A model generated the notes under the pieces. That model had not been told where the DNA came from and ran no database searches. It was given only the letters and a program-made list of their open reading frames with translations. This document shows positions 1 to 64,000 of a stretch of 64,000 nucleotides of DNA, piece by piece; within the stretch, counting starts at the first letter, position 1, and each line of letters opens with the position of its first letter. The DNA comes from Limisphaerales bacterium (lineage in GTDB: Bacteria > Verrucomicrobiota > Verrucomicrobiia > Limisphaerales > SXTU01): positions 959 through 64,958 of the forward strand of contig JBEBFV010000001.1 in the NCBI GenBank assembly GCA_040081795.1. The letters are read 5' to 3'. The translations under genes were made by a program, and so were the position numbers.

Positions 1-519
1 CGCTACGCCGGCCCGCCGGTCGAGGGGCGCGTGGCCGTTGAGCGCACCGACTGGTGGAACAAGCTGCTCGCCGTGCCCGTGCCGCGCGTGGTGGTGATTC
101 AGGACGTGAGCGAGCGACCTGGCTTTGGCTCGTTCATCGGCGAGGTCCACGCGCGCGTGCTCCAGGCGCTCGGCTGCCAAGGCGTGGTGACAAACGGCTC
201 GGTGCATGACCTGCCGGGCATTGAGGCGGCGGGCTTCCGGCTCTTCGCCGGCAGCGTCGCGGTGTCGCACGCCTACGTTCACATCGTGGACTACGGCAAG
301 CCGGTCGAAATCGGCGGGCTGAAGGTGAATCCCGGCGACCTGCTCCACGCGGACCAACACGGGGTGCTCTCCGTGCCGCCGGAAATCGCCGCCGAAATCC
401 CCGCTACCGCCGAGCGACTGCTCGAACGCGAGCGCAAGGTGATTGAACTCTGTCGTTCCGGTGAGGCCAGCGTCGAGAAGCTGCGTGATGCCGTGAAAGG
501 AATCTTCCACGAGCCATGA
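1..519 (+). CDS. RraA-family (RraA / HMG-aldolase-like) protein, probably 5'-partial
   Basis: ORF 31..519 stays open in frame back to base 1. Segments VVVIQD..FGSFIGEVHA..GVVTNGSVHDL..FAGSVAVSH resemble the RraA fold family. The stop overlaps the next start (ATGA at 516-519). Confidence 0.55.
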   Translation, partial: RYAGPPVEGRVAVERTDWWNKLLAVPVPRVVVIQDVSERPGFGSFIGEVHARVLQALGCQGVVTNGSVHDLPGIEAAGFRLFAGSVAVSHAYVHIVDYGKPVEIGGLKVNPGDLLHADQHGVLSVPPEIAAEIPATAERLLERERKVIELCRSGEASVEKLRDAVKGIFHEP

Positions 520-3500
520 CGCGCTTCGCCCTGCGGTTCCCTTACCTGACCATTGTCGTCAGCCTCATCGTGTGCGTGGTGGGCGTGACGAGTTTGCTGC
601 GCCTGCCGGTGGACTTGTTTCCCGCCATCCGCATCCCGGTCGTGGTCGTCGCCACGTTCTACTCCGGCATGCCGCCGGAGCAGATTGAGAACTCCATCAC
701 CGGCCGCTTCGAGCGCTTCTTCACGCTGGCCAGCGGCATTGACCACATCGAGTCGCGCTCCTTGCCGGGCGTGAGCCTCATCAAGATTTACTTCCAGCCC
801 GGCACGAATCCCGACACCGCCGTCAGCACCATCGCAAACCTGGCGACGGCGAACTTGCGCCGCCTACCGCCCGGCACGCTGCCGCCGGTCGTGCTCAAGT
901 TCGACGCCTCCAGCCTCCCCGTCTGCCTCATCACGCTCAAGGGCGAGGGCCTCACGGAGACCGAACTCCGCGATACGGGCCAATACGCCGTGCGCAACCA
1001 GGTCGCCAACGTCCCCGGCGCGTCCGTCCCGCAGCCCTTCGGCGGGCGCTACCGTCAGATCATGGTCTATGTGGACCCGTTGAAGTTGGAGTCGCACCAG
1101 CTCTCCGTCATGGATGTCGTCCGCGCGGTGAACGACTCGAACCTCATCCTCCCCGCCGGCGACGTGCGCATCGGCCCGCTGAACTACAACATCTACGCAA
1201 ACAGCCAGCTCCGCGACGTGGCCGACGTAAGCCGCCTCCCGCTCAAGACCGTCGGCAAGTCCTCCGTGCTCGTCGCCGACGTGGGCGAGGCGAAGGACGC
1301 CTCGCAAATCCAGAACAACATCGTGCGCGTGGACGGCCAGCGCTCGGTGTATCTGCCCGTGCTCAAGCAGGGCGGCAGCACCATCGCGGTCGTCAATGGC
1401 GTGAAGGAGGCGGTCGCGGGCCTGCTCGACGTGCCGCAGCAGCTCGTCAGCAAGGTCGTCTTCGACCAGTCGCTCTTCGTGAAGAGCGCCATCAAGAACC
1501 TCACGCTCATCGGCGTCATCGGCCTGCTGCTGACCGGCCTGATGATTCTGATGTTCTTCGGCAGCGTGCGCGGCACGCTCGCGGTCTTCCTCTCGATTCC
1601 CATCTCCGTCCTGGCCGCATTCCTCGCGCTCAGTCTGGGCGACAACTCGGTGAACTCGATGGTCCTCGGCGGCTTCGCGCTGGCCTTCTCGCGCCTCATC
1701 AACAACTCCGTCGTCGTCATCGAGAACATTTTCCGCCTGCTCGAACTCGGCGAATCCCCCGAGGTCGCCGCCGAGAAGGGCGGCGAGCAGGTCGCCATGC
1801 CCGTGCTCGCTTCGTCGCTCGCGACCGCCGTGGTGTTCTTCCCGGTCATCTTCCTCTACGGGGTGAGCCAGTTCCTGTTCACCGCGCTGGCGCTGGCCGT
1901 GGTGTTCTCGCTCTTCGCCTCCTACGTCGTTGCGCTCACGGTGGTGCCGCTCTTCTGCGCGAAGATGCTCAAGCGTCCGGCCATCCGCGATGCCGCGCTC
2001 GCCTCGCGCAGTTGGGGCCAGCGCTTCAACGACAACTTCAAGCGTGGCTTTAACGGCCTGCTCAACGCCTATGAGCGCCTGCTCAACGTCGCGCTCCGGC
2101 TCCCGCGCATCACGGTCATCGCCAGCCTGCTGCTCTTCGCCGCGAGCCTCGCGATTTATCCGATGGTCGGCGTGTCCTACTTCCCGCGCACGGACCCCAG
2201 CCAGTTCCTCATCAACGTGAAGTCCCCGACCGGCACGCGCGTGGAAATCACCGAGAAGCTCATCGCGCAGGTCGAAGACATCATCCGGCAGGAGGTCGCG
2301 AAGGAAGACCTCGGCGTCATCGTGTCGAACATCGGCGTGCAGCCGGGGTTCAGCTCGATTTACACCAGCAACTCCGGCCACCACACCGCGTCCGTCCAAG
2401 TCAGCTTGAACGAGGGGCACAAGACCGGCAGCTACGCCTACATGGACCGCGTGCGCCGCCGCATCACGCAGGAACTGCCGCAGTTGAGCGTGTATCTGCA
2501 ATCCGGCGGCCTCGTGGACGCGGTGCTGAACCTCGGCCTGCCCGCGCCCATTGACATCCAAATCAGCGGCTCAAACCTCGAAGTGGCGCACCGCACTGCG
2601 CTGGAAATCGCCCGCAAAGTTCGCGCGCTTCAAGGCGTGAGCGACGTGCTGGTGCCGCAGGACATTGACCACCCGGCGCTCAAGCTCGAAGTCATCCGCG
2701 CGCGCGCCGCCGAGCTGGGGCTGACTTCCAAGGAGGTCGTGCAGAACGTCATCACTGCGCTGACCTCGGGCGCGATGATTGCCCCGAGCTACTTCGTGGA
2801 CCCGCGCAACGGCAACGACTACCTGCTCACCGTGCAATACCAGGAGGGTTACGTGAAAAACATGGCGGACTTGGGGTCCATCCCGATGCGCTCGCCGAAG
2901 GGGCTGCGCACCGCGCGGCTGGATGCGATGAGCGAGTTCCACAACGCCTACGCCCCGACCGAGGTGGACCACTACCAGCTCCGCCGCGTCATCAACGTCT
3001 ATGTCGCGCCTGCTGGCGAGGACCTCGGCGCGGTGGTCAAGGATGTGAACCGCATCCTCGCGGAGACGGAGATTCCCGCCGGCCTGACGGTGACGTTGCG
3101 CGGCATGGTGCATGGGATGAACTCGTCGTTCAAAAGCTTCGGCCTCGGGCTGATTCTGGCGGTGGTGCTGGTGTATTTGATTCTGGTCGCGCAGTTCCAG
3201 TCGTTCCTTGACCCGCTCATCATCCTGCTGGCGGTGCCGTCGGCGTTGTCCGGCGTGCTCGTGCTGCTCGCGTCCACTGGCACAACGCTCAACATCATGT
3301 CGCTGATGGGCGTGGTGATGGTGGTGGGCATCGTGGTGGCGAACAGCATCCTCATTGTCGAGTTCGTCCGCCGTCTGCGGGAGGACCGGATGCCCGTGCG
3401 CGAGGCGCTCGTGCTGGCCTGCCGCGTCCGCCTGCGGCCCGTGGTCATCACGTCGCTGGCCACGCTCATGGGGCTGCTCCCGATGGCCGCCAAGTTCGGC

Positions 3501-3665
3501 ACCGGCAGCGAAGCCTATGCGCCGCTCGCGCTCGCCATCATCGGCGGGCTGACCTGTTCGCTGGTGCAAACCATCTTCATCGTCCCCGCCGCGTATCTCC
3601 TCGCGCACCGTCGGGAGGACGAGACGAATGGCGCGGCCCAAGTAGCGGAGGTTTCGGCGGCATGA
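516..3665 (+). CDS. RND efflux transporter permease (AcrB/CzcA superfamily), paralog 1
   Basis: 1049-aa ORF of typical RND length, with a 12-TM-like hydrophobic pattern and two large periplasmic loops. The N-terminus RFALRFPYLTIVVSLIV and repeated VVANSILIVEF-type motifs are characteristic. Confidence 0.9.
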   Translation: MTRFALRFPYLTIVVSLIVCVVGVTSLLRLPVDLFPAIRIPVVVVATFYSGMPPEQIENSITGRFERFFTLASGIDHIESRSLPGVSLIKIYFQPGTNPDTAVSTIANLATANLRRLPPGTLPPVVLKFDASSLPVCLITLKGEGLTETELRDTGQYAVRNQVANVPGASVPQPFGGRYRQIMVYVDPLKLESHQLSVMDVVRAVNDSNLILPAGDVRIGPLNYNIYANSQLRDVADVSRLPLKTVGKSSVLVADVGEAKDASQIQNNIVRVDGQRSVYLPVLKQGGSTIAVVNGVKEAVAGLLDVPQQLVSKVVFDQSLFVKSAIKNLTLIGVIGLLLTGLMILMFFGSVRGTLAVFLSIPISVLAAFLALSLGDNSVNSMVLGGFALAFSRLINNSVVVIENIFRLLELGESPEVAAEKGGEQVAMPVLASSLATAVVFFPVIFLYGVSQFLFTALALAVVFSLFASYVVALTVVPLFCAKMLKRPAIRDAALASRSWGQRFNDNFKRGFNGLLNAYERLLNVALRLPRITVIASLLLFAASLAIYPMVGVSYFPRTDPSQFLINVKSPTGTRVEITEKLIAQVEDIIRQEVAKEDLGVIVSNIGVQPGFSSIYTSNSGHHTASVQVSLNEGHKTGSYAYMDRVRRRITQELPQLSVYLQSGGLVDAVLNLGLPAPIDIQISGSNLEVAHRTALEIARKVRALQGVSDVLVPQDIDHPALKLEVIRARAAELGLTSKEVVQNVITALTSGAMIAPSYFVDPRNGNDYLLTVQYQEGYVKNMADLGSIPMRSPKGLRTARLDAMSEFHNAYAPTEVDHYQLRRVINVYVAPAGEDLGAVVKDVNRILAETEIPAGLTVTLRGMVHGMNSSFKSFGLGLILAVVLVYLILVAQFQSFLDPLIILLAVPSALSGVLVLLASTGTTLNIMSLMGVVMVVGIVVANSILIVEFVRRLREDRMPVREALVLACRVRLRPVVITSLATLMGLLPMAAKFGTGSEAYAPLALAIIGGLTCSLVQTIFIVPAAYLLAHRREDETNGAAQVAEVSAA

Positions 3666-3684
3666 GATGGGAAGTGCCAGCCCA

Positions 3685-3900
3685 GAATCCCAACGGGATT
3701 CCGTCCTCCAGCCCAGGGTTGGCGCGGAGCGCCTACCCTGGGAAGGTCACGCAACACGTCACAACCCCAACGGGGTTGTGGCCCGGTTGCCAGCCGCCCA
3801 GCCACAACCCCGTTGGGGTTGGCGTGCCAATGGATTCCGTTTCCCAGGGTAGCTCGTTCCTCGCAACCCAGGGCTGGAGGCCGGAATCCCGTTGGGATTC
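3685..3900. repeat. ~215-bp compound palindromic intergenic element (two head-to-head ~97-bp units)
   Basis: The left arm GAATCCCAACGGGATTCCGTCCTCCAGCCCAGGGTTG..CTACCCTGGGAA..CACAACCCCAACGGGGTTGTGG is mirrored by the reverse complement at 3801-3900 with a few mismatches. Each unit also contains its own short hairpins. Confidence 0.8.
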
Positions 3901-3930
3901 GCCGTTCCTGCCCCACCCCCGGAGGCCCGC

Positions 3931-6900
3931 GTGACGCGCTTCGCTCTCCGCTATCCGTATCTCACGGTGGTGCTTTGCCTCATCACCTGCGTCGTGGGCG
4001 TCACCAGCCTGCTGCGGCTGCCGGTGGATTTGTTCCCCGCCATCCGCATCCCGGTCGTCGTGGTCGCCACGTTCTATTCCGGCATGCCGCCGGAGCAGAT
4101 TGAGAACTCCATCACGGGCCGGTTCGAGCGCTTCTTCACGCTGGCCAGCGGCATCGAGCACATCGAATCGCGGTCACTGCCCGGCGTGAGCCTCATCAAA
4201 GTTTACTTCCAGCCCGGCACCGACCCGGACACGGCGGTCAGCACCATTGCCAACCTCGCCACCGCGAACCTCCGCCGGCTCCCTCCCGGCACGCTACCGC
4301 CGGTCGTGCTCAAGTTCGACGCCTCCAGCCTGCCCGTCTGCCTCATCACGCTCAAGGGCGACGGCATGACCGAGACGCAGCTCCGCGACACCGGCCAATA
4401 CGCCGTCCGCAACCAGGTCGCCAACGTCCCCGGCGCCTCCGTCCCGCAGCCCTTCGGCGGGCGCTACCGCCAAATCATGGTCTATGTGGACCCGCTCAAG
4501 CTCGAAGCGCACCACATGGGCGTGATGGACGTGGTGCGCGCGGTCAACGACTCGAACCTGATTCTTCCCGCCGGTGACGTGCGCATCATGCCGCTCAACT
4601 ACAACATTTACGCGAACAGCCAGCTCCGCGACGTGGTGGACGTGAACCGCCTGCCGCTCCGCACGGAAGGCAAGTCCTCCATCCTCGTCGGCGATGTCGG
4701 CGAGGCCCGTGACGCCGCGCAAATCCAGAACAACGTCGTCCGCATTGACGGCCAGCGCTCCGTCTATCTCCCGGTGCTCAAGCAGGGCGGCGACGCCAAC
4801 ACCATCGCCGTGGTGGACGGCATCAAGGCCTCGCTCAAGAACCTGCTCGATGTGCCGGAGTCGCTCGTCGCCAAGGTTGTCTTCGACCAGTCCATCTTCG
4901 TCCGCAACGCCATCACCAACCTCATCCACGAGGGGGCCATCGGCCTCGTGCTCACCGGCGCGCTCATTCTCATTTTCCTCGGCAGCATGAGGGCGACGGT
5001 CGCCGTATTCCTGTCCATCCCGCTCTCGACGCTGGCCACGTTTATCGCGCTGGCGATGAGCGACAACACGGTCAACTCCATGATTCTCGGCGGACTGGCG
5101 CTGGCCTTCTCCCGCCTGATTGACAACTCCGTCGTCGTTCTCGAAAACATCTTCCGCCACATCGAGCTGGGCGAAACGCCCGCCGTCGCCGCCCAGAAAG
5201 GCGGACAGGAAATGGCGCTGCCCGTGCTGGCCGCGACGCTCACGACGGTCGTGGTGTTCTTCCCCGTCACGTTCCTCTACGGCGTGAGCCGCTTCCTGTT
5301 CACCGCGCTGGCGTTGTCCGTGATGCTCTCGCTCTTCGCCTCGTATGTCGTCGCGCTGACCGTCGTTCCGCTCTTCTGCGCCAAGCTCATCAAGGGCCAC
5401 AAGCCCGACCACGACCCGAGCGAGGGCGGCGGCTTCAACCACTGGTTCAATGTGAAGTTCCACAACATGCTCAACGGCTACGAGCGCGTGCTGGGCTGGT
5501 CGCTGCTGCGGCCTGCTGCGACGGTCTTCGGCATCCTCGCCATTTTCGTCCTAAGCCTCGGCGTGTATCCGCTGATGGGCGTCGCCTACTTCCCGCGCAC
5601 GGACCCCGGCCAGTTCGTCATCAACCTGAAGACCCCGACCGGCACGCGGGTGGACATCACCGAGCTGTATGTGAAGCAGGTCGAGGACATCATCCGCGAG
5701 GAGGTGGCGAAGGATGAGCTGGGCGTCATCGTGGCGAACATCGGCGTGCAACCCGGCTTCAGCTCGATTTACACGAGCAACTCCGGGCATCACACGGCCA
5801 CTTTGCAGGTGAGCCTCAACGCGAAGCACAAGGTCGGCAGCTACGACTACATGGACCGCATCCGCCGCCGCGTCCGCAACGAGCTGCCGCAGCTCACGGC
5901 TTACTTCCAATCCGGCGGCCTCGTGGACGCAGTGTTGAACCTCGGCCTGCCCGCGCCCATTGACATCCAGGTGAGCGGCTCCGACCTGCAACTGGCGCAT
6001 CGCACGGCGTCCGAGATTGCCCGCAAGGTCCGCGAGCTGCCCGGCGTGAGCGACGTGCTGGTGCCGCAGGACATTGACCAGCCCGCGCTTCAGTTGGAGG
6101 TGGACCGCGCGCGCGCCGCCGAGCTGGGGCTGACTTCCAAGGAGGTCGTGCAGAACGTCATCACCGCGCTCACGTCCGGCGCGATGATTGCGCCGAGCTA
6201 CTTCGTGGACCCGCGCAACGGCAACGACTACCTGCTCACCGTGCAATACAACGAGGGTTACGTGAAAAACTTCGCCGACCTCCAGGCCATCCCCATCCGC
6301 TCGCCGATGCAGACCAAGCCGACGCGCCTCGACGCCGTGAGCCGCATCCACAACAGCTACGCGCCAACCGAGGTTAACCACTACCAGCTCCGCCGGGTCA
6401 TCAACGTCTATGTCGCGCCCGCCAAGGAAGACCTGGGCCAGGTGGTGAAGGGCGTCGAGCAAGTCCTCGCCGAAACGGAAATCCCGGCGGGCCTGCGCGT
6501 CACGCTGCGCGGCATGGTGCAGGGGATGAACTCGTCGTTCAAAAGCTTCGGCCTCGGGCTGATTCTCTCCGTGCTGCTGGTTTATCTCATTCTCGTGGCG
6601 CAGTTCCAGTCGTGGATTGACCCCATCCTCATCCTGTTGGCCGTGCCCACCGGTTTGACCGGCGTGCTGCTGCTGCTCTACTTCACCGGCACGACCCTGA
6701 ACGTCATGTCGCTCATGGGCATCGTGATGATGGTCGGCATCGTGGTGTCGAACAGCATCCTCATCGTCGAGTTCACGCACCGGCTGCGCGAGGACGGCAA
6801 GACCGTGCGGGAGGCCGTCACGTTGGCCTGCCGGGTCCGCCTGCGTCCGGTGCTGATGACCTCGCTCGCCACGCTCATCGGCCTGCTGCCGATGGCGCTC

Positions 6901-7059
6901 AAGCTCGGCACTGGCAGCGAAGCCTACGCGCCGCTCGCGCTCGCCATCATCGGCGGGCTGGCGGTGTCCGTGGTGCTCACCGTGTTCATCGTCCCGGCGG
7001 CGTATCTGCTGGTCTATGGGCGGAAGGAACAGGCGGCTGAGGCAACTCCTGCAACTTGA
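3931..7059 (+). CDS. RND efflux transporter permease, paralog 2 (tandem duplicate)
   Basis: The ORF track starts at 3892 inside the repeat element. GTG at 3931 (VTRFALRYPYL) aligns with the start of paralog 1. The two proteins are highly similar over their full length. Confidence 0.9.
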   Translation: MTRFALRYPYLTVVLCLITCVVGVTSLLRLPVDLFPAIRIPVVVVATFYSGMPPEQIENSITGRFERFFTLASGIEHIESRSLPGVSLIKVYFQPGTDPDTAVSTIANLATANLRRLPPGTLPPVVLKFDASSLPVCLITLKGDGMTETQLRDTGQYAVRNQVANVPGASVPQPFGGRYRQIMVYVDPLKLEAHHMGVMDVVRAVNDSNLILPAGDVRIMPLNYNIYANSQLRDVVDVNRLPLRTEGKSSILVGDVGEARDAAQIQNNVVRIDGQRSVYLPVLKQGGDANTIAVVDGIKASLKNLLDVPESLVAKVVFDQSIFVRNAITNLIHEGAIGLVLTGALILIFLGSMRATVAVFLSIPLSTLATFIALAMSDNTVNSMILGGLALAFSRLIDNSVVVLENIFRHIELGETPAVAAQKGGQEMALPVLAATLTTVVVFFPVTFLYGVSRFLFTALALSVMLSLFASYVVALTVVPLFCAKLIKGHKPDHDPSEGGGFNHWFNVKFHNMLNGYERVLGWSLLRPAATVFGILAIFVLSLGVYPLMGVAYFPRTDPGQFVINLKTPTGTRVDITELYVKQVEDIIREEVAKDELGVIVANIGVQPGFSSIYTSNSGHHTATLQVSLNAKHKVGSYDYMDRIRRRVRNELPQLTAYFQSGGLVDAVLNLGLPAPIDIQVSGSDLQLAHRTASEIARKVRELPGVSDVLVPQDIDQPALQLEVDRARAAELGLTSKEVVQNVITALTSGAMIAPSYFVDPRNGNDYLLTVQYNEGYVKNFADLQAIPIRSPMQTKPTRLDAVSRIHNSYAPTEVNHYQLRRVINVYVAPAKEDLGQVVKGVEQVLAETEIPAGLRVTLRGMVQGMNSSFKSFGLGLILSVLLVYLILVAQFQSWIDPILILLAVPTGLTGVLLLLYFTGTTLNVMSLMGIVMMVGIVVSNSILIVEFTHRLREDGKTVREAVTLACRVRLRPVLMTSLATLIGLLPMALKLGTGSEAYAPLALAIIGGLAVSVVLTVFIVPAAYLLVYGRKEQAAEATPAT

Positions 7060-7074
7060 TTGCGATGAAACCAA

Positions 7075-7280
7075 TTCCAAATCCCAAGCTCCAAGCTCCA
7101 AAGAAGCTCCAAATCCCAAGCGCCGAAGAACGGAGCGCCGAGCATTGCTCGGCAGGTGGTGGCGGACGCATCGAAGCCGAGCAATGCTCGGCGCTCCGCT
7201 ACGTCAGTGTGTTTCGCCTTTGTAGCTTGGTGCTTGGAGCTTGGTGTTTGTTTGGAGCTTGGAGCTTGGAGCTTGGAGCT
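7075..7280. repeat. Nested inverted-repeat element built from CCAAGCT/AGCTTGG heptamer runs around a perfect 21-bp stem
   Basis: GGAGCGCCGAGCATTGCTCGG (7132-7152) pairs perfectly with CCGAGCAATGCTCGGCGCTCC (7177-7197). It is flanked by CCAAGCTCCAAGCTCCAAA (left) and four tandem TTGGAGC heptamers (7253-7280, right). Confidence 0.75.
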
Positions 7281-8501
7281 TCTGAAAAGCTCACCCTGAA
7301 AGAAGCCCGCGACCTCGCCCTCCGCCAGCACCCGCGCATTACCGCCGCCGAGTTCAAAGCCCTCGCCGCGAAGCAGGCCGTCCTCCAAACCCGCGCCGCG
7401 CTCCTGCCCGCCTTCAGCCTGAACGCCGTTGCGGTCGGCGCGGCGGACCCGAATACACGCCTGACTGCCGGTGGCGGCTTGAACAACCCCACCGTCATCG
7501 AGCGCGCCGCCGGCGGCCTCTCCATCAGCCAGCTCATCACCGACTTCGGCCGCACCGACAACCTGCTCGGTGGCGCGAAGGACAAGGCCCGTGCCGAAGA
7601 AGCCAGCACCGACACCGCGCGCGCCCAGCTCCTCCTCGCCGTGAGTGCGACGTATTTCAGTGCGCAACAGGCACAGTCCGTCCTGCGCGTCGTGGACCAG
7701 ACTGTCACCAACCGCCAGACCTTGCTCGACCAAGTCAGCGCGCTGGCGAAAAACCAGTTGAAGTCCGACCTCGACGTGAGCTTCGCCCGCGTGTCGCTGG
7801 AGGAGGCGCGCCTCCTGCAACTCCGCGCCCGCAACGACCTCGACGCCAGCTTCACCTCTCTCGACACGCTGCTCGGTGGCCGCGAGCCGCGCCGTTACGA
7901 CCTCGTGGAGGAAGTCCTGCCCGCCGACCTGCCCAACGATTCCTCGCCGCTCGTGGCCGACGCGTTGCGGTTGCGTCCCGAACTGGCGCGCCTCCGCGCC
8001 GAGCGGGACGGGGCGCTGAAGCTGGCGCGTGCCGACAAGGCCCTGCACTATCCGACTCTCAGCGCGCTCGCCGGCGTCGGCTACACGCCCGTCCACGACA
8101 CGCGCCTGGAAGACACTTACGCCTCCGCCGGTCTCGTCCTGAGCCTCCCGCTCTTCAGCGGCGGACGCGACACCGCCCGCCAGAAGGAAGCCGAGCTGAA
8201 AGCCAAGGCCGCCGAGGAAGGGCTGAAGGACGAGGAGAACAACGTCATCCGCGATGTGCGGCTCGCCTTGCTGCGCGCGCAGCACGCCCACGAACGCCTC
8301 GCCCTCACCGCGAAGCTCCTCGCCCACGCCCGGACCGCGAACGACCTCGCCGTCGCCCGCTACAAGCTCGGAGCCAGCAGCATCACCGAACTCAATCAGG
8401 CCCAGCTCAACCTCACCGCCGCCGAAATCACCCAGGCCACGGCAAAATTCGACTATCTTCTCCAGCGTGCGGTTTTGGATTTCCAGTGCGGCCTGAATTG
8501 A
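7209..8501 (+). CDS. TolC-family outer membrane efflux protein
   Basis: The mature part LTLKEARDLALRQHPRI.. with coiled-coil/beta-barrel repeat halves is typical of OEP/TolC. The ORF-track start 7056 lies in the repeat element. In-frame GTG 7209 would give a signal-peptide-like VFRLCSLVLGAWCLFGAWSLELGA. The start remains uncertain. Confidence 0.8.
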   Translation: MFRLCSLVLGAWCLFGAWSLELGASEKLTLKEARDLALRQHPRITAAEFKALAAKQAVLQTRAALLPAFSLNAVAVGAADPNTRLTAGGGLNNPTVIERAAGGLSISQLITDFGRTDNLLGGAKDKARAEEASTDTARAQLLLAVSATYFSAQQAQSVLRVVDQTVTNRQTLLDQVSALAKNQLKSDLDVSFARVSLEEARLLQLRARNDLDASFTSLDTLLGGREPRRYDLVEEVLPADLPNDSSPLVADALRLRPELARLRAERDGALKLARADKALHYPTLSALAGVGYTPVHDTRLEDTYASAGLVLSLPLFSGGRDTARQKEAELKAKAAEEGLKDEENNVIRDVRLALLRAQHAHERLALTAKLLAHARTANDLAVARYKLGASSITELNQAQLNLTAAEITQATAKFDYLLQRAVLDFQCGLN

Positions 8502-8971
8502 CCATGAGGTCGAACTCTGCCGCCGATTCGCCGGGATGAACCTATGTCGAGGCTGGCTGGGCCGCCGCGAGCGGTGCATTCACCATGAAGCAAAGCACTT
8601 GCATAGCTATGTTGCTGGGCGACACGAAGCGATTTCAGGCAGTCGCAACTTTGTTGTCATCGCTGACAAGCAAGGGCGGCGATCCTTTGCAAGAGCAGCA
8701 TCGCCAAGCGTGGCCTAAACGTCAGCGAACCGCCGAAGCACTAAGCTGGCTGCACCCCTGCAAACATCGATTTCCAGTAGGCCAGCCAAGATCAGCGTCG
8801 CCCACACGGGGAAGGGACGCCGGAGGGCGAGTTGCGATTGTCGAACTGACTGAGCTTCGCAACACGGACTCTTCTGATCGGCCTCACCAATGGCCAGTCG
8901 CTCGTGGTCATTGACTTGAAGAAGCCCGGCGAGCGAGCTCGTGCGGTGTTCGACAAAACCCTGACACAAGC

Positions 8972-10120
8972 TCACTCCAAGCAACAAACGCCATCATCGT
9001 TCTGGCTCTCTGCGCTGCTCATCGCAGGCGCATCAACGGATTTCGGCCGGAAATCCACCGGCACCAGCGTTGGTTTCGGCAGGCTCTGGGGGCTGGCCTT
9101 CCACTGGCTTTCCCAATCATCGAGTGAAGGCACAGTGACCTCCGCGTGCTTGGCATAGGCGCGATGCACCGCCTTGGAGTTGTGTCCCAGCGCCTGCTTC
9201 GCGAAGCGCTCTGGGTAGCCGCATTGCAAGGCGCGCTCCGCCCACGCATACCGATACGAGTGCAAGGACACGCCTTGGATGTTCAGCCCTTGGCAGCGTT
9301 GCCGGAACTCCGTCGCCCGGTCATTCGCACGCACGGTGCAGAGATACGGGAACAATGGGCCGGTGGCGGGTCGCCGTTGCAGGATGGCCTCAATCTCCAC
9401 GCCAAAGCGCAGCAAGGTCGGCTTGATGCCGGCCCGGGATTTCAACTTGGCGCGCGTGTAGGAAATGGTCCGTGCGTTCCAGTTGATGTCCTCGGTGAAC
9501 AGACACGCGGCGTCCGTCTGCGAAGCCCCCGTGTGCCAGAGCAACTCGTAGAAGTCCCGCCGCTCGGGGTTCGGTTCGCGCTGGAGGATGGCGGAGTGTT
9601 CCAGCGCTGTGATGGCGCGCTTGGGTTTGAACACCGGCTTGGGCCATTGCAGGCGGGGGATGACGGACTTGAGCAGCCACTCCATGCCCAACGCATGGTT
9701 GTGGATGCGGCGCAGATAGACGTTGGTGGACACCTTACCGCCCGCCAATGCCCGGTCGAAGTGCTCGGGACGAGTCTCTGCCACACAGAGGTTGCGGAGG
9801 CAGTCAAAGCTCCGATCCTTGATGGCAGTCTCCCACCGGCGCAAGGTCGAGCCGGTCTTCTTGCTCACGAGGTTGTCCATCACCTCCTGCCAGGTTCGGG
9901 TTGCGAGCTTGGGGTCAGCACCGTTGACGTAAACCCGCGCCAGCGACAGATTGAGGTTGGGCTGACTTTCCGTCTCGTTGTGCGCATGGAGGATGCGTTG
10001 CGCCTCGTGCTTGTCGCTGGTCTTGAGGCTGGTTTGAACGCCGGTGACTTTGTTCTTGATTTAGAATACGCCCCAAGGACGCCGGACCAGACCGAATGCT
10101 TGCTTCATTGCTTCACTCAT
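8972..10120 (-). pseudogene. Tyrosine recombinase (phage-type integrase) interrupted by an in-frame TAA
   Basis: The C-terminal catalytic region (..HSYRYAWAERAL..LGHNSKAVHRAYAK) lies in ORF 8972..9883. The same frame continues upstream (IKNKVTGVQTSLKTSDKHEAQRILHAHNE..) to a TAA at 10061-10063. That stop is preceded by MSEAMKQAFGLVRRPWGVF starting at 10120. Confidence 0.7.
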
Positions 10121-10283
10121 GGTTGCGAGTGTGAAGCGGTCGGCGACTGTCGCGTAAGCGAGCAGTGGGCGAGCGGTGACCGCGCAGGGGCCAGATTCTG
10201 AACGGGCTGCCAAATGGGTGAAGATTCCGGTGAAACTTTCCCTCCGACTCGGGCAAAACCCCCAATAAATATGGGGTTCTAGC

Positions 10284-10307
10284 TGGAGGCGGAGGTCGGA
10301 ATCGAAC
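10284..10307 (-). other. Orphan tRNA 3' fragment (T-loop to CCA), putative att remnant
   Basis: The reverse complement reads GTTCGATTCCGACCTCCGCCTCCA, i.e. T-loop, T-stem 3' strand, acceptor 3' strand and CCA. Upstream sequence does not fold into D or anticodon arms. Confidence 0.5.
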
Positions 10308-10434
10308 GAAATAACCGTGCGCCAAGCCCTTTGTCGATCACATTCCCGAAGGAATCAACCCTAATCCGCCACTATCATTTCTTATCCGCCAGTATCCAAA
10401 CCTGTCAGTTTTCCTGTCAGTCAAAAATCACGTT

Positions 10435-10677
10435 TTAGCCCTGCGAACCCGCTCGCACAACCGCTCTATTTTCATTGAGCAACACCGTCTTGCCAACGCC
10501 GCGCAGACCGGTCAGCAGAAGGCTCTTCGCCGAGTGTTTCGCTGTCACACGCCTCAAGAGCACACGAGCCTGCTGAAGGACTCCTTCGCGTCCGACCAAT
10601 TCGGGCGGCGGTGAGCCAGCACCAGGAGAAAACGGGGTTTTGATGGCGTCCATCACGGTTTCGGCGACTTCTAGCAA
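10435..10677 (-). pseudogene. N-terminal fragment of a P-loop (AAA/ORC-like) ATPase
   Basis: FSPGAGSPPPELVGREGVLQQARVLL..LLLTGLRGVGKTVLLNE is the typical start of large AAA_16/ATPase proteins. The ORF ends after ~80 aa. Confidence 0.5.
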
Positions 10678-10893
10678 TTTCTAACAATGTCTAGCGGTTT
10701 TCTGCTAGAACGCCCTATAAACAGGTAGAAACGCGATGGCAGCGGGTGATGGCACTCGGAGGCGGCACGTCGGACTTCTCCGCACACCAACACCAGTCGG
10801 TGGAAACCCTCGATGGGCGGGTTGCCCAAGTCTGATTACCCCGGCGAAGCCTCCGAGGCGTGTTCCGAAACTTGGACAAGTCGAGCCTCCCAT

Positions 10894-11199
10894 TCAAGCC
10901 GCCTCGGCACGTGCCATAAAGCTCACCCGTGCTCCCGCGTTTTGATTCTTGGTCTGAACAGCTCGGTAGATTGCCTTGGTGACTTCGTTCAAGAATTCCT
11001 CTTCCTTAACCAGCTTCTCAATGCTTGGTGTGGAGAAATACTTTGTGGCGTTGTGGCGTGGTGACCCCAGCGGCTTCAGCAGTTTTTTCCGGACTAGAAT
11101 CCGGATAGAGTCGGGTTTGCAGTTCAACAGATCCGCCACTTGCTCTTCAGTGAGCCGGGCAGGGAGTCTGACAAGATTGAGGATATGGCGATCAGTCAT
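10894..11199 (-). CDS. Excisionase/AlpA-like helix-turn-helix DNA-binding protein
   Basis: The internal Met gives MTDRHILNLVRLPARLTEEQVADLLNCKPDSIRILVRKKLLKPLG, an excisionase-family HTH pattern. The ORF track extends to 11280. Confidence 0.5.
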   Translation of the reverse strand: MTDRHILNLVRLPARLTEEQVADLLNCKPDSIRILVRKKLLKPLGSPRHNATKYFSTPSIEKLVKEEEFLNEVTKAIYRAVQTKNQNAGARVSFMARAEAA

Positions 11200-12068
11200 G
11201 TCACTAAGAACTGGGCCTCCGCTTTTTTTGAACCCGTGGCCACGACACCCCGAACCGCACCCCGTTACGCTCACGTCCACAACTTCACGTCGCCAGGGGG
11301 AACACTGGTGTCCATGTTGCTCCCGGTCTTATTTTCCTCGACAAATGCGAGTATTTGACGCCGCATGGCGGCGTCATTTTTGAATCTTGAGTGCGTGAGC
11401 AGAGACGGATCGGTAACGCCAGAGTTTTTGGAATGACTCAGTGCTTCAGGAGCAGCAGGTGCACGGGGAGCCTAAGCACTGTCTACAACGATCCTGCTGC
11501 ACGCTGTCCACATTGCCCCGGCTGACTCCTTGGCAAGACTGCGAGCGTCGCCACTGGCCTACGTTTTCCAAACTGTTCTGCCGTCAGACTGTTGCCTGGC
11601 TTCGGTAGCTCATCCAATTCCATACCCCTAGCCTCCCCCTCAATGACATGGCTGACCGGGCACCTTCACCGCCACAGGCCCAAGTGCCCTCCTTGCCGCT
11701 CCTGACCAATGCCGTCTACCAGCATTGGCAAGGTCGCGCCAAGATGCTTGGGCCGGGAGCAGAATATGATTTGGTGGATGAGTTCTCCGACATGATGGTG
11801 CTGCGTGACTGGTCTGAGTGGCGACCCGACCCCGGCCAGCACGAAACCCCGGCAGAGTAAGCGAGGCAATCAGCGGCAGGGACGATGCCACGCACCGTCG
11901 GGTCACAAAGCCGAGTGACACCATCTGGTTGAGCCAGCCTGCGAGCGCTGCTCCGCACGGCGGGACACGGCAAAGGGGCGGCAAGCGGATGGCCGCCTAT
12001 TTCTTCCCAGCAACTTCGGACTCGAACTGAATCAGCAACACGAGTCCCCCCTCAAGTGTTGTGCGCCG

Positions 12069-13115
12069 TCAATCCTGCAACGTATTGAGCGCGGCCTTGG
12101 CGCGGAAGTCGGCAACCTTCGCCGTCCAGCTGAAGGGCTTGCGACCGGCCTTGGGAGCGGCGAGGTGAGCCGTGATGTCCGTTTGGAGTTGTGCCATGCT
12201 CTGGATCATCCCTTGGCGCAGCGGGCGCGTGGTCAGTGTGCGAACGAGGCGAAGCACCATGTCGCGCCAACTAAAGTTAACGAACTCGTAATCTCCGGGG
12301 GGCGGTGGAAGTTTGTGCCGCTGCGCAAACTCCTTGAAGCGAGCACGCGTGAGGCCGTCGCCTATGAACAGGTGGAGTTTCTGATCGGCTGGCATCTGCG
12401 TGTCGAACTGTTGCAGGAAGCGCAATAGTTCCCGGCGTCCATCCCCGGCCAGACCGGTGCTCGGGAGCGTGTCACAGAGAGTTTCATCGAGAGTGTTGAG
12501 TGCGGCAGACAGCGTGGGGGTGCGCCGCCGCCCCTGCGGCCTCGGAACACGTGTCAATGCCTCAGTCCTACTGCTCATACCCTTACACAGAACGAGCGCC
12601 CGTATCGGCGGGGCCAGATAAAGCCCGACGATGGCCTCCAGCCTCTCGGCGAAGCGAGGCTCGTCACCCACTTTTGGGAGGGCGACCCGGAACTTGATCT
12701 TAGCCGTCTTCCAAATCCGCCTCACGCTGGAGGCACTCACTCCAGCCTTCTTGGCCATAAGGTTTTGGCTCCAAACAGCCGCCGTGTCTGGGCTTTCGTC
12801 CCTTGTCAGGGTGAGGATCCTCTGCGGGTCGATCTGCCTGGGCCGACCGGGCCGGGGCCGGTCCTTGACCAAAGCCTTAAGGCCTTCCGCTAGGAACCGC
12901 GCCCGGATGCGCCCGCACCGCTGACGCGACGCGCACAGTTTGGCCGCAATGGCCGTGTCGTCTTTGCCCTCGTCTGCCATGAGCAGCACGCGGGCGCGCA
13001 GGCGCTGCTTGCCAAGAAGGGTTCGCGCCCTGCTCCAGCGCTCCAACTCCGCACGGTCTGGCAGGGTCAACTTTACTCGCTGTGGTTTGCGCATACCCCA
13101 CCAGATGCCGCCCAT
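12069..13115 (-). CDS. IS630-family transposase-like protein with degenerate DDE triad
   Basis: The N-terminal paired HTH (RAELERWSRART..RARVLLMADEGKDDTAIAAKL..RFLAEGLKALVKDRPRPGRPR..) is IS630-like. Expected catalytic blocks read VLCKGMSSR, LFIGDGLTR and FSWRDMV instead of VDEKS, LDNYxxH and WLNxVE. No terminal inverted repeats were found. Confidence 0.65.
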   Translation of the reverse strand: MGGIWWGMRKPQRVKLTLPDRAELERWSRARTLLGKQRLRARVLLMADEGKDDTAIAAKLCASRQRCGRIRARFLAEGLKALVKDRPRPGRPRQIDPQRILTLTRDESPDTAAVWSQNLMAKKAGVSASSVRRIWKTAKIKFRVALPKVGDEPRFAERLEAIVGLYLAPPIRALVLCKGMSSRTEALTRVPRPQGRRRTPTLSAALNTLDETLCDTLPSTGLAGDGRRELLRFLQQFDTQMPADQKLHLFIGDGLTRARFKEFAQRHKLPPPPGDYEFVNFSWRDMVLRLVRTLTTRPLRQGMIQSMAQLQTDITAHLAAPKAGRKPFSWTAKVADFRAKAALNTLQD

Positions 13116-13610
13116 GACTATTAGTTACATTATTTGTGACGCACTATTCAAAGTGTGGACAAGAATGTCTTCCGAGAAGAAGGCAGGTGCCGCCAATGTG
13201 GTTCATCCCCGACTGCACCAACGTCCCCGAAATGCAGAAGAGACCGCGCATCCCTAAGTAAACACGGGCCGTTCTGCCAAGGGTGGCCGCTGAATCTTGC
13301 TCACGATGCCGAGCCAAACTGACCCCGCCGTGGTTCGGCAACCATTGCCCGTGATGACCCCAAAATTCAGCCAGGGGAGCTGAAAGCGGATCCCATGTTC
13401 TTCCTCCCGATGGCCCCGTTGGGCCTTCGGGTTCATGAACCACCGACAACACAGCGGTCATCGCCGACCGCGCCAAGCCACCTGCAAGGGTGGTGGGCAT
13501 CGCACCGGGCGCGGTCCCTTTCGCCGGTTCACCCCAAGTATCACTCAAGGGGGAAGACATCTTTGTCCGTCCTCTCCCGCCAACAGCTCAACACACACGC
13601 ACACACAGTT

Positions 13611-14522
13611 ATGATTGACACCGTCCGTATCAAGACCAACCGACTCTTCCACCCAGACATCACCGACTGTCTCTCAGAGAACTGGCAGGCGACTGACTTC
13701 CAGTCAAGGGGTGTGAACGGCGATGGAAGCGGGTGGACAGGCAAAAACAGGATAACGCTGGAAGATAAAACTACCGGCCTCCGCATTGGCGGCACTCGGT
13801 TCGCAGCCGAGTGGATCGAAACTTCCCTGCCCACGTTGCTTCACGGCCACAACGGCATGCTCATCGTCAACCAGCAGGAGCTTGATGATGCCCTCGACAT
13901 GCTCTACGAGACCGTCGATCAGGTGTGCGAACCTGCCGAGGATGCGGCTGAGGACACTTTCACACGCGTGGATCCGGTCTGGCAGTTCAGGGGCAACCCT
14001 GAAGCGTTCAAGGCCGCGCATCGGAACTGCCGCCATAGACGGATTCGCAAGGAGGCAATGGAGTATGATGGCCAAGGCATGGTCTGGAAAGGCACACAAC
14101 TGAGCGTGACTCTGTATGACAAGCGATTGAAAATGTTCAAAAAGCCCGGTGACGTTGTGCGGGTCGAGGTGCGGCTCTGGGGCAAGGTGCTGCGGAAGGA
14201 GTTCACTGGATCAGAGCACGGCGACTTGAGAAATCTCTCTTTCTGGCGTTGCTACGAGGTCTATCGTGAGATCATGTGCGGCTTCTGTCCTGCGCCTATC
14301 CCACGCGTGTCCAAGCTGGCGGAATTCTTGACCCTTGGTGAGGTTGAGGGGTGGAAAACAAAGGCAGGTGTCTCGCAGTTCGACATCTGGAAGATTGGAG
14401 TCTCCCCGCGTCAGGTGAGCCGGATGCGCAGGGATATGGCGTCCCTCCGTCCAATAGTTCACCACATCGACTGGGAGACACTCTTGCCGGTGCACGAGCT
14501 GCCTCCCTTGGTCGAGTTGTAG
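13611..14522 (+). CDS. Rep_trans-like replication initiation protein (rolling-circle plasmid/phage type)
   Basis: The start MIDTVRIKT at 13611 lies within ORF 13395..14522. Motifs LSVTLYDKRLKM and VVRVEVRLWGK resemble the replication initiation factor family. Confidence 0.5.
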   Translation: MIDTVRIKTNRLFHPDITDCLSENWQATDFQSRGVNGDGSGWTGKNRITLEDKTTGLRIGGTRFAAEWIETSLPTLLHGHNGMLIVNQQELDDALDMLYETVDQVCEPAEDAAEDTFTRVDPVWQFRGNPEAFKAAHRNCRHRRIRKEAMEYDGQGMVWKGTQLSVTLYDKRLKMFKKPGDVVRVEVRLWGKVLRKEFTGSEHGDLRNLSFWRCYEVYREIMCGFCPAPIPRVSKLAEFLTLGEVEGWKTKAGVSQFDIWKIGVSPRQVSRMRRDMASLRPIVHHIDWETLLPVHELPPLVEL

Positions 14523-15868
14523 TGGGCCAGCCACTGCTGTGATGACGAAGGCCTGACCACGGACAAGCAAAAGCCAACCCGGCTCGGCACGCCACGGCAG
14601 CACGCCAGAAGACCGCTGGCCTTTAGGTTTCTGGCCGCACAAGTTGCCACGCACCATGGGGTGTGCAACTGCCCCCGTGTGCCAGTGAAGTGGAGGGCCA
14701 GACTCAGCACGACCAAGCCTGACAGTGATACTGGCTGACACGAGCAGGCGTGAAGGTGGCGCAGGCTGACCTTCAAGGCCCGCTGGCTCGTCCGCGACCC
14801 ACCGTGGCCGACCGCTGTTGCCGCCTTCACGACCTAGTCACGCAAGGCGCAGGCGCGGCCCATCGAGTCACGCCACGGCGGCGAGCTGGGCGTCCGCACA
14901 AAGCGGCTGAGTGTGAACTCATGCGGTTCACCAAGCAGAGCCTTCACCGGAAAGCTCCGACCCTCATCATGTCCGGGAGGAAGAGGCCGAGCAGTTGGAA
15001 CCTGAGCACTGCCATCACCCACGCCATGGTGTGAACCAGACGGAGCTGTGCGTGCCAGTGCTGACGGAGGGAGTCCGAGTTCACCAGCCATTGGCATGTC
15101 ACCTTCTGGCTCTTCAGGCCATGACCAGCTCGCTAGCAATGAGCACTGGAATCTCACACGCCAGTGTAGCAATGGTGGATGTCCAGAGTGAGGCAGTCAA
15201 CCTCAGCCAAGTGAGGTGCGCCTGGTCGTGAGCCTTGCCGGGAGGCAGCTGCACGGCGAGGCGGTGGGACACTCCATCCATTCATTCCCACTGCCCCAAA
15301 GGGTCAGCCAGCCATCTGCCCAAGCTGGATGGTGGATGGGCCAGCCGTCCCCCGGCTCGAAAAGGAGGAGCGGAGGCGCAGACGACGGGCGCAGGGCAAG
15401 AGGTGGACGCGCCTCCGGCGCGGGCAGCGCGGCGCCTGCGCACCGGAGGTGCGCCTCCGGGACTGCTTGGTGAGCCAGGACGAGGGTGGCCCAGACCTTC
15501 CCAGCCATCGGGCAGGCGCTGACGAGGCTCCAGCCCTCTTCTCTCCAGCAGCCCCTCGTTATCTGCCCACGCCGCCCTGTCCGTGCCTTCAAGACTGCCC
15601 ATTCCCGGCCTGTCCAGCAGGAGCAGGCGAGTCCGCTTGCCCTCGCTGTCTACTGTCTACTGACCCGCCCAGCGGTTCATTTTCAAATTGTGCACAAACT
15701 TCAAACGTGCCCAAAACCCTTGCTGGACAGGCCTATTTGCATCACACGTCGGCACCGTCTTCTCCTGCTTCCCAGACTTGAGCGCCCCGCCCCGTTAAAC
15801 CGGAACAGCGCATTCCAGACTTTGCTGTTCTTGAAGGTAGGCCGGGGTATCTGGCCGGACACGAAATC

Positions 15869-17419
15869 ATGAACATGAAGACTCACCTCAAGAAAATGCC
15901 CATTAGCGATCAACCTCACCAGCCCGCTAAAACGCACCACCTGCAAGCTGGCACGGCAGAAACACGGGCGAAAGCCGCAGACACACAAGCGGGTTCCACT
16001 GCCATCGGCGTCATGAGTGGAAACGAAAAGGACTCAACTGGCCACGGCAGTAACCCCGGTGCAAGCGACGCCGAACCAGCCTCCCCGCCAACTCCTTTGA
16101 CGGACGCGCAGCGGGAGGTGGCGGATCGGTTCAGAGACAAACGGGCGCAGCCAGATTCCACGGACCTTGAGTCCGGTTTGGACTTACTCGACATCATCCG
16201 CAACCAGCGCCTGCCCATGCGTGGAGGTAGGATATTGGACAGCGAGCAACTACTCGGCCTGGACCGCTTTGAGGTTCGCCGGTTGGTTGAGGTTGCGGAA
16301 CTGCATCGCGCCGGGCAAGGCGGCGGCAGTCCTGCCCTCGGTGCAGACGTTCGTGCATCCAAGTTCAGCGCTAGCAAGGAGCCGCCCGCCAGTCCTCCGA
16401 AGGCAGCTACCGGAGAGGGGAAGAGTGCAGCTTCGGCACCTAGCCCGGCACCGGAGAAAAAGCGCCCCGTCAAAATGAAGGAAGAGGCGACGGAGGCCAA
16501 CGCACTACAAACCGGAGCACCGGTTCAAAGCCTCGCCAATCCATCAGTCGAAACGGTTCAGCCCGGCCCGGAAGAGCCTACCCGTGCAGGTGAGAAAACG
16601 CCTGAAGATCCAACTGGCACAGGTGAGATTCCATCAGCCACCAGGCAAAGGAAAAAGCGTCAAACGGTCGCCAATCAAGCTGCCGACAAGGCGACCGTCG
16701 GCACCACGCTCACGCTCATCGAACAGGAGCAGCGCCTCATCCAGTTGGAAACCATCGTCGAGAACGGCTTCACCACTTTGTGGGAGATGGGCAAGGCCAT
16801 GCTCGAAATCCGAGACACGAAGCTTTACGTGAAACGCTACAAAACCTTCGAGCGATACTGCGAGCAACGCTGGGCCAAGCATCGGTCTCGCTGCTACCAG
16901 CTGATGGACGCCGCCGAGGTCCAGCAGAATTTGTCCATGTCCACCCAGGTGGACATTTCTGAGCTAACCGAGAAGCACTGCCGGGAGTTGGTCAAGCTCA
17001 AGAAGCCCGCAGACCAACGCACAGCTTGGAAGGAGGCGGCAGCGTCAGCGGACGGCACCGTGTCGCTCGTGCATCTGAAGCAGGCGGTGGCAAAACTCCG
17101 GCCTCCGGCTCGACCGCTGCCCGCCGACAAAGCCCCGGCAACCGCCGCGCCTGTAGCAGGGGCAGCGGAGGGCACACCCGATCACGCAGTGCCCGCCGAA
17201 ACTCATGAAGAGCCAACCACTGACCAGCCTGAGTCTCCACCTGCCACCGGCCCCGCAGCCTTTGCCCGCGATGAGTTCGACCTCGACGAGGAGTGGCTCG
17301 TCGTCGAGCAGACCCTCACCAGCCTGTTCCGGCGCTGCCCCAAGTATCGGTGGCCGGTCTTGTGGAAACGATTGAATGGCTATTTTGAGAAAAATCCTGA
17401 ACTCATCCCTGCTGACTAG
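15869..17419 (+). CDS. Hypothetical protein: low-complexity N-terminus, DUF3102-like C-terminal region
   Basis: 516-aa ORF. The segment WEMGKAMLEIRDTKLYVKRYKTFERYCEQRWAKHRSRCYQLMDAAEV resembles plasmid/phage DUF3102-type proteins. Confidence 0.5.
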   Translation: MNMKTHLKKMPISDQPHQPAKTHHLQAGTAETRAKAADTQAGSTAIGVMSGNEKDSTGHGSNPGASDAEPASPPTPLTDAQREVADRFRDKRAQPDSTDLESGLDLLDIIRNQRLPMRGGRILDSEQLLGLDRFEVRRLVEVAELHRAGQGGGSPALGADVRASKFSASKEPPASPPKAATGEGKSAASAPSPAPEKKRPVKMKEEATEANALQTGAPVQSLANPSVETVQPGPEEPTRAGEKTPEDPTGTGEIPSATRQRKKRQTVANQAADKATVGTTLTLIEQEQRLIQLETIVENGFTTLWEMGKAMLEIRDTKLYVKRYKTFERYCEQRWAKHRSRCYQLMDAAEVQQNLSMSTQVDISELTEKHCRELVKLKKPADQRTAWKEAAASADGTVSLVHLKQAVAKLRPPARPLPADKAPATAAPVAGAAEGTPDHAVPAETHEEPTTDQPESPPATGPAAFARDEFDLDEEWLVVEQTLTSLFRRCPKYRWPVLWKRLNGYFEKNPELIPAD

Positions 17420-17495
17420 GGTATCAACCCGCGTTGCGGCTCGGTCCCCCGCCTGAACCAGCCACCTTCAGCCATCATCCCCGTCCTCAACTGTC

Positions 17496-18365
17496 ATGTC
17501 ATCCATGGATACCTTCCTCGCCACTAAAGCCGAGATGCGCCGCGTCGCCCGCGCTCAGATGAAGCGCGGTGTCCGGCAGAACTGCCACGCCTGCCACAAC
17601 TCCGCCCATGGCGGCAAACTCCGCTCGCCCGACCAAGGGCGATTTTTCCCCACCGGTCACGGCCTCTTCTGGGTTTGTTGTTCCTGCCTCACCCGCATGT
17701 CTGTGCGTGACCGTAAGCGGATGCGTGACTCTCTGGAGCGCAGGGGCTTGCCCTACACCTCTACATTGTCCGTTCCTGTTCCACCTACCAGGGAGCAGCT
17801 CCGCCGCCGAAGGCCCAAATACTGCTCGGAGTGTAACAACGGCTTGGGTGGCCGAGTGCTACTCTCCTCCGACCAGGGCCAGTTCCTCATCGACCACCGG
17901 GGTGAGCGCTGGGTATGCCACCGCTGCATCAACCAGAGCAACTGCGCCGCCTGCACCTCCCCGGATGAGAAGCAGCTCCACGCGTGGCTGGTCTCCGAGC
18001 ATATAAGCCACCGGATGCAGGCCTTGATTGGTGGCGAGCTGTTCGATTGCCACATTACGGATTGGGACCTGCTTATCGAGTTGGGCATCCGGTCGGCCCA
18101 TCCTACCGCCGCCCAAACGAAGAAAGACTGGCAACGTAACCGGATTGCCAAAGAGCACAATACCCGCCTCCTGTGCTTGCAGTGGGATGATCGGGACTCG
18201 GTTGCCAAGATACAGGCAGCCCGAAAGCTGGATGAGCGTCCACAGCAACAGCCTGCTTTCAGAAGCCTTTCACCTTGGGCACCGCCGCACTATTACGTTC
18301 AGGCAGATCGTGAACCGGAGGGGATTCCCTCGGACACGCCGCCAGAAGACGCGCCATGGCAGTAG
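17496..18365 (+). CDS. Cys-rich protein with two internal zinc-ribbon-like repeats
   Basis: CHACHNSAHGGKLRSPDQGRFFPTGHGLFWVCCSC is repeated as CSECNNGLGGRVLLSSDQGQFLIDHRGERWVCHRC. Confidence 0.5.
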   Translation: MSSMDTFLATKAEMRRVARAQMKRGVRQNCHACHNSAHGGKLRSPDQGRFFPTGHGLFWVCCSCLTRMSVRDRKRMRDSLERRGLPYTSTLSVPVPPTREQLRRRRPKYCSECNNGLGGRVLLSSDQGQFLIDHRGERWVCHRCINQSNCAACTSPDEKQLHAWLVSEHISHRMQALIGGELFDCHITDWDLLIELGIRSAHPTAAQTKKDWQRNRIAKEHNTRLLCLQWDDRDSVAKIQAARKLDERPQQQPAFRSLSPWAPPHYYVQADREPEGIPSDTPPEDAPWQ

Positions 18366-18476
18366 TTAGGCGATGGCTGCTCCCGTCAAAACCATCCGGC
18401 TCCTGATGCACGAAAAGGATTTCCTCGCCATGTTCTCGCCCATCACGAGGTGCCTGGCTGGAGCCTTCCTCTGGAG

Positions 18477-18893
18477 TGTAGACACCAACCCACCCATCTA
18501 CCAGTCTACAGGATCTCTAGCTGACCAGGTCAGGTTAAGGAGCCTGTCTACAGCGTGGTCGCCGCCCGCCGAGTGTCGTGGTGCATCACATAGCGACTTG
18601 GGGCTGGCGAGAGATTACCGCGAACAGATCGGTGGCGGCGGTGTTTCCGCTCCCGGCGAGGGTGCTCGTCACGATGGAGACAGCGCCAGCAAGCAACCGC
18701 CAACCAGTCCTACGCACGCGGCAGCCGCAGCTGGTGGGAGCACAACGCAAAAGCAATTTCAGCCGCCGCCGTGTGGCGTTTCCACTCCCCGTCTGAGGTC
18801 ATCCTGTCTACAAGTTCCGTGTAGACAGGATGGTTGAGTGCCCGGCCCAAACGGATGAGCGGTGCAAGGTTCCTGAACAAGGGACTGTCTACA
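18477..18893. promoter_or_regulatory. Cluster of TGTCTACA/TGTAGACA sites including a perfect 12-bp inverted repeat
   Basis: Sites lie at 18477-18484, 18503-18510, 18545-18552, 18803-18812, 18820-18829 and 18885-18893. ATCCTGTCTACA-AGTTCCG-TGTAGACAGGAT spans 18801-18831. The cluster sits just upstream of the gene starting at 18982. Confidence 0.5.
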
Positions 18894-18981
18894 AAACGGC
18901 CACGTTCTATGCGTGACGGCCATGCTTGGTGGCAGACGGGACCCTCCAGTCTCGCAGACACCGGTGACCGCAAAACAAAAA

Positions 18982-19668
18982 ATGAAAGACCAAATGAAGA
19001 AACAAGCCCTTGGAACTCAGCCTGACCACTCAGCTCACAGTCATTCCCACCGCCGCACTCGTGCCGGTAGTGCGACGAAACCAAGTCAGGACTACACACC
19101 TACAAGCTCGACCGCTCATGCCGCAGGCACCAGCGCGGCCAGCGCAGCACTCAACCTCCCTGCGATCACCGTGCCCGACGGCTGGACGCCACAGCGTGAC
19201 CGCGAACACTTCGATTCCCAGTGGGACTGTGGGGACAACAAACGCCACGAGGCCGCATTGGACCTTGTCGCCGACGGACAGCACCGTCTTGGTGCCACGC
19301 TCGTCGTTGGTCGGAGCATTCTGCTTTGCGCCGGGGGAGGTGCTGATCATGCCGCCATCGTTCACCTATCGTTAGCTTGCCAGGTAAGCCTTCTGGAATC
19401 CGCACTCGGTGCATACCCACCTCCCGGTGAAGATCGCTTCTTCGTCGCCGCCAAGAAGTGTCGCATAGCCGTGGCTGAAAGTGATCGGATACTGATGAAG
19501 TTGGCCACCAACCCTGAAGGCACGACGCTCCTAGAATTGTGCGTGGCATCAGAATGGCTGTTCAAGGCGGCGTGGGGATTGGAACAGTGCTTCCGGATGG
19601 AATTCGATGGCTCTCAGTCCCTGTTCAGCGACATCGACGATACTTGGGATGGCGAAATACCCGACTGA
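18982..19668 (+). CDS. Hypothetical protein, paralog A of a duplicated island gene
   Basis: MKDQMKKQ.. start within ORF 18913..19668. The C-terminal ~190 aa are near-identical to 23109..23789 (TVPDGWTPQRDREHFDS..MEFDGSQSLF.DIDD.WDGE.PD). Confidence 0.6.
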   Translation: MKDQMKKQALGTQPDHSAHSHSHRRTRAGSATKPSQDYTPTSSTAHAAGTSAASAALNLPAITVPDGWTPQRDREHFDSQWDCGDNKRHEAALDLVADGQHRLGATLVVGRSILLCAGGGADHAAIVHLSLACQVSLLESALGAYPPPGEDRFFVAAKKCRIAVAESDRILMKLATNPEGTTLLELCVASEWLFKAAWGLEQCFRMEFDGSQSLFSDIDDTWDGEIPD

Positions 19669-19884
19669 CTTGCGCCATCGCCATTGGCCCAATGGTCAGG
19701 GATCAGGTGTCTTGCGCAGACCCTCGCAGTCAGCTCCGCTATACCGCCTGAACTGCACAGGCATCGTTCACCACCGGCCATCAAGCCAGCGACTTGGGAA
19801 CTCTCTGGATGCAGGGCGCACACGTCAACTGCCAGCGGCCAGTGGTGGAAGCTTTCTCCACCAGCACCCGTGTAGTTATGGTGT

Positions 19885-20673
19885 ATGAGCAATGTCATCC
19901 TGACTCCCGGCAGCCCCAACTCGATGCCAGTCGAACCTGACCCAGCACCTTCAGCGCAGCCCTATGCGCTGCCAGCGTCTCATCCAGAGCTGCCGCCACT
20001 CAACACGGATGACCCAGCCCTGTTGGCCAGACTGGAGCGGCAGCTTGGCAGCGGCAAAACGCCATCGTCTACAGTGGCCACAGCGGTGGCGACCATCAAG
20101 CGCAAGGGACTGGCGAGGCTCCACCAGCTTACCTTTCACGAATACTGTTCCCAGCGCCTCCGCCTCAAAAAAAGCCGCATTCACCAACTCTTGGAATTTG
20201 CGGAGCTACTTGAGGCCACGTCGGCTTCAGGCACTCTGCCTCAAGCCGATAATGAAAGGCAGCTTCGCCCATTGAAAAGGTTGCCGCGTCCAGACTGGGC
20301 GGACGCTTGGCGGGAAGCAGTCCGAACCGCTCTGGACGGAGTGATCACAGGGAAGCACGTCGAGCAGGTCGTAGATTCCAGGCTCGCACGGAAGCAGATC
20401 GCCGAGTCACTCGCCAGTCAGCCCACGTCCGACCAGCCGCCAGCGCAGGCCACCATGCCAACGACCTCAGCTGACATGGTGGACACCAGCACGCCGGTGC
20501 ATTCCACCACGTCGGCTCCAGAGCGAAGCACCACGGAAATCATCCCGACCGTTCCGGATTCTGAGATCAGGTTGTCAGGATGGAAGCCTGCATGGCAGGA
20601 GATTCTCCGTGCTGCTCCGCGCCCGTCCTCCTCACTCAGGTCTGGGATTTTCGGTTGGCAGGCCCCTGATTGA
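19885..20673 (+). CDS. Hypothetical protein (DUF3102-like central segment)
   Basis: 262-aa ORF. KRKGLARLHQLTFHEYCSQRLRLKKSRIHQLLEFAELL resembles the segment in 15869..17419. Confidence 0.45.
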   Translation: MSNVILTPGSPNSMPVEPDPAPSAQPYALPASHPELPPLNTDDPALLARLERQLGSGKTPSSTVATAVATIKRKGLARLHQLTFHEYCSQRLRLKKSRIHQLLEFAELLEATSASGTLPQADNERQLRPLKRLPRPDWADAWREAVRTALDGVITGKHVEQVVDSRLARKQIAESLASQPTSDQPPAQATMPTTSADMVDTSTPVHSTTSAPERSTTEIIPTVPDSEIRLSGWKPAWQEILRAAPRPSSSLRSGIFGWQAPD

Positions 20674-20713
20674 GTCTCACCAAGAACCGCTGAGTCAGTC
20701 TCGTAGTTACCTT

Positions 20714-21121
20714 ATGAGCGCCGAATCTCGTGCTGCGAATGCACGCATCAAGAAATCCCTGCGTGAGCACAAATCGGTGTTGCGCCGCCAGCGGCAAAGC
20801 CACCGGCCAGATGGTTTGGTGGCCATGGCGGACGATTGGGATCGCGCATTGGTGACCACCCTGCGCCGCCAACCGGAGCATGAGTTCCCTTGGTCATGTC
20901 TGGTCAACGCTGCGTTGAAAGGATGCAATCCAAGGTGCCGGGCCGACCGCGAAATGGTGAAGCGGGACATCATCCACCGCATAACCGTGCTGCGCCGGGC
21001 GGGCATCCTGGGTTATCGCCGCCGCACGATGGTGAAGCTGCTCGTCCACGATCCGCCGCTCGTCTTCAAGTCAGTCGGCCCTGCCATCCTGCCTGAGCCA
21101 AATCTGGACTATGGTCGCTGA
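20714..21121 (+). CDS. Hypothetical basic protein
   Basis: MSAESRAANARIKK.. start at an internal Met of ORF 20609..21121. Its 3' tail (..LPEPNLDYGR*) is repeated at ~23920-23950. Confidence 0.4.
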   Translation: MSAESRAANARIKKSLREHKSVLRRQRQSHRPDGLVAMADDWDRALVTTLRRQPEHEFPWSCLVNAALKGCNPRCRADREMVKRDIIHRITVLRRAGILGYRRRTMVKLLVHDPPLVFKSVGPAILPEPNLDYGR

Positions 21122-21270
21122 CGCTGCTGGGTGGGCTTGAGCAATCTTCCATCCACCAGCTCAACTTCCATGGCGTGCTCACCACCGGTCGTCATCCCCA
21201 GTGGGTTTTGGTGGATCCCGCCGTTGGGGAATAGCTCCGCACTCTCAACGAAATTGTGCGCTACGAGCAC
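21051..21270. repeat. Module-tail repeat, copy A
   Basis: Alignable by eye with 23885-24100 (..CTATGGTCGCTGACGCTGCTGG..CTTCCATGGCGTGCTCACCAC..CGCACTCTCAACGAAA..). Confidence 0.6.
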
Positions 21271-22114
21271 CCCCCTGTTACGGGCAACCTGCTCCCGACG
21301 GCCAGCGCCCCGGAAAAGTCCTCTCTGGCCCCACCGATGAACTCCACTCATCGAGGCATAACCTTCAGCGCTGCCCACACTTGTGGTGATGCGCGCAGGA
21401 GAAATCGGCTGGAATCTTGCTTCGGGTGCAGACCGTGGACGTTGAAATCACTTCACGTCCAGAGAGCACTTTTGGCCGGTTGAAAGCCGATAACGGCTGC
21501 GGAGAGCGCACTCTCAGTCCTCGAATTTTGACCATTTTCCACATCCGAGCCTCAGAAAATGCCACTTCTGGCAGACTCCACGCCTTTGAAAACACGTCGC
21601 AAAATCAGCATTTGGTGGACGCTCCGGCGGCAGAATATCCTGCCACAGGCATTGATGGAGTGGGTTAGATGAGCATGCTCCTTGGTGCTGGTCCTCGATG
21701 CGGTCGCGGGGTTATCCCACCATTGCTCGCATGGTCGCCGCGCCCATCCACCAGAGCTACGCTCCTGTCAGGCGTTGGATCTCCTGTTGCCATCAGGGAG
21801 TTGGTGAAGCCGAGCATTGCGAGGTGCATGGCACACCCGGACGTGCGAACGGCTGCCGTTGGCTGATGGCACGCTCACCGCTCATGTGAGCAGATGACGA
21901 CCCCATCTGCGGTGATGCGAAGCGGGTGGCTCATGGCATCAGGCGCTTGCCACGGCCACGGAGATTATTCCAAGTTGCAGCGCACCGACCAACCATTGGT
22001 CGCCAGCTAGGGAATGGGTGGCAGCAGTTCGAGACCGTCGGGTGTTCCAGACTTTGTCTACAAAGATCCAAGCAAGGATTGTTTGGAGGTAGGCAGTTCT
22101 TAGGGGTGTGCGCA

Positions 22115-22810
22115 ATGAGCGCGAACTCAACCAAAGAACTACCAATGAAATCCACCGAGGCCTCCTCACCCAAAGTTATCACTCCTGAACTCGACTCAAC
22201 TGCGCGGCAGCCTGACCGCCGACCAGCTCAACGTGGCCGCGTGCCTTCCGCGCCGCAGGAGGCAGCCGCTGTCCTGCACGCCGCTCCGCCGTCAACAGCA
22301 AGCGTGGACGACTGGGTGGAGGACATCCGGCGGGCGAATGGAGGCAGCACGCGTGCCATCGTGGAGTTGGGTCGGCTCATCCGCGAAGCCAAGGAGGCCC
22401 TTGGGCACGGCAAGTGGCTGGCCCTGTTCAAGCAGAAGCGTCCCGGCTTCGGCCTGCGCCGCGCAGAGATGCTCCTCAAGATCGGCGGCAACGAGGCGCT
22501 CGCAAAGTCGCAATGGTTTGCGAATTTGCCGCACGGCATCGTCGTGCTCTATGAACTAAGCCACATTCCCGCAGACCAGCTCGAACGGCTCCTAGATGTG
22601 GGCAAGGTGCATCAGCGGCTGACGCGGGCGCAGGCACGGACCCTCGCTGGAAGGGATAAGAATGACCACGAACGCGCCTTCGATCTTGTGAAAGCTGAGC
22701 AGCGCCTCAAGAACCTGCTAGACCAAGAGGTCGTGCGGTGGCCGGGCGAGCAACTTGGCGGCTTCGTCACGGTGGTCGAGGATGTCCTGGTCAACGTAAA
22801 AACCGGGTGA
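22115..22810 (+). CDS. DUF3102-like protein
   Basis: Start at an internal Met of ORF 21926..22810. IVELGRLIREAKEALGHGKWLALFKQ..FGLRRAEMLLKIGGNEAL matches the DUF3102 pattern. A CTTTGTCTACAAAG palindrome lies at 22052-22065 upstream. Confidence 0.55.
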   Translation: MSANSTKELPMKSTEASSPKVITPELDSTARQPDRRPAQRGRVPSAPQEAAAVLHAAPPSTASVDDWVEDIRRANGGSTRAIVELGRLIREAKEALGHGKWLALFKQKRPGFGLRRAEMLLKIGGNEALAKSQWFANLPHGIVVLYELSHIPADQLERLLDVGKVHQRLTRAQARTLAGRDKNDHERAFDLVKAEQRLKNLLDQEVVRWPGEQLGGFVTVVEDVLVNVKTG

Positions 22811-23108
22811 GCAGTCCGTGAGCACCAGCCACATCGTCCAGCACCAGGGCCTCCACGCCGCCAGTCATTTCGTTGGCCTCCATGAACACGCACCGCGCAG
22901 ACTGAACGACCCACCAGTGTATCCCGTCGCTCCGACTGCGGCACTGAAGCCGATCCCGCCGGTAAGTGGACAGAAAATCGGCTTCAAATCCTGTCCACGA
23001 TCAGACCTCCCGTTTCTGGCTTAATGCACTCGTCGCCTCCAGATCGGAGGCCCGAACGAGTGCAGAGTCGTTATGCGCGCTCGTGTGGCCGCAAGTTCAA
23101 ACACTAAC

Positions 23109-23789
23109 ATGAAAACGCATCAGAAGAAGAAATCCACTGTGTCTAACCGTCCAACTCACCGTCACGCCCGCCGACGCACTCGTGACGGTATTGTGGCGAA
23201 ACCAAGCGAAGAGCGCAGACGCACCAACTCGACCGCTGATACCGCAGGCACCAAGACGGCCAGCGCGGCATTCACCGTCCCGACGATCACCGTGCCCGAC
23301 GGTTGGACGCCACAGCGCGACCGCGAGCACTTCGATTCGGAGTGGGACTCCGAGGACAACAAACGCCACGAGGCCGCATTGGACCTTGTCGCCGACGGAC
23401 AGCACCGACTTGGTGCCACGCTAATCATTGGGAGAGGTATCCTGCTCTGTGCCGGGGGAGGTGATCATCATGCCGCCGTCGTTCACCTACCATTGGCTTG
23501 CCAGGTAAGCCTGCTGGAATCGGCACTCAGTGCCTGCCCGCCTCCCGATGAAGATCGCTTCTTCGCAGCCGCCAAGGAGTGCCGCATAGCCGTGGATGAA
23601 AGTGAGCGGATACTGATGAAGTTGGCCAGCAACCCTGAAGGCACCACGCTCTGGGAATTGTGCGCAGCATCAGAATTGTTGTTCTTGGCGGCGTGGAAAA
23701 TGGAGGCGAGTTTTTGCATGGAATTCGATGGCTCTCAGTCCCTGTTCGCCGACATCGACGATTCTTGGGATGGCGAAACGCCCGACTGA
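23109..23789 (+). CDS. Hypothetical protein, paralog B of duplicated island gene
   Basis: MKTHQKKK.. start within ORF 23073..23789. Highly similar to 18982..19668. Confidence 0.6.
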   Translation: MKTHQKKKSTVSNRPTHRHARRRTRDGIVAKPSEERRRTNSTADTAGTKTASAAFTVPTITVPDGWTPQRDREHFDSEWDSEDNKRHEAALDLVADGQHRLGATLIIGRGILLCAGGGDHHAAVVHLPLACQVSLLESALSACPPPDEDRFFAAAKECRIAVDESERILMKLASNPEGTTLWELCAASELLFLAAWKMEASFCMEFDGSQSLFADIDDSWDGETPD

Positions 23790-23884
23790 CACTCTGCATC
23801 GCCATCCTCTCAATGGTCTGTGTTCAGGTGCCATGCACATCGTCGGCTACGTCCGCCGGTGAATCCTAAAGCTCTTGGTGGAGT

Positions 23885-24100
23885 GTCCGCCGATTATCTT
23901 CCGACCCTTCAACCCAGCCAACTTGCCAGAGCCGGACCTCGACTATGGTCGCTGACGCTGCTGGTGGGCCTGAGCATCCTCCATCTACCAGCTCAGCTTC
24001 CATGGCGTGCTCACCACTGGTCGTCATCCCCAGCGGGTTCTGGTGGATCCTGACCTGGGGGGAATCGCTCCGCACTCTCAACGAAAATCTGCGCGACGAA
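23885..24100. repeat. Module-tail repeat, copy B (more degraded)
   Basis: Homologous to 21051-21270. It retains only the last codons (LPEPDLDYGR*) of the 20714..21121-type gene. Confidence 0.6.
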
Positions 24101-24691
24101 AACTCCGGCCTTCACGCGCAACACCGGCTTAATGGCCGGCGTCCCGAAAATGCTCACTCTGGCCAGGCCGATGAACGCGGCTCATCAAGCACAACCCCCG
24201 GCGCAGAGCGCACTTGCGGAGTTCCGGGTATGCGAAATCGTCGCGAATCTCACGCCAAAGGTTGAACGTGAGCGCTCGAAATGCGTTGTGTCCGAGACGC
24301 GCTTTCGTGCCGGTTTGAAGCCGTTGGCGGCGCATGAAGCGCACTCCCAAGCCCTGTTTCCTTGCACTTTTGCCTCCCGAAACCGGCCAAACTGGCACTT
24401 ATTACCGAGGCTGCGCACTCGCCGAAGCGGGTGAAAACCAGCTTTTGGTGGATGTGGTGGTGACGGCGTATGTGACCATGACGCCATGGAGGGATACCGG
24501 CCCACCAGACCCCCTTCATCGCTCAGACTGCATTTGTCCCACCGTGGAAGGGATGATGTGGATTGTCTCGGTCGCCTGATGATGACGAGCCGCACCCCGT
24601 GGCCATCCAGGCGCACGAGCGAAAAATCGCGAATGCACGCTCGACAGAGATTTTCACCAAAGCCATTCTTGGCGGCAGTGACCGCAGGACC

Positions 24692-25654
24692 ATGAGGACA
24701 GCAGCGCCATACCGGATTTCGGGCCACGAGTCGTTCTCGTGCCGCTACACATGGTTACCCAAAGCCGTTCGTGGACTGACCGAGAATGGCAAGCTCTTCT
24801 CCGATGAAGCGAAGGCCATGGTCGTTTTAGGCCTCGGCAAGAACATGGTGCGCTCCGTCAGGTTCTGGGCACAGGTCGCCGGGATGACTACCCCCGGGAC
24901 CAAAGGCGATGGGCACCTGCTCACCGATTTGGGCCGGGCGCTTCTCGGTGAGCGCGGACTCGATCCGTTCTTGGAGGACATTCGGACGCTCTGGCTGCTG
25001 CACTGGAACCTGTCCACCGACACCAAAACTCCGCTCCTCGCTTGGGACTTCCTGCTCAACCGCTGGCAGGAACCTGAAATGGTGCCAAGCGTAGTGCTCC
25101 GGGCACTGGAAAGGGAGGCCGCCAGGCAGGGCGAATCTCCCTCGCCTGTGACCATCAACCAGCACTGGGACACGTTTCTCCACACCTACGTGCCGACTCG
25201 TGGGCGCAAAGGAGAAGTGCAGGAAGACAACCTCGATTGTCCGCTCGTCGAACTTGGACTTATCGTGCGCGTAGGGGAGCGACCTGTAGACAAGGCCGCC
25301 GGGCGCGCTGAGCCAATTTTCGCCTTCCGGCGTGAGGAAAAACCGGACATCACGCCAGAACTTTTTGTCTACAGCTTGAATGATTTCTGGAACAGGCGTC
25401 ACCCGGAGGAGGGCACAATGACCTTCCGCGAGGTCGCACACGGACACGGCAGCCCCGGCCAAATTTATAAACTGCCGGAGGACGACGTGCGGGCGCGGGT
25501 TGAACGATTGGCCCAGCAGACGAAGAGTTCCTTTGCTTACACTGAGTCCTCAAATCTCCAAAGGGTTCAACGCCGCGAGCGGCGCGAGAGCATTGACTTG
25601 CTGGACGACGTGTTTCGACAGGAGGGAAGAGCATGGCTGAAAAGCGCATTGTAG
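24692..25654 (+). CDS. sspB: DUF4007-family protein, SspB-like (phosphorothioation nickase candidate)
   Basis: The N-terminal hallmark YRISGHESFSCRYTWLPKAV (F.GHE.F.CRY.WL.K) of DUF4007 follows Met 24692 within ORF 24563..25654. The gene is followed by an ATPase and a PAPS-reductase gene. Confidence 0.75.
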   Translation: MRTAAPYRISGHESFSCRYTWLPKAVRGLTENGKLFSDEAKAMVVLGLGKNMVRSVRFWAQVAGMTTPGTKGDGHLLTDLGRALLGERGLDPFLEDIRTLWLLHWNLSTDTKTPLLAWDFLLNRWQEPEMVPSVVLRALEREAARQGESPSPVTINQHWDTFLHTYVPTRGRKGEVQEDNLDCPLVELGLIVRVGERPVDKAAGRAEPIFAFRREEKPDITPELFVYSLNDFWNRRHPEEGTMTFREVAHGHGSPGQIYKLPEDDVRARVERLAQQTKSSFAYTESSNLQRVQRRERRESIDLLDDVFRQEGRAWLKSAL

Positions 25655-28600
25655 ACGTATTCAATATCAAGAGCCGCTTCCTGCGCTCGGCGCACCTTGA
25701 GCGAGACTTTCACGACACCGACGCGCTCTCCGGCTACGTCCGAACGGAGTTCATCCAGGGGTGCTGTGACCGTATTGGCGACGGCCTTCGTCCCAAGTCG
25801 GGCCGCAGGGCATGGCGCGTGACCGGCGATTACGGCTCAGGCAAATCCAGCTTTGCCCTGCTGCTCGCAAACTCGCTCGGCGGGCGCGACCATGACCTTC
25901 CCCCACAGCTCCGTCGGGTAATTGATTGGAGAAAACTTGGCGTGGAGCAACCCGCGTTTCTCCCGGTCCTGGTCACCTGCTCCCGGCAGCCACTCGGCAC
26001 TTCCATTCTACAGGCGTTGCACACGAGCATCTCTGCGGTCTACAAGCGCGGAGCGAAGTCCATACCTGCCGAACACATCCAGCAGCTGCTTAACGCCAAG
26101 CCTGAAGCAAGCGATGAACAAATTGTAGACACCATCCTTGCTGCCAATTGCCAGATCATCGCCGACTCAAAAGGGCATGGACTGCTGCTGATTGTAGACG
26201 AGTTGGGCAAGTTTCTCGAATTCGCTGCCCTCAATCCGCACAGGCAAGATGTCTTCCTGTTGCAGCGCCTTGCGGAGGCCGCGTCGCGGAGTGGGAATGA
26301 ACCTTGGTTCCTGGTTGGCCTGTTACACCAAGGCTTCAACGCCTACGCCGACCATCTCAACCAGTCCGCGCAGAGGGAATGGGAGAAGGTTGCCGGGCGT
26401 TTCGATGAAATCGTTTTTGACCAACCAGTGGAGCAAATTGGCCATCTCATCGCGTCCGCGCTGAACGTCCGAGTTGACCAAATTCCCAGACCGCAGTCGT
26501 CCTGGATGCGGCACGGGATGGAGGATGCGTTGAGATTGGACTGGTTTGGAGGAGCGCAGCGGCAGCCGCTCATGGACTTGGCCCTGCGGCTCTTCCCCCT
26601 CCACGCCACTGTGCTGCCGATTCTCATTCGCGTGTTCAAGCGCTTTGGCCAGAACGAGCGTTCGCTGTTCAGCTTTCTGCTTTCCAACGAGCCATTCGGT
26701 TTGCAGGCGTTTGGCGAACAGCGACTACACGACGCACAACCATACAGGCTCCACAATCTTTTCGACTACGTCCGCAGCAACTTCGGCCACAGGTTGAGCG
26801 TTCACAGCTACAGAAGTCACTGGAACCTTATTGAGTCAATTGTTGAAAGTTACGCGACCGACGAGGCGCTACACATCCAGATTCTCAAGACGGTTGGCAT
26901 CCTGAATCTGCTAAACGACGACCTGCTGGCCACGGAGGACTCGGTGGTGTGCGCCGTGGCTGGCGATGACCGCGTGCTTCAACGTCAGGCCAGGAACGCG
27001 TTGGACAAGCTGCACCGGGCCAAGCGCGTTCTCTACGACCGGGGTCGTGGTCGCGGCCTGTGTCTATGGCCGCATACGTCCGTTGACCTGGAGCAAGCCT
27101 ACGACAATGCGCGCCGCGCCGTGCAGACTCCACAGCGCGTCGCCACCCTAATCAAAGAGCATCTTGAGACGCGCCCCATCGTCGCTCGCAGGCATTACAT
27201 CGAGACCGGCAATCTCCGGCACTACGACGTGCGCTACTGTTCAGTCACGGAACTGTCGGGCCTGCTCCCGGAGAAGCTCGGCAATGCTGATGGCGTCATC
27301 GTTGTGCCGCTGTGTGAGACCGTCGCCGAGCGAGATGTTGGGGTCGCGTTCACGAGGACAAACGGACTCAAGGATCGGAAGAACTGGCTGGTGGCGGTGC
27401 CGCAACCGTTGAGCAATCTGGCCAGTTTGGTGCAGGAAGTTCAGCGGTGGGAGTGGGTTGCCACGAACACGCTCGAATTGAATGCGGACAAGTATGGCCG
27501 TGAGGAAGCCTCACGCCAACTTCAAGCAGCACGGGCACAATTGGAGCGGCGTATCCAGGCGCAGGTCGGATTCAAGCAGTTTGGGGAGCGCACCTCCCTT
27601 GCGTGGTTTCACAAAGGCAACCCGCTTGAAATTCGGGATGGTCGGCAGTTGCTTTCCAAACTCTCGCAGATCTGCGATGAAACGTATGCTGACGCGCCGA
27701 GAATCCATAACGAACTGGTGAATCGCCGCAACCTGAGTTCCGCAGCGGCGGCGGCTCGGATGCGGCTTGTTGAGAGAATGTTCACCCACGGCAATTCGGA
27801 ATGGCTGGGAATGGACTCCGCCAAGAAGCCGCCGGAGATGAGCATGTATCTGTCGGTGCTGCTCCACACCGGAATTCACCAGCGGCACGACGGCTCATGG
27901 CGCATCGGTGAACCTGATAAAATCCATGACGAGAAGCGCAACGTCCTGCCCACTCTCAAAAGGATTCGAGAAATTGTGCAACGTCAGCCCGATGCCCGCG
28001 TGAGCGTCGCCGCCCTGTTCGAGGAACTGCGCAAGCCGCCGCTCGGTGTGCGTGACGGCATGATTCCACTTCTGCTCACGGTGTTCGCGATCACGCACGA
28101 GAAAGACGTGGCTTTCTACAAGGACGGCAGCTTCCTTCGCGAAATGACCGGAGAGGCGATGCTTGTCCTCACCAAGATGCCGGAGCGCTTTGAGCTTCAA
28201 TACTGCAAAATCGAAGGCGTCCGGGCAGAGCTTTTCGAGAAGTTACTGAGTGTGTTGGAGGTCAAGCCCACCGGCGAGCGCCGCACAGAGTTGTTGGACG
28301 TGGTCAAGCCACTGTGCGTTTTCGTGGCCCAGCTGCCTGCCTACGTTCACAACACGAAGAAGCTCTCGTCAACAGCGCTGGCTGTGCGGGATGTCATCCT
28401 CGCTGCGCGTGAACCTGCCCGTCTGCTCTTCATTGACCTGCCCATAGCGTGTGGTTTCGAGCCATTCTCGGCCAGCGCCGCAGCGACCAAGGAATTGCAG
28501 ACGTTTATTCGAGCCTTGAAGGCCGCACTCGACGAACTCCGGGCAGCGTTCCCGGAATTGCAGGAGCGTCTACGGAAATTGCTACGCGAAGCGTTCGACC

Positions 28601-29085
28601 TGCCCGGTTCCTTCCAACAATTCCGGTCGGCGCTGGCACGTCGAGCCGAACAGGTGGTGCTCGGCGTCAATGAACCAAAGCTCCGCGCCTTCTGCCTCCG
28701 GTTGATGGACGACAACCTCCCGGATTCCGAGTGGCTTGAATCGCTGGGCAGTTACCTCGCGCTCAAGCCGCCTGCAAAGTGGCACGACGCCGAAGATGAT
28801 TTGTTCGTTCAGGAACTTGCTCCACTCGCCACCCGATTTCACCGTGTCGAGAGCATTGTGTTCGCCCACGGCAAACCCTCGAAGTCCGGTATCGGTATCC
28901 GGCTTGCCATCACTCAAGCTAACGGGACTGAACACGAACAGGTCATCCACTTTGCAGCCGATGAAGAAACTGCTCTTGGTCAACTCCAAGCGCAGTTTGA
29001 AGCCCTGCTCACCAAGGACAAACGCCTTGGTTTGGCAGCAGCCTCACGCGCTATCTGGTCGAAGTTAGACAAGGTCCAAAAATGA
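25633..29085 (+). CDS. sspC: Large P-loop ATPase, SspC-like
   Basis: 1150 aa. Walker A is GDYGSGKSSFAL and Walker B is LLLIVDELGKFLE. It sits between the DUF4007 and PAPS-reductase genes and overlaps the upstream gene by 22 nt. Confidence 0.7.
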   Translation: MAEKRIVDVFNIKSRFLRSAHLERDFHDTDALSGYVRTEFIQGCCDRIGDGLRPKSGRRAWRVTGDYGSGKSSFALLLANSLGGRDHDLPPQLRRVIDWRKLGVEQPAFLPVLVTCSRQPLGTSILQALHTSISAVYKRGAKSIPAEHIQQLLNAKPEASDEQIVDTILAANCQIIADSKGHGLLLIVDELGKFLEFAALNPHRQDVFLLQRLAEAASRSGNEPWFLVGLLHQGFNAYADHLNQSAQREWEKVAGRFDEIVFDQPVEQIGHLIASALNVRVDQIPRPQSSWMRHGMEDALRLDWFGGAQRQPLMDLALRLFPLHATVLPILIRVFKRFGQNERSLFSFLLSNEPFGLQAFGEQRLHDAQPYRLHNLFDYVRSNFGHRLSVHSYRSHWNLIESIVESYATDEALHIQILKTVGILNLLNDDLLATEDSVVCAVAGDDRVLQRQARNALDKLHRAKRVLYDRGRGRGLCLWPHTSVDLEQAYDNARRAVQTPQRVATLIKEHLETRPIVARRHYIETGNLRHYDVRYCSVTELSGLLPEKLGNADGVIVVPLCETVAERDVGVAFTRTNGLKDRKNWLVAVPQPLSNLASLVQEVQRWEWVATNTLELNADKYGREEASRQLQAARAQLERRIQAQVGFKQFGERTSLAWFHKGNPLEIRDGRQLLSKLSQICDETYADAPRIHNELVNRRNLSSAAAAARMRLVERMFTHGNSEWLGMDSAKKPPEMSMYLSVLLHTGIHQRHDGSWRIGEPDKIHDEKRNVLPTLKRIREIVQRQPDARVSVAALFEELRKPPLGVRDGMIPLLLTVFAITHEKDVAFYKDGSFLREMTGEAMLVLTKMPERFELQYCKIEGVRAELFEKLLSVLEVKPTGERRTELLDVVKPLCVFVAQLPAYVHNTKKLSSTALAVRDVILAAREPARLLFIDLPIACGFEPFSASAAATKELQTFIRALKAALDELRAAFPELQERLRKLLREAFDLPGSFQQFRSALARRAEQVVLGVNEPKLRAFCLRLMDDNLPDSEWLESLGSYLALKPPAKWHDAEDDLFVQELAPLATRFHRVESIVFAHGKPSKSGIGIRLAITQANGTEHEQVIHFAADEETALGQLQAQFEALLTKDKRLGLAAASRAIWSKLDKVQK

Positions 29086-29089
29086 AGCC

Positions 29090-29899
29090 ATGAGCAAACC
29101 CACGCGCCACATTCTCTGCATGTCCGGGGGGAAGGACAGCACCGCCCTCGCGCTCTACATGCGTGACCGGGTGAAGGACATGGAATATGTCTTCTGCGAC
29201 ACCGACAAAGAGTTGACCGAGACGTATGAATATCTGAACCGCGTCGAGGCATTCTTGGGCAAGAAAATTGTCCGACTCAATGCGAAAGCTGGATTCGACC
29301 ACTGGCTTGACGTGTTCGGTGGTTACCTGCCCTCACCGCACATGCGCTGGTGCACCAAGCTGCTCAAGCTGAAGCCGTTCGAGGAATACGTTGGTGATGA
29401 ACCAGTGGTCAGCTACGTCGGCATCCGGGCCGATGAAGACCGAGAGGGCTACATCAGCACCAAGGAGAACATCAAGGCAACCTTTCCGTTCAAGGAAGAC
29501 GGCATCGGATACGCAGGCGTCATGAAGATTTTGGTGGATAGCGGCATCGGGATGCCGCCCTACCTCAAGTGGGGTCGCACGCACTCTGGCTGCTACTTCT
29601 GCTTCTTTCAGCGCCCGATTGAGTGGGTGCGGCTGCTCGAAAACCATCCTGAACAATTCGAGGCTGCCATGAAATACGAGAAGGTCACGGACGACCCCGG
29701 CAAGACTTTCACTTGGATTCAAGGGATGCCGTTGACCGAGCTACGCAAGCCGGAAACCATCGAGGGCATCAAGCGCCGCTACGCCGAACACGAGGAACGC
29801 AGGAAAGCCAACCGTGGGAACAAGCGTCTCGTCGAAGTGCTGGCCGGGATGGATGAAGAGGACGACGGGCCAAAGGCGTGCCTCATCTGCCAACTTTAA
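29090..29899 (+). CDS. sspD: PAPS-reductase/PP-loop ATP pyrophosphatase family protein, SspD-like
   Basis: PP-loop motif CMSGGKDSTALALYM. 269 aa. The start is 4 nt after the sspC-like stop. Confidence 0.8.
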   Translation: MSKPTRHILCMSGGKDSTALALYMRDRVKDMEYVFCDTDKELTETYEYLNRVEAFLGKKIVRLNAKAGFDHWLDVFGGYLPSPHMRWCTKLLKLKPFEEYVGDEPVVSYVGIRADEDREGYISTKENIKATFPFKEDGIGYAGVMKILVDSGIGMPPYLKWGRTHSGCYFCFFQRPIEWVRLLENHPEQFEAAMKYEKVTDDPGKTFTWIQGMPLTELRKPETIEGIKRRYAEHEERRKANRGNKRLVEVLAGMDEEDDGPKACLICQL

Positions 29900-29921
29900 T
29901 CGTTCACAAGCGAAAACGGGA

Positions 29922-30923
29922 ATGCACTTCAAGAACTACGAATGGAATGTCGAAAAGCTGAATGGCCTACGTGACCAAATCGACCCGAAGCCACAGTATC
30001 AACGAGGGGACGCTTGGGACGACAGGAAAAGGGCGTTGCTGATTGATTCGGTGCTCAAGAATTTCGACATCCCCAAGATTTACCTTCGCCACAGCAAGCA
30101 CATCAGCCCATTCGATTACGAGGCCGCAGATGGGCAGCAGCGTTTGAAAGCCATCTGGCGCTTTCTTGATGGCCAGCTAGTTCTTGAAGGAATGACTGAT
30201 GAGCATTCGCACTTGAATGGAAGGACTTTTTGCGACCTAAGCGAGCAAGAGCAGCATCACATCATGCAGTATGCCTTCGTAACGACGGTCGTCTACAACG
30301 CGAGCACTGACCAAGTGCGGGAATTGTTTAGGCGACTTCAACTCGGAGTGCGCCTCAATCCTGCTGAACTTCGCAACAGCATGGCGAGCGCACTGGGGAA
30401 CGAAATCAGAGCGATGGCCTTAACCCACCCCTTCTTCAAAAACAGCGCATTCACGTCGGCCCGTTACAAAGCCGATGACCTGTTGGGGCACGCCTTTGCG
30501 ATTCTGATTTACAAACGCAAGCGCGACATCAAAGCCGCTGACTTGAAGGTCATGTATTTGGAACACGATGCGAATGTGGATGCTGCATACTCGAAACAGC
30601 TTAATGCGATGCTGCACGTCATGGACGCGATGCAACGTCACAAGGCGGGCTGCATCAAAACTAAGTGGGGCTTCGTAGATTTAGTGAGTGTCTTGGCCGG
30701 TCGCAATTTGAAAACCCTTGATGCGAATGCTTTTGCTGACGCCTATTCCGATTGGGAGGTTGAAAGGGCGCAGAAAGTGGGGCGACTTGCACAACTTGCT
30801 GCTGCGCGGGCTGGAAGTCGGGATAGGCAACTGTTCGATTACATCACGGCATTTCAAAAAGAGGGAGCAACCAAGAAGCATCTGGAATCAAGGTATGGCG
30901 TGTTGAACTCGGTGCTTCCGTAG
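29922..30923 (+). CDS. DUF262 (ParB-like/GmrSD N-terminal type) protein without recognisable nuclease domain
   Basis: Met 29922 within ORF 29814..30923. Motifs YQRGDAW..LIDSVLKNFDIPKIYL and ADGQQRLKAIWRFL (DGQQR) are present. At 333 aa there is no room for the DUF1524/HNH-type C-terminal domain found in SspE/GmrSD. Confidence 0.8.
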   Translation: MHFKNYEWNVEKLNGLRDQIDPKPQYQRGDAWDDRKRALLIDSVLKNFDIPKIYLRHSKHISPFDYEAADGQQRLKAIWRFLDGQLVLEGMTDEHSHLNGRTFCDLSEQEQHHIMQYAFVTTVVYNASTDQVRELFRRLQLGVRLNPAELRNSMASALGNEIRAMALTHPFFKNSAFTSARYKADDLLGHAFAILIYKRKRDIKAADLKVMYLEHDANVDAAYSKQLNAMLHVMDAMQRHKAGCIKTKWGFVDLVSVLAGRNLKTLDANAFADAYSDWEVERAQKVGRLAQLAAARAGSRDRQLFDYITAFQKEGATKKHLESRYGVLNSVLP

Positions 30924-30933
30924 TCGCAAATTT

Positions 30934-31794
30934 ATGAACGCCTTACCTTCCATTCCAGATGAACTGATTGATTCCCTCAAGAAAGACCGCTGTTCACTAT
31001 TTGTTGGTGCTGGACTTTCGGTGGGCGCTGGCTATCCCACTTGGGTTTCACTGTTGGAGCTTCTTATCCAACGAGCGACTGACCAAGCCATTATTTCCGC
31101 TCAGAAGCAGTCCGAGCTTCTCGACATCGCGAAAGCCCCAAACAAGTGGCTGATGGTCGCTCAAGAATTGAGTGACCTGTATGGGCGAGGGCCGTTCCAC
31201 AACGAGCTTGGCAAGATTTTTGAAGAGACGCAGGTTCAACCGACAAAGGCCCACGAGGTAATTACGCAAATCCCGTTTAAGTTTGTCGTGACCACGAACT
31301 ACGACCAGTTGATTGAGAATGCTTACTTCCCGCTGTTGAAGCGCATCCCGAAGATTTTTACTCATCAGGACACGCCAGATTTTGCAGATGCACTTTGGAA
31401 ACAAGAATTTTTCATTTTGAAAGCGCATGGCGACTTGCAAAAAAGGAGCAGCATTATTCTGACTGAGAAGGATTACAGAACGATTGTGTATTCCTCGCCG
31501 GGCTACAGGGCACTGTTGGCAGCAATTTTCACGACAAAGACTCTCTTGTTTTTGGGTGCCTCGCTAAGTGACCCTGAGATTCAGTTGCTCCTACGCTCCC
31601 TTCACGACGCTTTCCAAGGCTCTGGGCAATACCATTTCGCGCTGGTATCGAACAAAGACTTTAGTGATACAGAGGCGAGTCATTGGCGTAAGAATTACAA
31701 TGTTCGCTGCATTCGATACGAAGCCAGCCAAGGGCACCCGGAATTGACAGGGTTTTTGGAATCCATCAAATCCTCACTCGGCGCAGCCCAATGA
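30934..31794 (+). CDS. SIR2-family (SIR2_2 type) protein, putative NADase effector
   Basis: Motifs LFVGAGLSVGAGYPTW, VVTTNYDQLIENAY, ILKAHGDL and LLFLGASLSDPEI are present. The stop overlaps the next start (ATGA at 31791-31794). Confidence 0.85.
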   Translation: MNALPSIPDELIDSLKKDRCSLFVGAGLSVGAGYPTWVSLLELLIQRATDQAIISAQKQSELLDIAKAPNKWLMVAQELSDLYGRGPFHNELGKIFEETQVQPTKAHEVITQIPFKFVVTTNYDQLIENAYFPLLKRIPKIFTHQDTPDFADALWKQEFFILKAHGDLQKRSSIILTEKDYRTIVYSSPGYRALLAAIFTTKTLLFLGASLSDPEIQLLLRSLHDAFQGSGQYHFALVSNKDFSDTEASHWRKNYNVRCIRYEASQGHPELTGFLESIKSSLGAAQ

Positions 31795-33686
31795 GATGGC
31801 TAAAATTTCTTCGTCACTACGGGCCAGTGCCCCGGAATGACAACATGTATGACGAGACGATTCAGCGGTCGGCTCGTCGTCAGGGAATTGCCCCCATCGA
31901 CTTCGAGCACCCCTATCAGAAACGCATCGCGGACTCCTTCAATCAGGCCACGTCTGACCCGGTATCGGTTATCCTGACTGGAACGGCGGGCGACGGTAAA
32001 ACGCACTTGTGTCGGCAGGTCTGGAAGGCGCTGCAAGGGAAGGACGAGGACTGGGCTTCCGACAATCCCTACCTGACCATCCGCTTCCACTATCCCAAAG
32101 ACCGAACGAAGTGGCCGGACTCGCAAGAACCAAGCCTGTATCGCTCGGTGCAGATTCACTTCATCCGCGACCTGAGCGGATGGGCACCGCAGCAAGGGGC
32201 GGACTGGGATGTAGACAAGGAGGCGCTACTCCAAAAGTTTTGCCACTCGTTGTTCAACGCCGAGGCGGACGAGATTTTTCTTATCGCGGCCAACGATGGT
32301 CAACTCATCGAATCGTTCCGGCGCTTGAAGGACACCGACGACGTGAAGCGGGCGCGGCAGGTGTTCGAGGATTTGCTCGTCGAAGACCGGCAGGAGCAAC
32401 CCGGAGTGCGTCTGCGCTTTTTCAATCTGAGCCGCGCCAGTTCTGCCGAGTTGTTCGACCGCGCCATCGAGAAGTTCCTCGCTCATCCGGGCTGGGACGA
32501 ACTCAAGCTAGGCGTGCCCGGTGAGAACGACGTGTTCGGCCCCAAGTGCCCCATCCGCCAGAACTACGAACTGCTCGGCACGCCGCTGGTCAAAGCGCGG
32601 CTGCGGTCGCTGCTGGAACTGTGCGACTACAATGGCCTTCACGTTCCAGTGCGCCAGATCCTCCTGCTGCTCTCCAATGCTGTGCTCGGCCATCCTGATG
32701 CCAGCCAACATTTGATGCTGCCGAGCGACGTGCCGAAGCTCATCGCGTCGGGCACGGTGTCCAAGGCCAGTCTCTACAACAACATCTTTGGCGCGAACCT
32801 CTCCGACATCCGGCGGCAGTCCATCACCATCTTCGATTTCTTGGAACGGTTCCAAATTGGCTACGAGACATCGAACCGCGTGGACAACTTGCTCATCTTC
32901 GGCGAGGACGACGACCATCTGGGCAGCTACTTCAAGACCTTCGTCGAGCAGGACAAGTTCTACGGTGCTGACGAGCGGTTCTACGCAGCCAAACACGAAT
33001 ACATCGAGGGCACGAGTGAGGATGAGGACAAGGACAAGGAATTCCTGCAAATGCTCGTGGCCCAGCGACGAGGGCTGTTCTTCAAGATTCCCAAGGAGGC
33101 CGAGCACGAGTTGAACCTGTGGGAGTTGACCGTGTTCAGGTTTGCCGGGGAATACCTTGGTGAAATTGTAGACGTGCTCAAACGCGGCGCGGTGGTCAAG
33201 CGCCCGCTCGTGTCTCGCTTGGTCAAAGGGTTGAACCGCGTGTTCACGGGAATGCTCATCAACAGCGACCGTGAACTGTTTTTGGCAACGAGCGGCAACT
33301 ACTCTCAGGCCAAGGTGAGCCGCATCCTCGTGGAGCGCGTGTCGGTAGAGCCGAGCAAGGGCGAGAAAGTGATGCTGCGTTTTGACCAGCCGAGCGGGCG
33401 CGTGTTGCTGTCCGTCTTCTTCACGCCGGAGAGCTTCGTAGACTTCAATCTGACGCTCATCCGTTACGAGTTCTTGTCGCGTATCGCGGTGGAAGGCGCT
33501 CTGCCCGCCAGCTTCTCCAAGGAGTGCTACGAGGATTTGCTCGCGTTCAAGAGTCAACTGATTGCCGCCTACACCAAGCGTCAGGCCAAGGAGGAAGCGC
33601 CAGTGGGTTCCACGATTGCGCTCACGCTTCTGTCTCTGACCGAGCAAGGAACGCCAGACCCACGGGCTGTTGAAATAATGCCATGA
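31791..33686 (+). CDS. P-loop protein, DptF/SspF-like (PT-dependent restriction component candidate)
   Basis: 631 aa with Walker A ILTGTAGDGKTHLCRQVW. It is the first of three translationally coupled genes whose sizes and order (~630/~510/~1760 aa) match the dptFGH/sspFGH pattern. The assignment rests on context and memory of those families. Confidence 0.55.
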   Translation: MRWLKFLRHYGPVPRNDNMYDETIQRSARRQGIAPIDFEHPYQKRIADSFNQATSDPVSVILTGTAGDGKTHLCRQVWKALQGKDEDWASDNPYLTIRFHYPKDRTKWPDSQEPSLYRSVQIHFIRDLSGWAPQQGADWDVDKEALLQKFCHSLFNAEADEIFLIAANDGQLIESFRRLKDTDDVKRARQVFEDLLVEDRQEQPGVRLRFFNLSRASSAELFDRAIEKFLAHPGWDELKLGVPGENDVFGPKCPIRQNYELLGTPLVKARLRSLLELCDYNGLHVPVRQILLLLSNAVLGHPDASQHLMLPSDVPKLIASGTVSKASLYNNIFGANLSDIRRQSITIFDFLERFQIGYETSNRVDNLLIFGEDDDHLGSYFKTFVEQDKFYGADERFYAAKHEYIEGTSEDEDKDKEFLQMLVAQRRGLFFKIPKEAEHELNLWELTVFRFAGEYLGEIVDVLKRGAVVKRPLVSRLVKGLNRVFTGMLINSDRELFLATSGNYSQAKVSRILVERVSVEPSKGEKVMLRFDQPSGRVLLSVFFTPESFVDFNLTLIRYEFLSRIAVEGALPASFSKECYEDLLAFKSQLIAAYTKRQAKEEAPVGSTIALTLLSLTEQGTPDPRAVEIMP

Positions 33687-35221
33687 ACGTGCTGCCACCA
33701 ACCTTGCCGCCACCGGAGAGCTTGGAGCAATCGTCCTCGATGTGGGTGGACGAGGCGATTTGGGGGCACCGCCTCTACGACGAGCAGTTGCCGTGGTTCG
33801 TGTTCCTTGAGTTCCTGAACGTGTTCACGCACGAGGACGACAAGGGCCGTGCTTTCGATGAACAGGGCAGACCGAACGAGTTGAAGTATCGCGCCGCGCA
33901 TCGTCTTTATCTGCGGAACATCCTGTTTAACAACCCGCACTTGCCCGAAATCCGGCTGAACTATCCGAACGACACGAACCGTTGGGATGAATGGAATCGA
34001 AAGATGAAAGCCGGAAAGACTGGGTTGAACCATCCCGACTTCGCTTATCTCAGCAACCGTTTCCACTCGTTTGACGATTTTTCGGAAATCTGGTCGCTAG
34101 TTCGATCCACCAGCCTCGAAGTGAACAGCAACAAGCGGTGGACATCGAAGTTCGTTTTTCCGTATGGACGCGATTGTCTCTACGAGGACTTGGACAACAA
34201 CGCCTCGACCAACGACCGCCGCTTTTTCGGCAGGACGGGCGAGATGCTCTACTTGATGCTCTGCCGCACGAGCCGCAAACAGGAGCTTCTTGCCGCTCTC
34301 AAAGGACGTTTGGAGAAGACGGACAAAACGTGGGATTCCATCATCCGGTGCCTGCAACCGACCGCTGATGAAGACATCAGCAACGAACGCGCAAATGCGT
34401 TTCTGCCCTACGCGAACCACCCGTGCTTCGATGACCTTGCTGATGACTGGTTGGCAGTGCTGCGGCTGAACATTCCGGGTTTCGACGTGTATCCGCATCT
34501 GGTCAATCTGGCCGGGCTGCACCTGCTGAAATACCAGTTGACCGTTTCACGACAGCTTCTCGCCTCGCCAACCCCGCTCACGCTCATCTGTGAAGTGGTC
34601 GCGCCGAAGAAGACCCTCGTCAGGGAAGTCTCCTGCGAACTCTACCAGTCGAACAACTTGCTGCCCGCGCAGGCCGTTGAAGCTTTCTTCAACAACATCG
34701 AGCAGTCCGACGACTGGCAGCGTGCTATCACCGAGAGCGGGGCGTTCGAGAAGTGTAGACGGATTCTCAAAGAGCAAGTGCGTTGGGGTGAGGACTACGA
34801 TGGCCCGTGCGATGCAGGAGAACTCATCTCGCGCCTCCGCCAGGATGCCATGAAGCGCCATCGCCAGCACGTTGCCAACATCCACCGCAACTACGGGCGT
34901 GAAATCGGCCTCGTGTCAAAGCGTGGCACCGTGAAGCTGCGCTACGCACCAACGGACGCGCTGCTCAAGACACTCCTCTTCGCCAACGTCGAAAAGCGCA
35001 TCGAGCTTCATCAGTTCCTTGCCCGTCTACACTCGCGATACGGACTGGTCTTCGGGGACAAGCAGGCCGAGCAGGTGCTCTCGAAGGATGAGTTCGACAA
35101 GAAGGCATTTCAGGGCAACTCGCGTCGCCTTGAACAGCGGCTTGGCAGCTTGGGTTTGTTGCGCCGGTTGTCGGACGGATGCGCTTACGTCGTCAACCCG
35201 TATCACGCAGAGGCCCGATGA
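33683..35221 (+). CDS. DptG/SspG-like protein (assignment by position)
   Basis: 512-aa ORF with 4-nt overlaps to both neighbours. No diagnostic motif was recognised. Confidence 0.45.
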   Translation: MNVLPPTLPPPESLEQSSSMWVDEAIWGHRLYDEQLPWFVFLEFLNVFTHEDDKGRAFDEQGRPNELKYRAAHRLYLRNILFNNPHLPEIRLNYPNDTNRWDEWNRKMKAGKTGLNHPDFAYLSNRFHSFDDFSEIWSLVRSTSLEVNSNKRWTSKFVFPYGRDCLYEDLDNNASTNDRRFFGRTGEMLYLMLCRTSRKQELLAALKGRLEKTDKTWDSIIRCLQPTADEDISNERANAFLPYANHPCFDDLADDWLAVLRLNIPGFDVYPHLVNLAGLHLLKYQLTVSRQLLASPTPLTLICEVVAPKKTLVREVSCELYQSNNLLPAQAVEAFFNNIEQSDDWQRAITESGAFEKCRRILKEQVRWGEDYDGPCDAGELISRLRQDAMKRHRQHVANIHRNYGREIGLVSKRGTVKLRYAPTDALLKTLLFANVEKRIELHQFLARLHSRYGLVFGDKQAEQVLSKDEFDKKAFQGNSRRLEQRLGSLGLLRRLSDGCAYVVNPYHAEAR

Positions 35222-38200
35222 CCAGCGACCAACTCATTGGTAAAGTCGTTGCGAGTTACCTGCGCGACCGTCTCACGGAGGATGATTCCACCGGCGTTGC
35301 CCGTTACCAACTGGATTGCCTGCTCGCCGACCAGACCGCTGCGGTCGCCAAGGCCATCCTCGACGATGCTTCGCTCGCTGCGCTGGTAGACATCAGACTG
35401 CCCATCCACTTTGTCGGTGAGCACGGGTTGCCCGCGCACATCCTCACGAGCGAGCGCACGACGTATTTCCGAAATGCCGCGTGCGCCAAATCCGCTCTGC
35501 TCGTGGCCAACACCGGCGACGACGAAGAGCAGTCGCTCAAGGAACTGGTGCCGATTGGCGGATCAGAACTTCTCGCGCATCCGGCACTCTGGGTGAATTG
35601 GGCTGCCGAGGGATTGCCCATCCTCGCCGAACATCAGCATTGGTGGGTGAAGGCTCTGGAAGGTCTGTTGGAAGTCCGCTCGTTCGCCCTCGACCGGCTT
35701 GCCTCCTACATCTTGCAAACCCGCGTGGCCATCGAAGACGGTCAGACGGTGCTGGCTGCGCTGGGCGTGGCCTTGCCCGCACTGCAAGTCCCGAAAGACA
35801 CGGCCTTCGCTTTGTCACTCACGCCGAAGAATGCCGGTCACCCGTCCCGGTGGAAGGCGCTCTTCGCGCAGGTCATAAAAAAGCGGGCGTGCTTTCTTTT
35901 GAAGCAGACTCCGACACAGGCGTTGTTGCTCGAAGACGATTTGGCGGAGTCGTTCGTGAAGGTGAAGGATTCCATCCCCGACGAGATTCACCCTGCCATT
36001 AAAGCGTTCATCGCTGCCGCGAGCGGGTGGAACCAGCAAGCTGCCGACCTCGCTCAGTGCGAGTGGGAGATGGTTAAGCCGTTGTTCGACGGCTTGAAGA
36101 AGGAGAGGTTCAACCTCGGCAAAGCGACGCTCGAATTTTACGACGAGCGCGATGAGTCGCTGCTGACGGCGGACGAACGCGATTATCTTGAACGCCTCCG
36201 GGACAACAACCGCACCGAGGCTCAGGACGAGGACGAGGACTTTTATCGTCGGCACAGAAACGAACTCAAAGAGTTGGCGGCGCTCAAGTCGAAATGGGAC
36301 AGATTCATCTTCGGTGCGCCCATCGAGACGGAGGACTTCCTGATTGGCCTCACGCTCTGCTTGGAGCGGCTGTTCGACCACGACGACGCGCCATCGTTTA
36401 AGCGCCGCCTGAAAATCACCTGCGACCGGCGCACGAAGAAAGACCTCAAGGAACTGAACGAAGAGGCAGGGCTGTTCTTCGCCCGCCGCTATCGGGGTTT
36501 GAAATCCCTTTTTGGAAATCGCGTTTCGTGGGATGTCGGCGACCTGATGAACTTCGATGCGCTGGCCGACCAGTGGCAGAGGGCATCCAAGCCCTTCCGA
36601 AACAAGTCCGCCGCCAAGGCTGCGTTGCAGTTGAAATTCCTGATTGAGTTGGAGGTTGAACTGACCACCGGCACAACCGAGACATACTTCAAACAACTGG
36701 TCTGGATGTTCGACCCGAACTCCATTGCCAGCGAGTTCGCCGTTGACTGGCTCCGGCTCGCGGAACATCCCCTCATGCTCTGCCGCGTGAACCGTGAGCC
36801 GGTGAGCGGCAAAGGACGATACCAGTCCCTCGACCTGCGAAACGTCCGCACTCTTTCGCCTGCCTACGATCAAGACCGTGGCTCGTTCGTCTCCACCTAC
36901 AAGAAGGAGAACGACATCTCACTGCTCTGGCCGGCGAATCTCATCAAGGCCCAGCAGGAGGGACTCGTGTCCGAGGCGACCGGTGCGAAGCTGCTGTCTT
37001 TGTTCCAAGCCTTTCAGCAGAGCTACCAAGCGGCGGTGAAAGGCTTCGCCGAGGACGGGCTGGCGTGCGCGGGCATGGTCAAGCAGGCCGAGGATTACGG
37101 CGCGTTGCTTGATACCATCTGCCGTGACGCGAAGGGCGACCGGAACCGGGAGAGCCTGCTGCGTCCGTTACTGCAAATTGGCTCCGTTATCGTAGTCGGC
37201 GGTCGCGTCACCGCCATCGTCGCGCCGTGGCATCCGCTCCGGCTCTCGGCGATGGCGAACAAGGCGCTCCAAGTTTCATCGCTGCTCCGGTATTTGTTGA
37301 CGGCTGAAAATGTTTTCTTCGGCGACGCACCGCTGTTCTTCAATGAGCTTGAGGCGGAACTCGCACATCCCTACTGCCCGGAAATCGTCTTGGGCTGGCA
37401 CGACAAGAAGCCAGAGATGCTGTCTCTGACCGACCACCATCTCGACTACAGCCTGCACGAGTCCCCGGTCATCAGCAACGACGGCTACGATGACACGAAC
37501 GAAAGTCCGGCGGAGACATCTACGCTCATCGTGGATTTGACGAAACGGTTCCTGTCCCTCTACCCGCACGAACGGGCCAACCTCTCGGTCGTCCTCTACA
37601 ACTGCGACTCTGCGCGGCTGCCCTATTCGCTCGTAGACAAGATGAACGAGCTTCACGAGGACGAAGATGACATGCGCTGCCAAATCATCCTGCGTCACCG
37701 CGATGGCGCGAAGCTGCGCGAACTCTACGAGAGAATCATCGAGTCCTCGGACGCGGACGCAGACACGTTTGTATCCAGCGAGGCCGCGAAGGATTTCATG
37801 GCCCGGCTCCGCATCGGCATCATGGCTGACCAAGCGCCGGTGCCTGACCCGAAGGATGGCCCTCCTGCTGACATGGTGTTCTTGCAGGATGTCATCGCCC
37901 GGCACGCGGGCATGGAGTGGTATCCAGAAACCTGCGTGCCCGTTGACTCTGCGACCTTTATCCCGGCCCGTTGGTCACGGAGGCGTCCCTCTCCGAGCGA
38001 CGACATGAAGTCCGTGGTCTACCTGTGCTGCCCCGTGCAGACCAAGGAGGGCTGGTCGTTCATCACCGCCTTGACCACCTTCATCCGGGGCGACTGGGAT
38101 TGTGTCGAAGGCAAGCGCCTGCTTCCGGCCCGCAAACTCGACTTCAACGACCCGCAAACGGCGAGCATCTTCAAAGAGATTCACAACCTCGGAAACTGGG

Positions 38201-40500
38201 TCGTGAACTACGACGAGCTTCTCGACCGTCGCCAACTGATGAACCAAGAAGTGAAGGTCATCCGTTACAAGCAAGGCGCGACGCAGGGACGCAACATCCT
38301 GATTTCCTCAACGGCCTCGTTGAGCCTGCTGCGCTCTATGGTGCTGGGGCGCGTGAAGGACTTGAACCTGGAGTTGAGTGATGCCGAGTGCAAGGCGCTC
38401 ACCGAGAAGTTCATCAACGACGCGAATGAAATCTCCGGCGACATCGTGCTGCGTGCCGCCAAGCGCGGGCGCAACGCGAGCGAACTGATGGGCGTCGTCC
38501 TCAGCCGTTACATGATTCGTCACGAGCTTGGCGCGACGCGGCGCTTCGGTTGGTATTTCCTCGACGACTACGCCGAGTGGCTTGGCCAGCGTGAAGAACA
38601 GATTGCTGACATCCTTGCCCTCACGCCGGAGCAGACGCCGGATGGAAAATTCCAACTGGCGGTTATCGTGGCGGAGTCCAAATACATCGACCACGCCAGC
38701 CTCTCGGCGAAGCGCAAGGAGTCACAAAAACAACTGCGCGACACGGTGCGACGTATCCACGACGCCATCTTCGGCGACCCGCAGCGGCTCGACCGTGACC
38801 TGTGGCTGTCGCGTTTCTCCGACCTGATGCTGAACGGCATCCAGTTCCCAGCGAACTCGCCCATTGATTTGTCCGCATGGCGGAAGGCCGTGCGTTGCGG
38901 TGAGTGTGGCATCCACATGCGCGGCTACTCGCACGTCTTCGTATCCGGGCCTTCTGATTCACCGGAGTGCTCCGACTTCGTAACCGTGGCGGAATCCGAT
39001 GACTCGTGGCAGGAAGTCTTTTCGCGAGCGCGGCTCCGCGAATTGGTGTTGAGCTACGCCAAGGACGTGAACCCAACGCCCATCCGAAAAGCGAACGCAG
39101 GCAGCGACATCTGGACTGAGCAGACCTACCGCAAGCCGTCAGACCGTATCCAGATAGTTCACCGGCGCACGGTGGAAGTGGAACCGAACACCGGCGGCGT
39201 CGCGCCTGGCTCAGGCGGCAGTGGTTCGTCGAAGCCGACAACCTCAACGACTCCTGCAATGCCCACACCATCCCCGGCACCTGCCCCCACGTCCGCACCG
39301 ACACCGGCACCACAAGCCGCGCCAAGCGGCACATGGCCGTTCCCGCAGGTGGGCCAGCTCGTCGCCGGTTATCAGGGAGGGTCACAAGACAGCGCCGCCG
39401 ACGAGGAATGGCTGCGTCAGGTGGAGAGCAGATGCAAAGGCGCGTTGCAGCAGTTCCAGCTTCAATCGAAGTTGCTGACCAAGGCGCTCACGCCCAACGC
39501 GGCGCTGTTGAAATTCCAAGGCAGCGCCAACCTCACGGTGGAGCAGGTGCTCAAGCGGCGTTCAGAATTTTTGACCACTCACGGGCTGAACGTCATCTCC
39601 GTTCGTGCTGAACCGGGTATCGTGTCCATCGCCATCGCTCGCCCGAATCGTCGTGTGCTGCATCTCCCCGACGTGTGGAAGAACTGGAACCCGGTCTGCG
39701 CCCACGGCAATCACGACCTGCTCATCGCGGTGCGCGAGGAAGACAGCAGCCCGCTGTTCATTTCCCCGAAGTCCAACGCGCCGCACACGCTCATCGCTGG
39801 CTCGACCGGCAGCGGCAAGTCGGTGTTGATGCAAAACATCATCTTGGGCATCGCCTGCACCAACACGACCGCGCAGGCGAACATTGTTCTGATCGACCCG
39901 AAGCAGGGCGTGGACTACTTCGCCTTCGAGGGCTTGCCGCATCTCCAAAGCGGCATCATCGAGGCGCAGGACAAGGCTGTTCACACGTTGAACGAACTCG
40001 TCGTTGAGATGAACCGGCGCTATGCCGTCCTCAAGGAGAACAAGGTTTCAAACATCTTCGACCTGAACAAAAAGCCGACCGCGACCGAGCGCCTGCCGTT
40101 CCTTTGGGTCATTCACGACGAGTTTGCGGAGTGGATGATGACGGAGGAATACGCTGCTGCGGTGTCCGACATCGTGGGCCGACTCGGCGTGAAGGCCCGC
40201 GCCGCAGGCATCTCGCTGGTCTTCGCGGCGCAGCGCCCGGACGCGAACGTGATGCCGATGCAGCTTCGCGCCAACCTCGGCAACCGGCTCGTGCTCCGCG
40301 TGGACGGCGAAGGCACGTCGGAAATCGCGCTAGGTGAAAAGGGCGCAGAGCGTTTGCTCGGAAAAGGTCATCTCGCCGCGAAGCTCGAAGGCGCACCCGA
40401 AATTATTTTCGGTCAGGTGCCCTACGTGGACAGCGAGTTCCTCGCTCAAGTTGTCGAGGCTTTGAAGCAGGCGGCTGCATCGTCGCCCTCGTGCCGATGA
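35218..40500 (+). CDS. Giant DptH/SspH-like protein with C-terminal FtsK/HerA-type ATPase
   Basis: ~1760 aa from ATG 35218 (ATGA overlap). A Pro/Thr/Ser/Ala-rich linker lies at ~39184-39333. It is followed by Walker A LIAGSTGSGKSVLMQN, Walker B LWVIHDEFAEWM, and LVFAAQRPD..LRANLGNRLVLRV. Confidence 0.7.
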   Translation: MTSDQLIGKVVASYLRDRLTEDDSTGVARYQLDCLLADQTAAVAKAILDDASLAALVDIRLPIHFVGEHGLPAHILTSERTTYFRNAACAKSALLVANTGDDEEQSLKELVPIGGSELLAHPALWVNWAAEGLPILAEHQHWWVKALEGLLEVRSFALDRLASYILQTRVAIEDGQTVLAALGVALPALQVPKDTAFALSLTPKNAGHPSRWKALFAQVIKKRACFLLKQTPTQALLLEDDLAESFVKVKDSIPDEIHPAIKAFIAAASGWNQQAADLAQCEWEMVKPLFDGLKKERFNLGKATLEFYDERDESLLTADERDYLERLRDNNRTEAQDEDEDFYRRHRNELKELAALKSKWDRFIFGAPIETEDFLIGLTLCLERLFDHDDAPSFKRRLKITCDRRTKKDLKELNEEAGLFFARRYRGLKSLFGNRVSWDVGDLMNFDALADQWQRASKPFRNKSAAKAALQLKFLIELEVELTTGTTETYFKQLVWMFDPNSIASEFAVDWLRLAEHPLMLCRVNREPVSGKGRYQSLDLRNVRTLSPAYDQDRGSFVSTYKKENDISLLWPANLIKAQQEGLVSEATGAKLLSLFQAFQQSYQAAVKGFAEDGLACAGMVKQAEDYGALLDTICRDAKGDRNRESLLRPLLQIGSVIVVGGRVTAIVAPWHPLRLSAMANKALQVSSLLRYLLTAENVFFGDAPLFFNELEAELAHPYCPEIVLGWHDKKPEMLSLTDHHLDYSLHESPVISNDGYDDTNESPAETSTLIVDLTKRFLSLYPHERANLSVVLYNCDSARLPYSLVDKMNELHEDEDDMRCQIILRHRDGAKLRELYERIIESSDADADTFVSSEAAKDFMARLRIGIMADQAPVPDPKDGPPADMVFLQDVIARHAGMEWYPETCVPVDSATFIPARWSRRRPSPSDDMKSVVYLCCPVQTKEGWSFITALTTFIRGDWDCVEGKRLLPARKLDFNDPQTASIFKEIHNLGNWVVNYDELLDRRQLMNQEVKVIRYKQGATQGRNILISSTASLSLLRSMVLGRVKDLNLELSDAECKALTEKFINDANEISGDIVLRAAKRGRNASELMGVVLSRYMIRHELGATRRFGWYFLDDYAEWLGQREEQIADILALTPEQTPDGKFQLAVIVAESKYIDHASLSAKRKESQKQLRDTVRRIHDAIFGDPQRLDRDLWLSRFSDLMLNGIQFPANSPIDLSAWRKAVRCGECGIHMRGYSHVFVSGPSDSPECSDFVTVAESDDSWQEVFSRARLRELVLSYAKDVNPTPIRKANAGSDIWTEQTYRKPSDRIQIVHRRTVEVEPNTGGVAPGSGGSGSSKPTTSTTPAMPTPSPAPAPTSAPTPAPQAAPSGTWPFPQVGQLVAGYQGGSQDSAADEEWLRQVESRCKGALQQFQLQSKLLTKALTPNAALLKFQGSANLTVEQVLKRRSEFLTTHGLNVISVRAEPGIVSIAIARPNRRVLHLPDVWKNWNPVCAHGNHDLLIAVREEDSSPLFISPKSNAPHTLIAGSTGSGKSVLMQNIILGIACTNTTAQANIVLIDPKQGVDYFAFEGLPHLQSGIIEAQDKAVHTLNELVVEMNRRYAVLKENKVSNIFDLNKKPTATERLPFLWVIHDEFAEWMMTEEYAAAVSDIVGRLGVKARAAGISLVFAAQRPDANVMPMQLRANLGNRLVLRVDGEGTSEIALGEKGAERLLGKGHLAAKLEGAPEIIFGQVPYVDSEFLAQVVEALKQAAASSPSCR

Positions 40501-40588
40501 CTAACCCCATCAGCCGTGACAGCGCCTCGACTTCAAAGGCGACCTCCCAGCCGGGGACGAAGGTAGGCGGTCGCTCGAAACCATTCGC

Positions 40589-41671
40589 TCAACACGAGGC
40601 GTCGAACATCTCCTTGGCCTGCTCGTATTCCGTCGCCACGTCAAAACCAATGTCAGTGCCAGGAGCCAGACGCTGCATCGCAACGTGGAGGAAACACACC
40701 ATCGCCAGACCGGAGAAGTCGCCTTCCAGCCCCTTGAGCCGGTAACGACGGTCGGGATCGTGGACTGCAAATCCATCGCGGCCCGCTAGGGCGAGTTCGA
40801 GGCACAACTTCTTGAGTTCGTCCGGCGACAATTTTGCCACCCGTTGCAGCGCATCGAGGCAGTAGTGCACTGCGTCCTGTCTCGGAACCACTTTCCGAAT
40901 CCGGTCGAAGCCGGATTGTGCCAGCAGATTGCTGCCCGTCCGCGCCTTGTCCGCCAGTTCACCGTGCGGGTTTAGCTTGATGGCGGCCCCATAGGCATCC
41001 TGAGCTTCCTTCGTGCGCCCAGCGAGCCGACACGCATCCGCCAGCCCCAGCCAGGCGATCTGATCGTCCGGCAGCAGTTGCGTGGCCGTCTGGTAATGTG
41101 CCACGGCCTCGTCGCTTTGCTCGGTCTGAACCAGCATGGCTCCCAGGTTCCGGTGTGCCCATGGATTCTTTGGCTCCTGCCTGACTGCCGCCCGCAGCAC
41201 CGCCACCGCCTCGTCACAGCGGCCCATGCGCCCAAGTGCCATACCCAGTGCAACCGGGATGTTGGTGTCGTTGGGATTAAGCTCTGCCGCCTGCCGCAAG
41301 CAGTGTTCCGCCCGCTCCAAGCGCCCGGCATCACTCAGGGCCAGCCCAAGATTGTAGAGCACGACGGGATCATCCGGGTGGTTGCTCAAGAACAACTCCA
41401 GCAGTTGGATGCCCTCGGCCTGTTTGCCCTGTTGAAGTTTCTGGACAATCGCTGCCATCGGATTGGGCCGCTGGCTGTCCGGATCCCAGGCCACGGAAAT
41501 GGTCTGGTCGTCCACGCGGATCGTGGCGTGTCCGCCGAAGCCCTTGAACTCCCCTGCGAGGAAGCCGTTGATCGCCTCACGAAACGCGGGCGTGCCTGCC
41601 TGCCGGGCTGCTGCTGGCAGCAGGCTGGTGTCGAACGCGGAAGCGGCGATGGAAAAGGAGAGCGTGGCCAT
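40589..41671 (-). CDS. Tetratricopeptide-repeat protein
   Basis: 360 aa with multiple TPR-like units (..YNLGLALSDAGRLERAEHCLRQAAELNP.., ..AWLGLADACRLAGRTKEAQDAYGAAIKLNP..). Confidence 0.75.
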   Translation of the reverse strand: MATLSFSIAASAFDTSLLPAAARQAGTPAFREAINGFLAGEFKGFGGHATIRVDDQTISVAWDPDSQRPNPMAAIVQKLQQGKQAEGIQLLELFLSNHPDDPVVLYNLGLALSDAGRLERAEHCLRQAAELNPNDTNIPVALGMALGRMGRCDEAVAVLRAAVRQEPKNPWAHRNLGAMLVQTEQSDEAVAHYQTATQLLPDDQIAWLGLADACRLAGRTKEAQDAYGAAIKLNPHGELADKARTGSNLLAQSGFDRIRKVVPRQDAVHYCLDALQRVAKLSPDELKKLCLELALAGRDGFAVHDPDRRYRLKGLEGDFSGLAMVCFLHVAMQRLAPGTDIGFDVATEYEQAKEMFDASC

Positions 41672-41677
41672 GTCTCG

Positions 41678-42619
41678 TTACTTCGGAGCCGAGTATGGCA
41701 CCCACTGATACCAGCCCGCGACACCCAGTTTATCCGCCCAGGCGTCGATGACTGCCCGGTCGTTCTCGGCCACGTCCGGCGTGGCTTCCCAGATCGCCAG
41801 CAACTCCTGCCCGGCCTGAAGGTAGCCAGCCGCCTTGAACGGGAGCACCAGCTGCGGCTGGTTCAGCCGGGCCGCCCAAAAGGCTGCGAATGCCGCGCTG
41901 ATCGCCTGCGAAGCATCGTAAATCTTCGGCGGGGAAACCTGACGGTGCTTTGGCGCAAGCGTGGTTATCGAGTCCTGCAACTGCCGCAGCACTGACGCCT
42001 GCTGCAACTCTGCCAAGGCTGGAAACTCGGTCGCCAGCCACCGGTCCACCCGCATCCCCAGCGGGATGGAGCGCAAGTGATTCAGCAGCCCGTCACGGAG
42101 AATCTGGCAGAGCTGCGGCAGTGCTTGTGGAGGCAGCGCCTTTCCGACCGGATGGGCTTTCACCAGGTGCTCGACGGCGGCGTCACCGACCGGGGAGGCG
42201 GCGAAGTCGAAACGCTTGTCCGGCGGCGTGTCGAAGAGCCGCAGGATGAAACCGGCCTGCGCGCAGATCAGATAGTCGGGCGGGGCCGAGCTGTCAGGCC
42301 GGTAGCTCACGCGGTGCAGGGCCAGCGCGCCGCGTGCCATCACGACCCTGGCCAGAATGGTGCCCGGCAGACTGGGATCGGGTTCAACATGGACGGGGAT
42401 TCCCGACCGCGTTTCCACCAGCCTGAGCACCGTCTGGGTTATCTCGCTGAGACTCATGTGCGCGCCACTGTCTGCCCTTGGTAGTGAATTCCCCACAGAA
42501 AGGCGAGCGACGAATCCCGTCGCAGGCCGGGTTTTCGTCACACCAACCGCCGCGCAGCCGTCCGCCAGCGCGCTCCCGGCAACCCGTAGTTTGGCTCCGT
42601 AGTTTGGCTCCGTTGCCAT
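41678..42619 (-). CDS. Hypothetical protein (likely start MSLSEITQ at 42457)
   Basis: Long ORF immediately upstream of the TPR gene. A ~130-bp piece of it is duplicated at 44448-44575. Confidence 0.5.
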   Translation of the reverse strand: MATEPNYGAKLRVAGSALADGCAAVGVTKTRPATGFVARLSVGNSLPRADSGAHMSLSEITQTVLRLVETRSGIPVHVEPDPSLPGTILARVVMARGALALHRVSYRPDSSAPPDYLICAQAGFILRLFDTPPDKRFDFAASPVGDAAVEHLVKAHPVGKALPPQALPQLCQILRDGLLNHLRSIPLGMRVDRWLATEFPALAELQQASVLRQLQDSITTLAPKHRQVSPPKIYDASQAISAAFAAFWAARLNQPQLVLPFKAAGYLQAGQELLAIWEATPDVAENDRAVIDAWADKLGVAGWYQWVPYSAPK

Positions 42620-42647
42620 CAGTTCTCCCGTGTGCTATCCTAGCTCC

Positions 42648-42902
42648 ATGCTTCAGAAGAAACTTGGCCGACGGATTGCCGACCTGCGCAGGACGCAGAA
42701 GATGCCACAGACAGAACTGGCGAAAAGGATCGGCTGCTCGGTGTAGTTCATCAGCCTGGTTGAGCGGGGAGTGAACGCGCCTTCCGTGGCCGGGTTGGAG
42801 AAGTTTGCCAGGGTGCTCAAGGTGGAGGTCGTGGACTTGTTCAAATTCACGGGTCGAAAGCCAACGCGCATCAGCAAGGGGGGAGCATGGCCGAAAATCT
42901 AA
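42648..42902 (+). pseudogene. XRE-family HTH regulator with in-frame TAG
   Basis: MLQKKLGRRIADLRRTQKMPQTELAKRIGCSV-TAG(42744-42746)-FISLVERGVNAPSVAGLEKFARVLKVEVVDLF is a textbook Cro/C1 HTH split by one stop codon. Confidence 0.6.
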
Positions 42903-43381
42903 TTCTCTATCAGTTCAGTCGGCTGAAGGTGCAGGACGGGAACTTCACCCATTTCCTGAGCCTGTATGGACCGGACAAGCTGCCCACGGGCCGTCGGCAG
43001 CGGATGCTGATGAACACGTTCGTCTTCTGCATCGAGGGCTGGGACGATGATGAGCGGGAGCTTCACTGCATCCCGGAGGTGCGGCGTTTCTACTCGGCCT
43101 TCCACGAGGCGTGGCCCTATTGGTTCTACTTCTGCAACCTCGACACCGACACGCTCAGAACGATGACGATGTGCTGCTTGCCTACGGTCACCGCCATCAA
43201 GGTTGACGGCAGCCCGAACGTGCAGGTGGAATACGAACCGACCGAGCTGCTACGGTTTCTGGCCAACGACTTCGTTCACATGAATGGAATGTGCGACCGG
43301 GGCGGGATGCGGGAGCAGGAGATCGAGGCGCGCACGCGGAGCTTGTTCGAGTATTTCAACCTGCCCTACCGGACTGAGTAG
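42887..43381 (+). CDS. Hypothetical 164-aa protein
   Basis: Clean ORF overlapping the end of the HTH pseudogene frame. No confident family assignment. Confidence 0.5.
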   Translation: MAENLILYQFSRLKVQDGNFTHFLSLYGPDKLPTGRRQRMLMNTFVFCIEGWDDDERELHCIPEVRRFYSAFHEAWPYWFYFCNLDTDTLRTMTMCCLPTVTAIKVDGSPNVQVEYEPTELLRFLANDFVHMNGMCDRGGMREQEIEARTRSLFEYFNLPYRTE

Positions 43382-43424
43382 CGACGGCACTTTCGCTTCC
43401 GGGCCGGTAGACGGCCGCTGAAGG

Positions 43425-43603
43425 TGCCGCCGCTCCCGTGACAGCCGCTCAGAACCATGCGACACTCCCCGCCATGAAACGCCTGCTGCTGCCTGCCCTC
43501 GTAGCGTTTTCCTCCCTGCTCACCGTCAGCGCCGCCGCGAAGCTCAACGTGCTGATGATTGCCATTGATGACCTGCGTCCCTCCATCGGCTCCTACGGTG
43601 AAC
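43425..43603 (+). repeat. Direct repeat 1: duplicated sulfatase upstream region plus first ~43 codons (truncated copy)
   Basis: MKRLLLPALVAFSSLLTVSAAAKLNVLMIAIDDLRPSIG is encoded from ATG 43474 and then diverges, stopping at 43647. It is about 90% identical by eye to 44598-44776. Confidence 0.7.
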
Positions 43604-43646
43604 CGCGACGGCGGCAGGGGAAATTCACATTCCTGATTGAACACTG

Positions 43647-44279
43647 ATGCCACGAGCCAGGCCAATAACTCCCAAGGAACTCGCCGAGATCAAGCAGTCG
43701 GTCGCCAAGGCGTGGGGCGAGAAGTGGCTGCAACTGACAGCGGTCAAAGACTTCAGGAAAATGCAACACTTGGAAGCCGATCTCAGCCCCGCGAAGCGTC
43801 TGCAACTGCGGATGCTTTTCAGCCTGCGTTTCATGCAGCAACGTGATTTGCGTGCCACCCCGATTCCAGATGTCATCGCCGAAGCGGTGAAGGCCAACGA
43901 TCTGGAGTTCTTCATCGAATTGGGTAAGACCCTCAAAAAGCGCCCAGCCCGTGAGGGTGATTATCCGTTGAGTCGCGGCGAAGCACCAATGCTCAACAAA
44001 CTGGAGCAATTCCTCTTGTCCCGTTGGACAACCGCAAAGGATGGGCTGCCTGAGTTGTTTTACCTCACGCCGGAGGGACTGGCGGCGGCGTGCAACCATT
44101 GGTTGAGGGCACAGCACATCACTCCCGATGCGGTTGTGAAGCTGCGCCAGCGGCTCGGCCTGAAGCCATTCAAGCGCCAGAAGATTCATGTGACGCTTGT
44201 GGATGGCAAACTACGCATCCCACAACTGGACAAACTTTCGTCCACGAATCCTGTCCACGACCGGAAACGGCGTTTGTGA
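43647..44279 (+). CDS. Hypothetical 210-aa protein carried between the sulfatase repeats
   Basis: Clean ORF with no recognised family. Confidence 0.45.
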   Translation: MPRARPITPKELAEIKQSVAKAWGEKWLQLTAVKDFRKMQHLEADLSPAKRLQLRMLFSLRFMQQRDLRATPIPDVIAEAVKANDLEFFIELGKTLKKRPAREGDYPLSRGEAPMLNKLEQFLLSRWTTAKDGLPELFYLTPEGLAAACNHWLRAQHITPDAVVKLRQRLGLKPFKRQKIHVTLVDGKLRIPQLDKLSSTNPVHDRKRRL

Positions 44280-44447
44280 TTTGCTACACACGTCGCCTGC
44301 GGAACGGGACAACGTCCGAAACGGCAGAGTCCAACGACAGAGTCCAGTGGCAAAGCCAAACATGGCATAACCCCGCGACAGAGTCCCGCGACACAGCCAG
44401 AGTGACAGTCCGTTCCGCAGTGCGACACCAATGGAAATTTGTTCAGC

Positions 44448-44575
44448 CGCAGGATGAAACCGGCCTGTGCACAGATCAAATAGTCGGGCGGTGCCGAGCT
44501 GTCAGGCCGGAAGCTCACGCGGTGCAGGGCAAGCGCGCCACGCACCATTGCGACCCTGGCCAGAATGGTGGCTGC
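44448..44575 (-). pseudogene. Fragment homologous to the 41678..42619 gene
   Basis: Encodes ..ARGALALHRVSFRPDSSAPPDYLICAQAGFILRL, matching ..ARGALALHRVSYRPDSSAPPDYLICAQAGFILRL of the full gene (nt 42238-42365). Confidence 0.6.
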
Positions 44576-44597
44576 TCATCTCCTTCGGAAACGATGA

Positions 44598-44776
44598 TGC
44601 CGCCGCTCCCCGTGACAGCCGCCTGAAACCGTGCGACACTCCGCGCCATGAAACGCCTGCTGCTGCCTGCCCTCGTAGCGTTTTCCTCCCTGCTCACCGT
44701 CAGCGCCGCCGCGAAGCTCAACGTGCTGATGATTGCCATTGATGACCTGCGCCCCTCCATCGGCTGCTACGGCGAC
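44598..44776 (+). repeat. Direct repeat 2: authentic sulfatase upstream region and 5' end
   Basis: See 43425-43603. Confidence 0.7.
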
Positions 44777-46147
44777 CCCAACGCGAAGACGCCGCACATG
44801 GACGCGCTCGCCGCACGCGGGCTGCGCTTCGAGCGGGCGTATTGCCAGCAGGCCCTCTGCTCGCCGTCGCGGATCTCGCTCCTGAGCGGACGCCGCCCCT
44901 CAACCTCGAAGATTTACACCATCGGCCCGACGCTGCGCAGCGCGATGCCCGACATCTCCACCCTGCCGCAGCATTTCAAGAACGAGGGCTATTTCACGCG
45001 CAGCCTGGGCAAGGTGTATCACGTCGGCATTGACGACCCGGCGTCGTGGAGCGTGCCGTCCTGGCAGTCGCCCAAGCCGCGTAACGGCGCGGAAGGTCAG
45101 CGCCTCATGGCCGAGCGGCGCAAGGCCTACGCCGCGAAGCAGGCCGAGCCGCCGCAGAAGGGCGAAGGCTCCATCGGCTATGCGGTGCCCGCCTTCGAGG
45201 CCCCGGACGTGGGCGACGAGGACTTGAAGGACGGTGATTGTGCGCGTGAGGGCATCGCCGCGCTGCGCGGGTTTGCGCAGAAACCGGGGCAGCCCTTCTT
45301 CCTCGCCGTCGGGTTCGCCAACCCGCACGTCCCGTGGGTCGCGCCCAAGATATACTGGAGCCTCTACGACCCGGCGAAGCTGGTCATGGCGGACAACCAG
45401 TTTCTCCCGCGCCAAGCGCCCGCGTTCGCAGCGAAGTCAGGCGATGACTTCTACTGGTATTCCTACGTGCCCAAAGACCGGAAAATCACCGAGGCGTTCG
45501 GACGGCAATGTCTCCACGGCTACCTCGCCGCGACCAGTTACATTGACGCCCAAGTGGGTCGCCTGCTCGCCGCGCTCGACGAGACGGGACTGGCGAAGAA
45601 CACGGTCGTCATCCTCTGGGGCGACCACGGCTACTACATGGGCGAGCACTCCTGGTGGGGTGGCAAGCACAACACCTACGAGGGCGCGACGCGGACGCTG
45701 CTCCTCTGCGCACTGCCGGGTCAGAAGACCGCTGGCCAGTCCACCCGTGGCCTCGTCGAGTTCGTGGACATCTATCCGACGCTGGTGCAACTGTGCGGCC
45801 TGCCGCCGCCCAAGGACGCCGCGCAGCTTGAGGGCGTGAGCTTCGCGCCGCTGTTCGAGCAGCCGAACCGCCCGTGGAAGCAGGCCGCGTTCAGCGAGTA
45901 TCCCAAGGGCGGTCCCGACGCGGACGGCAACCAAGTGAACTATCAGGGCCTCACGATGCGAACCGACCGCTGGCGCTACGTCGAGTGGACGGAGAAGCGC
46001 ACCGGCAAAATCGCCGCCCGCGAACTCTACGACCACCAGACCGACCCGCAGGAGAATGAGAACATCTTCGCCAAGGCTGACCCGGCGCTGCTCGGCAAGT
46101 TGGCGGAGCAGATGCGCGGCTACTGGAGAGCAGCTCGCCCGCAGTGA
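44648..46147 (+). CDS. Secreted sulfatase (iduronate-2-sulfatase/arylsulfatase family)
   Basis: Signal peptide followed by the sulfatase signature QQALCSPSRISLLSGRRP (C-x-P-x-R). 499 aa. Confidence 0.9.
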   Translation: MKRLLLPALVAFSSLLTVSAAAKLNVLMIAIDDLRPSIGCYGDPNAKTPHMDALAARGLRFERAYCQQALCSPSRISLLSGRRPSTSKIYTIGPTLRSAMPDISTLPQHFKNEGYFTRSLGKVYHVGIDDPASWSVPSWQSPKPRNGAEGQRLMAERRKAYAAKQAEPPQKGEGSIGYAVPAFEAPDVGDEDLKDGDCAREGIAALRGFAQKPGQPFFLAVGFANPHVPWVAPKIYWSLYDPAKLVMADNQFLPRQAPAFAAKSGDDFYWYSYVPKDRKITEAFGRQCLHGYLAATSYIDAQVGRLLAALDETGLAKNTVVILWGDHGYYMGEHSWWGGKHNTYEGATRTLLLCALPGQKTAGQSTRGLVEFVDIYPTLVQLCGLPPPKDAAQLEGVSFAPLFEQPNRPWKQAAFSEYPKGGPDADGNQVNYQGLTMRTDRWRYVEWTEKRTGKIAARELYDHQTDPQENENIFAKADPALLGKLAEQMRGYWRAARPQ

Positions 46148-46213
46148 ACTGGGCGGATGGTGAACTCAGTGGGGATTTTTTGACTGCGGCCAAACGTCCG
46201 GCCACCATCAGCC

Positions 46214-47158
46214 ATGCCCTTCGACCGGGACGCACTAAAGCAGCGCCTTACCGCGCTGGCGGCCAGGAACATGTTCATTGGCACGTCGTCCTGGAAATAC
46301 CCTGGCTGGAAGGGGCTGCTCTACGACGAGGCGCGCTACGTGTATCGGGGCAAGTTCGCCGAGACCCGGTTCGAGCGGCTGTGCTTGGCCGAATATGCGG
46401 AGGTGTTCAAGACCGTGTGTGTGGATGCCGCCTACTACAGCTTCCCGTCAGAGACGTATCTGGCCGGACTGGCGGCTCAGGTGCCCGCCGATTTCCGCTT
46501 CACCTTCAAGGTCACGGACGACATCACACTGAAGCACTTCCCGAATCTCGCACGCTTCGGCAAGCGGGCGGGCCAGCCCAACCCGCACTTCCTCGATGCC
46601 GACCTGTTTGAGCGGGCCTTCCTGCGGCCCTGCGGGACACTGCTGCCCAAGGTGGGCATGCTCATCTTCGAGTTTTCCAAGTTCTACGCGGCGGACTACG
46701 AGCATGGCCGGGACTTCATCACGGCGCTCGACAAGTTCCTTGGCCGGATTCCCCCGGAGTGGTGCTATGGCGTTGAGCTGCGAAACCGGCATTGGTTGGT
46801 GCCCGAATACTTTGCCATGCTGGCCAGCCACGGCGTCGCGCACGTCTTCAACTCCTGGGCCGACATGCCGGTGGTGTCAGCGCAGATGGCCCTGCCCGGC
46901 TGCGTGACCAATCCGCAGCTCGTCGGTGCGCGCTTCCTGCTGAAGCCGGGCCGGAAATATCAGGAAGCGGTGGACATGTTTAGCCCCTACAACCGCGTGC
47001 AGGAGCCAAACCCGGAGGCCCGCGCCGCAGGTGCCAGGCTCATCGCGGACGGTGCGGCGGCTGGCGAGGCGCGCAAGACGCTGATCTACGTCAATAATCG
47101 GCTGGAGGGGAATGCGCTGGAGACCATCAGCGCAATGGTGGATGAATCAGGAGTCTAG
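46214..47158 (+). CDS. DUF72 (YecE-like) family protein
   Basis: FIGTSSWKYPGWKGLLY.. and the overall 314-aa pattern are typical of DUF72. Confidence 0.8.
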   Translation: MPFDRDALKQRLTALAARNMFIGTSSWKYPGWKGLLYDEARYVYRGKFAETRFERLCLAEYAEVFKTVCVDAAYYSFPSETYLAGLAAQVPADFRFTFKVTDDITLKHFPNLARFGKRAGQPNPHFLDADLFERAFLRPCGTLLPKVGMLIFEFSKFYAADYEHGRDFITALDKFLGRIPPEWCYGVELRNRHWLVPEYFAMLASHGVAHVFNSWADMPVVSAQMALPGCVTNPQLVGARFLLKPGRKYQEAVDMFSPYNRVQEPNPEARAAGARLIADGAAAGEARKTLIYVNNRLEGNALETISAMVDESGV

Positions 47159-47183
47159 CTGGCCTTGAGCCGCAGCGTCTCAC
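47102..47183. repeat. Direct repeat: DUF72 3' end / convergent junction, copy 1
   Basis: CTGGAGGGGAATGCGCTGGAGACCATCAGCGCAATGGTGGATGAATCAGGAGTCTAGCTGGCCTTGAGCCGCAGCG is alignable with 48074-48154. Confidence 0.6.
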
Positions 47184-47189
47184 CCGTCT

Positions 47190-47498
47190 TCAGGATAACT
47201 TTTCCTCTGCCCACTCACACGGTGCTGTTGGGCTGTCAGCGGGCAACAGAAACCGAAAGGTGACGGAATACCGACCCGCCACGAGCTGCTGGATCTCGTG
47301 AGCCAAGGCCCGGCCAGTTTCGTTGTAGCTCCGCCGGTCGAAGTCAGGTGGTGCGTCGTCGTGTTCACGATAGCGCACCAGCCAGGCATCGAAGCGGGCG
47401 CACAGATCCTCCGAAGCGCCCAGTTCCTTCGGGCCGAGTCCGCCCTCCGGCAGGAACAGCCCACAGATGTAATCAGCCATGACGATGAGTTTCTTCAC
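47190..47498 (-). CDS. Hypothetical 102-aa protein
   Basis: ORF with a 4-nt overlap to the upstream 109-aa ORF. No family recognised. Confidence 0.4.
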   Translation of the reverse strand: MKKLIVMADYICGLFLPEGGLGPKELGASEDLCARFDAWLVRYREHDDAPPDFDRRSYNETGRALAHEIQQLVAGRYSVTFRFLLPADSPTAPCEWAEEKLS

Positions 47499-47824
47499 GG
47501 GGGAGATGTGGCAACGTCCAGAGTCCCAAATTCTACCGCTTGGTTGGCTTTGCGGAGTCTGCGGCGGAGTCGTTCGTTAGTGTTGGGTGTTGCCGCTGTC
47601 TGGCGGCCTTCCGGCCCGCAGTATTCGCCGCTCGCCTCTGGTGGATACAACGCCGGCAGGGCCAGACAGCGACGACGGATCGCTTCAAGTTCGGGGTGGC
47701 CGATAGGAGACGCCGTGAAGTTGTCCCAAGCGCTCGCACTGCACTTGGCATACGCCATCGCCTGGACGATGCCGCCAACATCAAGCTGGCTCAGTCGTGG
47801 TTTCGGGTGACGCTTCTTCATCAT
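47495..47824 (-). CDS. Hypothetical 109-aa protein
   Basis: ORF coupled to 47190..47498. Confidence 0.4.
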   Translation of the reverse strand: MMKKRHPKPRLSQLDVGGIVQAMAYAKCSASAWDNFTASPIGHPELEAIRRRCLALPALYPPEASGEYCGPEGRQTAATPNTNERLRRRLRKANQAVEFGTLDVATSPP

Positions 47825-48073
47825 TGCTCAGAGTGCGCGTAACGGCACGCAACGCTTGGCAAGTTGAAACACGACACCATCTCCGTCAACCATCGGCTAG
47901 GGTAGTGCCTCCGTTTTGAATCCTGAGCGGAGAAACCCGTCTGGCGTGTCTCGTTGGAGGTAACAAACGGCAGAACCAAGCGCGGACTCGCCGCACGCCG
48001 CCAGACGGGAGAGTGGACGCGGAAGGTTTAGCAACCGGAAACCGGAGAGGCCAAGTTCAAATTGGGACACTGC

Positions 48074-48154
48074 CTTGGAGGGGAATGCACTCGAAATCAT
48101 CACCGCGATGGTGGAGGAAGCGGAAGTCTAACGGACCTTGAGCCGCACTCGCAG
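48074..48154. repeat. Direct repeat: orphan DUF72 3' end (..LEGNALEIITAMVEEAEV*) / junction, copy 2
   Basis: See 47102-47183. It overlaps the 3' end of the minus-strand gene 48128..48907. Confidence 0.6.
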
Positions 48155-48907
48155 AAGCAAGTCATTCAGCGCGGCCCGCGTGTCCTCGCCGGGCAGCTCT
48201 GGCAACTGGCTCTGGTCATGCGCCGCCTGAAGTTCGCCGCGCAGCCGCTGGTATTCCGACTCGTGGAACGCGATGTCCGCATCCTCCAGCTTCGACTTCT
48301 CCGGCCCAGCCAGCTTGCGCGCCACCAACTCGGCGAGGTAGGGCAGCCGGAACGCCTCGTTCAGCGTGACCAGATTCGCCTCCACCACGCCGGTCCGCAT
48401 CAGGTGAATGCCCGTGAGCAGGACGCGATACACGTAGAGCAGCGGCTTCACCCTGCGCGGCGATTCCTTGAGGAACAGTTTCCACTGCGTCTCCGCGAAG
48501 CCGAAGTAGTGATGCGAGTGATGCTCCGTGATGCAGCCAGGCGCGATGGCCTTCAACTCCGCGTGCTCCGGCGTCGTGTGGACGATGAGGGGCGAGAACA
48601 ACTGCTCCAGGACGTAGCCGTTCTTCTTGAGCAGCAGGCCAAAGAACTTCCGCACGTCATGGCTCACAATGTCCATCTCCAGCCCTTCAATGACGCGGGC
48701 CTCCTGCACCGTCTCGTCGCGCACGTCCAAGCCGATGATCTTGTCGAGCGGCAGCACATGCGCGCCGCGCAGGTCAAAGTCCGAGTCCGGCGACGGAAAC
48801 CCGTAGAGGTGCGCGCCGCTGATGGTAGCGAACAGCAGCGGATACGGCTGGTCCGCTACGATGCGGTGCAGGCGCGGGTCAATGGTCATGGGCATCACGG
48901 TGCTCAC
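48128..48907 (-). CDS. RlaP-like nucleotidyltransferase (RNA-repair-associated pol-beta superfamily)
   Basis: PYPLLFATISGAHLYGFPSPDSDFDLRGAHV.. is an NTase G-[SG]..D.D pattern. 259 aa. The start overlaps the pnkp stop. Confidence 0.65.
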   Translation of the reverse strand: MSTVMPMTIDPRLHRIVADQPYPLLFATISGAHLYGFPSPDSDFDLRGAHVLPLDKIIGLDVRDETVQEARVIEGLEMDIVSHDVRKFFGLLLKKNGYVLEQLFSPLIVHTTPEHAELKAIAPGCITEHHSHHYFGFAETQWKLFLKESPRRVKPLLYVYRVLLTGIHLMRTGVVEANLVTLNEAFRLPYLAELVARKLAGPEKSKLEDADIAFHESEYQRLRGELQAAHDQSQLPELPGEDTRAALNDLLLRVRLKVR

Positions 48908-51456
48908 AGTCGCGGGTCCACCGGCTCACTCTCCATGGCCAGCACGCCGAAGACGCACTCGTGGACACGCCGCAGCGGCTCGCCACGCGTGAACCGCTCC
49001 AACGCCTCGACCCCCAGCGCGAACTCCCGCAGGGCGAGCGAGCGCTTCGCGTTCAGTCCGCGTGAGCGCAGCCGCTCCAGGTTTTCGGGGGCGGTGTATT
49101 CCGGGCCGTAGATGATGCGCAGGTATTCCCGACCCCGGCATTTGACCGCCGGTTGGATCAGCCCCCGCTTGCCGCGCACCACAAAGTCAAGCGGCTTCAC
49201 CACCATGCCTTCACCACCGAGCGCCGTGAGTTCCTCCCACCAACGGACGGCGGCGGCCTCGCTGTCGGGGTTGGTCACCTCGACGACTTGAAAGGGCGTG
49301 GCGATGAGGATGCCACCGGCCAGCCGCGCCAGAGTCTGCATGTGCCAGTCGTTGGGTTTGTCCACGTGGACCTTGCCCTCCGTTGCCAGCAGGTGGAAGG
49401 GAGCGAGCTTGAGGTCGTCCACCGAGTTCACCGGCCAGCAGTAGCGACGGTAGGAGGCGACATAGTCGGCAGCCATTTCACGCCGGGCACCGGTGCGGAG
49501 AAGCAGGTCGCCCACGTCCAGGCCACGGCCATCGGCTTGCTTCAGCAGCCCGACTGCGTCGCCTAGCATCGCCCCGGCGGATGCGCCCACCGGGGCGTAT
49601 TGCTCTTTCAGCAACCCCTGAGCCTTCGCCGACCACGGCATCAGCTCGCAGTCGAGGCAGGCCCAGTCGGTTTGGAACTCGTCCCAGAACCCGGCCCGCG
49701 TCACCGCGTCGCGCACATGTTCGAGGAAGCCGGTTTCCATGACCGTGTCGTCAAAGAACCGCCGACCCGTGCGCGTGTAGCAGACGCCGAAGCCCTCACC
49801 CGTAACGCCGAAGCGTTTTCTCGCCACATCCTCATCACGGCAGACAATCACGACGGCGCGTGAACCCATGTGCTTCTCCTCGCAGACCACGCGGGGCACG
49901 CCTTCATGGCGGTAGTAGGCGAACGCCTCCGCAGGATGCTCCAGCAAACCGGGCTGCTGGCTCGTGCCACTGGGCGACATCGTGGGCGGCAGGTAAATCA
50001 GCCACTTCGGATTTGTGGCGAAGCGGCTCATCACCTCCAGCGCGGCGGTGGCGTTCTCCTCCCGGATGGTCACGTTCCCGTGCAGGCGCGTGCTGACGAT
50101 GCGCTTGCCCATCACGTCGGCGAGGTCGAGCAAGTCGTCGTGCTGCTGCTGCGCGGACAAGGTCGGTGCCTGAGCTTCTGGCAGGAGAAACGGTTTGCGC
50201 GGCTCGGCGTAAGTCTGTTTGGCGGCAACCGAGACCAGTTCCCGCTCCGGATACCGCAGCGCCGTGAGCTTCCCGCCGAAGACGCAGCCGGTGTCGATGT
50301 TGAGGGTGCGGTTCAGCCACTCCGGCTCTGGCACCGGCGTGTGCCCATAGACTACCGCCGCCGAGCCGCGATACTCGGCGGCCCAGTTGTAGCGCACCGG
50401 CAGACCAAACTCGTCCGTCTCGCCCGTGGTCTCGCCGAACAGGGCGAACTCTCGCACCGCCCCGGAGCCGCGCCCCTGCATGGATTCCTTCATGCCCGCG
50501 TGGGCGACCACCAGCTTGCCGTCGTCGAGCACGTAATGGCTCACGAGCGAGTCAATGAACTCCGCCGCGACGCGACTGAACCCCCGGTAGTGCTGCTCGT
50601 AGGCTTCAAACTGGGCCAGCGTCTCCGCCAGCCCGTGCGTGATTTGCACGTCCTTGCCCCAGACCTTGCGCATGAACTTCATGTCGTGGTTGCCCGGCAC
50701 GCACAGCGCGCTGCCGAACTTCACGCTGTCCATCACGAGCCGCACGACTTCGGGCACCTTCGGTCCGCGGTCCACCAGGTCGCCCACGAAGACGAGCTTG
50801 CGGCCTGCCGGGTGATGCCACGCGCCCGCGCTCTGCCCCGTTTCATAGCCCAGCTTCGCCAGCAGCTCGACCAGCTCATCGAGGCACCCATGCACATCGC
50901 CGATGAGGTCAAACGGGCCGTGCTCGTGCTTCAGGTTGTTCCAAAGCGGCTCACGCACGATCTCGACCGTCTCGATTTCCTCCAGCGACTTGAGCACATG
51001 CACATGGCGAAAACCTTCGCGCTCCAGCCCGCGCAGCGACTGGTGCAGTTGCGTGGCCTGCTGCCGAATGACGTGCGGCCCGAAGTTGCGGTCGGGCCGG
51101 GTCTGGTTGCGCTCGTGCGCGACGCGCTCCGGCACGTCGAGCACGATGGCCACGGGCAGGCAGTGGAACTCCCGTGCGAGCTGCACCAGCGGCTTGCGCG
51201 CCTCCGGCTGGACGTTGGTGGCGTCCACCACCGTGAGCTTGCCCGCTGCGAGCCGCTTGCGTGCAATGAAGTGGAGCACGTCAAACGCGTCCTTCGTCGC
51301 CGCCTGGCTGTTCTCTTCATCGGACACCAGCCCGCGACAGTAGTCCGAGGAAAGCACCTCCGTCGGCTTGAAGTGCCGCCGCGCAAACGTGCTCTTGCCA
51401 GAGCCGGACACGCCGACCAGCACGACGAGGGAGAGTTCGGGGACGGTGAGTTTCAT
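48904..51456 (-). CDS. pnkp: Polynucleotide kinase-phosphatase-ligase (bacterial Pnkp)
   Basis: Kinase P-loop LVGVSGSGKSTF. Metallophosphoesterase motifs GDVHGC, GDLVDRG and GNHD. A C-terminal adenylyltransferase-like region has CEEKHMGSRAV. 850 aa. Confidence 0.9.
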   Translation of the reverse strand: MKLTVPELSLVVLVGVSGSGKSTFARRHFKPTEVLSSDYCRGLVSDEENSQAATKDAFDVLHFIARKRLAAGKLTVVDATNVQPEARKPLVQLAREFHCLPVAIVLDVPERVAHERNQTRPDRNFGPHVIRQQATQLHQSLRGLEREGFRHVHVLKSLEEIETVEIVREPLWNNLKHEHGPFDLIGDVHGCLDELVELLAKLGYETGQSAGAWHHPAGRKLVFVGDLVDRGPKVPEVVRLVMDSVKFGSALCVPGNHDMKFMRKVWGKDVQITHGLAETLAQFEAYEQHYRGFSRVAAEFIDSLVSHYVLDDGKLVVAHAGMKESMQGRGSGAVREFALFGETTGETDEFGLPVRYNWAAEYRGSAAVVYGHTPVPEPEWLNRTLNIDTGCVFGGKLTALRYPERELVSVAAKQTYAEPRKPFLLPEAQAPTLSAQQQHDDLLDLADVMGKRIVSTRLHGNVTIREENATAALEVMSRFATNPKWLIYLPPTMSPSGTSQQPGLLEHPAEAFAYYRHEGVPRVVCEEKHMGSRAVVIVCRDEDVARKRFGVTGEGFGVCYTRTGRRFFDDTVMETGFLEHVRDAVTRAGFWDEFQTDWACLDCELMPWSAKAQGLLKEQYAPVGASAGAMLGDAVGLLKQADGRGLDVGDLLLRTGARREMAADYVASYRRYCWPVNSVDDLKLAPFHLLATEGKVHVDKPNDWHMQTLARLAGGILIATPFQVVEVTNPDSEAAAVRWWEELTALGGEGMVVKPLDFVVRGKRGLIQPAVKCRGREYLRIIYGPEYTAPENLERLRSRGLNAKRSLALREFALGVEALERFTRGEPLRRVHECVFGVLAMESEPVDPRL

Positions 51457-51621
51457 TGTCGGCTGCCGCCGTGCGCTACAGGTCTTGCACCTGCCCGACC
51501 CCCATCATCCTGCCTTTGGCCCGTTCGGGCGGGGGGGCATGCTGCTTTTGCGTCAGGCTCGCTTACATCAAGCGCACGGCTAGCTTGAGACTACGGGTTT
51601 AGAGCCTTCGTGTGCAATCCA

Positions 51622-53922
51622 CTACGGCTGGGGCTTCAGAAGTTTCTCCGCACTGGCAGTCATTTCAACAGCGTGCTGTCTGCGATTCTCCATGGCCTCA
51701 TTGCTCTGCGGCACTGGCAACTGTTGCAGGCCTGCCAGCCACTCTTTGATGAACCGAATGAACACCTCGGTGTGCGTGCAAGCTTGTTTGATGAAGTGCT
51801 CCCAGTTCTTCAAAACGCGTGCGCTCACCGCGTTGTGAATCGCTTCAAGCGAGTTGTGAACACCACTTTGAAGGTGCCCGCGCATCCGTGCTGCGCATCC
51901 AGTGCCCCCCTCGCCTCCGATAAGACTGAACGCTGGCGATAGAATTTCCCGAATCTCAGGCGTAAGCCTCGCACGTAAAGATTCGTAGTCGTCCGTGCTC
52001 TTGCGAAAATCCTCTCGTAAGGCCTTTAGTTGAAGCGTCGCTTTCGTTCCGAAGTCTGCCATGCGCTCGTCCACGAACCGCACGGTGGCCGGGTCTTGGG
52101 CCAAAGCGAAGCCCCTCGCCTCCTGGATAATCTTCTCAATGGAGTGTATCAACTCGTCCAGTTTAGTGCCGCAGATGATTTCGATAAGCCGGTCACGGTC
52201 TTGCACCCAAGTCGCTCTGAGCTGCTCGCAATAAATTTCAGCCAAGTCCCCTTGAATGTGATACTCACGTCCATCATACGTCGTGTGCCATCCGCGCTTT
52301 GAGCCAAGCGCCCTCATCGTCCTCCAGTGCAATCCGGTCCACACTTCCATCCTCCATCGCAGCGGATTCTGGAATCCGCGTTGCGCGTGCATCAGGATTT
52401 CCGCTGCCTTCTGGTGAAAGCTTGACTCGATTTGTCCGAGTAACCGCTCACTGTCGTCGGTTTCAACGAGGAACTGCGTGACACCGGCCTCAACGTGTTT
52501 TGCAATTTCACGGTAAGCTTCGGCTTGGCCGGCCAAGCCGAGTTCAGCTCCCATCCTCTGGCGGCGAAAAAAGTCGATGACCGAACCCACCTCGCTTTCC
52601 AGGTGGCTTTGCATTCGCCTGAGAAAATGAGTGCTCAAATACTGCTCCGTGGATTCTTGAAGCACACGTCGCATCTTCGGGATGCCAGTCTTCTCCGTGT
52701 CCTCGTCGAAGCGAAGGAAACGAGACATCATTTCCAGATTTGCAGGTTTGTAGGGATTATCCCGCACCCTAGTTCGCAGCCCTCGGTCGCTGAGTTGCCG
52801 AAAAGTTTTGGCAGATACAAAATGCACCGGCATCGAGTTCACGAACTCATCGAGGCGAGCGACGAGTTTGGCGTCAGCGAACTTGTCGCGCACTAACTGA
52901 CGTAACTGTCGTCGAAAATGGGCTTCCTGCTCTCGACAGTGGGCCTCAAGAAACGGCCATGTTGATGGTGCGTCTTCCGGGACGTTTTCTAAAGGCTGCT
53001 CGTCAATGACCGTGCGAACCACCATCACTCGCTGCTGGTTTCGCTCGGTGCTCTCAGCGATTTCCGACAGGATGGAAGTCTGCTTGAACCACTCCATGAC
53101 ATCGCTGCCCAACTGAGTGCCTTTCGTAATCAGCATCAATCCAGCAACTTTACTTTGGGCCTGCTCGGTGACTTCCGTCCTAAACGGGTCGATGTCGTTG
53201 GTTCCGGGCATGTCGATGAGTTCCATCTGTGGTGCCCACTCAGGAAACCGCCCTTCCAGAACGCACTCCTCGACAACGAATGCCTTCTTGCCCTGCGCTG
53301 CCAGGTGCTCTGCAACCGCCGCGTCGTCCTCGACAGCGATTTCACGGCTCGCTCCAAATTCGTCAAAAGTGATGCCTTCGGGACGAACGAGGCATTGCTT
53401 GCAGAACTCCACTATCTGAGCTGGGGAGCGGTCACGGATTCCAAAGAAGCCGATAAATCTACCGAGCGCCTTTCGGATTTCCTCGCCCGCAGTCGCGGCA
53501 GACTCCTCGCCAGAGAGCGCCGTTTCAGCATCCTTGAGTCCGTCTTTGAGCTTCGACAGGAAATCCTCTTGAGAAACGTAGCGCACCGTCATCCTGTAAC
53601 CGTCAATTTCCAGGTAGCGACACCGCACCACGGCGGCGGAACACGCTCCAACATGGCCTTCCGTGAGAATCTTCCGACCCAAGAGCACGTTGACGAGAGT
53701 GCTCTTGCCATTCTGCGAGCTACCCAGCAGGTGAATCGCAAAGCGAGGCTCGTCTTTGAGTTCTGCCCGGAGAGCGTTCAACCGCTCGACTCGCTCTTTG
53801 AAGAATTTCGTCGTCTCTGGCGATGCGAAGTAGGCTTCCGCCTTCGGTCGAAGTTCAGCCGAGATGGCGTGAATTGCGTTCTCGGCTATTGCCAGCAACT
53901 CGATGGTTGAAGTTTTCGGCAT
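51622..53922 (-). CDS. Dynamin-family large GTPase-like protein
   Basis: G1 is LLGSSQNGKSTLVNVLLG and G3 is LIDMPGTND. A long helical C-terminal region follows. 766 aa. Confidence 0.65.
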   Translation of the reverse strand: MPKTSTIELLAIAENAIHAISAELRPKAEAYFASPETTKFFKERVERLNALRAELKDEPRFAIHLLGSSQNGKSTLVNVLLGRKILTEGHVGACSAAVVRCRYLEIDGYRMTVRYVSQEDFLSKLKDGLKDAETALSGEESAATAGEEIRKALGRFIGFFGIRDRSPAQIVEFCKQCLVRPEGITFDEFGASREIAVEDDAAVAEHLAAQGKKAFVVEECVLEGRFPEWAPQMELIDMPGTNDIDPFRTEVTEQAQSKVAGLMLITKGTQLGSDVMEWFKQTSILSEIAESTERNQQRVMVVRTVIDEQPLENVPEDAPSTWPFLEAHCREQEAHFRRQLRQLVRDKFADAKLVARLDEFVNSMPVHFVSAKTFRQLSDRGLRTRVRDNPYKPANLEMMSRFLRFDEDTEKTGIPKMRRVLQESTEQYLSTHFLRRMQSHLESEVGSVIDFFRRQRMGAELGLAGQAEAYREIAKHVEAGVTQFLVETDDSERLLGQIESSFHQKAAEILMHAQRGFQNPLRWRMEVWTGLHWRTMRALGSKRGWHTTYDGREYHIQGDLAEIYCEQLRATWVQDRDRLIEIICGTKLDELIHSIEKIIQEARGFALAQDPATVRFVDERMADFGTKATLQLKALREDFRKSTDDYESLRARLTPEIREILSPAFSLIGGEGGTGCAARMRGHLQSGVHNSLEAIHNAVSARVLKNWEHFIKQACTHTEVFIRFIKEWLAGLQQLPVPQSNEAMENRRQHAVEMTASAEKLLKPQP

Positions 53923-53961
53923 GGTTGAAACCCTATTTTACTTCTCGATTCGCGTCGAGAA

Positions 53962-55380
53962 TTACGAACCCCCACGCGTCCGCTCGAACACCCCCATCTG
54001 CGTCGGTGAGCCGACGGTCGCATCCTCCGGCCCGACTGGCAGAAACCGCACCGCGTAGCCGAAGCGGGCGGCGATGCCGTTGGCCCACCCCTGAAACTCC
54101 GCACGCGTCCACTCGAAGCGGTGGTCGCGGTGGCGGAACTTGCCCGCCGGAAGGGTCTCCCATTTCACGTTGTATTCGCGGTTGGGCGTGGTGAGCACCA
54201 CGGTGCCGGGCCGGGCGAACTCGAAGAGCACGCGCTCGAACGCCGCCAGGCGCGGCGGGTCGAGGTGTTCAACGACCTCGACGACAGCAGCGGCATCGAA
54301 GCCGGCCAGCCGCTCGTCCCGATACATGAGCGAGCCGTGCAGGAGCTTGAGTCGCTCCTTTTGCAGCGCGGGCAGGCGGTCGTAGTGCAGGTTCTCCACC
54401 GCCATCTCCAGCACGCGATGCGACACGTCCAGCCCGACGATGCGCGTGAACTGGCGTTCCTTGAGCAGCATGCGCAGCAGCTTTCCTTCGCCGCAGCCGA
54501 GGTCGAGCACGGAGGTTGCGCCAGCGGCCTTGAGCACGGCGAGCACGGTCCCGAGGCGCTGCTCGTTCAGACTCAGGGCACGCTCGACGGTCGCCTCCTC
54601 CTGAGCTTGGGCCTCCGCAGTGTCGTCGGGATGCGGGTCGCTCTCGTCCACGAGCTGGGCGAGCGCGTCCGTGACGAGGCTGCGCTGGTGCTTCAGGTAG
54701 CGGCGCGTGATGGCGTCACGTTCGGGATGCGCGGCGAGCCAGCCTTCGCCGTGGCGCAGGAGCTTGCTCACTTCGTCGTCGCCGACCCAATAGTGCTTGT
54801 CGTTGTCGAGCACCGGCACGAGCACGTAGAGGTGGCTGAGGAACTGGTGCAGCGGGAGCGTGGCCTCCAGCTCGACGCGGTGATAAGCGCTCTCGCCCCA
54901 GGCCGGGAAGGTTTCGTCGAGTGGCAGTCGCGTGGCACTGACACGATAGCCGAGCGGCTCAAAGAGCTTGCGCAGGAATTCCTCGCCCCCTCGACAGGGC
55001 AACGCGGGAAGTTGGACGCGCAGTGGCAGCGGCGTCTGGGACAGTCCCGGATGGTCTTTGCACTCCGTGCCCGACAGCGCGCTGCCGAAGACCTCCGCGA
55101 TGGCCACGCTGAGGAACGACGAGGCGGCGTAGGGCCGGTCGTTGACGTATTGCTCCAGCAAGCCGCCCTCACCGGACGGGCCGCGCCGCTTGCGCACGAG
55201 TCCCACCGGGTCCACCTCCACGAGCAGCGCCACCGAGCAGCGTTCCTCGCCCGCTTCGGGATAGAAGACATGGGCGTTGCCGAACGTGAGTTCAAACGAC
55301 TGCGAGCGCGCCGGGTTCTTGCGGAGCAAGTAGCCCAAGTCCGTCGCGGGACGGTGCGTGGTCGTCAAGGTGAGTAGCAT
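53962..55380 (-). CDS. hen1: Bacterial Hen1 RNA 3'-terminal 2'-O-methyltransferase
   Basis: The N-terminus MLLTLTTTHRPATDLGYLLRKNP is typical of bacterial Hen1. The C-terminal SAM motif is VLDLGCGEGKLL. 472 aa. Confidence 0.88.
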   Translation of the reverse strand: MLLTLTTTHRPATDLGYLLRKNPARSQSFELTFGNAHVFYPEAGEERCSVALLVEVDPVGLVRKRRGPSGEGGLLEQYVNDRPYAASSFLSVAIAEVFGSALSGTECKDHPGLSQTPLPLRVQLPALPCRGGEEFLRKLFEPLGYRVSATRLPLDETFPAWGESAYHRVELEATLPLHQFLSHLYVLVPVLDNDKHYWVGDDEVSKLLRHGEGWLAAHPERDAITRRYLKHQRSLVTDALAQLVDESDPHPDDTAEAQAQEEATVERALSLNEQRLGTVLAVLKAAGATSVLDLGCGEGKLLRMLLKERQFTRIVGLDVSHRVLEMAVENLHYDRLPALQKERLKLLHGSLMYRDERLAGFDAAAVVEVVEHLDPPRLAAFERVLFEFARPGTVVLTTPNREYNVKWETLPAGKFRHRDHRFEWTRAEFQGWANGIAARFGYAVRFLPVGPEDATVGSPTQMGVFERTRGGS

Positions 55381-55407
55381 GGGAGGAAGCTATTGAGTTC
55401 CTGGTGC

Positions 55408-56337
55408 CTAGCCAGCCATCTCACGCCGAGCCTTGAGGAGGAAAAGGTTAGCCGACTCGTAGTCGGGGCGTTCGGGCAGTTTGGTCTCCGCTAGGGCGCG
55501 CTCAAAGTCCCGGTGGAGTTCCTGTCGCCATGCGTCCACGTCGGCCCAAGGCATCTCGCCGCGCTTGACCACAAGCAGTCGGTCGCGGTGGGCCTCGACG
55601 CGCACAGGGACGCGGGCCTCACGCAACGTGGCCGCGCCGGTGAGCAGCAGGCGCAGCAGGTGCATGGCGTGCTTCCATCGCACCGCGCCCTGGTTGCGGA
55701 TGTCCTGCTCGATCTTCTTGAACTGCGACATGGCGTAGCCGTTGAAGGTCTGGAAAATCATCTGGCTGAGGAAGCCTTGGCGCAGGGCCACCAGCTCCGC
55801 GCCCAACGGCGTGGCCTTTTCGACCAGCGGCGAATAGAGGCACTCCAGGATGTTGGGGTTGGCCTTGAGCGCCATGGTCAGGAACTTCTGCAATTCCCAG
55901 TAGCAGCTCTGCGAGGCGTTGTCCTCGAACTGCTCCGGCGCACCGAACAGCGACCATTGCAGGTCGGCGGGCGCAAGGTAGATGCCGCGCTGGTCGGTGT
56001 CGGAGTCGTCCTGGTCCAGCCCGTAGGCACGCGACCCGACGACGCAGCGGTAGATGATGAACTGTTCGAGGTCGAAGTCCGCCGTCGCCCCGCCGTCACC
56101 GAGGCGATCCTTGAAGTGCTTCAGGACTTCGAGCTGCGAGCGCTCCAGTGATTTCTCGAAGCCGTCGGGGAAGCGGACAAGGAACTGCACCTGATCGCCC
56201 GTAGGTGTGCGGGTGACGACCCCGACCGCGCCACGCGGATGGACAAGCGAGTTGTTCGTCCCCCGCACTTCCACCAGCGACACGACCTGCGTGCCCGCGA
56301 AGATGTTGTTGGGTTGATGTGACACAAGGCACCTCAT
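55408..56337 (-). CDS. RlaP-like nucleotidyltransferase, first gene of the RNA-repair operon
   Basis: VVGSRAYGLDQDDSDTDQRGIYLAP..YWELQKFLTMALKANPNILECLYSP matches the RNA-repair-pathway pol-beta family pattern. 309 aa. Confidence 0.7.
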   Translation of the reverse strand: MRCLVSHQPNNIFAGTQVVSLVEVRGTNNSLVHPRGAVGVVTRTPTGDQVQFLVRFPDGFEKSLERSQLEVLKHFKDRLGDGGATADFDLEQFIIYRCVVGSRAYGLDQDDSDTDQRGIYLAPADLQWSLFGAPEQFEDNASQSCYWELQKFLTMALKANPNILECLYSPLVEKATPLGAELVALRQGFLSQMIFQTFNGYAMSQFKKIEQDIRNQGAVRWKHAMHLLRLLLTGAATLREARVPVRVEAHRDRLLVVKRGEMPWADVDAWRQELHRDFERALAETKLPERPDYESANLFLLKARREMAG

Positions 56338-56376
56338 CTCAGAAGGGCTTGGGCTTTCTCTCCGATTCCAACCCGC

Positions 56377-56392
56377 CTGTCAAACTTGACAG
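56377..56392. promoter_or_regulatory. Candidate SOS box CTGTCAAACTTGACAG (CTGT-N8-ACAG, perfect palindrome)
   Basis: Located in the 88-bp divergent region between the RNA-repair operon (start 56337) and lexA (start 56426). Confidence 0.5.
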
Positions 56393-56406
56393 CCGCATCC
56401 TCTGGC

Positions 56407-56424
56407 ACTACTCAAGCGAGTAGT
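56407..56424. promoter_or_regulatory. Second palindrome ACTACTC-AAGC-GAGTAGT abutting the lexA start
   Basis: Perfect 7-4-7 inverted repeat ending 2 nt before ATG 56426. Confidence 0.35.
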
Positions 56425-56425
56425 A

Positions 56426-57046
56426 ATGGCCAAACTCACCAAACGACAGCAGCAGGTCCTCAGCTTCATCCAGTCGGCGCAGCAGCGCGGCCACGCCGTG
56501 CCCACCCTGCGGGAGATTGCCGCCCACTTCGGCTTCGCCAGCACGCGGGCCGCCGCCGACCACCTGGCCGCACTCAAACGCAAGAGCATGCTCGCCTCCA
56601 CTCCCGGCCAGGCGCGCTCGCTGCGCGTCATCACGCCCCTGCAAGCCCTGCGCAGGCTGGTGGTGGACATCCCGGTCTATGGCTCAATCCCCGCCGGGTT
56701 CGCCGACGACCGCAAGCAGGAGGCCAAGGGCTGCGTCTCCATTGACATCGAGACGCTGGGCATCAAGCCAACACCGCGCACCTTCGCGCTCGAAGTCCGG
56801 GGTGAGTCCATGGTCGGCAAACACATCATGGACGGCGACCTTGTGGTGCTGGAACACGGCATGACCCCGCGCCACGGCGACGTGGTGGCCGCGCTCATCG
56901 ACAACGAGAGCACGCTCAAGACGTTTCAGTTGAACCGGGGCAAGCCCTTCCTCCACGCCGAGAACCCCAAGTTCCCCGACCTCATCCCGGCGCAGGAGCT
57001 GGTCATTCAGGGGGTGATGGTGGCGCTCATCCGAAAGCGGAAATGA
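56426..57046 (+). CDS. lexA: LexA repressor
   Basis: Winged HTH (PTLREIAAHFGFASTRAAADHLAALKRKSML), an Ala-Gly cleavage site (SIPAGF), Ser (GESMVG) and Lys (LIRKRK). 206 aa. Confidence 0.9.
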   Translation: MAKLTKRQQQVLSFIQSAQQRGHAVPTLREIAAHFGFASTRAAADHLAALKRKSMLASTPGQARSLRVITPLQALRRLVVDIPVYGSIPAGFADDRKQEAKGCVSIDIETLGIKPTPRTFALEVRGESMVGKHIMDGDLVVLEHGMTPRHGDVVAALIDNESTLKTFQLNRGKPFLHAENPKFPDLIPAQELVIQGVMVALIRKRK

Positions 57047-57052
57047 CTCCCA

Positions 57053-60000
57053 GTGCCCCGCGTCATCGTTCATCTCGATGCCGACGCCTTCTTTGCGTCG
57101 GTGGAACAGGCGTCCGACACGCGCCTGCGTGGCAAGCCGGTCGCCGTCGGTGGTGAGAAGCGCGGCATCATCGCCTCTGCCAGCTATGAGGCCCGCAAGT
57201 TCGGCGTCTTCACGCCCATGCCCACCGTGCGGGCGCGCAAGCTCTGTCCCCAGCTCATCGTCCTGCCCGGCGACTTCGACAAGTATGAGCACTTCTCCCG
57301 GTGGATGTTCAGCTACGCGCAGGACTTCACTCCCGATGTCGAGATTGCGAGCATCGACGAGGGCTACTTCGACCTGAGCGCCGTGCGGAAGCCGCCGCTG
57401 AACGTGGCCGAGACCATCCGCACGGCCATCCGGCAGTCACTCAAGATTTCGGTCAGCGAGGGCATCGCCAGCAACAAGCTCGTCAGTCAGATTGCCTCCA
57501 AGCTGTCCAAGCCTGCCGCGTTCAGGGAGGTGCCCGCCGGGTTGGAAGTCCGCTTCATCCATCCGCTGCCCAACAAGTGGCTGCCCGGTGTCGGCCCCGC
57601 GACCGCGCAGCGGCTCGACGCCGCCGGGTTGGCCTGCATCCGCCACGTCGCGGCCACGCCCACGGACATGCTGCACCTGCTGGTGGGCAACCTGGCCCCG
57701 ACGCTCAAGGCGCACGCGGACGGCATTGACGAGCGCCCGGTGCTGCCGATGAGCGCCCCGGCCAAGTCCTACAGCCAGCAGCAGACCTTCGAGGTGGACC
57801 TCACGGACGAGGAGTTTGCCGAGGCGGTCCTCCGGCGCATGGCTGACGACCTGATGGCCAAGGTGCGGTCGGATGGCAAGAGCATCCGCACCCTCACCGT
57901 CAAGGTGCGCTACAACGACATGGGCGAGGACCAGTGTGGTGAGAGCCTGCTCGAACCGACCGACCTCGAAACGGATGTCTACGGCCGCTTGCACATCCTC
58001 TTCCGGCAGGCGTGGAAGCGGCGCGTCAGCCTGCGCCTCGTCTCCCTGAAGCTGTCGAATGTGTATGACGGCCTCTTCCGCGCTGAACTCGCCCTCGAAC
58101 GGTCAGCGGAGCAGCACGAGGCCCGGCGACGCTTGGCTGGCATCGTGGATGAGCTGCGCCGCGCACGCGGTCGTGACGTGGTGCTGCGCGGCCATGACTT
58201 CCGGTTGCGTGAGGCTCCGATGGACACGGCGAAGTTTCTGGAGCAGCAGAGCGCGCCGCGTGTGGTCGTGCGCGTGCCGGTGCGCCGAGTCACGCCGACC
58301 AGCTACGTGCCGCTGTCTGTTCACAGCGCCTACTCGTTCCTGAACTCGACGCTCAAGGTGGACGCCCTCGTGGCGCTGGCGAAGCGGCGCGGCCTCTCCG
58401 CCATCGCCCTCACGGACACCGGCAACCTGCACGGCGCGGTGGAGTTCACGCAGGCGGCCAAGCAGGCGGGCATCAAACCCATCCTCGGTGCGACGGTAAT
58501 GGTGGAGGGCCAGCTCGCCCGGCTCTACGTCCAGACTGCGACCGGCTACCAGAACCTCTGCCGCCTGCTCACGACGACCACGCCGCACGCGGAGTCCGAG
58601 GACGACCCCACCGAGCCGCGCCACGTTCACCTGCGTCTGTCACAGCTTGATGGCCTGAACGCCGGACTGCTCGCCGTCGGCGCGGACACGCGGCTGTCCT
58701 CCGTGTTCGATGACCGCTTCTGCCGGGCCGTCTCCAGCTTGGACGAGGCGAAGGCGGCCAGCAGTGCGCGGTGCGTGGCCGTGATGCCGGTTCACTACGC
58801 CGAGCGTGACGACCGTTGGCAGTGGAACATCGTGCAGAGCATCCGCACGCGCACGCTGCTGCGGCAGACGCATCCGGGGAAGCTACTCGATGGTGACTTC
58901 CACCTGCGGACCCCTGCGGAGATGACGGCCCTGTTCCGTGACTTCCCCGATGTCGTCGCCAACACGCTGGAGCTGGCCGAGCGTTGCCCGTTCGAGTTGC
59001 CGCTCGGTGCGCCGCAGTTCCCGGCATTCAAGCCGGAGGATGGCTCCACGCCCCGCGCTTACCTGCGGAAACTCGTGCTGGAAGGACTGCGCCGCCGTTA
59101 CCGTGACCGGGCGGATGCCATGCACGCGCAGGTGGACGAGGAGCTGGGCATCATCGCGGAGGTCGGCTACGAGGCCTACTTCCTCGTCGTCTGGGACATC
59201 CTGCAAGCGTGTCGGCAGCACGGCATCGAGTGGATTACCCGTGGCAGCGCGGCGGACTCGCTCGTGTGCTACTGCCTGGGCATCTCGGACGTGTGCCCCA
59301 TCCGGTTCGATCTCTACTTCAAGAGGTTCCTGAACAAGGAGCGCATGGCCATGAACAAGCTCCCGGACATCGACATTGATTTCGCGCACGACCGGAAGGA
59401 CGACGTGGTGGACCTCATCTTCGCCAAGTATGGCGCGGCGCACGCGGCGGTCGTGGGCGGCTTCTCGACTTTTCAGGCCCGCAGTGCCTTTGCCGAAATC
59501 GCCAAGGTGCTCGGTGTCGGGGAACGGGAGGTGCGCAAGTTCACCGACCACTTCCCCTGGAGCTTCGGCGGCGGCTGGGTGCCCAATGAGCCGACGCCCA
59601 GTGGCGGCACGGGCCTGATTGAGATGCTCAAGGCCAGCCCGGAGAACCGTGACCTACCCTTCGAGGAGGAGCCTTACCGGACGGCGCTGCTCATGGCCGA
59701 GTTCCTCGACGGGATGCCGCGCTACCCGAAGATGCACCCGTGCGGCGTGGTGCTCTCGTGCCAGCCGATGACGGAGCTGACGCCCACGTTCACCTCGAAC
59801 AAGGGACGCCCCACGACGCACTTCGACATGGACGCGGTCGAGGCCATCGGGCTGGTGAAGATTGACGTGCTGGCCCAGGGCGGGCTGGCCGCGATGCGGG
59901 ACGCCAGAGAGTCGTTGGCCCGGCGTGGCATCGAGGTTGACCTCGCCGGACTGGAGCCGTGGCAGGACAAGAACGTCTGGGAGATGCTGGCCAGCGGTGG

Positions 60001-61372
60001 AGGCCGGGCGGTGCATCACATCGAGTCACCGGCGATGATTGGCCTGAGCCGCCAGTGCAACGTGCGCGACATCGACGGTCTCGTAGCCATCGTCAGCGTC
60101 ATCCGGCCCGGCGCGGCCAACGAGGGCAAGAAGCAGTCGTTTGCCCGGCGGTATCAGGGCCTGGAGCCGGTCGTGTATCCGCACCCGTCACTGGAGGCGT
60201 GCCTCAAGAGCACGTTCGGGCTGGTCGTGTATGAGGAGCACATCCTGCAACTGTGCGAGGCCTTCGCCGGGCTGCCACCGGGCCGCGCCGACGTGTTGCG
60301 CCGGGCGCTGTCCAAATACAAGGCACCGCTCATAGAGACCATCCGCCAGGAGTTCTTCGCCTGCGCCAAGGCACGCGGCCACGAAGACGAGAAGATGGTT
60401 GAGGTCTGGCGGCTAGTGACCGGCTTCAGCGGCTACGCGTTCTGCAAGGCGCACAGCACGGCCTACGGGGTCGAGGCGTATCAGAGCGCGTGGCTGAAGC
60501 GCTACCACCCGGTTGAGTTCATGGCGGGCGTGCTGACCAACGGGAAGGGGTTCTATCACCCGCTGGTCTATGTCCTAGAGTGTCACCGGCTCGGCATCAC
60601 GTTGCTGCCACCGTGCGTGACCAGTCCCGGCCCGCAGTTCTCCGTCGAGGGCCAGTCCATCCGCGTGCCGCTGACCCGCGTGAAGGGACTTACCGGGCGC
60701 ACGACCGAACGCATCCTCGATGAGCATGGCCGGAGCGTGTTCACGTCCATGTCCGACTTCTACCGGCGCGTGCTGCCCACGCCCGACGAGCTGGAGGCGA
60801 TGATTCGGGTGGGTGCGTTCGACATCTTCGGCAAGACGCGCACGGCGCAGTTCTGGGAGTCCCGTCATCTTCACCACGCCTTCGGGGACAGCGGCACGAG
60901 CGCGCCGGGCCAGGGCTGGCTCCTGCCCCCACCCGCGACCGACCGGCTGCCTGCGGTGCCGTTGCAGGAGCCGACACGTCGCCAGCGGCTTGAGTGGGAG
61001 GCAGAGCTGCTCGACTTCACGGCCAGCGGCCATCCCCTCGAACTCCACGACCACATCGCGTGGGGCACCTACTGCCCGGTGAACCGGCTCGGCGAGCACA
61101 TCGGCCAGCAGGTCGTCGTGTGCGGCCTCATCATCGAGCAGCGCGTCCACCACCAAGTCACCGGCGAGCCGATGAAGTTCCTGACGCTCGCCGACTGGAC
61201 GGGCATGGTGGAGACGGAACTCTTCGCGCCAACGTATCGGAGCTATGGGCTGGCGACCGTGCGCTACCCCGTGCTCGCAATCACCGCGACCGTGGAGCCG
61301 TTCGAGAATGGCCGAGGCTTCTCCCTGCGCGTGCTGCACGCGGGCAAGCCTCGTCAGGGACACCAGCACTGA
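57053..61372 (+). CDS. dnaE2: Fusion protein: DinB-type Y-family polymerase (N-terminus) + DnaE2 error-prone Pol III alpha (C-terminus)
   Basis: One uninterrupted 1439-aa ORF. The first ~390 aa carry the Pol IV motifs LDADAFFASVEQ and SIDEGYFDLS. From ~aa 410 comes a PHP domain (LSVHSAYSFLNST..LTDTGNLHGAVEF), then GYEAYFLVVWDI, LPDIDIDFAH and the rest of a DnaE-type alpha subunit. Confidence 0.85.
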   Translation: MPRVIVHLDADAFFASVEQASDTRLRGKPVAVGGEKRGIIASASYEARKFGVFTPMPTVRARKLCPQLIVLPGDFDKYEHFSRWMFSYAQDFTPDVEIASIDEGYFDLSAVRKPPLNVAETIRTAIRQSLKISVSEGIASNKLVSQIASKLSKPAAFREVPAGLEVRFIHPLPNKWLPGVGPATAQRLDAAGLACIRHVAATPTDMLHLLVGNLAPTLKAHADGIDERPVLPMSAPAKSYSQQQTFEVDLTDEEFAEAVLRRMADDLMAKVRSDGKSIRTLTVKVRYNDMGEDQCGESLLEPTDLETDVYGRLHILFRQAWKRRVSLRLVSLKLSNVYDGLFRAELALERSAEQHEARRRLAGIVDELRRARGRDVVLRGHDFRLREAPMDTAKFLEQQSAPRVVVRVPVRRVTPTSYVPLSVHSAYSFLNSTLKVDALVALAKRRGLSAIALTDTGNLHGAVEFTQAAKQAGIKPILGATVMVEGQLARLYVQTATGYQNLCRLLTTTTPHAESEDDPTEPRHVHLRLSQLDGLNAGLLAVGADTRLSSVFDDRFCRAVSSLDEAKAASSARCVAVMPVHYAERDDRWQWNIVQSIRTRTLLRQTHPGKLLDGDFHLRTPAEMTALFRDFPDVVANTLELAERCPFELPLGAPQFPAFKPEDGSTPRAYLRKLVLEGLRRRYRDRADAMHAQVDEELGIIAEVGYEAYFLVVWDILQACRQHGIEWITRGSAADSLVCYCLGISDVCPIRFDLYFKRFLNKERMAMNKLPDIDIDFAHDRKDDVVDLIFAKYGAAHAAVVGGFSTFQARSAFAEIAKVLGVGEREVRKFTDHFPWSFGGGWVPNEPTPSGGTGLIEMLKASPENRDLPFEEEPYRTALLMAEFLDGMPRYPKMHPCGVVLSCQPMTELTPTFTSNKGRPTTHFDMDAVEAIGLVKIDVLAQGGLAAMRDARESLARRGIEVDLAGLEPWQDKNVWEMLASGGGRAVHHIESPAMIGLSRQCNVRDIDGLVAIVSVIRPGAANEGKKQSFARRYQGLEPVVYPHPSLEACLKSTFGLVVYEEHILQLCEAFAGLPPGRADVLRRALSKYKAPLIETIRQEFFACAKARGHEDEKMVEVWRLVTGFSGYAFCKAHSTAYGVEAYQSAWLKRYHPVEFMAGVLTNGKGFYHPLVYVLECHRLGITLLPPCVTSPGPQFSVEGQSIRVPLTRVKGLTGRTTERILDEHGRSVFTSMSDFYRRVLPTPDELEAMIRVGAFDIFGKTRTAQFWESRHLHHAFGDSGTSAPGQGWLLPPPATDRLPAVPLQEPTRRQRLEWEAELLDFTASGHPLELHDHIAWGTYCPVNRLGEHIGQQVVVCGLIIEQRVHHQVTGEPMKFLTLADWTGMVETELFAPTYRSYGLATVRYPVLAITATVEPFENGRGFSLRVLHAGKPRQGHQH

Positions 61373-61419
61373 GACTTGCAGGAAGGTGGGCAGCTTGCGC
61401 CCGAACGACCGGTAGTGTC

Positions 61420-61914
61420 CTAATTTGAAACTGCCCCGAATCCGAAGCCCTGTTTTCTCAGCATTTCAAACAGCTTCACACATGGAACGCCAAAGTGGTT
61501 GCACACCGATGGAATTTTTACACGATGCTTTGAGTTCTCGTGTTTCTCAAAAGTCACAACCGCGTGACGGTGGGCATGGGCGTGAGCAATCAGCCAGTAA
61601 TCCGCATCATTTAGGAACTCTGCCTTCGCCGCAGAACTGTAGGTGTTGTGACTGTCCAGCCAAACGGCAATTGCTTTGAGCGATTCGGCGGTTTTCTCGT
61701 CTGGTGGCAAAAAGAAGCCCAAACCGAGACTTTTCGACCAAACAGAAAGTTGGTCGGCGTGGCCTTGCAATTCCTCCATCACTTTTTCAACGCTATAGAC
61801 GTGCCCATCTTGGTTGGCCTTAATGAGCCAATCCCAATATGGCTTTGCCATGTCAAACGGGTAAAAGTCGTTCTTCGCCTGAATCAAAGTATTGCTGTCT
61901 AGCAGGTAAGCCAT
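61420..61914 (-). CDS. DUF4411-family (PIN-like) protein
   Basis: MAYLLDSNTLIQAKNDFYPFD..YWDWL.. is typical of DUF4411. The start is at an internal Met of ORF 61420..62010, 1 nt after the upstream stop. Confidence 0.7.
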   Translation of the reverse strand: MAYLLDSNTLIQAKNDFYPFDMAKPYWDWLIKANQDGHVYSVEKVMEELQGHADQLSVWSKSLGLGFFLPPDEKTAESLKAIAVWLDSHNTYSSAAKAEFLNDADYWLIAHAHAHRHAVVTFEKHENSKHRVKIPSVCNHFGVPCVKLFEMLRKQGFGFGAVSN

Positions 61915-61915
61915 G

Positions 61916-63049
61916 TCAGCACCCCAATCTCTTTGCCAACTCGTGGAACGTGTTGATGCTGCTAACCCCGACGAGTTGCATCGCCTCACGGTAGCTCGTT
62001 CCGCCTTCAAGGGCGCTTACAACCAAACTTCTCGTAAGGCGTCTGCCTGCGCGAATCGGAGCGCTCCTGTAGAAACTTCCTCCCGCCCCCTTTCGGTGGT
62101 ATCTGCGCACCTCGTTCGCGTAGATTTCTTTGAAACGCGGTTGGTCAATGAATCCAGCATCAAGCGCACGCCTAGCAGTAACCAATGTGCTGACCTTGAA
62201 CTGCCTGCCAAGCCGGACAACTTCGGAATAACTGTCTGCTTGAGTGCGCCAATGCACTCTAAACATTGCCATTGGTATCAGCAGTTCAGCTCCAACGGAA
62301 TTGCAATAGCGTTCAACGCTTTGATCGGGGGGCAGGCTGTCATCAAGATTGAAAACCACAGACTCTCCAATCCAAAGGTGAACAAGCTCGTGGGCCAATG
62401 TGAACAGTTGCGCTGCCTTGGAGTCGGCGGTGTTAATAAACAGAACCGGCGCATACTTGTCGCAAAGCGCGAATCCCCGAAAATCGCTCACAGAAATAGC
62501 CCTGCGCGTTGCGTTTCCAACGATGCTGCTTCGCATCACGACAATTCCAGCGTCCTCTGCCTCTTCGACATGGAGTTCAAGGCTTTCCTCCCAACTGCTC
62601 GCCCTGAATGAAATTTCTGGCCCAATGCTCAAGGTGGAGCGGATTACTTCTGCCGCCGTTTCAACCCGCGTATCTGGCCTCAAAGAGCCGATAAACGGCA
62701 GAGGTTCGTTGCCAGCCTTTTTCAGATGATCGCGATACCATTCCTGCCTGCGTTGGGCGTGGTAAATGACATCGAGCAGGTTGGGGCTTACTGTGGCTAC
62801 GCCGGAAACGGTTCTAAAATCCTTCACCGGCAGCTTCTCTACAGGCGGCTTTGGTAGGAAAAGATAACCAACCGGCGTGTGCGTCTTTTCGGCCAACGCC
62901 TCCACTTGCTTTAGGGAAAGGATGCCATCCATCTCCCACTCCACAACACGGGACACTTTCTTCCCCAACCTTTTTGCGAGTTCTTCGGGGCTTAACCCGG
63001 CCCTGATTCTCGCCCAGCGCAACACATTTGGCTCCAGGTTCGTATTCAT
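61916..63049 (-). CDS. XRE-HTH / ImmA-IrrE family zinc metallopeptidase
   Basis: N-terminal HTH (LRWARIRAGLSPEELAKRLGKKVSRVVEWE) and the HExxH motif TLAHELVHLWIGE. 377 aa. Confidence 0.85.
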   Translation of the reverse strand: MNTNLEPNVLRWARIRAGLSPEELAKRLGKKVSRVVEWEMDGILSLKQVEALAEKTHTPVGYLFLPKPPVEKLPVKDFRTVSGVATVSPNLLDVIYHAQRRQEWYRDHLKKAGNEPLPFIGSLRPDTRVETAAEVIRSTLSIGPEISFRASSWEESLELHVEEAEDAGIVVMRSSIVGNATRRAISVSDFRGFALCDKYAPVLFINTADSKAAQLFTLAHELVHLWIGESVVFNLDDSLPPDQSVERYCNSVGAELLIPMAMFRVHWRTQADSYSEVVRLGRQFKVSTLVTARRALDAGFIDQPRFKEIYANEVRRYHRKGAGGSFYRSAPIRAGRRLTRSLVVSALEGGTSYREAMQLVGVSSINTFHELAKRLGC

Positions 63050-63171
63050 TGGCGAGCTTCTTCCCTCATGTAGCGGGCGAGCAGCATATCAACCAAGCGC
63101 GAGCCTTTGTCGTTCCATCGTTTGACGGCAGCTTCCCAGACCGTGCCGTCAACAGAAACACAAATTTTCAC
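63046..63171 (-). CDS. Possible 41-aa ribbon-helix-helix-like protein (GTG start)
   Basis: My own translation gives VKICVSVDGTVWEAAVKRWNDKGSRLVDMLLARYMREEARQ*. The stop overlaps the ImmA start (ATGA-type). It is below the ORF-track size cut-off. Confidence 0.3.
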   Translation of the reverse strand: MKICVSVDGTVWEAAVKRWNDKGSRLVDMLLARYMREEARQ

Positions 63172-63347
63172 CTTGGAAGCCCCTTTTGGCCTTCCAACGC
63201 CGGGCCTACAACCGCCCGCTGCGGATGCACCGCCGCCGCCTCACCCCGTTGCTGTGCTGGAAATCCCGCCCGTGGAGTCGGCTCAAACCGCCGTGCGCGT
63301 CCAGATCGTCAAGGATGTGAAGTCTGGCTACTCCAAGTAACGAGAGC

Positions 63348-63446
63348 GGACGCGACCGGAGTCGAACCGGTATCAACCCCTTCTTCAAGCCACCACGCGG
63401 ATGGCCTGAAGCAGGGGGCCGCTCTGTCCATTTGAGCTACACGTCC
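63348..63446 (-). tRNA. tRNA-like gene with canonical acceptor, D and T arms but a ~34-nt hairpin in place of the anticodon loop (isotype unassignable)
   Basis: The sense strand reads GGACGTG-TA-GCTC-AAATGGACA-GAGC-G-GCCCC-[CTGCTTCAGGCCATCCGCGTGGTGGCTTGAAGAA]-GGGGT-TGAT-ACCGG-TTCGACT-CCGGT-CGCGTCC. The bracketed part extends the anticodon stem into an ~18-bp helix capped by CGCGT. No CCA is encoded. Confidence 0.55.
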
Positions 63447-63726
63447 ACAGCTACAGACGGCGCAACTGCTCAAAGCTTCAAATTCGGACACCACCGAATG
63501 AGCGGCTGTGTTGACAGCAGGGCGCTCGGCCACTAACAAGCAATCGGTGTGCGCGCTGGAAACCCCGTAGGAATATGGGCAGTGCCGGTTCCAGTGGCCA
63601 GTGGGACAGATGGGTGCAAGACCCATGGCGCAAACTCCGATTTCCTCTTTGGAGTGGGTGGTGGTGGCGTTGGTCAACGCGCTGGCCGTCAACGACAACT
63701 ATTCCGTCCGCAACGGGAACTGCGCG

Positions 63727-63999
63727 CTACTGCTCGATTACCCGGTAGTAGCGAAACGGGCGACTGGCGGCGTTGGTGTCATCAAAACGCAGCATCCCGT
63801 TGGTCAGCGAGAGGCCGTTCGTGTAGGTGATGGAGAGCCAGTTGGTCGGCGTGAGGTTCGTGCTGGTCTGAAAAGTGAAGAACGCCAGATCGTTCGTGGT
63901 GAGCAGGCCGCCGTCCTGATCGGCGGAGAGCAGGCGGAACATCCCGTTGGTTGCGACCGGCGGCTGGAGGCGGTGTGGCACGCGCACGCGGATGGAACC
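63727..63999 (-). CDS. C-terminal end of a protein continuing beyond the window (hypothetical)
   Basis: The reading frame is open to the window edge and ends ..FDDTNAASRPFRYYRVIEQ* at 63727. Confidence 0.4.
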   Translation of the reverse strand, partial: GSIRVRVPHRLQPPVATNGMFRLLSADQDGGLLTTNDLAFFTFQTSTNLTPTNWLSITYTNGLSLTNGMLRFDDTNAASRPFRYYRVIEQ

Positions 64000-64000
64000 G

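What the first reader, a model, noticed from the sequence alone, without database searches (positions are those of the whole stretch)
18470..18895. Dense cluster of TGTCTACA/TGTAGACA sites (operator- or iteron-like) and island-wide enrichment of the word
Within ~430 bp upstream of the gene starting at 18982 I count six copies of the 8-mer. They include a convergent pair (18477-18484 / 18503-18510) and a perfect 12-bp inverted repeat ATCCTGTCTACA-N7-TGTAGACAGGAT (18801-18831).

Related sites sit upstream of other island genes:
- Tandem CTGTCTA-CTGTCTA at 15646-15662, before the gene at 15869.
- The palindrome CTTTGTCTACAAAG at 22052-22065, before the start at 22115.
- CTGTCTACA at 11479-11487.
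- A variant CTGTCCAC/GTGGACAG pair at ~22965-22998.

By eye the 7-mer GTCTACA/TGTAGAC occurs at least 15 times, all between ~11.4 and 33.2 kb, and nowhere in the flanking ~40 kb. A rough composition-based expectation is about 5 for the whole window. This looks like the binding-site set of an island-encoded regulator, partition protein or Rep protein.
Basis: seen in the sequence. Interest (0 to 1): 0.55.

Follow-up and report, generated by a model that had tools for sequence, protein, structure and literature searches.

The report
TGTCTACA binding-site word of mobile island
A mobile DNA island in a Verrucomicrobial (Limisphaerales) genome carries many copies of the short word TGTCTACA, in front of its own genes and even inside its anti-phage defence genes, most likely as landing sites for a DNA-binding protein the island encodes; it is a new example of a familiar kind of control system, not a new principle.

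Summary
TGTCTACA occurs 11 times (0.5 expected) and GTCTACA 20 times (2.3 expected). All copies lie at 11.5-35.0 kb, inside an integrative island (about 8.6-40.5 kb) of a Limisphaerales MAG. The island runs from a tyrosine integrase, through uncharacterised core genes, to SspBCD-SspFGH defence cargo. The 18,477-18,893 cluster has five exact 8-mers plus one 7-mer, including a perfect 13-bp inverted repeat. It is non-coding.

Related elements from other metagenomes keep the word in otherwise unalignable intergenic DNA: 16 TGTCTAC in 20 kb, against 1 in 72 kb of same-clade control DNA. One site sits about 215 bp upstream of the o516-type gene in three elements.

Ten copies lie inside the ssp genes, where synonymous-codon shuffles expect 1. 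They are built partly with rare codons and are absent from orthologous ssp operons.

The best reading is recognition sites of an element-encoded DNA-binding protein. The most plausible binder is o516 or its paralog o262. Both carry a ParB/Noc-like helix-turn-helix domain but lack the ParB CTPase domain, and the island has no ParA. This resembles KorB-OB on plasmid RK2. Nothing supports iterons or a replication origin. Binder and function remain inferred.

The parts
18477..18552 (.). Site group 1: TGTAGACA (18477-18484), AGTCTACA (18503-18510) and CCTGTCTACA (18543-18552).
   Evidence: Lies just 5' of the gene relic and is not homologous to L001 or L002 at this position.
18580..18717 (+). Relic of the internal part of an o516-type gene. 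It separates the two site groups and contains no site.
   Evidence: BLASTP of ORF154 against P0133 residues 231-288: 59% identity, E = 3e-16. tblastn confirms 18580-18717 only.
18800..18832 (.). Perfect 13-bp inverted repeat CATCCTGTCTACA-N7-TGTAGACAGGATG. It holds two head-to-head sites and is the candidate main operator of P1.
   Evidence: As a DNA hairpin it folds at -14.3 kcal/mol, z = -3.75. The extended half-site ATCCTGTCYAC has 4 exact copies in the window.
18886..18893 (+). Site TGTCTACAAAA, 95 bp upstream of the P1 start.
   Evidence: Conserved in relative L001 (TGTCTACAAAAA, 94 bp before its P1-like start).
15647..15660 (+). Tandem TGTCTAC-TGTCTAC, 221 and 214 bp upstream of o516.
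   Evidence: A site sits at the same distance in L008 (-216) and in L010 (-213, plus an inverted partner at -172). It is the only solidly conserved block in a three-way alignment.
11479..11513 (+). CTGTCTACA plus the variant CTGTCCACA, between the xis-like HTH gene and the o303 gene (this interval is interrupted by an IS630-like ORF).
   Evidence: L008 has TTTGTCTACAAAC in the equivalent xis/o303-like intergenic region.
22052..22065 (.). Near-palindromic site CTTTGTCTACAAAG, 59 bp upstream of o294.
   Evidence: The same extended form TTTGTCTACAAAG occurs in L010 (6637), and near-identical forms occur in L001.
22965..22998 (.). Variant inverted pair GTGGACAG-N18-CTGTCCAC upstream of P2, with the same core spacing (27 bp) as 18478/18504 (26 bp).
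25285..26199 (.). Six intragenic GTCTACA copies in the 3' end of sspB and the 5' end of sspC (25285-, 25367+, 25650-, 26038+, 26124-, 26193-).
   Evidence: Orthologs have 0-2 copies in the same span, and four copies are unique to the window.
30291..35031 (.). Five further intragenic copies: 30291+ (DUF262 gene), 32210- and 33167- (sspF), 34754- and 35025+ (sspG).
   Evidence: The four in sspF and sspG are absent from the L006 orthologs and were made with the codons GTA, AGA and CTA; the DUF262 gene at 30291 has no L006 ortholog to compare.
15869..17419 (+). o516 (ABMA26_00055), the candidate binder. Residues 290-407 (16736-17089) form a ParB/Noc-like HTH domain. There is no ParB N-terminal domain.
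19885..20673 (+). o262, a paralog of the o516 domain (residues 47-163) and a second candidate binder. It lies downstream of P1 on the same strand.
   Evidence: BLASTP 32% identity over 119 aa, E = 2e-12. The P1-o262 pair is conserved in L001.
18982..19668 (+). P1 (ABMA26_00065), the gene directly downstream of the cluster. All-helical, function unknown. Paralog of P2.
   Evidence: Only 6 relatives among 5.8 billion proteins. The structure model is poor, pLDDT 50.
23073..23789 (+). P2 (ABMA26_00080), paralog of P1.
22115..22810 (+). o294, a weak DUF3102-like protein.
   Evidence: PF11300 E = 4e-4, 21 bits against a cutoff of 24.4. phrog_15609 E = 8e-7. No relation to the o516 family by hhalign.
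17496..18365 (+). o289, a Cys-rich protein with two CxxC...CxxC modules, ending 8 bp before the non-coding cluster region.
   Evidence: sequence. Conserved in L002 at 90% nucleotide identity. No family hit.
13611..14522 (+). o303 (the 375-aa ORF, true start at M73), a core gene conserved in L008. Function unknown.
   Evidence: 56% identity to the L008 ortholog. No HMM hit.
8972..9883 (-). Tyrosine integrase at the left end of the island.
   Evidence: PF00589 E = 2.6e-6. phrog_1 integrase E = 2e-15.
24563..40500 (+). Defence cargo: SspB, SspC, SspD, a DUF262 protein, a SIR2 protein, SspF, SspG, SspH.
   Evidence: PADLOC hits at E = 1e-108 down to 0. Pfam.
44221..44258 (+). Outlying variant site TGGACAAAC...ATCCTGTCCACGA, beyond the ssp genes.
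   Evidence: Exact ATCCTGTCCAC match; sequence. The neighbouring ORFs have no family hits.

Best explanation
TGTCTACA (non-coding consensus YTGTCTACAAA, core GTCTAC) is most likely the recognition word of a sequence-specific DNA-binding protein encoded by a family of integrative elements of Limisphaerales.

Shown:
- The word is strongly enriched.
- It is specific to this element family.
- It is kept in the intergenic DNA of relatives.
- It sits at a fixed distance upstream of the o516-type gene.
- It has been written into the ssp coding sequence against codon usage.

Inferred:
1. The 18,477-18,893 cluster is the control region of P1 (and of o262 downstream on the same strand). It consists of two site groups brought together around a decayed o516-type gene. 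The 13-bp inverted repeat acts as the main dimer-binding operator.
2. The binder is the element's own ParB/Noc-type HTH protein, o516 and/or its paralog o262. Neither has a CTPase domain. It would autoregulate through the sites about 215 bp upstream of o516.
3. The same protein also occupies the dispersed intragenic copies. This gives element-wide control, such as silencing or compaction of the costly defence cargo, comparable to KorB acting from dispersed OB sites on plasmid RK2.
For: - Enrichment. GTCTACA is the top 7-mer with or without the cluster.
- In the island's core region the sites are almost all intergenic and lie upstream of o516, P1, o294 and the xis/o303 interval.
- Relatives keep the word where the DNA no longer aligns: L001, L002, L008 and L010. 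Pooled, TGTCTAC is 16 in 20.1 kb against 1 in 72 kb of same-clade DNA, p = 3.6e-10.
- The site about 215 bp upstream of the o516-type gene is the only conserved block in three elements.
- Inside the ssp genes there are 10 copies against 0.98 expected under synonymous-codon shuffling (0 of 1000 shuffles reach 10; maximum 4). It is the top outlier of 5,441 words.
- These copies use rare codons: GTA accounts for 9 of 22 Val-Asp pairs in the ssp genes, against 0 of 22 in host genes. AGA and CTA are also used.
- Orthologous ssp operons elsewhere carry 0-2 copies.
- The o516 domain gives marginal profile hits to HTH_ParB (PF17762; 5 of 50 family members, best E = 4.5e-5) and to the Noc DNA-binding domain (E = 0.024).
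- A confident model of the domain (pLDDT 94) has Noc as its best PDB match (probability 1.0, TM 0.58, E = 0.1).
- o262 shares the domain.
- KorB precedent for action from distal operator sites: PMC11790492.
Against: - No binding data exist.
- The ParB/Noc-HTH assignment is marginal: all E-values are above family thresholds and Foldseek gives E = 0.1.
- Other island proteins could be the binder: o294, the o289 zinc-ribbon-like protein, the HTH_17 xis-like protein, or P1/P2.
- The core word is asymmetric. Only the CT/AG centre of TGTnnACA is enriched, unlike the 13-16-bp palindromes of ParB, KorB and Noc.
- Coding copies differ at position -1: C in 10 of 21, against T in 22 of 26 non-coding sites. 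They may therefore be weaker sites, or a partly different phenomenon.
- sspH (5.3 kb) has no 7-mer copy.
- All related loci are short contigs, so element-wide enrichment has been seen in one full element only.
- L011, a more distant o516 homolog, has no sites, which neither supports nor contradicts the model.
Confidence: 0.6

Rival explanations
1. The intergenic sites are ordinary promoter-proximal operators of a local repressor or activator. The intragenic ssp copies have no function of their own and reflect history or an unknown mutational bias.
For: - Non-coding and coding copies differ at the flanking position.
- One coding copy (sspC +491) is also present in the unrelated operon L006, so some copies can arise without this element.
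- sspH has none.
Against: - Ten copies against 1 expected under synonymous shuffling, the top outlier of 5,441 words.
- The copies are made with rare codons.
- The gains are specific to this lineage relative to three orthologous operons.
- The word found in coding sequence is exactly the intergenic one.
Confidence: 0.15
2. The sites form a centromere-like (parS/NBS-type) set used for segregation or compaction of the excised circular element. The 18.5-18.9 kb cluster would be the main loading region.
For: - ParB/Noc-like HTH domain.
- Dispersed sites, some inside genes, as known for parS and Noc-binding sites (general knowledge).
- The o516-domain family occurs on 99 plasmids and in no phage record.
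Against: - No ParA-type ATPase was found in the island proteins scanned, and no ParB N-terminal CTPase domain.
- There is no evidence that the element replicates or persists as a circle.
- The sites are 7-8 bp and asymmetric.
- A conserved position upstream of genes fits regulation better.
Confidence: 0.1
3. The word is a promoter element, for example the -10 or -35 box of an alternative sigma factor, shared by the island's transcription units.
For: - The sites lie 59-221 bp upstream of starts.
- Several copies read GTCTACAAT, which contains the -10-like hexamer TACAAT.
Against: - Both orientations occur equally (11 plus, 9 minus), including inverted pairs 7 bp apart.
- No second conserved box is found at a fixed distance.
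- No sigma-70-like promoter was found in the cluster.
- No sigma factor gene was found in the island.
Confidence: 0.07
4. The cluster is a replication origin. It would be either iterons for a Rep protein or a rolling-circle double-strand origin, with the 13-bp hairpin as the nick site.
For: - A perfect 13-bp inverted repeat with a 7-nt loop.
- From my own reading of the sequence, not backed by any profile, o303 has a 'YDK...RVEVRL' pattern reminiscent of Rep_trans/CRI initiators.
Against: - No regular direct-repeat array was found; Tandem Repeats Finder reports only the 7-bp doublet at 15646.
- No AT-rich stretch and no excess of DnaA boxes.
- No HMM support for a Rep assignment.
- An origin does not explain the dispersed and intragenic copies.
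- The repeat region is not conserved in L001 or L002, whereas the word is.
Confidence: 0.05
5. The signal is a composition artefact. Either the foreign island simply has different word usage, or the host avoids GTMKAC-type sites, so that the island only appears enriched.
For: - The host lineage strongly avoids many hexamers, including GTCGAC (0 against 30 expected).
- GTCTAC is somewhat low in the flanks (2 against 4-9 expected) and in same-clade control DNA (3 in 72 kb).
Against: - Enrichment holds against the island's own order-3 background and against synonymous shuffles.
- The island shares the host's avoidance pattern, so it is not compositionally naive.
- The flank depletion is not significant.
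- Clustering of six copies in 417 bp cannot be compositional.
Confidence: 0.03

Closest known systems
KorB and its OB operators on IncP-1 plasmid RK2
   Same: - One short word is spread over a whole mobile element: next to promoters, at a distance from them, and far from any promoter.
- It is bound by an element-encoded protein with a ParB-type DNA-binding domain.
- That protein acts as a global repressor from distal sites (PMC11790492; the count of 12 OB sites is from my own knowledge).
   Different: - KorB has the ParB N-terminal CTPase domain and works as a sliding clamp with KorA, TrbA and IncC (ParA). o516 and o262 have no such domain, and no ParA or KorA was found.
- OB is a 13-bp palindrome; this word is an asymmetric 7-8-mer.
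- The element is integrative, not a plasmid.
- Homology of the DNA-binding domain is marginal.
ParB-parS and Noc-NBS (chromosomal ParB-family site sets)
   Same: - Multiple specific sites, some inside coding sequence.
- The best structural and profile match of the o516 domain is the Noc DNA-binding domain.
   Different: - Those sites are 16-bp palindromes.
- The proteins need the CTPase domain for spreading or membrane binding.
- Neither feature is met here.
Omega repressor heptads of plasmid pSM19035 (inc18 family)
   Same: A 7-bp unit is used in direct and inverted orientation upstream of several plasmid operons, serving as both operator and centromere (own knowledge, not checked here).
   Different: - Omega is a ribbon-helix-helix protein that binds 7-10 contiguous heptads. 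Here the sites are spaced 7-260 bp apart and also dispersed inside genes.
- No RHH protein was identified.
Plasmid iterons
   Same: Repeated short sites clustered near core genes of a mobile element.
   Different: Here there is no regular spacing, no single orientation, no 17-22-bp unit, no AT-rich region and no recognisable Rep gene.

Membership tests
ParB/KorB/Noc-type site set (ParB-CTPase family protein plus specific sites) | Binder carries the ParB N-terminal (ParB/Srx) CTPase domain. | tested here: not met
   No ParB N-terminal (ParBc-type) hit in o516, o262, o294 or any other core protein, even at E <= 5. The only ParB-fold-related domain in the island is DUF262 of the defence gene at 29814.
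ParB/KorB/Noc-type site set (ParB-CTPase family protein plus specific sites) | Binder carries a ParB-type helix-turn-helix DNA-binding domain. | tested here: inconclusive
   - PF17762 E = 0.006-0.044, below the cutoff. 5 of 50 family members match, best E = 4.5e-5.
- Profile against the PDB: Noc 6y93/7ol9, E = 0.024.
- Foldseek: Noc 7nfu, probability 1.0, TM 0.58, E = 0.1.
ParB/KorB/Noc-type site set (ParB-CTPase family protein plus specific sites) | Site is a 13-16-bp palindrome. | tested here: not met
   The core is the asymmetric TGTCTACA. Only the CT/AG centre is enriched. Some non-coding copies extend to the near-palindrome TTTGTCTACAAA.
ParB/KorB/Noc-type site set (ParB-CTPase family protein plus specific sites) | Partner ParA/IncC-type ATPase encoded nearby (for the partition role). 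| tested here: not met
   No ParA/CbiA/AAA_31-type hit in the island ORFs scanned.
ParB/KorB/Noc-type site set (ParB-CTPase family protein plus specific sites) | Several dispersed copies of one site over the replicon, including promoter-distal or intragenic ones. | tested here: met
   20 copies over 24 kb, 12 of them intragenic.
Iteron-type replication origin | Array of directly repeated 17-22-bp units with regular spacing. | tested here: not met
   Tandem Repeats Finder and the repeat search find none in the cluster. Orientations are mixed and spacings are 15-260 bp.
Iteron-type replication origin | Adjacent AT-rich region and DnaA boxes. | tested here: not met
   GC is about 0.59-0.61 around the cluster. 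DnaA-box matches are 4 against 4.4 expected, none in the cluster.
Iteron-type replication origin | Cognate Rep initiator gene. | tested here: not met
   No Rep family hit for o303/o375 or any core ORF in Pfam, NCBIfam, PHROGs or the PDB.
DUF3102 (PF11300), for o294 | Score at or above Pfam's gathering threshold (24.4 bits). | tested here: not met
   20.4-21.0 bits, E = 4e-4 to 6e-4, covering 42 of 129 profile positions. phrog_15609 E = 8e-7.
SspABCD-SspFGH phosphorothioate defence (context of the intragenic copies) | SspB, SspC, SspD and SspF, SspG, SspH homologs present in one cluster. | tested here: met
   PADLOC: SspB 3e-108, SspC 0, SspD 9e-112, SspF 1.5e-213, SspG 3e-195, SspH 0. No sspA gene was recognised next to them.
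Integrative mobile element | Integrase at one end, composition shift, and flanking host genes. | tested here: met
   Integrase. GC 0.51-0.62 against 0.64-0.67 in the flanks. AcrB/OEP genes on the left and a sulfatase on the right. att repeats were not found.

The most novel reading that the evidence does not exclude
A large, unnamed family of ParB/Noc-HTH-like proteins lacks the CTPase domain. It has more than 10,000 cluster representatives and is frequent on Nostoc and Streptomyces plasmids. In this reading, it acts as an element-wide 'addressing' system. In this Verrucomicrobial integrative element, the protein would recognise a 7-8-bp word that selection has spread over the whole element, including at least 10 copies forced into phosphorothioate-defence genes with rare codons. 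This would let the element silence, compact or segregate its core genes and its costly defence cargo as one unit, without any ParA or CTP switch.
Probability: 0.25. Interest if true: 0.7.

Novelty: new variant of a known kind. Interest (0 to 1): 0.5.

Why it matters
If confirmed, this would give a first function and a first DNA target to a very large uncharacterised protein family that is common on cyanobacterial and Streptomyces plasmids. It would also give a first regulatory handle on mobile elements of Verrucomicrobia, whose core genes here have almost no database matches.

The accumulation of the word inside ssp defence genes, against codon usage, is a clean and testable signature that a mobile element's regulator has taken hold of its defence cargo. 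That bears on how costly anti-phage systems are kept in check on mobile islands.

It is not a new principle. Dispersed operator or centromere words are known from KorB, ParB and Noc.

Tried and rejected
- An exact search for the 13-bp inverted repeat in one-genome-per-species contigs found nothing.
- Protein-guided scans of GTDB genomes, JGI metagenomes and IMG/VR with P1 and o303 alignments found no relatives. The element family is visible only in a few short Logan/ENA contigs.
- The word-index homolog search with the o516 domain returned nothing, although HMMER found 10,306 relatives.
- No Rfam family matches the island.
- Literature searches for the word itself returned only primers. The DUF3102 literature is uninformative.
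- I tested whether TGTnnACA with any centre is enriched, as expected for a dyad-symmetric half-site model. Only CT/AG is.
- I tested whether the signal reflects host avoidance of AccI-type GTMKAC sites. GTCGAC is indeed absent, but so are many other palindromes in both island and flanks. The depletion of GTCTAC in the flanks is not significant.
- I looked for a distinct motif around the distant homolog in L011. None was found.
- o294 is not related to the o516 family by hhalign.
- No att direct repeats were found at the presumed island ends.
- The plasmid neighbourhoods of o516-domain homologs were uninformative; all are hypothetical proteins.
Full report
**Observation**

- TGTCTACA/TGTAGACA occurs 11 times in the 64-kb window, against 0.53 expected from dinucleotide-preserving shuffles.
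- GTCTACA/TGTAGAC occurs 20 times, against 2.3 expected.
- No shuffle reaches either count.
- All copies lie between 11,481 and 35,031.

The cluster upstream of the gene at 18,982 has five exact 8-mers plus AGTCTACA at 18,503. The inverted repeat is 13 bp, not 12: CATCCTGTCTACA-N7-TGTAGACAGGATG, 18,800-18,832.

Modelling only the island with an order-3 Markov chain, GTCTACA is 20 against 2.7 expected (p = 1.4e-11). It is the most enriched of 6,699 7-mers. It stays first when the cluster is cut out: 14 against 2.2.

**Context**

The window comes from a Limisphaerales (Verrucomicrobiota) MAG, on a contig of 79,310 bp.

The word-bearing region is an integrative island. Its GC content is 0.51-0.62, against 0.64-0.67 in the flanks. 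It lies between an AcrB-AcrB-OEP efflux operon and TPR and sulfatase genes. Its contents, left to right:
- a tyrosine integrase, 8972-9883, minus strand;
- a weak HTH_17 xis-like ORF;
- an IS630-like ORF with only HTH domains;
- a block of core genes with essentially no database matches: o303 (13611-14522), o516, o289, P1, o262, o294, P2;
- a defence cargo of SspB, SspC, SspD, a DUF262 protein, a SIR2 protein, SspF, SspG and SspH.

P1 and P2 are paralogs, and only six relatives exist among 5.8 billion proteins.

**The cluster is non-coding**

ORF 18373-18837 is not conserved. In relative L002 the ATG is ACG and a stop follows after 28 codons.

The GenBank record has only one locus tag between o516 (ABMA26_00055) and P1 (ABMA26_00065). 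I infer that this tag is o289.

The GC-rich middle of the region, 18580-18717, is a relic of an o516-type gene. It is 59% identical to residues 231-288 of P0133, E = 3e-16. No site lies in the relic. The cluster is therefore two site groups, 18477-18552 and 18800-18893, on either side of a decayed gene.

**Conservation in relatives**

Few relatives exist, and all are on short metagenomic contigs. They are nevertheless informative.
- **L001** (P1-like, 86% amino-acid identity) aligns with the window only from 18,835 onward. Its unalignable upstream 270 bp still holds two more sites. The site 95 bp before P1 is conserved.
- **L002** joins an o289-like gene to a P2-like gene through an unrelated spacer that holds TGTCTACA, TGTCTAC and GTAGACA.
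- **L008/L009 and L010** are more distant elements, with core proteins 50-73% identical. They carry 4 and 5 GTCTAC copies. Nearly all are TGTCTAC and nearly all are intergenic.

In the window, L008 and L010, a site lies 213-221 bp upstream of the o516-type gene. It is the only solidly conserved block in the three-way alignment of those upstream regions.

Pooled over related loci, TGTCTAC occurs 16 times in 20.1 kb. In DNA from the same host clade (window flanks, L005, L006, L011) it occurs once in 72 kb, p = 3.6e-10.

The non-coding consensus from 26 sites is YTGTCTACAAA. Some copies extend to the near-palindrome (C)TTTGTCTACAAA(G). Among the ten distinct centres of TGTnnACA (16 dinucleotides, reverse complements merged), only CT/AG is enriched, so the core is truly asymmetric.

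**Copies inside coding sequence**

Twelve of the 20 copies are intragenic. Eleven of those lie in the defence-cargo genes; 10 fall within the non-overlapping gene spans used for the shuffle test.

Shuffling synonymous codons within each ssp gene keeps the protein and the codon usage unchanged.
- Shuffles give 0.98 ± 0.92 copies (maximum 4 in 1000), against 10 observed.
- Among all 5,441 7-mers in these genes, GTCTACA is the top outlier, p = 1e-7. The next word is at 1e-4.

The copies use rare codons.
- GTA-GAC encodes 9 of 22 Val-Asp pairs in the ssp genes, against 0 of 22 in host genes.
- All four Ile-Val-Asp triplets are ATT-GTA-GAC.
- AGA and CTA are used elsewhere.

Orthologous ssp operons in other contexts have far fewer copies.
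- L005 has 0 in 15 kb and L006 has 2 in 20.7 kb.
- L007, the closest relative (81% nucleotide identity), has 2 where the window has 6.
- Only the copies at sspC +17 and +491 are shared.

These gains are therefore lineage-specific and act at the DNA level. Orientation is balanced, 11 plus and 9 minus. This argues against an RNA-level signal or a polar signal of the Chi or KOPS type.

**Candidate binder**

o516 (residues 290-407) and o262 (residues 47-163) share a domain: 32% identity, E = 2e-12.

The domain belongs to a very large family with no Pfam model. It has 10,306 cluster representatives at E <= 1e-3.

Its links to known families are marginal but consistent:
- HTH_ParB (PF17762): 5 of 50 members match, best E = 4.5e-5. 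o516 itself scores 0.006-0.044.
- A family profile hits the Noc DNA-binding domain, 6y93/7ol9, at E = 0.024.
- A confident AlphaFold model (pLDDT 94) has Noc 7nfu as its best PDB match: probability 1.0, TM 0.58, E = 0.1.
- In the viral structure library it weakly matches DUF3102 and ParB-like proteins.

Homologs lie on 99 plasmids, mostly Nostoc and Streptomyces, and in no phage record. All are annotated as hypothetical.

Neither o516 nor o262 has a ParB N-terminal CTPase domain. No ParA was found in the island proteins scanned.

The putative recognition helix AKHRSRCYQLMDAAEV is identical in the window and L008. It differs partly in L010, which has the word. It differs more in L011, which has no copy in 8 kb. 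This is compatible with o516 being the binder but proves nothing.

o294 is only a sub-threshold DUF3102 match and is unrelated to the o516 family by hhalign.

**Interpretation**

The data support a functional cis-acting word that is recognised by a factor specific to this element family.

The positions fit operators. Sites lie upstream of o516, P1 and o294 and in the xis/o303 interval. There are inverted pairs and a perfect 13-bp repeat.

The extra copies forced into the defence genes call for something beyond promoter-proximal control. The nearest analogy is KorB of RK2, which represses from promoter-distal OB sites (PMC11790492).

The analogy is functional only. Three membership features of a ParB/KorB system were tested and not met: the CTPase domain, a palindromic site and a ParA partner.

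Rivals:
- A replication origin or iteron array is unlikely. There is no regular array, no AT-rich region, no DnaA boxes and no recognisable Rep gene.
- A promoter element is unlikely because both orientations occur equally and no partner box exists.
- Composition or host avoidance does not explain the signal.

**Limits**

- No binding or expression data exist.
- The HTH assignment is marginal.
- Only one complete element is available.
- The right-hand boundary of the island is uncertain. An exact ATCCTGTCCAC variant site lies at 44,248, and att repeats were not found.

**Verdict**

It is a site set of a familiar functional kind, in a wholly uncharacterised element and protein family. Its unusual feature is a well-documented spread into defence-gene coding sequence. 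Interest is moderate.

Noticed in passing
window 14928-15480 (also L008:3623-4145, L010:1896-2400): A stretch of about 540 nt between o303 and o516 is about 82% identical across three elements whose flanking proteins are only 50-63% identical. It carries 1- and 2-nt indels, so it is non-coding. There is no Rfam match. RNAalifold predicts an extensive structure with 10 compensatory pairs, but only three sequences are available. It is a candidate large non-coding RNA or a transfer/replication origin of this element family.
   Followed up: partly
whole window and loci L001-L011: Many hexamers are extremely avoided (order-3 expectation in brackets): GGCGCC 2 (70), GAGCCC 0 (46), CCGCGG 1 (46), CTCGAG 0 (31), GTCGAC 0 (30), CTGCAG 0 (26), GAGCTC 1 (30), GACGTC 0 (22). 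The island, the flanks and all related metagenomic loci share the pattern. This points to a host clade under heavy restriction pressure, and to an island long resident in it.
   Followed up: partly
window 24563-40500: A compact defence island holds SspB, SspC, SspD, a DUF262 (NsnA/GmrSD-like) protein, a SIR2 (ThsA-like) protein, and SspF, SspG, SspH. No sspA gene was recognised next to them. Orthologous operons (the P0009 contig, for which no DNA was retrieved, and L006) carry different genes between sspD and sspF, including a ParB_N protein in L006.
   Followed up: partly
window 15869-15960, 18982-19070, 23106-23190: o516, P1 and P2, and their relatives, share a basic, His-rich N-terminal leader (MK.H.KK...QPDH.AH.H..RRTR) ahead of unrelated C-terminal domains. 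Further duplicated segments lie at 19015-19314/23136-23435 and 21144-21273/23976-24106. The core region looks like a mosaic of recombining modules.
   Followed up: no
window 44221-44258: An exact copy of the extended variant half-site ATCCTGTCCAC, as found upstream of P2, lies here with an upstream TGGACAAAC partner. It sits 3.7 kb beyond sspH, at the 3' end of an unknown 210-aa ORF. Either the island extends to about 44.6 kb or the factor has a target outside it.
   Followed up: partly
window 15813-15842 and 22045-22094: The upstream regions of o516 and o294 share two boxes, TTCCAGACTTTG and GRAGGTAGGC, about 26-30 nt before the ATG. The spacing between the boxes differs between the two regions. 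These may be promoter or leader elements.
   Followed up: no
window 10401-10421 and 10670-10709: A direct repeat CCTGTCAGT-TTT-CCTGTCAGT, and a run of TCTAGC/TCTAAC/TCTAGC/GCTAGA units, lie next to a truncated AAA_16 ATPase ORF (10435-10677, minus strand) near the integrase end. They may be recombinase arm sites or a second operator set.
   Followed up: no
window 12069-13115 (minus strand): An IS630-like ORF has HTH_29/HTH_32/HTH_28/HTH_23 domains but no DDE-domain hit. It sits in the xis/o303 interval, which is uninterrupted in L008. It is either a decayed insertion or a domesticated DNA-binding protein.
   Followed up: no
window 17496-18365: o289 contains two similar Cys-rich modules (C..C.....G.L.S.DQG.F....G..WVC..C), suggesting a tandem zinc-ribbon. 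A shorter homolog of 175 aa precedes the o516-like gene in L008. It is another possible DNA-binding candidate.
   Followed up: no
o516 domain family (P0127-P0276; plasmid hits H1-H15): The roughly 130-aa ParB-HTH-like domain defines a family of more than 10,000 cluster representatives that has no Pfam model. It is found on 99 plasmids (36 Nostoc, 18 Streptomyces), often in 2-4 copies per plasmid, and in no phage record. One member is fused to a Dam methyltransferase.
   Followed up: partly

Follow-up and report, generated by a model that had tools for sequence, protein, structure and literature searches.

A dynamin-like GTPase gene of foreign composition occupies the hen1-pnkp junction of a Limisphaerales RNA-repair operon

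The 64,000-nt stretch of Limisphaerales DNA analyzed in this study (hereafter, the window) carries on its minus strand a cluster of five genes arranged around hen1 and pnkp. The cluster begins with a gene encoding an RlaP-type Pol-beta nucleotidyltransferase (55408..56337; 309 aa, ~90 of which form an N-terminal extension), followed by hen1 (53962..55380; 472 aa), which encodes an RNA 3'-terminal 2'-O-methyltransferase. The third gene (51622..53922), preceded by a 39-nt leader (53923..53961), encodes a dynamin-like GTPase of 766 aa composed of a Dynamin_N domain and a helical DUF7605 region. A spacer of 165 nt (51457..51621) separates its stop codon from the start of pnkp (48904..51456; 850 aa), encoding a polynucleotide kinase-phosphatase-ligase, and a second RlaP-type nucleotidyltransferase gene (48128..48907; 259 aa) closes the cluster, its start overlapping the pnkp stop by 4 nt (48904..48907). 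The first-pass annotation had described these five open reading frames, both intergenic distances, the bracketing by two RlaP genes, and the location of the GTPase gene within a co-directional cluster; all of them were recovered here at the same positions.

The gene identities proposed at that stage are also correct according to family-model matches. Both RlaP proteins match PF10127 (cut-off 23 bits), the upstream one with residues 94-301 (E 1.1e-42, 146.9 bits) and the downstream one with a score of 185.3 bits (E 2e-54), and both genes sit in the pnkp cluster, that is, in the setting of an RNA ligase operon. An orthologue of the upstream RlaP holds an equal position in the closest relative, L012 (93%), as well as in L013 (82%) and L031. 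Hen1 matches TIGR04074 with 720.6 bits (cut-off 340) and comprises a Hen1_L region (residues 1-243, 375 bits) and methyltransferase domains (276-433), while Pnkp matches the TIGR04075 equivalog model with 1435 bits (cut-off 750) and comprises AAA_33 kinase (10-139), Metallophos (181-376), and PNKP_ligase (471-845) domains. Hen1 and Pnkp are 98% and 95% identical, respectively, to the L012 proteins.

In the known bacterial system, Pnkp and Hen1 form a Pnkp2-Hen12 heterotetramer in which the ligase activity depends on Hen1. The locus resembles this RNA repair system in its Pnkp with kinase, phosphatase, and ligase domains, in its Hen1 with a ligase-activating N-terminal region and a methyltransferase domain, and in its co-directional genes; the order hen1 then pnkp on a single strand was found in 74 of 74 comparison loci. 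In contrast to the usual arrangement, hen1 and pnkp do not abut here but lie 2.5 kb apart (2,505 nt, same strand) with another gene between them. That the two genes are normally adjacent, as first supposed, is borne out by a gap of ≤150 nt in 49 of the 74 genome loci. Two paralogous RlaP genes flank hen1 and pnkp here, whereas in L026, L036, L042, and L044 they lie between them. RlaP genes have been described as companions of RNA ligase operons, and their products extend RNA 3' ends by one or two NMPs, an activity known only for Pseudomonas enzymes (PMC12776372). The cluster is best read, the GTPase gene aside, as an ordinary RlaP-Hen1-Pnkp-RlaP operon, in which Pnkp would heal and seal ribotoxin-cut RNA ends, Hen1 would 2'-O-methylate the repair junction, and RlaP would put back missing 3' nucleotides.

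A scan of positions 47500-57000 revealed no terminator-like site between the cluster genes. The sole minus-strand site of this kind is a hairpin located 3' of the last gene (47980..47996), a consensus match only, and both strands together contain three such sites compared to 8.2 expected in shuffled sequences. Since no terminator-like site separates the GTPase gene from pnkp, their co-expression is likely, and the GTPase gene is probably co-transcribed with the operon. The same interval contains no site detected by a sigma-70 scan, which in a verrucomicrobial genome is no evidence for or against an internal promoter. There is no LexA box (TGTTC-N4-GAACA) in the window and no Rfam match at E ≤ 0.1 within 47000-57500. 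The 165-nt spacer has neither an Rfam match nor a terminator-like site and folds no better than shuffled sequences (z = 0.02); it is common to the metagenome contig L010 but not to L011, with its 51-nt spacer, or to L005.

The 766-aa protein belongs to the dynamin superfamily, as first proposed, and not to a different NTPase family, the outcome named at the time as contrary to a role in RNA repair. It matches Dynamin_N with 38.4 bits (gathering score 27) and DUF7605 with 23.9 bits. The family, defined as proteins of about 760-790 aa with Dynamin_N and DUF7605, shows the former match in 29 of 29 members and the latter in 24. The G1 (GSSQNGKST, residues 67-75) and G3 (DMPG, residues 237-240) motifs were correctly placed in the first-pass annotation; across the 29 sequences, G72-K73-S74-T75 are nearly invariant, and D237, P239, and G240 are invariant. 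Assigned by eye, the candidate G4 motif is T304-V-I-D307, with T304 nearly invariant and D307 invariant, and the candidate switch I is G89-H-V-G-A-C-S95. A profile search of solved structures placed BDLP (2j68) at the top (1.3e-8), and a Foldseek search of the PDB with the AlphaFold model (pLDDT 81.8, pTM 0.71) listed as best matches exclusively bacterial dynamin-like proteins or mitofusins, including SynDLP (E 2.4e-13), BDLP (3e-12), LeoA (4aur, 7e-6), IniA, and the Campylobacter DLP pair. The helical, stalk-like architecture initially suggested agrees with the predicted fold, which resembles that of solved dynamin-like proteins.

Like BDLP from Nostoc, SynDLP, IniA, and mitofusin-type proteins, the modeled GTPase appears to have a helix pair ahead of the GTPase domain, followed by long helical bundles. 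It differs from them in sequence and detailed structure (identity 11-14%, TM-scores 0.3-0.5), in having no recognizable hydrophobic paddle or transmembrane segment, and in its family contexts, which are defense operons and not envelope functions. No membrane-binding element was detected, the maximum mean Kyte-Doolittle hydropathy over 19-residue windows being 1.04, and the sole candidate membrane element is a weakly hydrophobic, Gly-rich, conserved loop (660-684). With no 19-residue window above this value, the membrane-remodeling idea of the first-pass annotation gains no direct support. The top fold matches of the model are membrane-active proteins (BDLP, SynDLP, IniA, Campylobacter DLP pair), as would be anticipated for a housekeeping membrane-remodeling or repair dynamin of the BDLP, DynA, or IniA type, present in the operon by chance. 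We regard such a role as quite improbable, considering the lack of a hydrophobic segment, the foreign composition of the gene (see below), neighbors of the defense-island and not the cell-envelope type, the presence of other cargo in the nearest relative, and the patchy distribution, 5.8 billion sequences yielding only 33 close clusters. The wider family comprises 194 clusters at 50% identity matching at E ≤ 1e-30.

Among bacterial dynamin-like proteins, a two-gene operon and DynA protect against phages (bioRxiv 10.1101/2022.05.11.491447; PMC8844932), and the former study showed that Eleos defense needs the GTPase phosphate-binding motif. The GTPase family shares with Eleos (Leo) and Bacillus subtilis DynA the features of large dynamin-superfamily GTPases found in defense islands, but the protein examined here differs from Eleos in being encoded by a single gene, and not by a pair or a two-headed fusion, and in having a DUF7605 C-terminal region; no second dynamin-like gene lies near it. 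PADLOC models match it weakly (LeoA, E 6.9e-6; LeoBC, 9.6e-4), and no stretch passes alone. Membership in Eleos (LeoA/LeoBC) was rejected on account of the single gene and these weak matches. As a point counter to a defense reading, the LeoA/LeoBC matches are weak and the putative defense role of the family is deduced from gene contexts.

The hen1-pnkp junction is a cargo slot with fast turnover of its content among related genomes. It exceeds 400 nt in 22 of the 74 genome loci (~30%), where it is filled by same-strand ORFs, and in all 22 occupied loci the GC of the junction ORFs is below that of hen1 and pnkp. The cargo is drawn from at least 10 unrelated families, the occupants being HEAT-repeat proteins, a Thg1-like protein with a kinase, RlaP pairs, an ATPase pair, LRR, ADP-ribosylglycohydrolase, and MazE-like proteins, and unknowns. 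Among Verrucomicrobia-type loci with Pnkp 77-95% identical, 10, including that in the window, show six different contents, and two more are empty. Since some occupants are related to RNA repair (RlaP pairs, Thg1-like protein with kinase), the slot is not merely a dump, and a functional tie of the GTPase is possible.

In L012, a HEAT-repeat gene is found where the window has the GTPase gene. Two blastn blocks align both loci (L012 38-2130 with window 56076-53984, 92.6%; L012 3001-5723 with window 51458-48787, 90.3%), and no similarity exists between them. The differing segment measures 2,525 bp in the window (51459..53983, minus strand) compared to 870 bp with the HEAT-repeat gene in L012, similarity breaking off 22 nt short of the hen1 stop and restarting 2 nt ahead of the pnkp ATG. 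In L012, the HEAT-repeat gene overlaps the ends of both neighbors. A remnant of this gene was sought in the spacers and the whole window and rejected, as nothing was found. Orthologues of the HEAT-repeat protein occupy the slot in Verrucomicrobiota, Nostoc, Alcaligenaceae, and, more distantly, Longimicrobium, with 36-53% identity across the four groups (E 1e-49 to 1e-103).

The GTPase gene is a compositionally foreign, recently acquired cargo gene. Its GC3 is 0.638 compared to 0.852-0.881 for the four neighbors, and its overall GC is 0.554. Along the locus, GC is 0.65-0.69 on either side of the gene and drops to 0.52-0.58 precisely over it. GTPase homologues elsewhere have a matching GC (0.51-0.59). 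No relatives of the GTPase were found in PLSDB plasmids, INPHARED phages, or IMG/VR contigs.

The gene is also intact and under purifying selection, with dN/dS of 0.08-0.13 against four homologues, remaining at ~0.1 even at dS >1. Its recent acquisition, together with one homologue split into a 198-aa ORF and then a 502-aa ORF beside a resolvase gene, could be taken to indicate decaying or selfish cargo that is functionless for the cell. This is very unlikely and already disfavored by the selection data, and also by the full-length reading frame in three samples (the window, L010, and L011), by the conserved GTPase motifs, and by the absence from the window of a transposase, integrase, or flanking repeat beside the insert.

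The 39-nt leader of the GTPase gene (TTCTCGACGC...AATAGGGTTTCAACC-ATG) begins right after the hen1 stop codon, and its motifs also precede GTPase homologues in unrelated contexts (L005, L098, L101, L011). A conserved 38-nt leader moving with the gene into other contexts hints that the gene may bring its own signals, which is no proof of the independent promoter that the first-pass annotation had counted against its own reading. Between the window and L011, dS is 1.05 for the GTPase gene, the same value as against L005, which represents a different context, and 0.375 for the adjacent pnkp codons 1-122. This contrast may point to several separate gains or to an exchange of alleles, but with only 122 pnkp codons and a strong GC3 bias we draw no conclusion from it. 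The recurrence of the hen1-GTPase-pnkp layout in three samples, with GTPase identity down to 83%, is a point against the cargo reading, as the arrangement must have persisted for a while in this lineage or have been acquired repeatedly.

Outside the window, this layout occurs only on L010 and L011, both short metagenome contigs from the window's lineage. The roughly 45 homologue-bearing contigs (window excluded) represent ~13 distinct contexts, and hen1 and pnkp flank the GTPase gene on only two of these contigs. GTPase homologues of 80-82% identity lie away from pnkp and hen1, and none of the Pnkp loci of other genomes (0/80) carries this GTPase gene. The homologues are found instead in anti-phage settings. 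In L127, the order is BrxA-BrxB-BrxC-PglX-GTPase-SNF2-PglZ-BrxL, and L111, L112, L113, and L116 share this BREX core; in L092 and the P0025 contig, the GTPase gene lies directly 3' of BrxL. An Hma system surrounds it in L004 (HmaB..HmaC-GTPase-HmaA-like), and in L002 it follows a restriction-type ResIII/RE_endonuc gene, in the vicinity of genes for a methylase and a PLD protein. In L112, it is accompanied by further embedded defense genes, encoding a KAP NTPase that matches PDC-S20 and a GmrSD-like protein that matches HEC-05.

The position of GTPase homologues between PglX and PglZ or after BrxL is that of BREX-embedded accessory genes, and the hen1-pnkp slot behaves likewise. The difference is that the host operon here serves RNA repair and that the window has no BREX gene or SNF2 partner: with BrxB, BrxC, PglX, SNF2, PglZ, and BrxL from L127 as queries, tblastn found no match in the whole window, the GTPase alone being matched. 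Literature searches revealed no paper linking this GTPase family to BREX and no paper on DUF7605. If a BREX or SNF2 partner were required, the GTPase would be left without it in the window even though purifying selection acts on its gene, an observation counter to the cargo reading.

The first-pass annotation proposed that the GTPase expands the RNA-repair system as one of its components. Its absence from all 80 Pnkp loci, the HEAT-repeat gene in the nearest relative, and the foreign GC3 speak against this interpretation. The lack of conserved linkage, which that annotation had itself named as evidence against it, largely holds, the exceptions being L010 and L011. Its remark that no dynamin had been described as a component of this system agrees with our literature search, which found no paper on a dynamin and Pnkp/Hen1; the main survey of RNA-repair neighborhoods, by Burroughs and Aravind (2016), lay outside that search.

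On this proposal, the GTPase would be a genuine accessory subunit, the slot encoding an interchangeable third partner of Pnkp/Hen1 (HEAT, LRR, TPR-like, Thg1-like, RlaP, or dynamin-like) that would target, regulate, or localize the repair enzyme and might tie repair to infection sensing or the membrane. The shared strand with no terminator-like site, the layout in three samples, and purifying selection are compatible with it, and the HEAT-repeat orthologue in four groups, together with its overlap with both neighbors in L012, suggests that slot genes may be true partners. We nevertheless consider an accessory GTPase unlikely, since the linkage is found neither in the 80 other Pnkp loci nor in the other GTPase contexts, the 80-82% identical homologues do without pnkp and hen1, the recurrent partners of the family are DNA-directed (BREX, SNF2, Hma), and the gene carries its own leader and, unlike the HEAT-repeat gene, is not translationally coupled, being set off by spacers of 39 and 165 nt. 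Similarly doubtful is the proposal that the junction is a dedicated cassette site for interchangeable third components and that the GTPase works with Pnkp/Hen1. Such components may include sensor-like repeat proteins, additional enzymes of RNA end repair, and an ADP-ribosylglycohydrolase that might undo damage by ADP-ribosylation, and the GTP-driven assembly of the dynamin-like protein may gate or localize repair during phage or toxin attack; if true, this would be the first link of the dynamin superfamily to RNA repair.

Most likely, a dynamin-like module of defense islands landed in the hen1-pnkp cargo slot of an ordinary RNA-repair operon. In the window's lineage, the slot would have been filled through horizontal transfer by a single-gene GTPase, which probably displaced the HEAT-repeat gene still present in the nearest relative. 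Anti-phage defense operons appear to be the usual homes of this GTPase family, and we infer that the protein acts in defense as a self-contained module whose assembly is controlled by GTP. It would be expressed with the operon, possibly from its own leader, and would work without need for Pnkp/Hen1.

It would be surprising to find a dynamin among the components of RNA repair; the evidence favors cargo insertion, which is ordinary for conflict systems. The HEAT-repeat occupant, common to distant phyla, could be an unrecognized partner of Pnkp/Hen1. An uncharacterized, single-gene dynamin-like family recurs within BREX operons, in many cases together with an SNF2 helicase, and this Dynamin_N-DUF7605 family can reasonably be proposed as a candidate new defense module or BREX accessory.

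The cluster comprises five minus-strand ORFs arranged head to tail (window positions 48128-56337), and both the ORF coordinates and the Pnkp, Hen1, and RlaP family matches bear out the five-gene layout proposed in the first-pass annotation. These encode, in order, an upstream RlaP (55408-56337, 309 aa; PF10127), Hen1 (53962-55380, 472 aa; TIGR04074, 720 bits), the dynamin-like GTPase (51622-53922, 766 aa; Dynamin_N), Pnkp (48904-51456, 850 aa; TIGR04075, 1435 bits), and a downstream RlaP (48128-48907, 259 aa; PF10127). The intergenic gaps are 27, 39, and 165 nt, and pnkp and the downstream RlaP gene overlap by 4 nt. Hen1, Pnkp, and the two RlaP proteins are identified beyond doubt by family searches, both Pol-beta-type genes matching the RlaP HMM. 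The RNA-repair genes are already known, and their mechanism is that established for their families, with Pnkp healing and sealing RNA breaks and Hen1 placing a methyl group on the 2'-OH of the junction. RlaP extends damaged 3' ends by one or two nucleotides (PMC12776372). No terminator-like site was found on the minus strand within the cluster, the sole one (47996-47980) lying after the last RlaP gene, and the 165-nt spacer before pnkp showed neither an Rfam match nor an unusual fold.

Just downstream of the cluster, two minus-strand ORFs of 102 and 109 aa (47190-47498 and 47495-47824) overlap by 4 nt, have no Pfam match, and may form a toxin-antitoxin-like pair. At the opposite end, lexA (56426-57046, plus strand) is divergent from the RNA-repair cluster, and 6 nt past it starts a single plus-strand ORF of 1,439 aa (57053-61372), in which a Y-family polymerase (IMS and IMS_C, residues 8-337) is fused to a DnaE2-type Pol III alpha (PHP, DNA_pol3_alpha, finger, and HHH_6 domains). 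Mutagenesis cassettes usually carry these as two separate polymerase genes. Within the 88 nt that separate the first RlaP gene from lexA lie two palindromes whose 7-nt arms match perfectly, CTGTCAA-AC-TTGACAG (56377-56392) and ACTACTC-AAGC-GAGTAGT (56407-56424, ending 1 nt before the lexA ATG), which could be operators common to lexA and the repair operon; no TGTTC-N4-GAACA box occurs anywhere in the window.

The 766-aa protein scored 38.4 against Dynamin_N (Pfam threshold 27), with a sub-threshold DUF7605 match at residues 526-690; among 29 family members, Dynamin_N was found in all and DUF7605 in 24 (best E 2.4e-14). BDLP ranked first among solved structures in a family profile search (1.3e-8), and the top Foldseek matches of the AlphaFold model (pLDDT 81.8, pTM 0.71) all belong to the dynamin superfamily (SynDLP, BDLP, IniA, the Campylobacter DLP pair, mitofusins, and LeoA). 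These results uphold the earlier dynamin assignment, and by sequence and modeled fold the protein is a member of that superfamily. Since no hydrophobic segment was found in the GTPase, its action on membranes is uncertain, and a housekeeping membrane dynamin, a reading that fits the data poorly, is highly unlikely. The family profile retrieved 194 clusters at E ≤ 1e-30, mostly of 750-790 aa, from 1.84 billion cluster representatives, and a search of a 5.8-billion-protein collection gave 33 clusters related to the window GTPase; plasmid, phage, and viral-contig collections contained no match. We found no literature on DUF7605.

The first-pass annotation had regarded the GTPase as part of an expanded RNA-repair system, a view that the comparison of loci does not support. 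A scan with the window Pnkp, using one genome per species, yielded 596 relatives, from which the 80 best loci were taken for comparison. In tblastn searches with the five window proteins, every locus having both genes (74/74) had hen1 upstream of, and co-directional with, pnkp, and the GTPase was absent from all of these best 80 of 596. A metagenome scan with the GTPase gave 25 loci. Among about 45 homolog-bearing contigs in all, hen1 and pnkp flank the GTPase in only two beyond the window, L010 and L011, both below 3 kb, whose GTPases are 96% and 83% identical and whose Pnkp N-termini are 96-98% identical to those of the window. Comparably close homologs reside elsewhere: the GTPase of locus L005 (82% identical) has a tRNA_SAD gene on one side and DUF5677/PIN genes on the other, and that of L098 (80%) has flanks without Hen1 or Pnkp. 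Linkage to pnkp/hen1 is thus not conserved. We found no literature on a dynamin with Pnkp/Hen1, although a mention in the RNA-repair neighborhood survey (Burroughs & Aravind 2016) is possible.

In a 300-nt profile, GC drops from 0.65-0.69 to 0.52-0.58 precisely over the GTPase gene and recovers on either side, and its GC3 is 0.638 compared with 0.855, 0.858, 0.852, and 0.881 in the four neighbors. Homologs on other contigs have equal GC (0.51-0.59) in every context, and by composition the gene is foreign to the operon. Low dN/dS (0.08-0.13 against four homologs) and nucleotide-binding motifs conserved in the family indicate that it is maintained; functionless cargo, which fits the data poorly, is extremely improbable. 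Upstream of the ATG, the window and L010 share a leader of ~38 nt whose motifs (TTCTCGACGC ... GAATAGG.TTT) are conserved, and it recurs before the ATG in L011, L005, L098, and L101, which represent other contexts or spacers. Because the leader is kept in these differing settings, the gene seems to travel with its own upstream signals, which may form a promoter. Between the window and L011, dS was 1.05 for the GTPase (51622-53922 versus 131-2431) and 0.375 for adjacent pnkp codons 1-122; the GTPase value, ~3x that of the pnkp fragment, equals its dS against L005, where the context differs. Repeated capture or exchange of alleles in the slot could explain this pattern, or codon bias and sample size alone may produce it.

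The nearest relative, the Verrucomicrobiota MAG locus L012, has Hen1 98% and Pnkp 95% identical to those of the window. Its positions 38-2130 are collinear with window 56076-53984 (92.6%) and 3001-5723 with 51458-48787 (90.3%), and similarity ends at the hen1 end and restarts at the pnkp ATG in alignments of both junctions. Between these blocks, L012 has an 870-bp segment that codes for a 287-aa HEAT_2 protein (2143-3006), the gene ends overlapping both hen1 and pnkp; the window counterpart is 2,525 bp (51459-53983), with no trace of the HEAT gene in the window. After pnkp, L012 5603-8712 (JAYUSF010000003.1) contains four copies of the initial 100-120 nt of the downstream RlaP gene (at 5603, 6393, 7254, and 8384), interspersed with other ORFs, one of which (7405-8127) looks like an IS200/RAYT-type transposase. 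Either insertion has recurred at the 5' end of the gene, or the copies are a mixed-strain assembly artifact.

Across 74 genome loci, the hen1-pnkp gap was ≤150 nt in 49, 150-400 nt in 3, and >400 nt in 22, and in 22/22 long gaps it held same-strand ORFs with GC below that of hen1 and pnkp. One orthologous HEAT-repeat protein (~265-310 aa; 36-53% identity, E down to 1e-103) occupies L012 (2143-3006), L018 (606-1535), L033 from Nostoc (9207-10001), and L071 from an Alcaligenaceae MAG (9120-10004). Other contents are a larger HEAT protein (L044), an AAA_33 kinase with a Thg1-like enzyme (L013), an AAA_15 ATPase with DUF3226 (L019), an LRR protein (L041), an ADP-ribosylglycohydrolase with two RlaP genes (L042), RlaP pairs (L026, L036, L044), DUF4291 (L059), a MazE/AbrB-like protein (L045, Pfam MazE_antitoxin; near-identical ORFs in L039, L049, and L051), ORFs without a family match (L016, L025, L065, L075), and one with only a sub-threshold TPR match (L014). 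Ten verrucomicrobial-type loci including the window, with Pnkp 77-95% identical, have six different contents, and two further ones (L020, L057) have an empty slot. The junction is a variable slot, the window operon representing one state of a fast-changing site. The HEAT protein, found in Verrucomicrobiota, Nostoc, and Alcaligenaceae, may be an unrecognized Pnkp/Hen1 partner. The precedent of this conserved occupant, the co-orientation of the GTPase gene with hen1/pnkp, and a layout persisting in three samples speak for the GTPase as a true accessory of these enzymes. However, foreign composition, unconserved linkage, the different L012 slot, slot variability, and residence of the family in other contexts make an accessory role unlikely.

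Those contexts include a complete type 1 BREX operon (L127), in which the GTPase and an SNF2 helicase lie between PglX and PglZ; its core is common to L111, L112, L113, and L116, and L112 also embeds a KAP NTPase (PADLOC PDC-S20) and a GmrSD-like gene (HEC-05). GTPase and SNF2 form a two-gene cassette with 4-nt overlaps in these otherwise complete operons (L127 8001-12940) and also adjoin HmaC in L004, and we found no literature on such a cassette or on a dynamin with BREX. The GTPase is immediately 3' of BrxL in L092 to L095 and the P0025 contig, lies between HmaC and an HmaA-like SNF2 helicase of a Hma system (L004), follows a ResIII/RE_endonuc gene close to a methylase, a PLD gene, and a helicase (L002), and adjoins SNF2 and DEAD helicases and conjugation genes (L001). 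Elsewhere it occurs near an integrase (L006), alongside a KilA-N gene in a small island (L123), and as a split copy adjoining a resolvase gene (L096). The window GTPase resembles cargo embedded in BREX operons; the window contains neither BREX genes nor an SNF2 partner. It is not an Eleos member, being a single gene that the LeoA and LeoBC models match only weakly.

A two-gene dynamin-like system protects Bacillus from jumbo phages and requires the phosphate-binding motif of its GTPase domains (bioRxiv 10.1101/2022.05.11.491447); the window GTPase would be akin to that system and to DynA (PMC8844932). That it acts in defense we infer from genomic context alone, and its status as a cargo gene instead of a core repair component is well supported. 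Taken together, the GTPase is probably a self-contained defense-type module, whose assembly would be under GTP control, carried as cargo by the RNA-repair operon.

Follow-up and report, generated by a model that had tools for sequence, protein, structure and literature searches.

Directly downstream of lexA in the window (the whole stretch of 64,000 nucleotides analyzed here, from a Limisphaerales bacterium), one open reading frame appears to encode both a Y-family and a C-family DNA polymerase. This arrangement raises the questions of whether such a fusion is real and, if so, from which type of polymerase operon it arose and how the two polymerases might work together.

Organization of the locus

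The initial annotation described a single 1439-aa frame starting immediately behind lexA. An uninterrupted frame with six Pfam domains was found at 57053-61372 on the + strand, and its GTG start at 57053 follows the lexA TGA stop, which ends at 57046, with 6 nt between them as read from the sequence. The domains are IMS (residues 8-150), IMS_C (238-337), PHP (421-514), DNA_pol3_alpha (670-941), finger (946-1108), and HHH_6 (1181-1265). The PHP region starts at residue 418 (nt 58304), within the interval of about nt 58,250-58,330 previously proposed for the junction. About 80 aa, rather than the approximately 25 aa first estimated, separate the two polymerase parts: a conserved part (residues 341-386) followed by a variable spacer (~31 aa in the window). 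The relevant features are as follows.

56386..56391, +, TTGACA, -35-like box of the putative lexA operon promoter (read from sequence)
56407..56424, +, perfect palindrome ACTACTC-AAGC-GAGTAGT, predicted LexA operator
56426..57046, +, lexA, 206 aa, winged-helix DNA-binding and S24 autopeptidase domains (PF01726, LexA_DNA_bind, 2.6e-18; PF00717, Peptidase_S24, 1.7e-21)
57053..61372, +, fused polymerase gene, 1439 aa plus stop, GTG start
57053..58072, +, Y-family DinB/Pol IV-type polymerase (PolY), residues 1-340 (Pfam IMS 6e-45, IMS_C 5e-18); palm, fingers, and thumb at 1-235, little finger at 236-340
58082..58096, +, AELAL, residues 344-348, apparent degenerate remnant of the PolY beta-clamp-binding motif (alignment)
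58118..58210, +, conserved linker motif EARRRLAGIVDELRRARGRDVVLRGHDFRLR, residues 356-386, candidate RecA-NT-like (RecA-binding) motif
58211..58303, +, variable Pro/Arg/Ala-rich spacer, residues 387-417, putative flexible tether
58304..59122, +, PHP domain, residues 418-690 (Pfam PHP 5.7e-22)
59123..60592, +, C-family core (palm, thumb, fingers), residues 691-1180 (DNA_pol3_alpha 8.4e-68, finger 1.9e-30)
59363-59383, +, catalytic D772 and D774 in PDIDID
59858-59872, +, catalytic D938 in KIDVL
60593..60862, +, (HhH)2/beta-binding domain, residues 1181-1270 (Pfam HHH_6 2.2e-17)
60911..60925, +, QGWLL, residues 1287-1291, candidate internal beta-clamp-binding motif of the DnaE part
61013..61369, +, OB-fold C-terminal region, residues 1321-1439 (mean identity 78%)

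We assign with high confidence lexA and the fused gene to a two-gene operon, and, from its domains, the product to a DinB/Pol IV-type Y-family polymerase joined by the ~80-aa linker to a short DnaE-type C-family polymerase.

Conservation of the fusion

A search of related genomes recovered the same uninterrupted frame across the junction in 65 of 77 species-level reference genomes, at 56-95% identity. The carriers belong almost exclusively to Verrucomicrobiota subdivision 3 (Limisphaerales/Pedosphaera), including cultured Limisphaera, and the isolate genomes with a continuous frame include Limisphaera sp. VF-2 and 4302-co. The best 120 database matches all had the identical six-domain architecture. 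Seven of the 77 loci are cut by a contig end, as is locus L058, which was flagged by the script as unfused yet begins at a contig edge. Interrupted frames were seen at three related loci (L041, L074, and L075). P0125, the fused representative that has diverged furthest (about 51-55% identity), likewise has lexA upstream. The fusion is a real, conserved feature of one Verrucomicrobiota order. Mean identity in the family alignment is 78% in the PolY palm and fingers and 78% in the DnaE polymerase core, and both halves are most likely held under purifying selection. The PolY part can be lost, because an unfused form (L064 and P0121) is nested inside the fusion clade.

Whether the fusion was already widespread and annotated has a divided answer. 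It is the norm in Limisphaerales/Pedosphaera-type genomes, but it is deposited under generic names, and no description of a covalent PolY-DnaE fusion was found in the searchable literature. The database names are 'DNA polymerase III subunit alpha', 'DNA polymerase IV', and 'polymerase'. Thus, the conserved fusion in Limisphaerales is apparently new to the searchable literature, whereas the unfused DnaE2B-PolY arrangement has already been published.

The Y-family part

The Pol IV motifs quoted in the initial annotation are present as DADAFFASVE (residues 9-18) and SIDEGYFDL (residues 100-108), and the catalytic residues are D9, D102, and E103, with F14 at the steric-gate position. NCBIfam Pol IV models scored 250-260 bits against this part; the E. 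coli-type Pol IV equivalog model gave 253.7 bits, just below its 256-bit cutoff. The top structural matches in the PDB were Pol IV 7yll (6.6e-55) and E. coli Pol IV (151 bits; E = 4e-43), with the catalytic residues aligned. D9, D11, D102, E103, Y45, R48, K150, and K153 are retained in 64-65 of 67 aligned family sequences, and tblastn with bona fide ImuB proteins gave no significant match, in agreement with the proposal that the active site is of the Pol IV type rather than ImuB-like. The Y-family module apparently is active, with a complete active site.

The AELAL segment aligns with QLDLF, QISLF, and QAQLF of unfused PolY partners and with QINLF of the Emticicia DinB. Across the fusion family, E345, L346, and L348 show little or no variation. 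However, the pattern is xELxL in the fusions versus QLxLF, and because the Gln and terminal Phe are lost, the PolY part on its own may no longer engage the clamp.

The linker and spacer

The conserved linker motif has the family pattern LAxx[VI]D[ED]LRxxxGxx[VI]xLRGHD. With hhalign it aligned to RecA residues 6-29 in an identical register every time. With the fused family alone the RecA probability was 20%; it was 71% when unfused sequences were added and 80% with only the unfused PolY C-termini. A Pfam search for DUF4113 was negative and an HMM search was not significant for this motif. It is a candidate RecA-NT-like, RecA-binding element, an assignment that is weak for the fused family alone. 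An AF2 model places a helix at residues 352-372 followed by a short strand, in a low-confidence prediction (mean pLDDT of 62, PolY core below 50) that is uninformative on inter-domain docking.

Mean identity in the spacer is 21%, compared with 52-78% in the folded domains. Its length ranges from about 25 to 150 aa over the family in multiples of three nucleotides, so that the frame is kept. The AF2 pLDDT is below 50 at residues 377-411, and the spacer probably serves as a disordered, flexible tether.

The C-family part

Alignment with Taq Pol III alpha places the catalytic aspartates of the DnaE part over those of the Taq enzyme, and D772, D774, D776, and D938 are retained in 65-66 of 67 family sequences. 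The active site is conserved and the module is apparently active. In the PHP domain, the Taq motifs LHQH, LLDG, and TDHG read LSVH, FLNS, and TDTG, and ligand positions vary over the family; for example, position 422 (S in the window) is R in 40, N in 7, H in 5, and S in 4 sequences, and position 456 (T in the window) is T in 27, I in 11, and V in 5. The metal ligands thus appear degenerate, and proofreading activity is predicted to be absent. The alignment extends to residue 1109 of the 1220 in the Taq enzyme, beyond which the query has about 20 residues left, and the fusion ends at the OB-fold region. The C-family part is therefore a short DnaE with a predicted dead PHP domain and no tau-binding C-terminal domain. 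QGWLL aligns with QADMF of E. coli DnaE (residue 920). QGWL[LF] is kept in most fusions and xxLF-type motifs occur at that site throughout the short-DnaE group, a pattern consistent with clamp binding.

The DnaE part fails both NCBIfam models, with 537 bits on the DnaE2 (error-prone polymerase) model (cutoff, 939) and 661 bits on the DnaE1 model (cutoff, 1002). In calibration, bona fide Agrobacterium DnaE2 scored 1372 on the former and a DnaE1-like protein 1387 on the latter. Other polY-linked DnaEs likewise fall below both cutoffs. In a DnaE phylogeny (100 bootstraps), the DnaE part fell in a short-DnaE clade split from the long DnaE1-size group that includes E. coli (bootstrap 98), and grouped with unfused polY-linked DnaEs (bootstrap 100), which are without imuA and imuB. 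It was consistently nearer the Emticicia dinB-dnaE and Desulfosarcina lexA-polY-dnaE polymerases than the imuAB-linked DnaE2 references. The DnaE2 label applied initially therefore holds only in the broad sense of DnaE2-like, since the protein scores below the DnaE2 cutoff and lies outside the imuAB-linked clade.

Predicted SOS control and origin

In 52 of 60 related loci, lexA is the gene immediately before the fusion, and the median distance between the two is 37 nt; at one locus (L030) there is no lexA within 6 kb. TTGAC is found at the position equivalent to the -35-like box in 57 of 60 loci, which suggests that the box is a lexA operon promoter element. The palindrome, which overlaps the -10 region, is separated from the lexA ATG by a single nucleotide. 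Perfect 7-N(4-6)-7 palindromes adjoin the lexA start codon in 41 of 60 loci, and another 12 loci have a 6/7 match, compared with 0.4% perfect in shuffled sequences and 2/60 in control windows further upstream. The half-site sequence varies in step with the LexA recognition helix. On the basis of this conserved, co-varying palindrome at the lexA start, the fusion is predicted to be under SOS control.

No imuA was detected in the window or in 78 related loci by Pfam and NCBIfam scans or by tblastn with bona fide ImuA and ImuB, which bears out its reported absence. The further reading of the locus as a modified imuA-imuB-dnaE2 cassette is not supported, because the nearest unfused relatives are polY-dnaE operons and the DnaE is outside the imuAB-linked clade. 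For example, P0131 is 44% identical to the DnaE part and has polY directly upstream; this polY matches the PolY part of the window along its entire length at 47% identity, and an S24/LexA-like ORF precedes it. At P0140, polY overlaps dnaE by 20 nt. In L081 and L083, polY and dnaE form a two-gene operon and the PolY looks active; these loci, together with Emticicia dinB-dnaE, are nearest unfused relatives. An origin from such an operon is therefore probable. Most likely, an ancestor of the Limisphaerales/Pedosphaera lineage possessed a (lexA-)polY-dnaE operon of the 'DnaE2B-PolY' type, and the two polymerase genes became joined there.

Proposed mechanism and alternatives

In undamaged cells, LexA bound to the palindrome overlapping its own promoter would repress both genes. 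DNA damage would stimulate LexA self-cleavage through RecA, and the fusion would be expressed. The protein might be recruited to a stalled primer end by the sliding clamp, mainly through the DnaE QGWLL motif, and possibly by RecA through the linker motif. The Y-family module would insert nucleotides opposite the lesion, and the tethered, non-proofreading DnaE module would then take over the distorted primer end and extend it. In multi-subunit mutasomes, ImuB/ImuB-C or a PolY-DnaE2 interface provides non-covalent scaffolding, a role that the covalent tether would take over. If this mechanism is true, the tether fixes a 1:1 stoichiometry and holds the local concentration of the second polymerase high. 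The tethered inserter and extender are inferred from sequence features; taken as a whole, an SOS enzyme of two tethered polymerases, derived from a polY-dnaE operon and working in this manner, is the best explanation and is probably correct.

The strongest competitor, which we nevertheless consider unlikely, is that the PolY module is a non-catalytic, ImuB-like hub that recruits DnaE to the clamp or RecA and leaves all synthesis to DnaE. The Y-family member of the canonical mutasome is indeed a scaffold, and many DnaE2B partners are inactivated PolYs of the scDinB2 and gbDinB2 types (PMC6511836, PMC12926913); the Desulfosarcina partner has GDEAAF instead of SIDEAY. However, the triad, steric-gate aromatic, and triphosphate-binding residues persist in 64-65 of 67 fusion sequences spanning 56-95% identity, the palm and fingers are conserved equally with the DnaE core, and ImuB proteins gave no significant match. 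Furthermore, it is the clamp motif, the recruiting element, that has degenerated, the opposite of what is expected of a pure hub. Somewhat less likely still is that the product is a polyprotein cleaved in the variable spacer after translation to yield two subunits, as in the unfused operons. The length, disorder, and low conservation of the spacer fit this reading, and the relatives' two-gene versions clearly work. Yet the spacer shows no conserved cleavage motif, and lexA is the only linked gene for a protease. The single frame kept across 65 genomes despite differing spacer lengths suggests that the covalent link itself is selected.

That the fusion serves as the replicative Pol III alpha subunit of the cell, with a domain for lesion bypass added, is highly improbable. 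The higher score on the DnaE1 than on the DnaE2 model (661 versus 537 bits) and the GenBank name 'DNA polymerase III subunit alpha' would fit, but the protein is below the DnaE1 cutoff (1002), lacks the tau-binding domain, has a degenerate PHP domain, and groups with short accessory DnaEs apart from the DnaE1-size group at 98% bootstrap. It is also apparently co-transcribed with lexA behind a predicted operator, its PolY part is lost in one lineage (L064), and all bacteria in a literature survey encode a DnaE1, DnaE3, or PolC replicase (PMC3919608). The probability that adjacent polY and dnaE genes were merged by a missed stop or frameshift is negligible. Unfused polY-dnaE operons of relatives do have tiny or overlapping junctions, and the frames at L041, L074, and L075 are interrupted. 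However, such an artefact is effectively refuted by the continuous frame in 65 independently assembled genomes, isolates among them, and by the best 120 protein matches, which come from several sources and are all fused; spacer length differences in multiples of three also preserve the frame.

Comparison with known systems

The closest published system is the DnaE2B-PolY(-RecA) arrangement, which is never found with imuA or imuB. DnaE2B occurs in genomes without these genes, partnered by active or inactive PolYs bearing a RecA-NT motif, and DnaE2B-PolY complexes have been proposed on AlphaFold models (PMC12926913, PMC6511836). The surveys covered complete genomes only and mention no fusion (PMC6511836, PMC12926913). 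The window resembles this arrangement in having no imuA, imuB, or imuB-C nearby, in a PolY clamp motif followed by a RecA-NT-like motif, and in the frequent linkage of the module to an SOS-type repressor. Its DnaE falls on the same side of the tree as Emticicia dinB-dnaE, a pair assigned to the DnaE2B-PolY type by gene arrangement, with identities of about 34% for PolY and about 28% for DnaE. In contrast, the window encodes one polypeptide with a flexible spacer and a degenerate PolY clamp motif, in a Verrucomicrobiota lineage.

Verrucomicrobia such as V. spinosum and O. terrae carry the ImuA-ImuB-DnaE2 (ImuC) cassette under LexA (PMC4951493). Both systems have a LexA-linked accessory C-family polymerase with a predicted dead PHP domain and no tau-binding domain, together with a partner of Y-family fold. 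The fusion differs in lacking ImuA and an ImuB-C domain, in a Y-family part that appears catalytically intact, and in a DnaE that is outside the imuAB-linked clade (537 bits versus the 939 cutoff). With E. coli-type DNA polymerase IV (DinB), the PolY part shares fold, domain order, and catalytic residues, but its clamp motif is degenerate and the chain runs on into a ~1020-aa polymerase.

In eukaryotic Rev1/Pol zeta, a Y-family inserter is physically coupled to a non-proofreading extender of replicative-family descent. The parallel would be a functional analogy only and implies no homology; the eukaryotic complex is non-covalent, and its extender belongs to the B family, which is unrelated to the C family of the Limisphaerales fusion.

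One reading frame joins two DNA polymerases

The initial annotation described one open reading frame, directly behind lexA, that joins a Y-family polymerase to a C-family polymerase. Six Pfam domains in a single frame bear this out, and 6 nt lie between the lexA stop codon and the GTG start codon of the fusion. The motifs quoted for the Y-family polymerase were also located; they occupy residues 9-18 (DADAFFASVE) and 100-108 (SIDEGYFDL). The operon and the domains of the fusion protein are as follows.

56426-57046, +, lexA (Pfam LexA_DNA_bind and Peptidase_S24)
57053-61372, +, fusion gene (GTG start, 1439 codons)
Residues 8-150, IMS (Pfam PF00817, 6e-45)
Residues 238-337, IMS_C (Pfam PF11799, 5e-18)
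Residues 421-514, PHP (Pfam)
Residues 670-941, DNA_pol3_alpha (Pfam)
Residues 946-1108, DNA_pol3_finger (Pfam)
Residues 1181-1265, HHH_6 (Pfam)

A search of approximately 5.8 billion proteins yielded 1642 matches at an E value of ≤1e-10. All of the best 120 of these had the fused IMS_C, PHP, and Pol III architecture, and 119 of the best 120 had all six domains, at 65 to 95% identity and lengths of 1237 to 1597 amino acids; the shortest (1237 amino acids) is N-terminally cut. The named sources among the best 120 matches were Verrucomicrobiota, Limisphaerales, or Pedosphaera. The initial annotation had also proposed searching related genomes for the same fusion. Among GTDB species, each represented by one genome, a scan recovered at least 77 loci (56 to 95% identity), including the cultured Limisphaera sp. 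VF-2, Limisphaera 4302-co, and one complete metagenome-assembled genome (MAG) chromosome, and in 65 of the 77 the frame was uninterrupted over query residues 1-1434. Seven loci are truncated by the end of a contig, and so is L058, which starts at its contig edge. The frame was interrupted in three loci (L041, L074, and L075), and one locus (L064) is truly unfused. The uninterrupted frame in 65 of the 77 loci and in the best 120 proteins rules out an assembly artefact as the source of the fusion.

Seven public MAG records in this set (L001, L002, L007, L026, L050, L053, and L073) carry the titles Klebsiella pneumoniae, Bifidobacteriaceae, Enterobacteriaceae, or Chitinophaga pinensis. These titles are almost certainly wrong. 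The contigs titled "Klebsiella pneumoniae" and "Bifidobacteriaceae," for example, have a GC content of 63 to 68% and carry the Verrucomicrobiota-type operon. Two loci from the same MAG, L003 and L044, were considered as paralogous operons, but their flanks are syntenic at 88 to 90%, and they are probably co-binned strain variants.

The Y-family part is predicted to be active

Residues 1-340 matched Pol IV structures in a PDB search (7yll, 6.6e-55; Escherichia coli Pol IV, 4e-43). Residues D9, D102, and E103 align with D8, D103, and E104 of the E. coli enzyme, and F14 corresponds to F13, the steric gate. In a 67-sequence alignment that contains two wrongly picked open reading frames (L013 and L063), these four residues were retained in 61 to 65 family members, and D9, D11, D102, E103, Y45, R48, K150, and K153 were retained in 64 to 65 of the aligned sequences. 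Thus, the loss of catalytic carboxylates that marks ImuB was not found in the fusion. The NCBIfam Pol IV models gave 250 to 260 bits, the best of them under their own cutoffs: NF002677, the E. coli-type Pol IV equivalog, was a near miss (253.7 bits versus a cutoff of 256), and NF002882 scored 259.8 bits versus 389. Nor was the ImuB-C beta-barrel that ends ImuB recognised: the ImuB sequences of Agrobacterium and Rhodanobacter had no match in the window by tblastn. Because the carboxylates are kept and bona fide ImuB does not match, the Y-family (PolY) part is predicted to be DinB-like and active rather than ImuB-like, in agreement with the description of it as DinB-like and catalytically intact in the initial annotation.

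The C-family part is probably a short accessory DnaE

Residues 418-1439 aligned best with DnaE1 structures (Taq, Mycobacterium tuberculosis, and E. coli); when a solved DnaE2 was sought in the PDB, only DnaE1 structures matched at an E value of <1e-30. The polymerase aspartates D772 and D774 (PDIDID) and D938 (KIDVL) were kept in 65 to 66 of 67 sequences. The metal ligands of the PHP domain (HxH, D, H) are replaced, with LSVH for LHQH, FLNS for LLDG, and TDTG for TDHG, and these positions are variable across the fusion family. The tau-binding C-terminal domain is absent, because the protein stops ~20 residues past the OB region (Taq residue 1109 of 1220). The lack of this domain and an unconserved PHP active site are the features of DnaE2 in its broad sense (Timinskas 2014, 2026).

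NCBIfam scores of the window DnaE part and reference DnaEs, in bits. The cutoffs are 1002 for NF004226 (DnaE1) and 939 for NF004225 ("error-prone DNA polymerase," DnaE2/ImuC).
Protein; DnaE1 model; DnaE2 model
Window DnaE part; 661; 537 (under both cutoffs)
Agrobacterium imuAB-linked DnaE2, positive control; 611; 1372 (passes)
P0211, DnaE1-like; 1387 (passes); 697
Emticicia, dinB-linked DnaE; 565; 505
Desulfosarcina, polY-linked DnaE; 632; 585
P0131, polY-linked DnaE; 726; 605
P0140, polY-linked DnaE; 832; 661

The window DnaE part scores like the DnaEs that adjoin separate polY genes, all of which fall under both cutoffs. The label "DnaE2" in the initial annotation therefore holds in the broad sense of a short accessory DnaE but not in the sense of canonical DnaE2/ImuC (537 versus 939 bits). 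The score of 661 versus 1002 bits, the missing tau-binding domain, and the degenerate PHP domain make a replicative DnaE1 very unlikely.

The linker carries a candidate RecA-NT-like motif

The little finger is separated from the PHP domain by three elements: an xELxL sequence, a conserved block, and a spacer. The first of these (AELAL at residues 344-348; xELxL in the family) sits where unfused partners carry QLDLF, QISLF, or QAQLF and where Emticicia carries QINLF. The canonical beta-clamp motif QL[SD]LF was not found past the little finger of the fusion, and the PolY clamp motif has degenerated after fusion. The DnaE part carries QGWL[LF] (residues 1287-1291) where E. coli DnaE has its internal clamp motif, QADMF.

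The conserved block, LAxx[VI]D[ED]LRxxxGxx[VI]xLRGHD at residues 356-386, appears to descend from the C-terminal motif of PolY, which Timinskas and Venclovas equated with the RecA N-terminal (RecA-NT) oligomerisation motif. Alignment with hhalign placed the block on RecA residues 6-29 in a constant register (probability, 80% for the unfused partners, 71% pooled, and 20% for the fused sequences alone). When the linker HMM was run against RecA and ~9,000 decoy open reading frames, RecA ranked 77th (E = 31), which is not significant. Pfam DUF4113 matched neither the linker nor the C-termini of unfused PolYs, nor did it match the intended positive control, Emticicia DinB. These comparisons are mixed, and RecA binding by the linker motif is no more than plausible. 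No recA was found with E. coli RecA (tblastn) in the window or at 78 related loci, nor by Pfam and NCBIfam scans of the window.

The Pro/Arg/Ala-rich spacer has a mean identity of 21% and is 25 to 150 amino acids long across the family. It is predicted to be disordered in an AF2 model of residues 1-1200 that is generally poor (37-sequence alignment; mean pLDDT, 62; pTM, 0.51; PolY core below 50), too poor to place the domains relative to each other, and that served only for the spacer and for the secondary structure of the linker motif.

The operon is a putative LexA target

Among 60 loci with sufficient flank, 52 have lexA immediately upstream in the same orientation (median gap, 37 nt) and 7 more have it 0.3 to 0.9 kb upstream; L030 is the only one of the 60 without lexA within 6 kb. 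The predicted control elements in the window are as follows.

56386-56391, -35-like TTGACA upstream of lexA
56407-56424, predicted LexA operator ACTACTC-AAGC-GAGTAGT, a palindrome adjoining the lexA ATG
Predicted LexA target sequence of the window: ACTACTCAAGCGAGTAGT

A TTGAC -35 box precedes lexA in 57/60 loci. A perfect 7-N(4-6)-7 palindrome ending 0 to 3 nt from the lexA ATG was found in 41 of the 60 loci, compared with 0.4% of shuffles and 2 of 60 control windows farther upstream, and 12 more loci have a 6/7 match. Palindromes with at least 6/7 complementarity were thus present in 53/60 loci versus ~12% of shuffles. The sequence TGTCA-N4-TGACA (56379-56392) was rejected as the LexA box because it just contains the -35 TTGACA and is unconserved; the conserved palindrome abuts the ATG.

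The operator half-site varies by species and changes together with the recognition helix of LexA; at least five classes can be told apart.

Operator half-sites and LexA recognition helices
Half-site; LexA helix
ACTACTC; S[ST]RAAADHLxALKRK
ACTATCC; SHRAAA[CD]HL
ACTGTAT; SLN[AS]VTxHxRLLRQK
ACTGTTC; SMNAAAxHVRALRRK
ACCGTAx; SLTTV[AT]DHLRLIRQK

The ACTGTAT-N4-ATACAGT class resembles the E. coli box (CTGT-N8-ACAG), and ACTGTTC-N4-GAACAGT includes the published Verrucomicrobia LexA motif, TGTTC-N4-GAACA (PMC4951493). The operators described here extend that motif, with clear repressor-operator co-variation. In Pedosphaera parvula, the LexA helix is divergent and a TGTTC-N4-GAACA site was not found (Erill et al. 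2016, PMC4951493); co-variation of helix and operator may explain why the canonical site is missing at its lexA. Because of the adjacency of lexA, the enriched palindromes, and the helix/operator co-variation, SOS control of the predicted lexA-fusion operon by LexA is well supported computationally.

Two Limisphaera isolates (L040 and L072) have two tandem operator copies upstream of lexA, e.g., ACTGTTCGTTTGAACAGTTGTGCATATGAACAGC, an arrangement reminiscent of Opitutus terrae, for which LexA sites in tandem have been described (PMC4951493). The closest relative, L001 (5382-10282, corresponding to window positions 56434-61334), has a fusion that is 95% identical to that of the window, and 90% identical at the nucleotide level. 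The two share the lexA-fusion operon only, and both flanks are unrelated, which suggests that the operon moved or that its surroundings were rearranged. The S24 domain of the L001 LexA is near-identical to that of the window and its N-terminal DNA-binding domain is strongly diverged; the L001 operator is of a different class (TACCGTC-N6-TACGGTA). This suggests that the DNA-binding domain and the operator were exchanged jointly.

Genes around the operon

Other genes in the window are listed here by group.

61420-62010, -, DUF4411 protein
61916-63049, -, HTH_3 and Peptidase_M78 (ImmA/IrrE-like) protein
48904-51456, -, Pnkp
51622-53922, -, dynamin-like GTPase
53962-55380, -, Hen1
55408-56337, -, RlaP
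24563-40500, +, defence-island-like row: DUF4007, an unannotated 1150-aa protein, a PAPS-reductase-like protein, GmrSD_N (DUF262), SIR2_2, unannotated 631-aa and 512-aa proteins, and a 1773-aa FtsK/HerA-like ATPase

The pair directly downstream of the fusion (61420-63049, -) has a GC content of 50 to 54%, versus ~66% elsewhere, and resembles a toxin-antitoxin or anti-repressor-type module gained by horizontal transfer. A bacterial RNA-repair cluster (48904-56337, -) is divergent from lexA, and the intergenic region 56338-56425 may be common to the DNA-damage operon and the RNA-repair operon. The row at 24563-40500 may be a DNA-modification-based defence system.

The fusion probably arose from a polY-dnaE operon

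When 1.84 billion cluster representatives were searched exhaustively for relatives, the fusion family was seen to form a few clusters at 50% identity. Next come unfused proteins of ~1000 to 1070 amino acids at 41 to 55% identity. For example, the gene immediately upstream of P0131 (44%), in the same orientation, is a polY (402 aa), which itself follows a 128-aa open reading frame with a LexA-like S24 C-terminus. The polY of P0127 (45%) is two genes upstream, that of P0140 (36%) overlaps dnaE by 20 nt, and P0123 (55%) and P0129 (41%) are encoded by dnaE genes standing alone.

In a neighbour-joining tree, a distance method (929 columns, 55 taxa, 100 bootstraps), the short DnaEs split from a group of long proteins of DnaE1 size, E. 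coli DnaE among them (98/100 bootstraps). The fusion family together with the unfused L064 is monophyletic (98/100); it joins the unfused P0123 and P0124 (100) and then P0127, P0129, P0131, and P0138 (100). The window clusters at 100% bootstrap with DnaEs linked to polY, and imuAB-linked DnaE2 references are consistently more distant from it than those of Emticicia, Desulfosarcina, and P0140. In this tree, which used references other than the published DnaE2B sequences and took their labels from length, context, and NCBIfam score, the position of the window matches the notion of "DnaE2B" put forward in the 2026 NAR survey. Both halves of the fusion share their nearest unfused relatives, because the PolY of L081, the partner of P0131, is 47% identical over its full length to the window PolY part. 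The simplest history is one fusion event between the adjoining polY and dnaE genes of a lexA-polY-dnaE operon.

Two unfused DnaEs, at L064 (3225-6818) and in P0121, are 56 to 65% identical to the DnaE part of the fusion. The L064 gene follows a B12-binding radical-SAM gene, with no PolY or lexA nearby. Because both unfused forms nest within the fusion clade, secondary loss of the PolY half is suggested.

A DUF72 gene lies at 46214-47158 in the window, ~10 kb upstream of the lexA-fusion operon. DUF72 genes are also in or adjoining unfused polY-dnaE operons at L087 (2003-2809), L083 (9011-9895), and L084 (3454-4344); the gene order is lexA-DUF72-polY-dnaE in Desulfosarcina and polY-dnaE-DUF72 at L083 and L084. 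This hints at a recurrent link of DUF72 to this polymerase module.

Proposed mechanism and its alternatives

When damage lifts LexA repression, a single chain would be produced in which a Y-family inserter and a proofreading-dead, DnaE2-like extender are flexibly tethered. The clamp would recruit this chain mainly via the motif in the DnaE part, and RecA might possibly recruit it via the linker motif. The tether would stand in for the noncovalent scaffolding provided by ImuB/ImuB-C or by a PolY-DnaE2 interface. Tentatively, and short of considering it probable, we propose that the fusion may be an obligate two-active-site translesion machine on one clamp-bound, perhaps RecA-activated chain, in which PolY inserts and then hands the primer end intramolecularly to the DnaE extender.

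Alternatively, the PolY part might act as a hub only, or the chain might be cleaved in the poorly conserved spacer into two separate subunits. The two catalytic cores have the same mean identity (78%), and because they are equally conserved, the comparison argues that both are used. We consider a PolY hub less likely than the proposed mechanism, and cleavage in the spacer is also the less likely reading. An order-wide natural fusion in which both active sites are kept is independent genetic evidence for PolY and DnaE acting at the same site. If the two-active-site machine is real, the fusion would also be natural "Rosetta-stone" evidence for a physical PolY-DnaE2B complex in unfused systems. 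A single-polypeptide system is handy for biochemistry, with a fixed 1:1 stoichiometry and no accessory scaffold, and would allow testing of the inserter-to-extender hand-off between two polymerases in bacterial lesion bypass. For specialists, its value lies in natural fusion evidence for PolY-DnaE2 cooperation and in a single-chain model enzyme.

Comparison with known mutagenesis systems

Fusion sequences are already public under the generic names "DNA polymerase III subunit alpha" and "DNA polymerase IV," and the finding corrects the database annotation of these fused polymerases. A covalent PolY-DnaE fusion is described neither in the Verrucomicrobia SOS paper, a 2014 analysis of Pol III alpha, a 2019 Y-family analysis, and a 2013 paper by Aravind on SOS components, nor in the other full texts searched, among which few subscription-journal papers are represented. 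It is also missing from a 2026 polymerase survey, which covered complete genomes only and whose supplements have no entry on a fusion, Pedosphaera, or Limisphaera.

Canonical DnaE2/ImuC is linked to imuA and imuB. In contrast, Pfam and NCBIfam scans detected neither gene among the open reading frames of the 64-kb window, and when the ImuA and ImuB sequences of Agrobacterium and Rhodanobacter were searched by tblastn in the window and at 78 related loci (6 to 10 kb of context around each), the one hit was a weak ImuB match to the PolY part of L019. The absence of imuA noted in the initial annotation thus extends from the window to these loci. Recent surveys, based on gene neighbourhoods and AlphaFold models, have proposed that DnaE2-type polymerases outside ImuA-ImuB work with Y-family polymerases. 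DnaE2B is the DnaE2 of genomes without imuA/imuB, paired with active or inactive PolYs bearing the RecA-NT motif (PMC12926913, PMC6511836). Like the DnaE2B-PolY module, the fusion combines a PolY with a DnaE2 outside the imuAB-linked (DnaE2A) clade, with the PolY coupled covalently, and from its sequence it is best described as a covalent form of that module. If the two-active-site reading is true, the fusion would be a covalent analogue, in bacteria, of the way eukaryotic systems of the Rev1/Pol zeta type share lesion bypass between inserter and extender.
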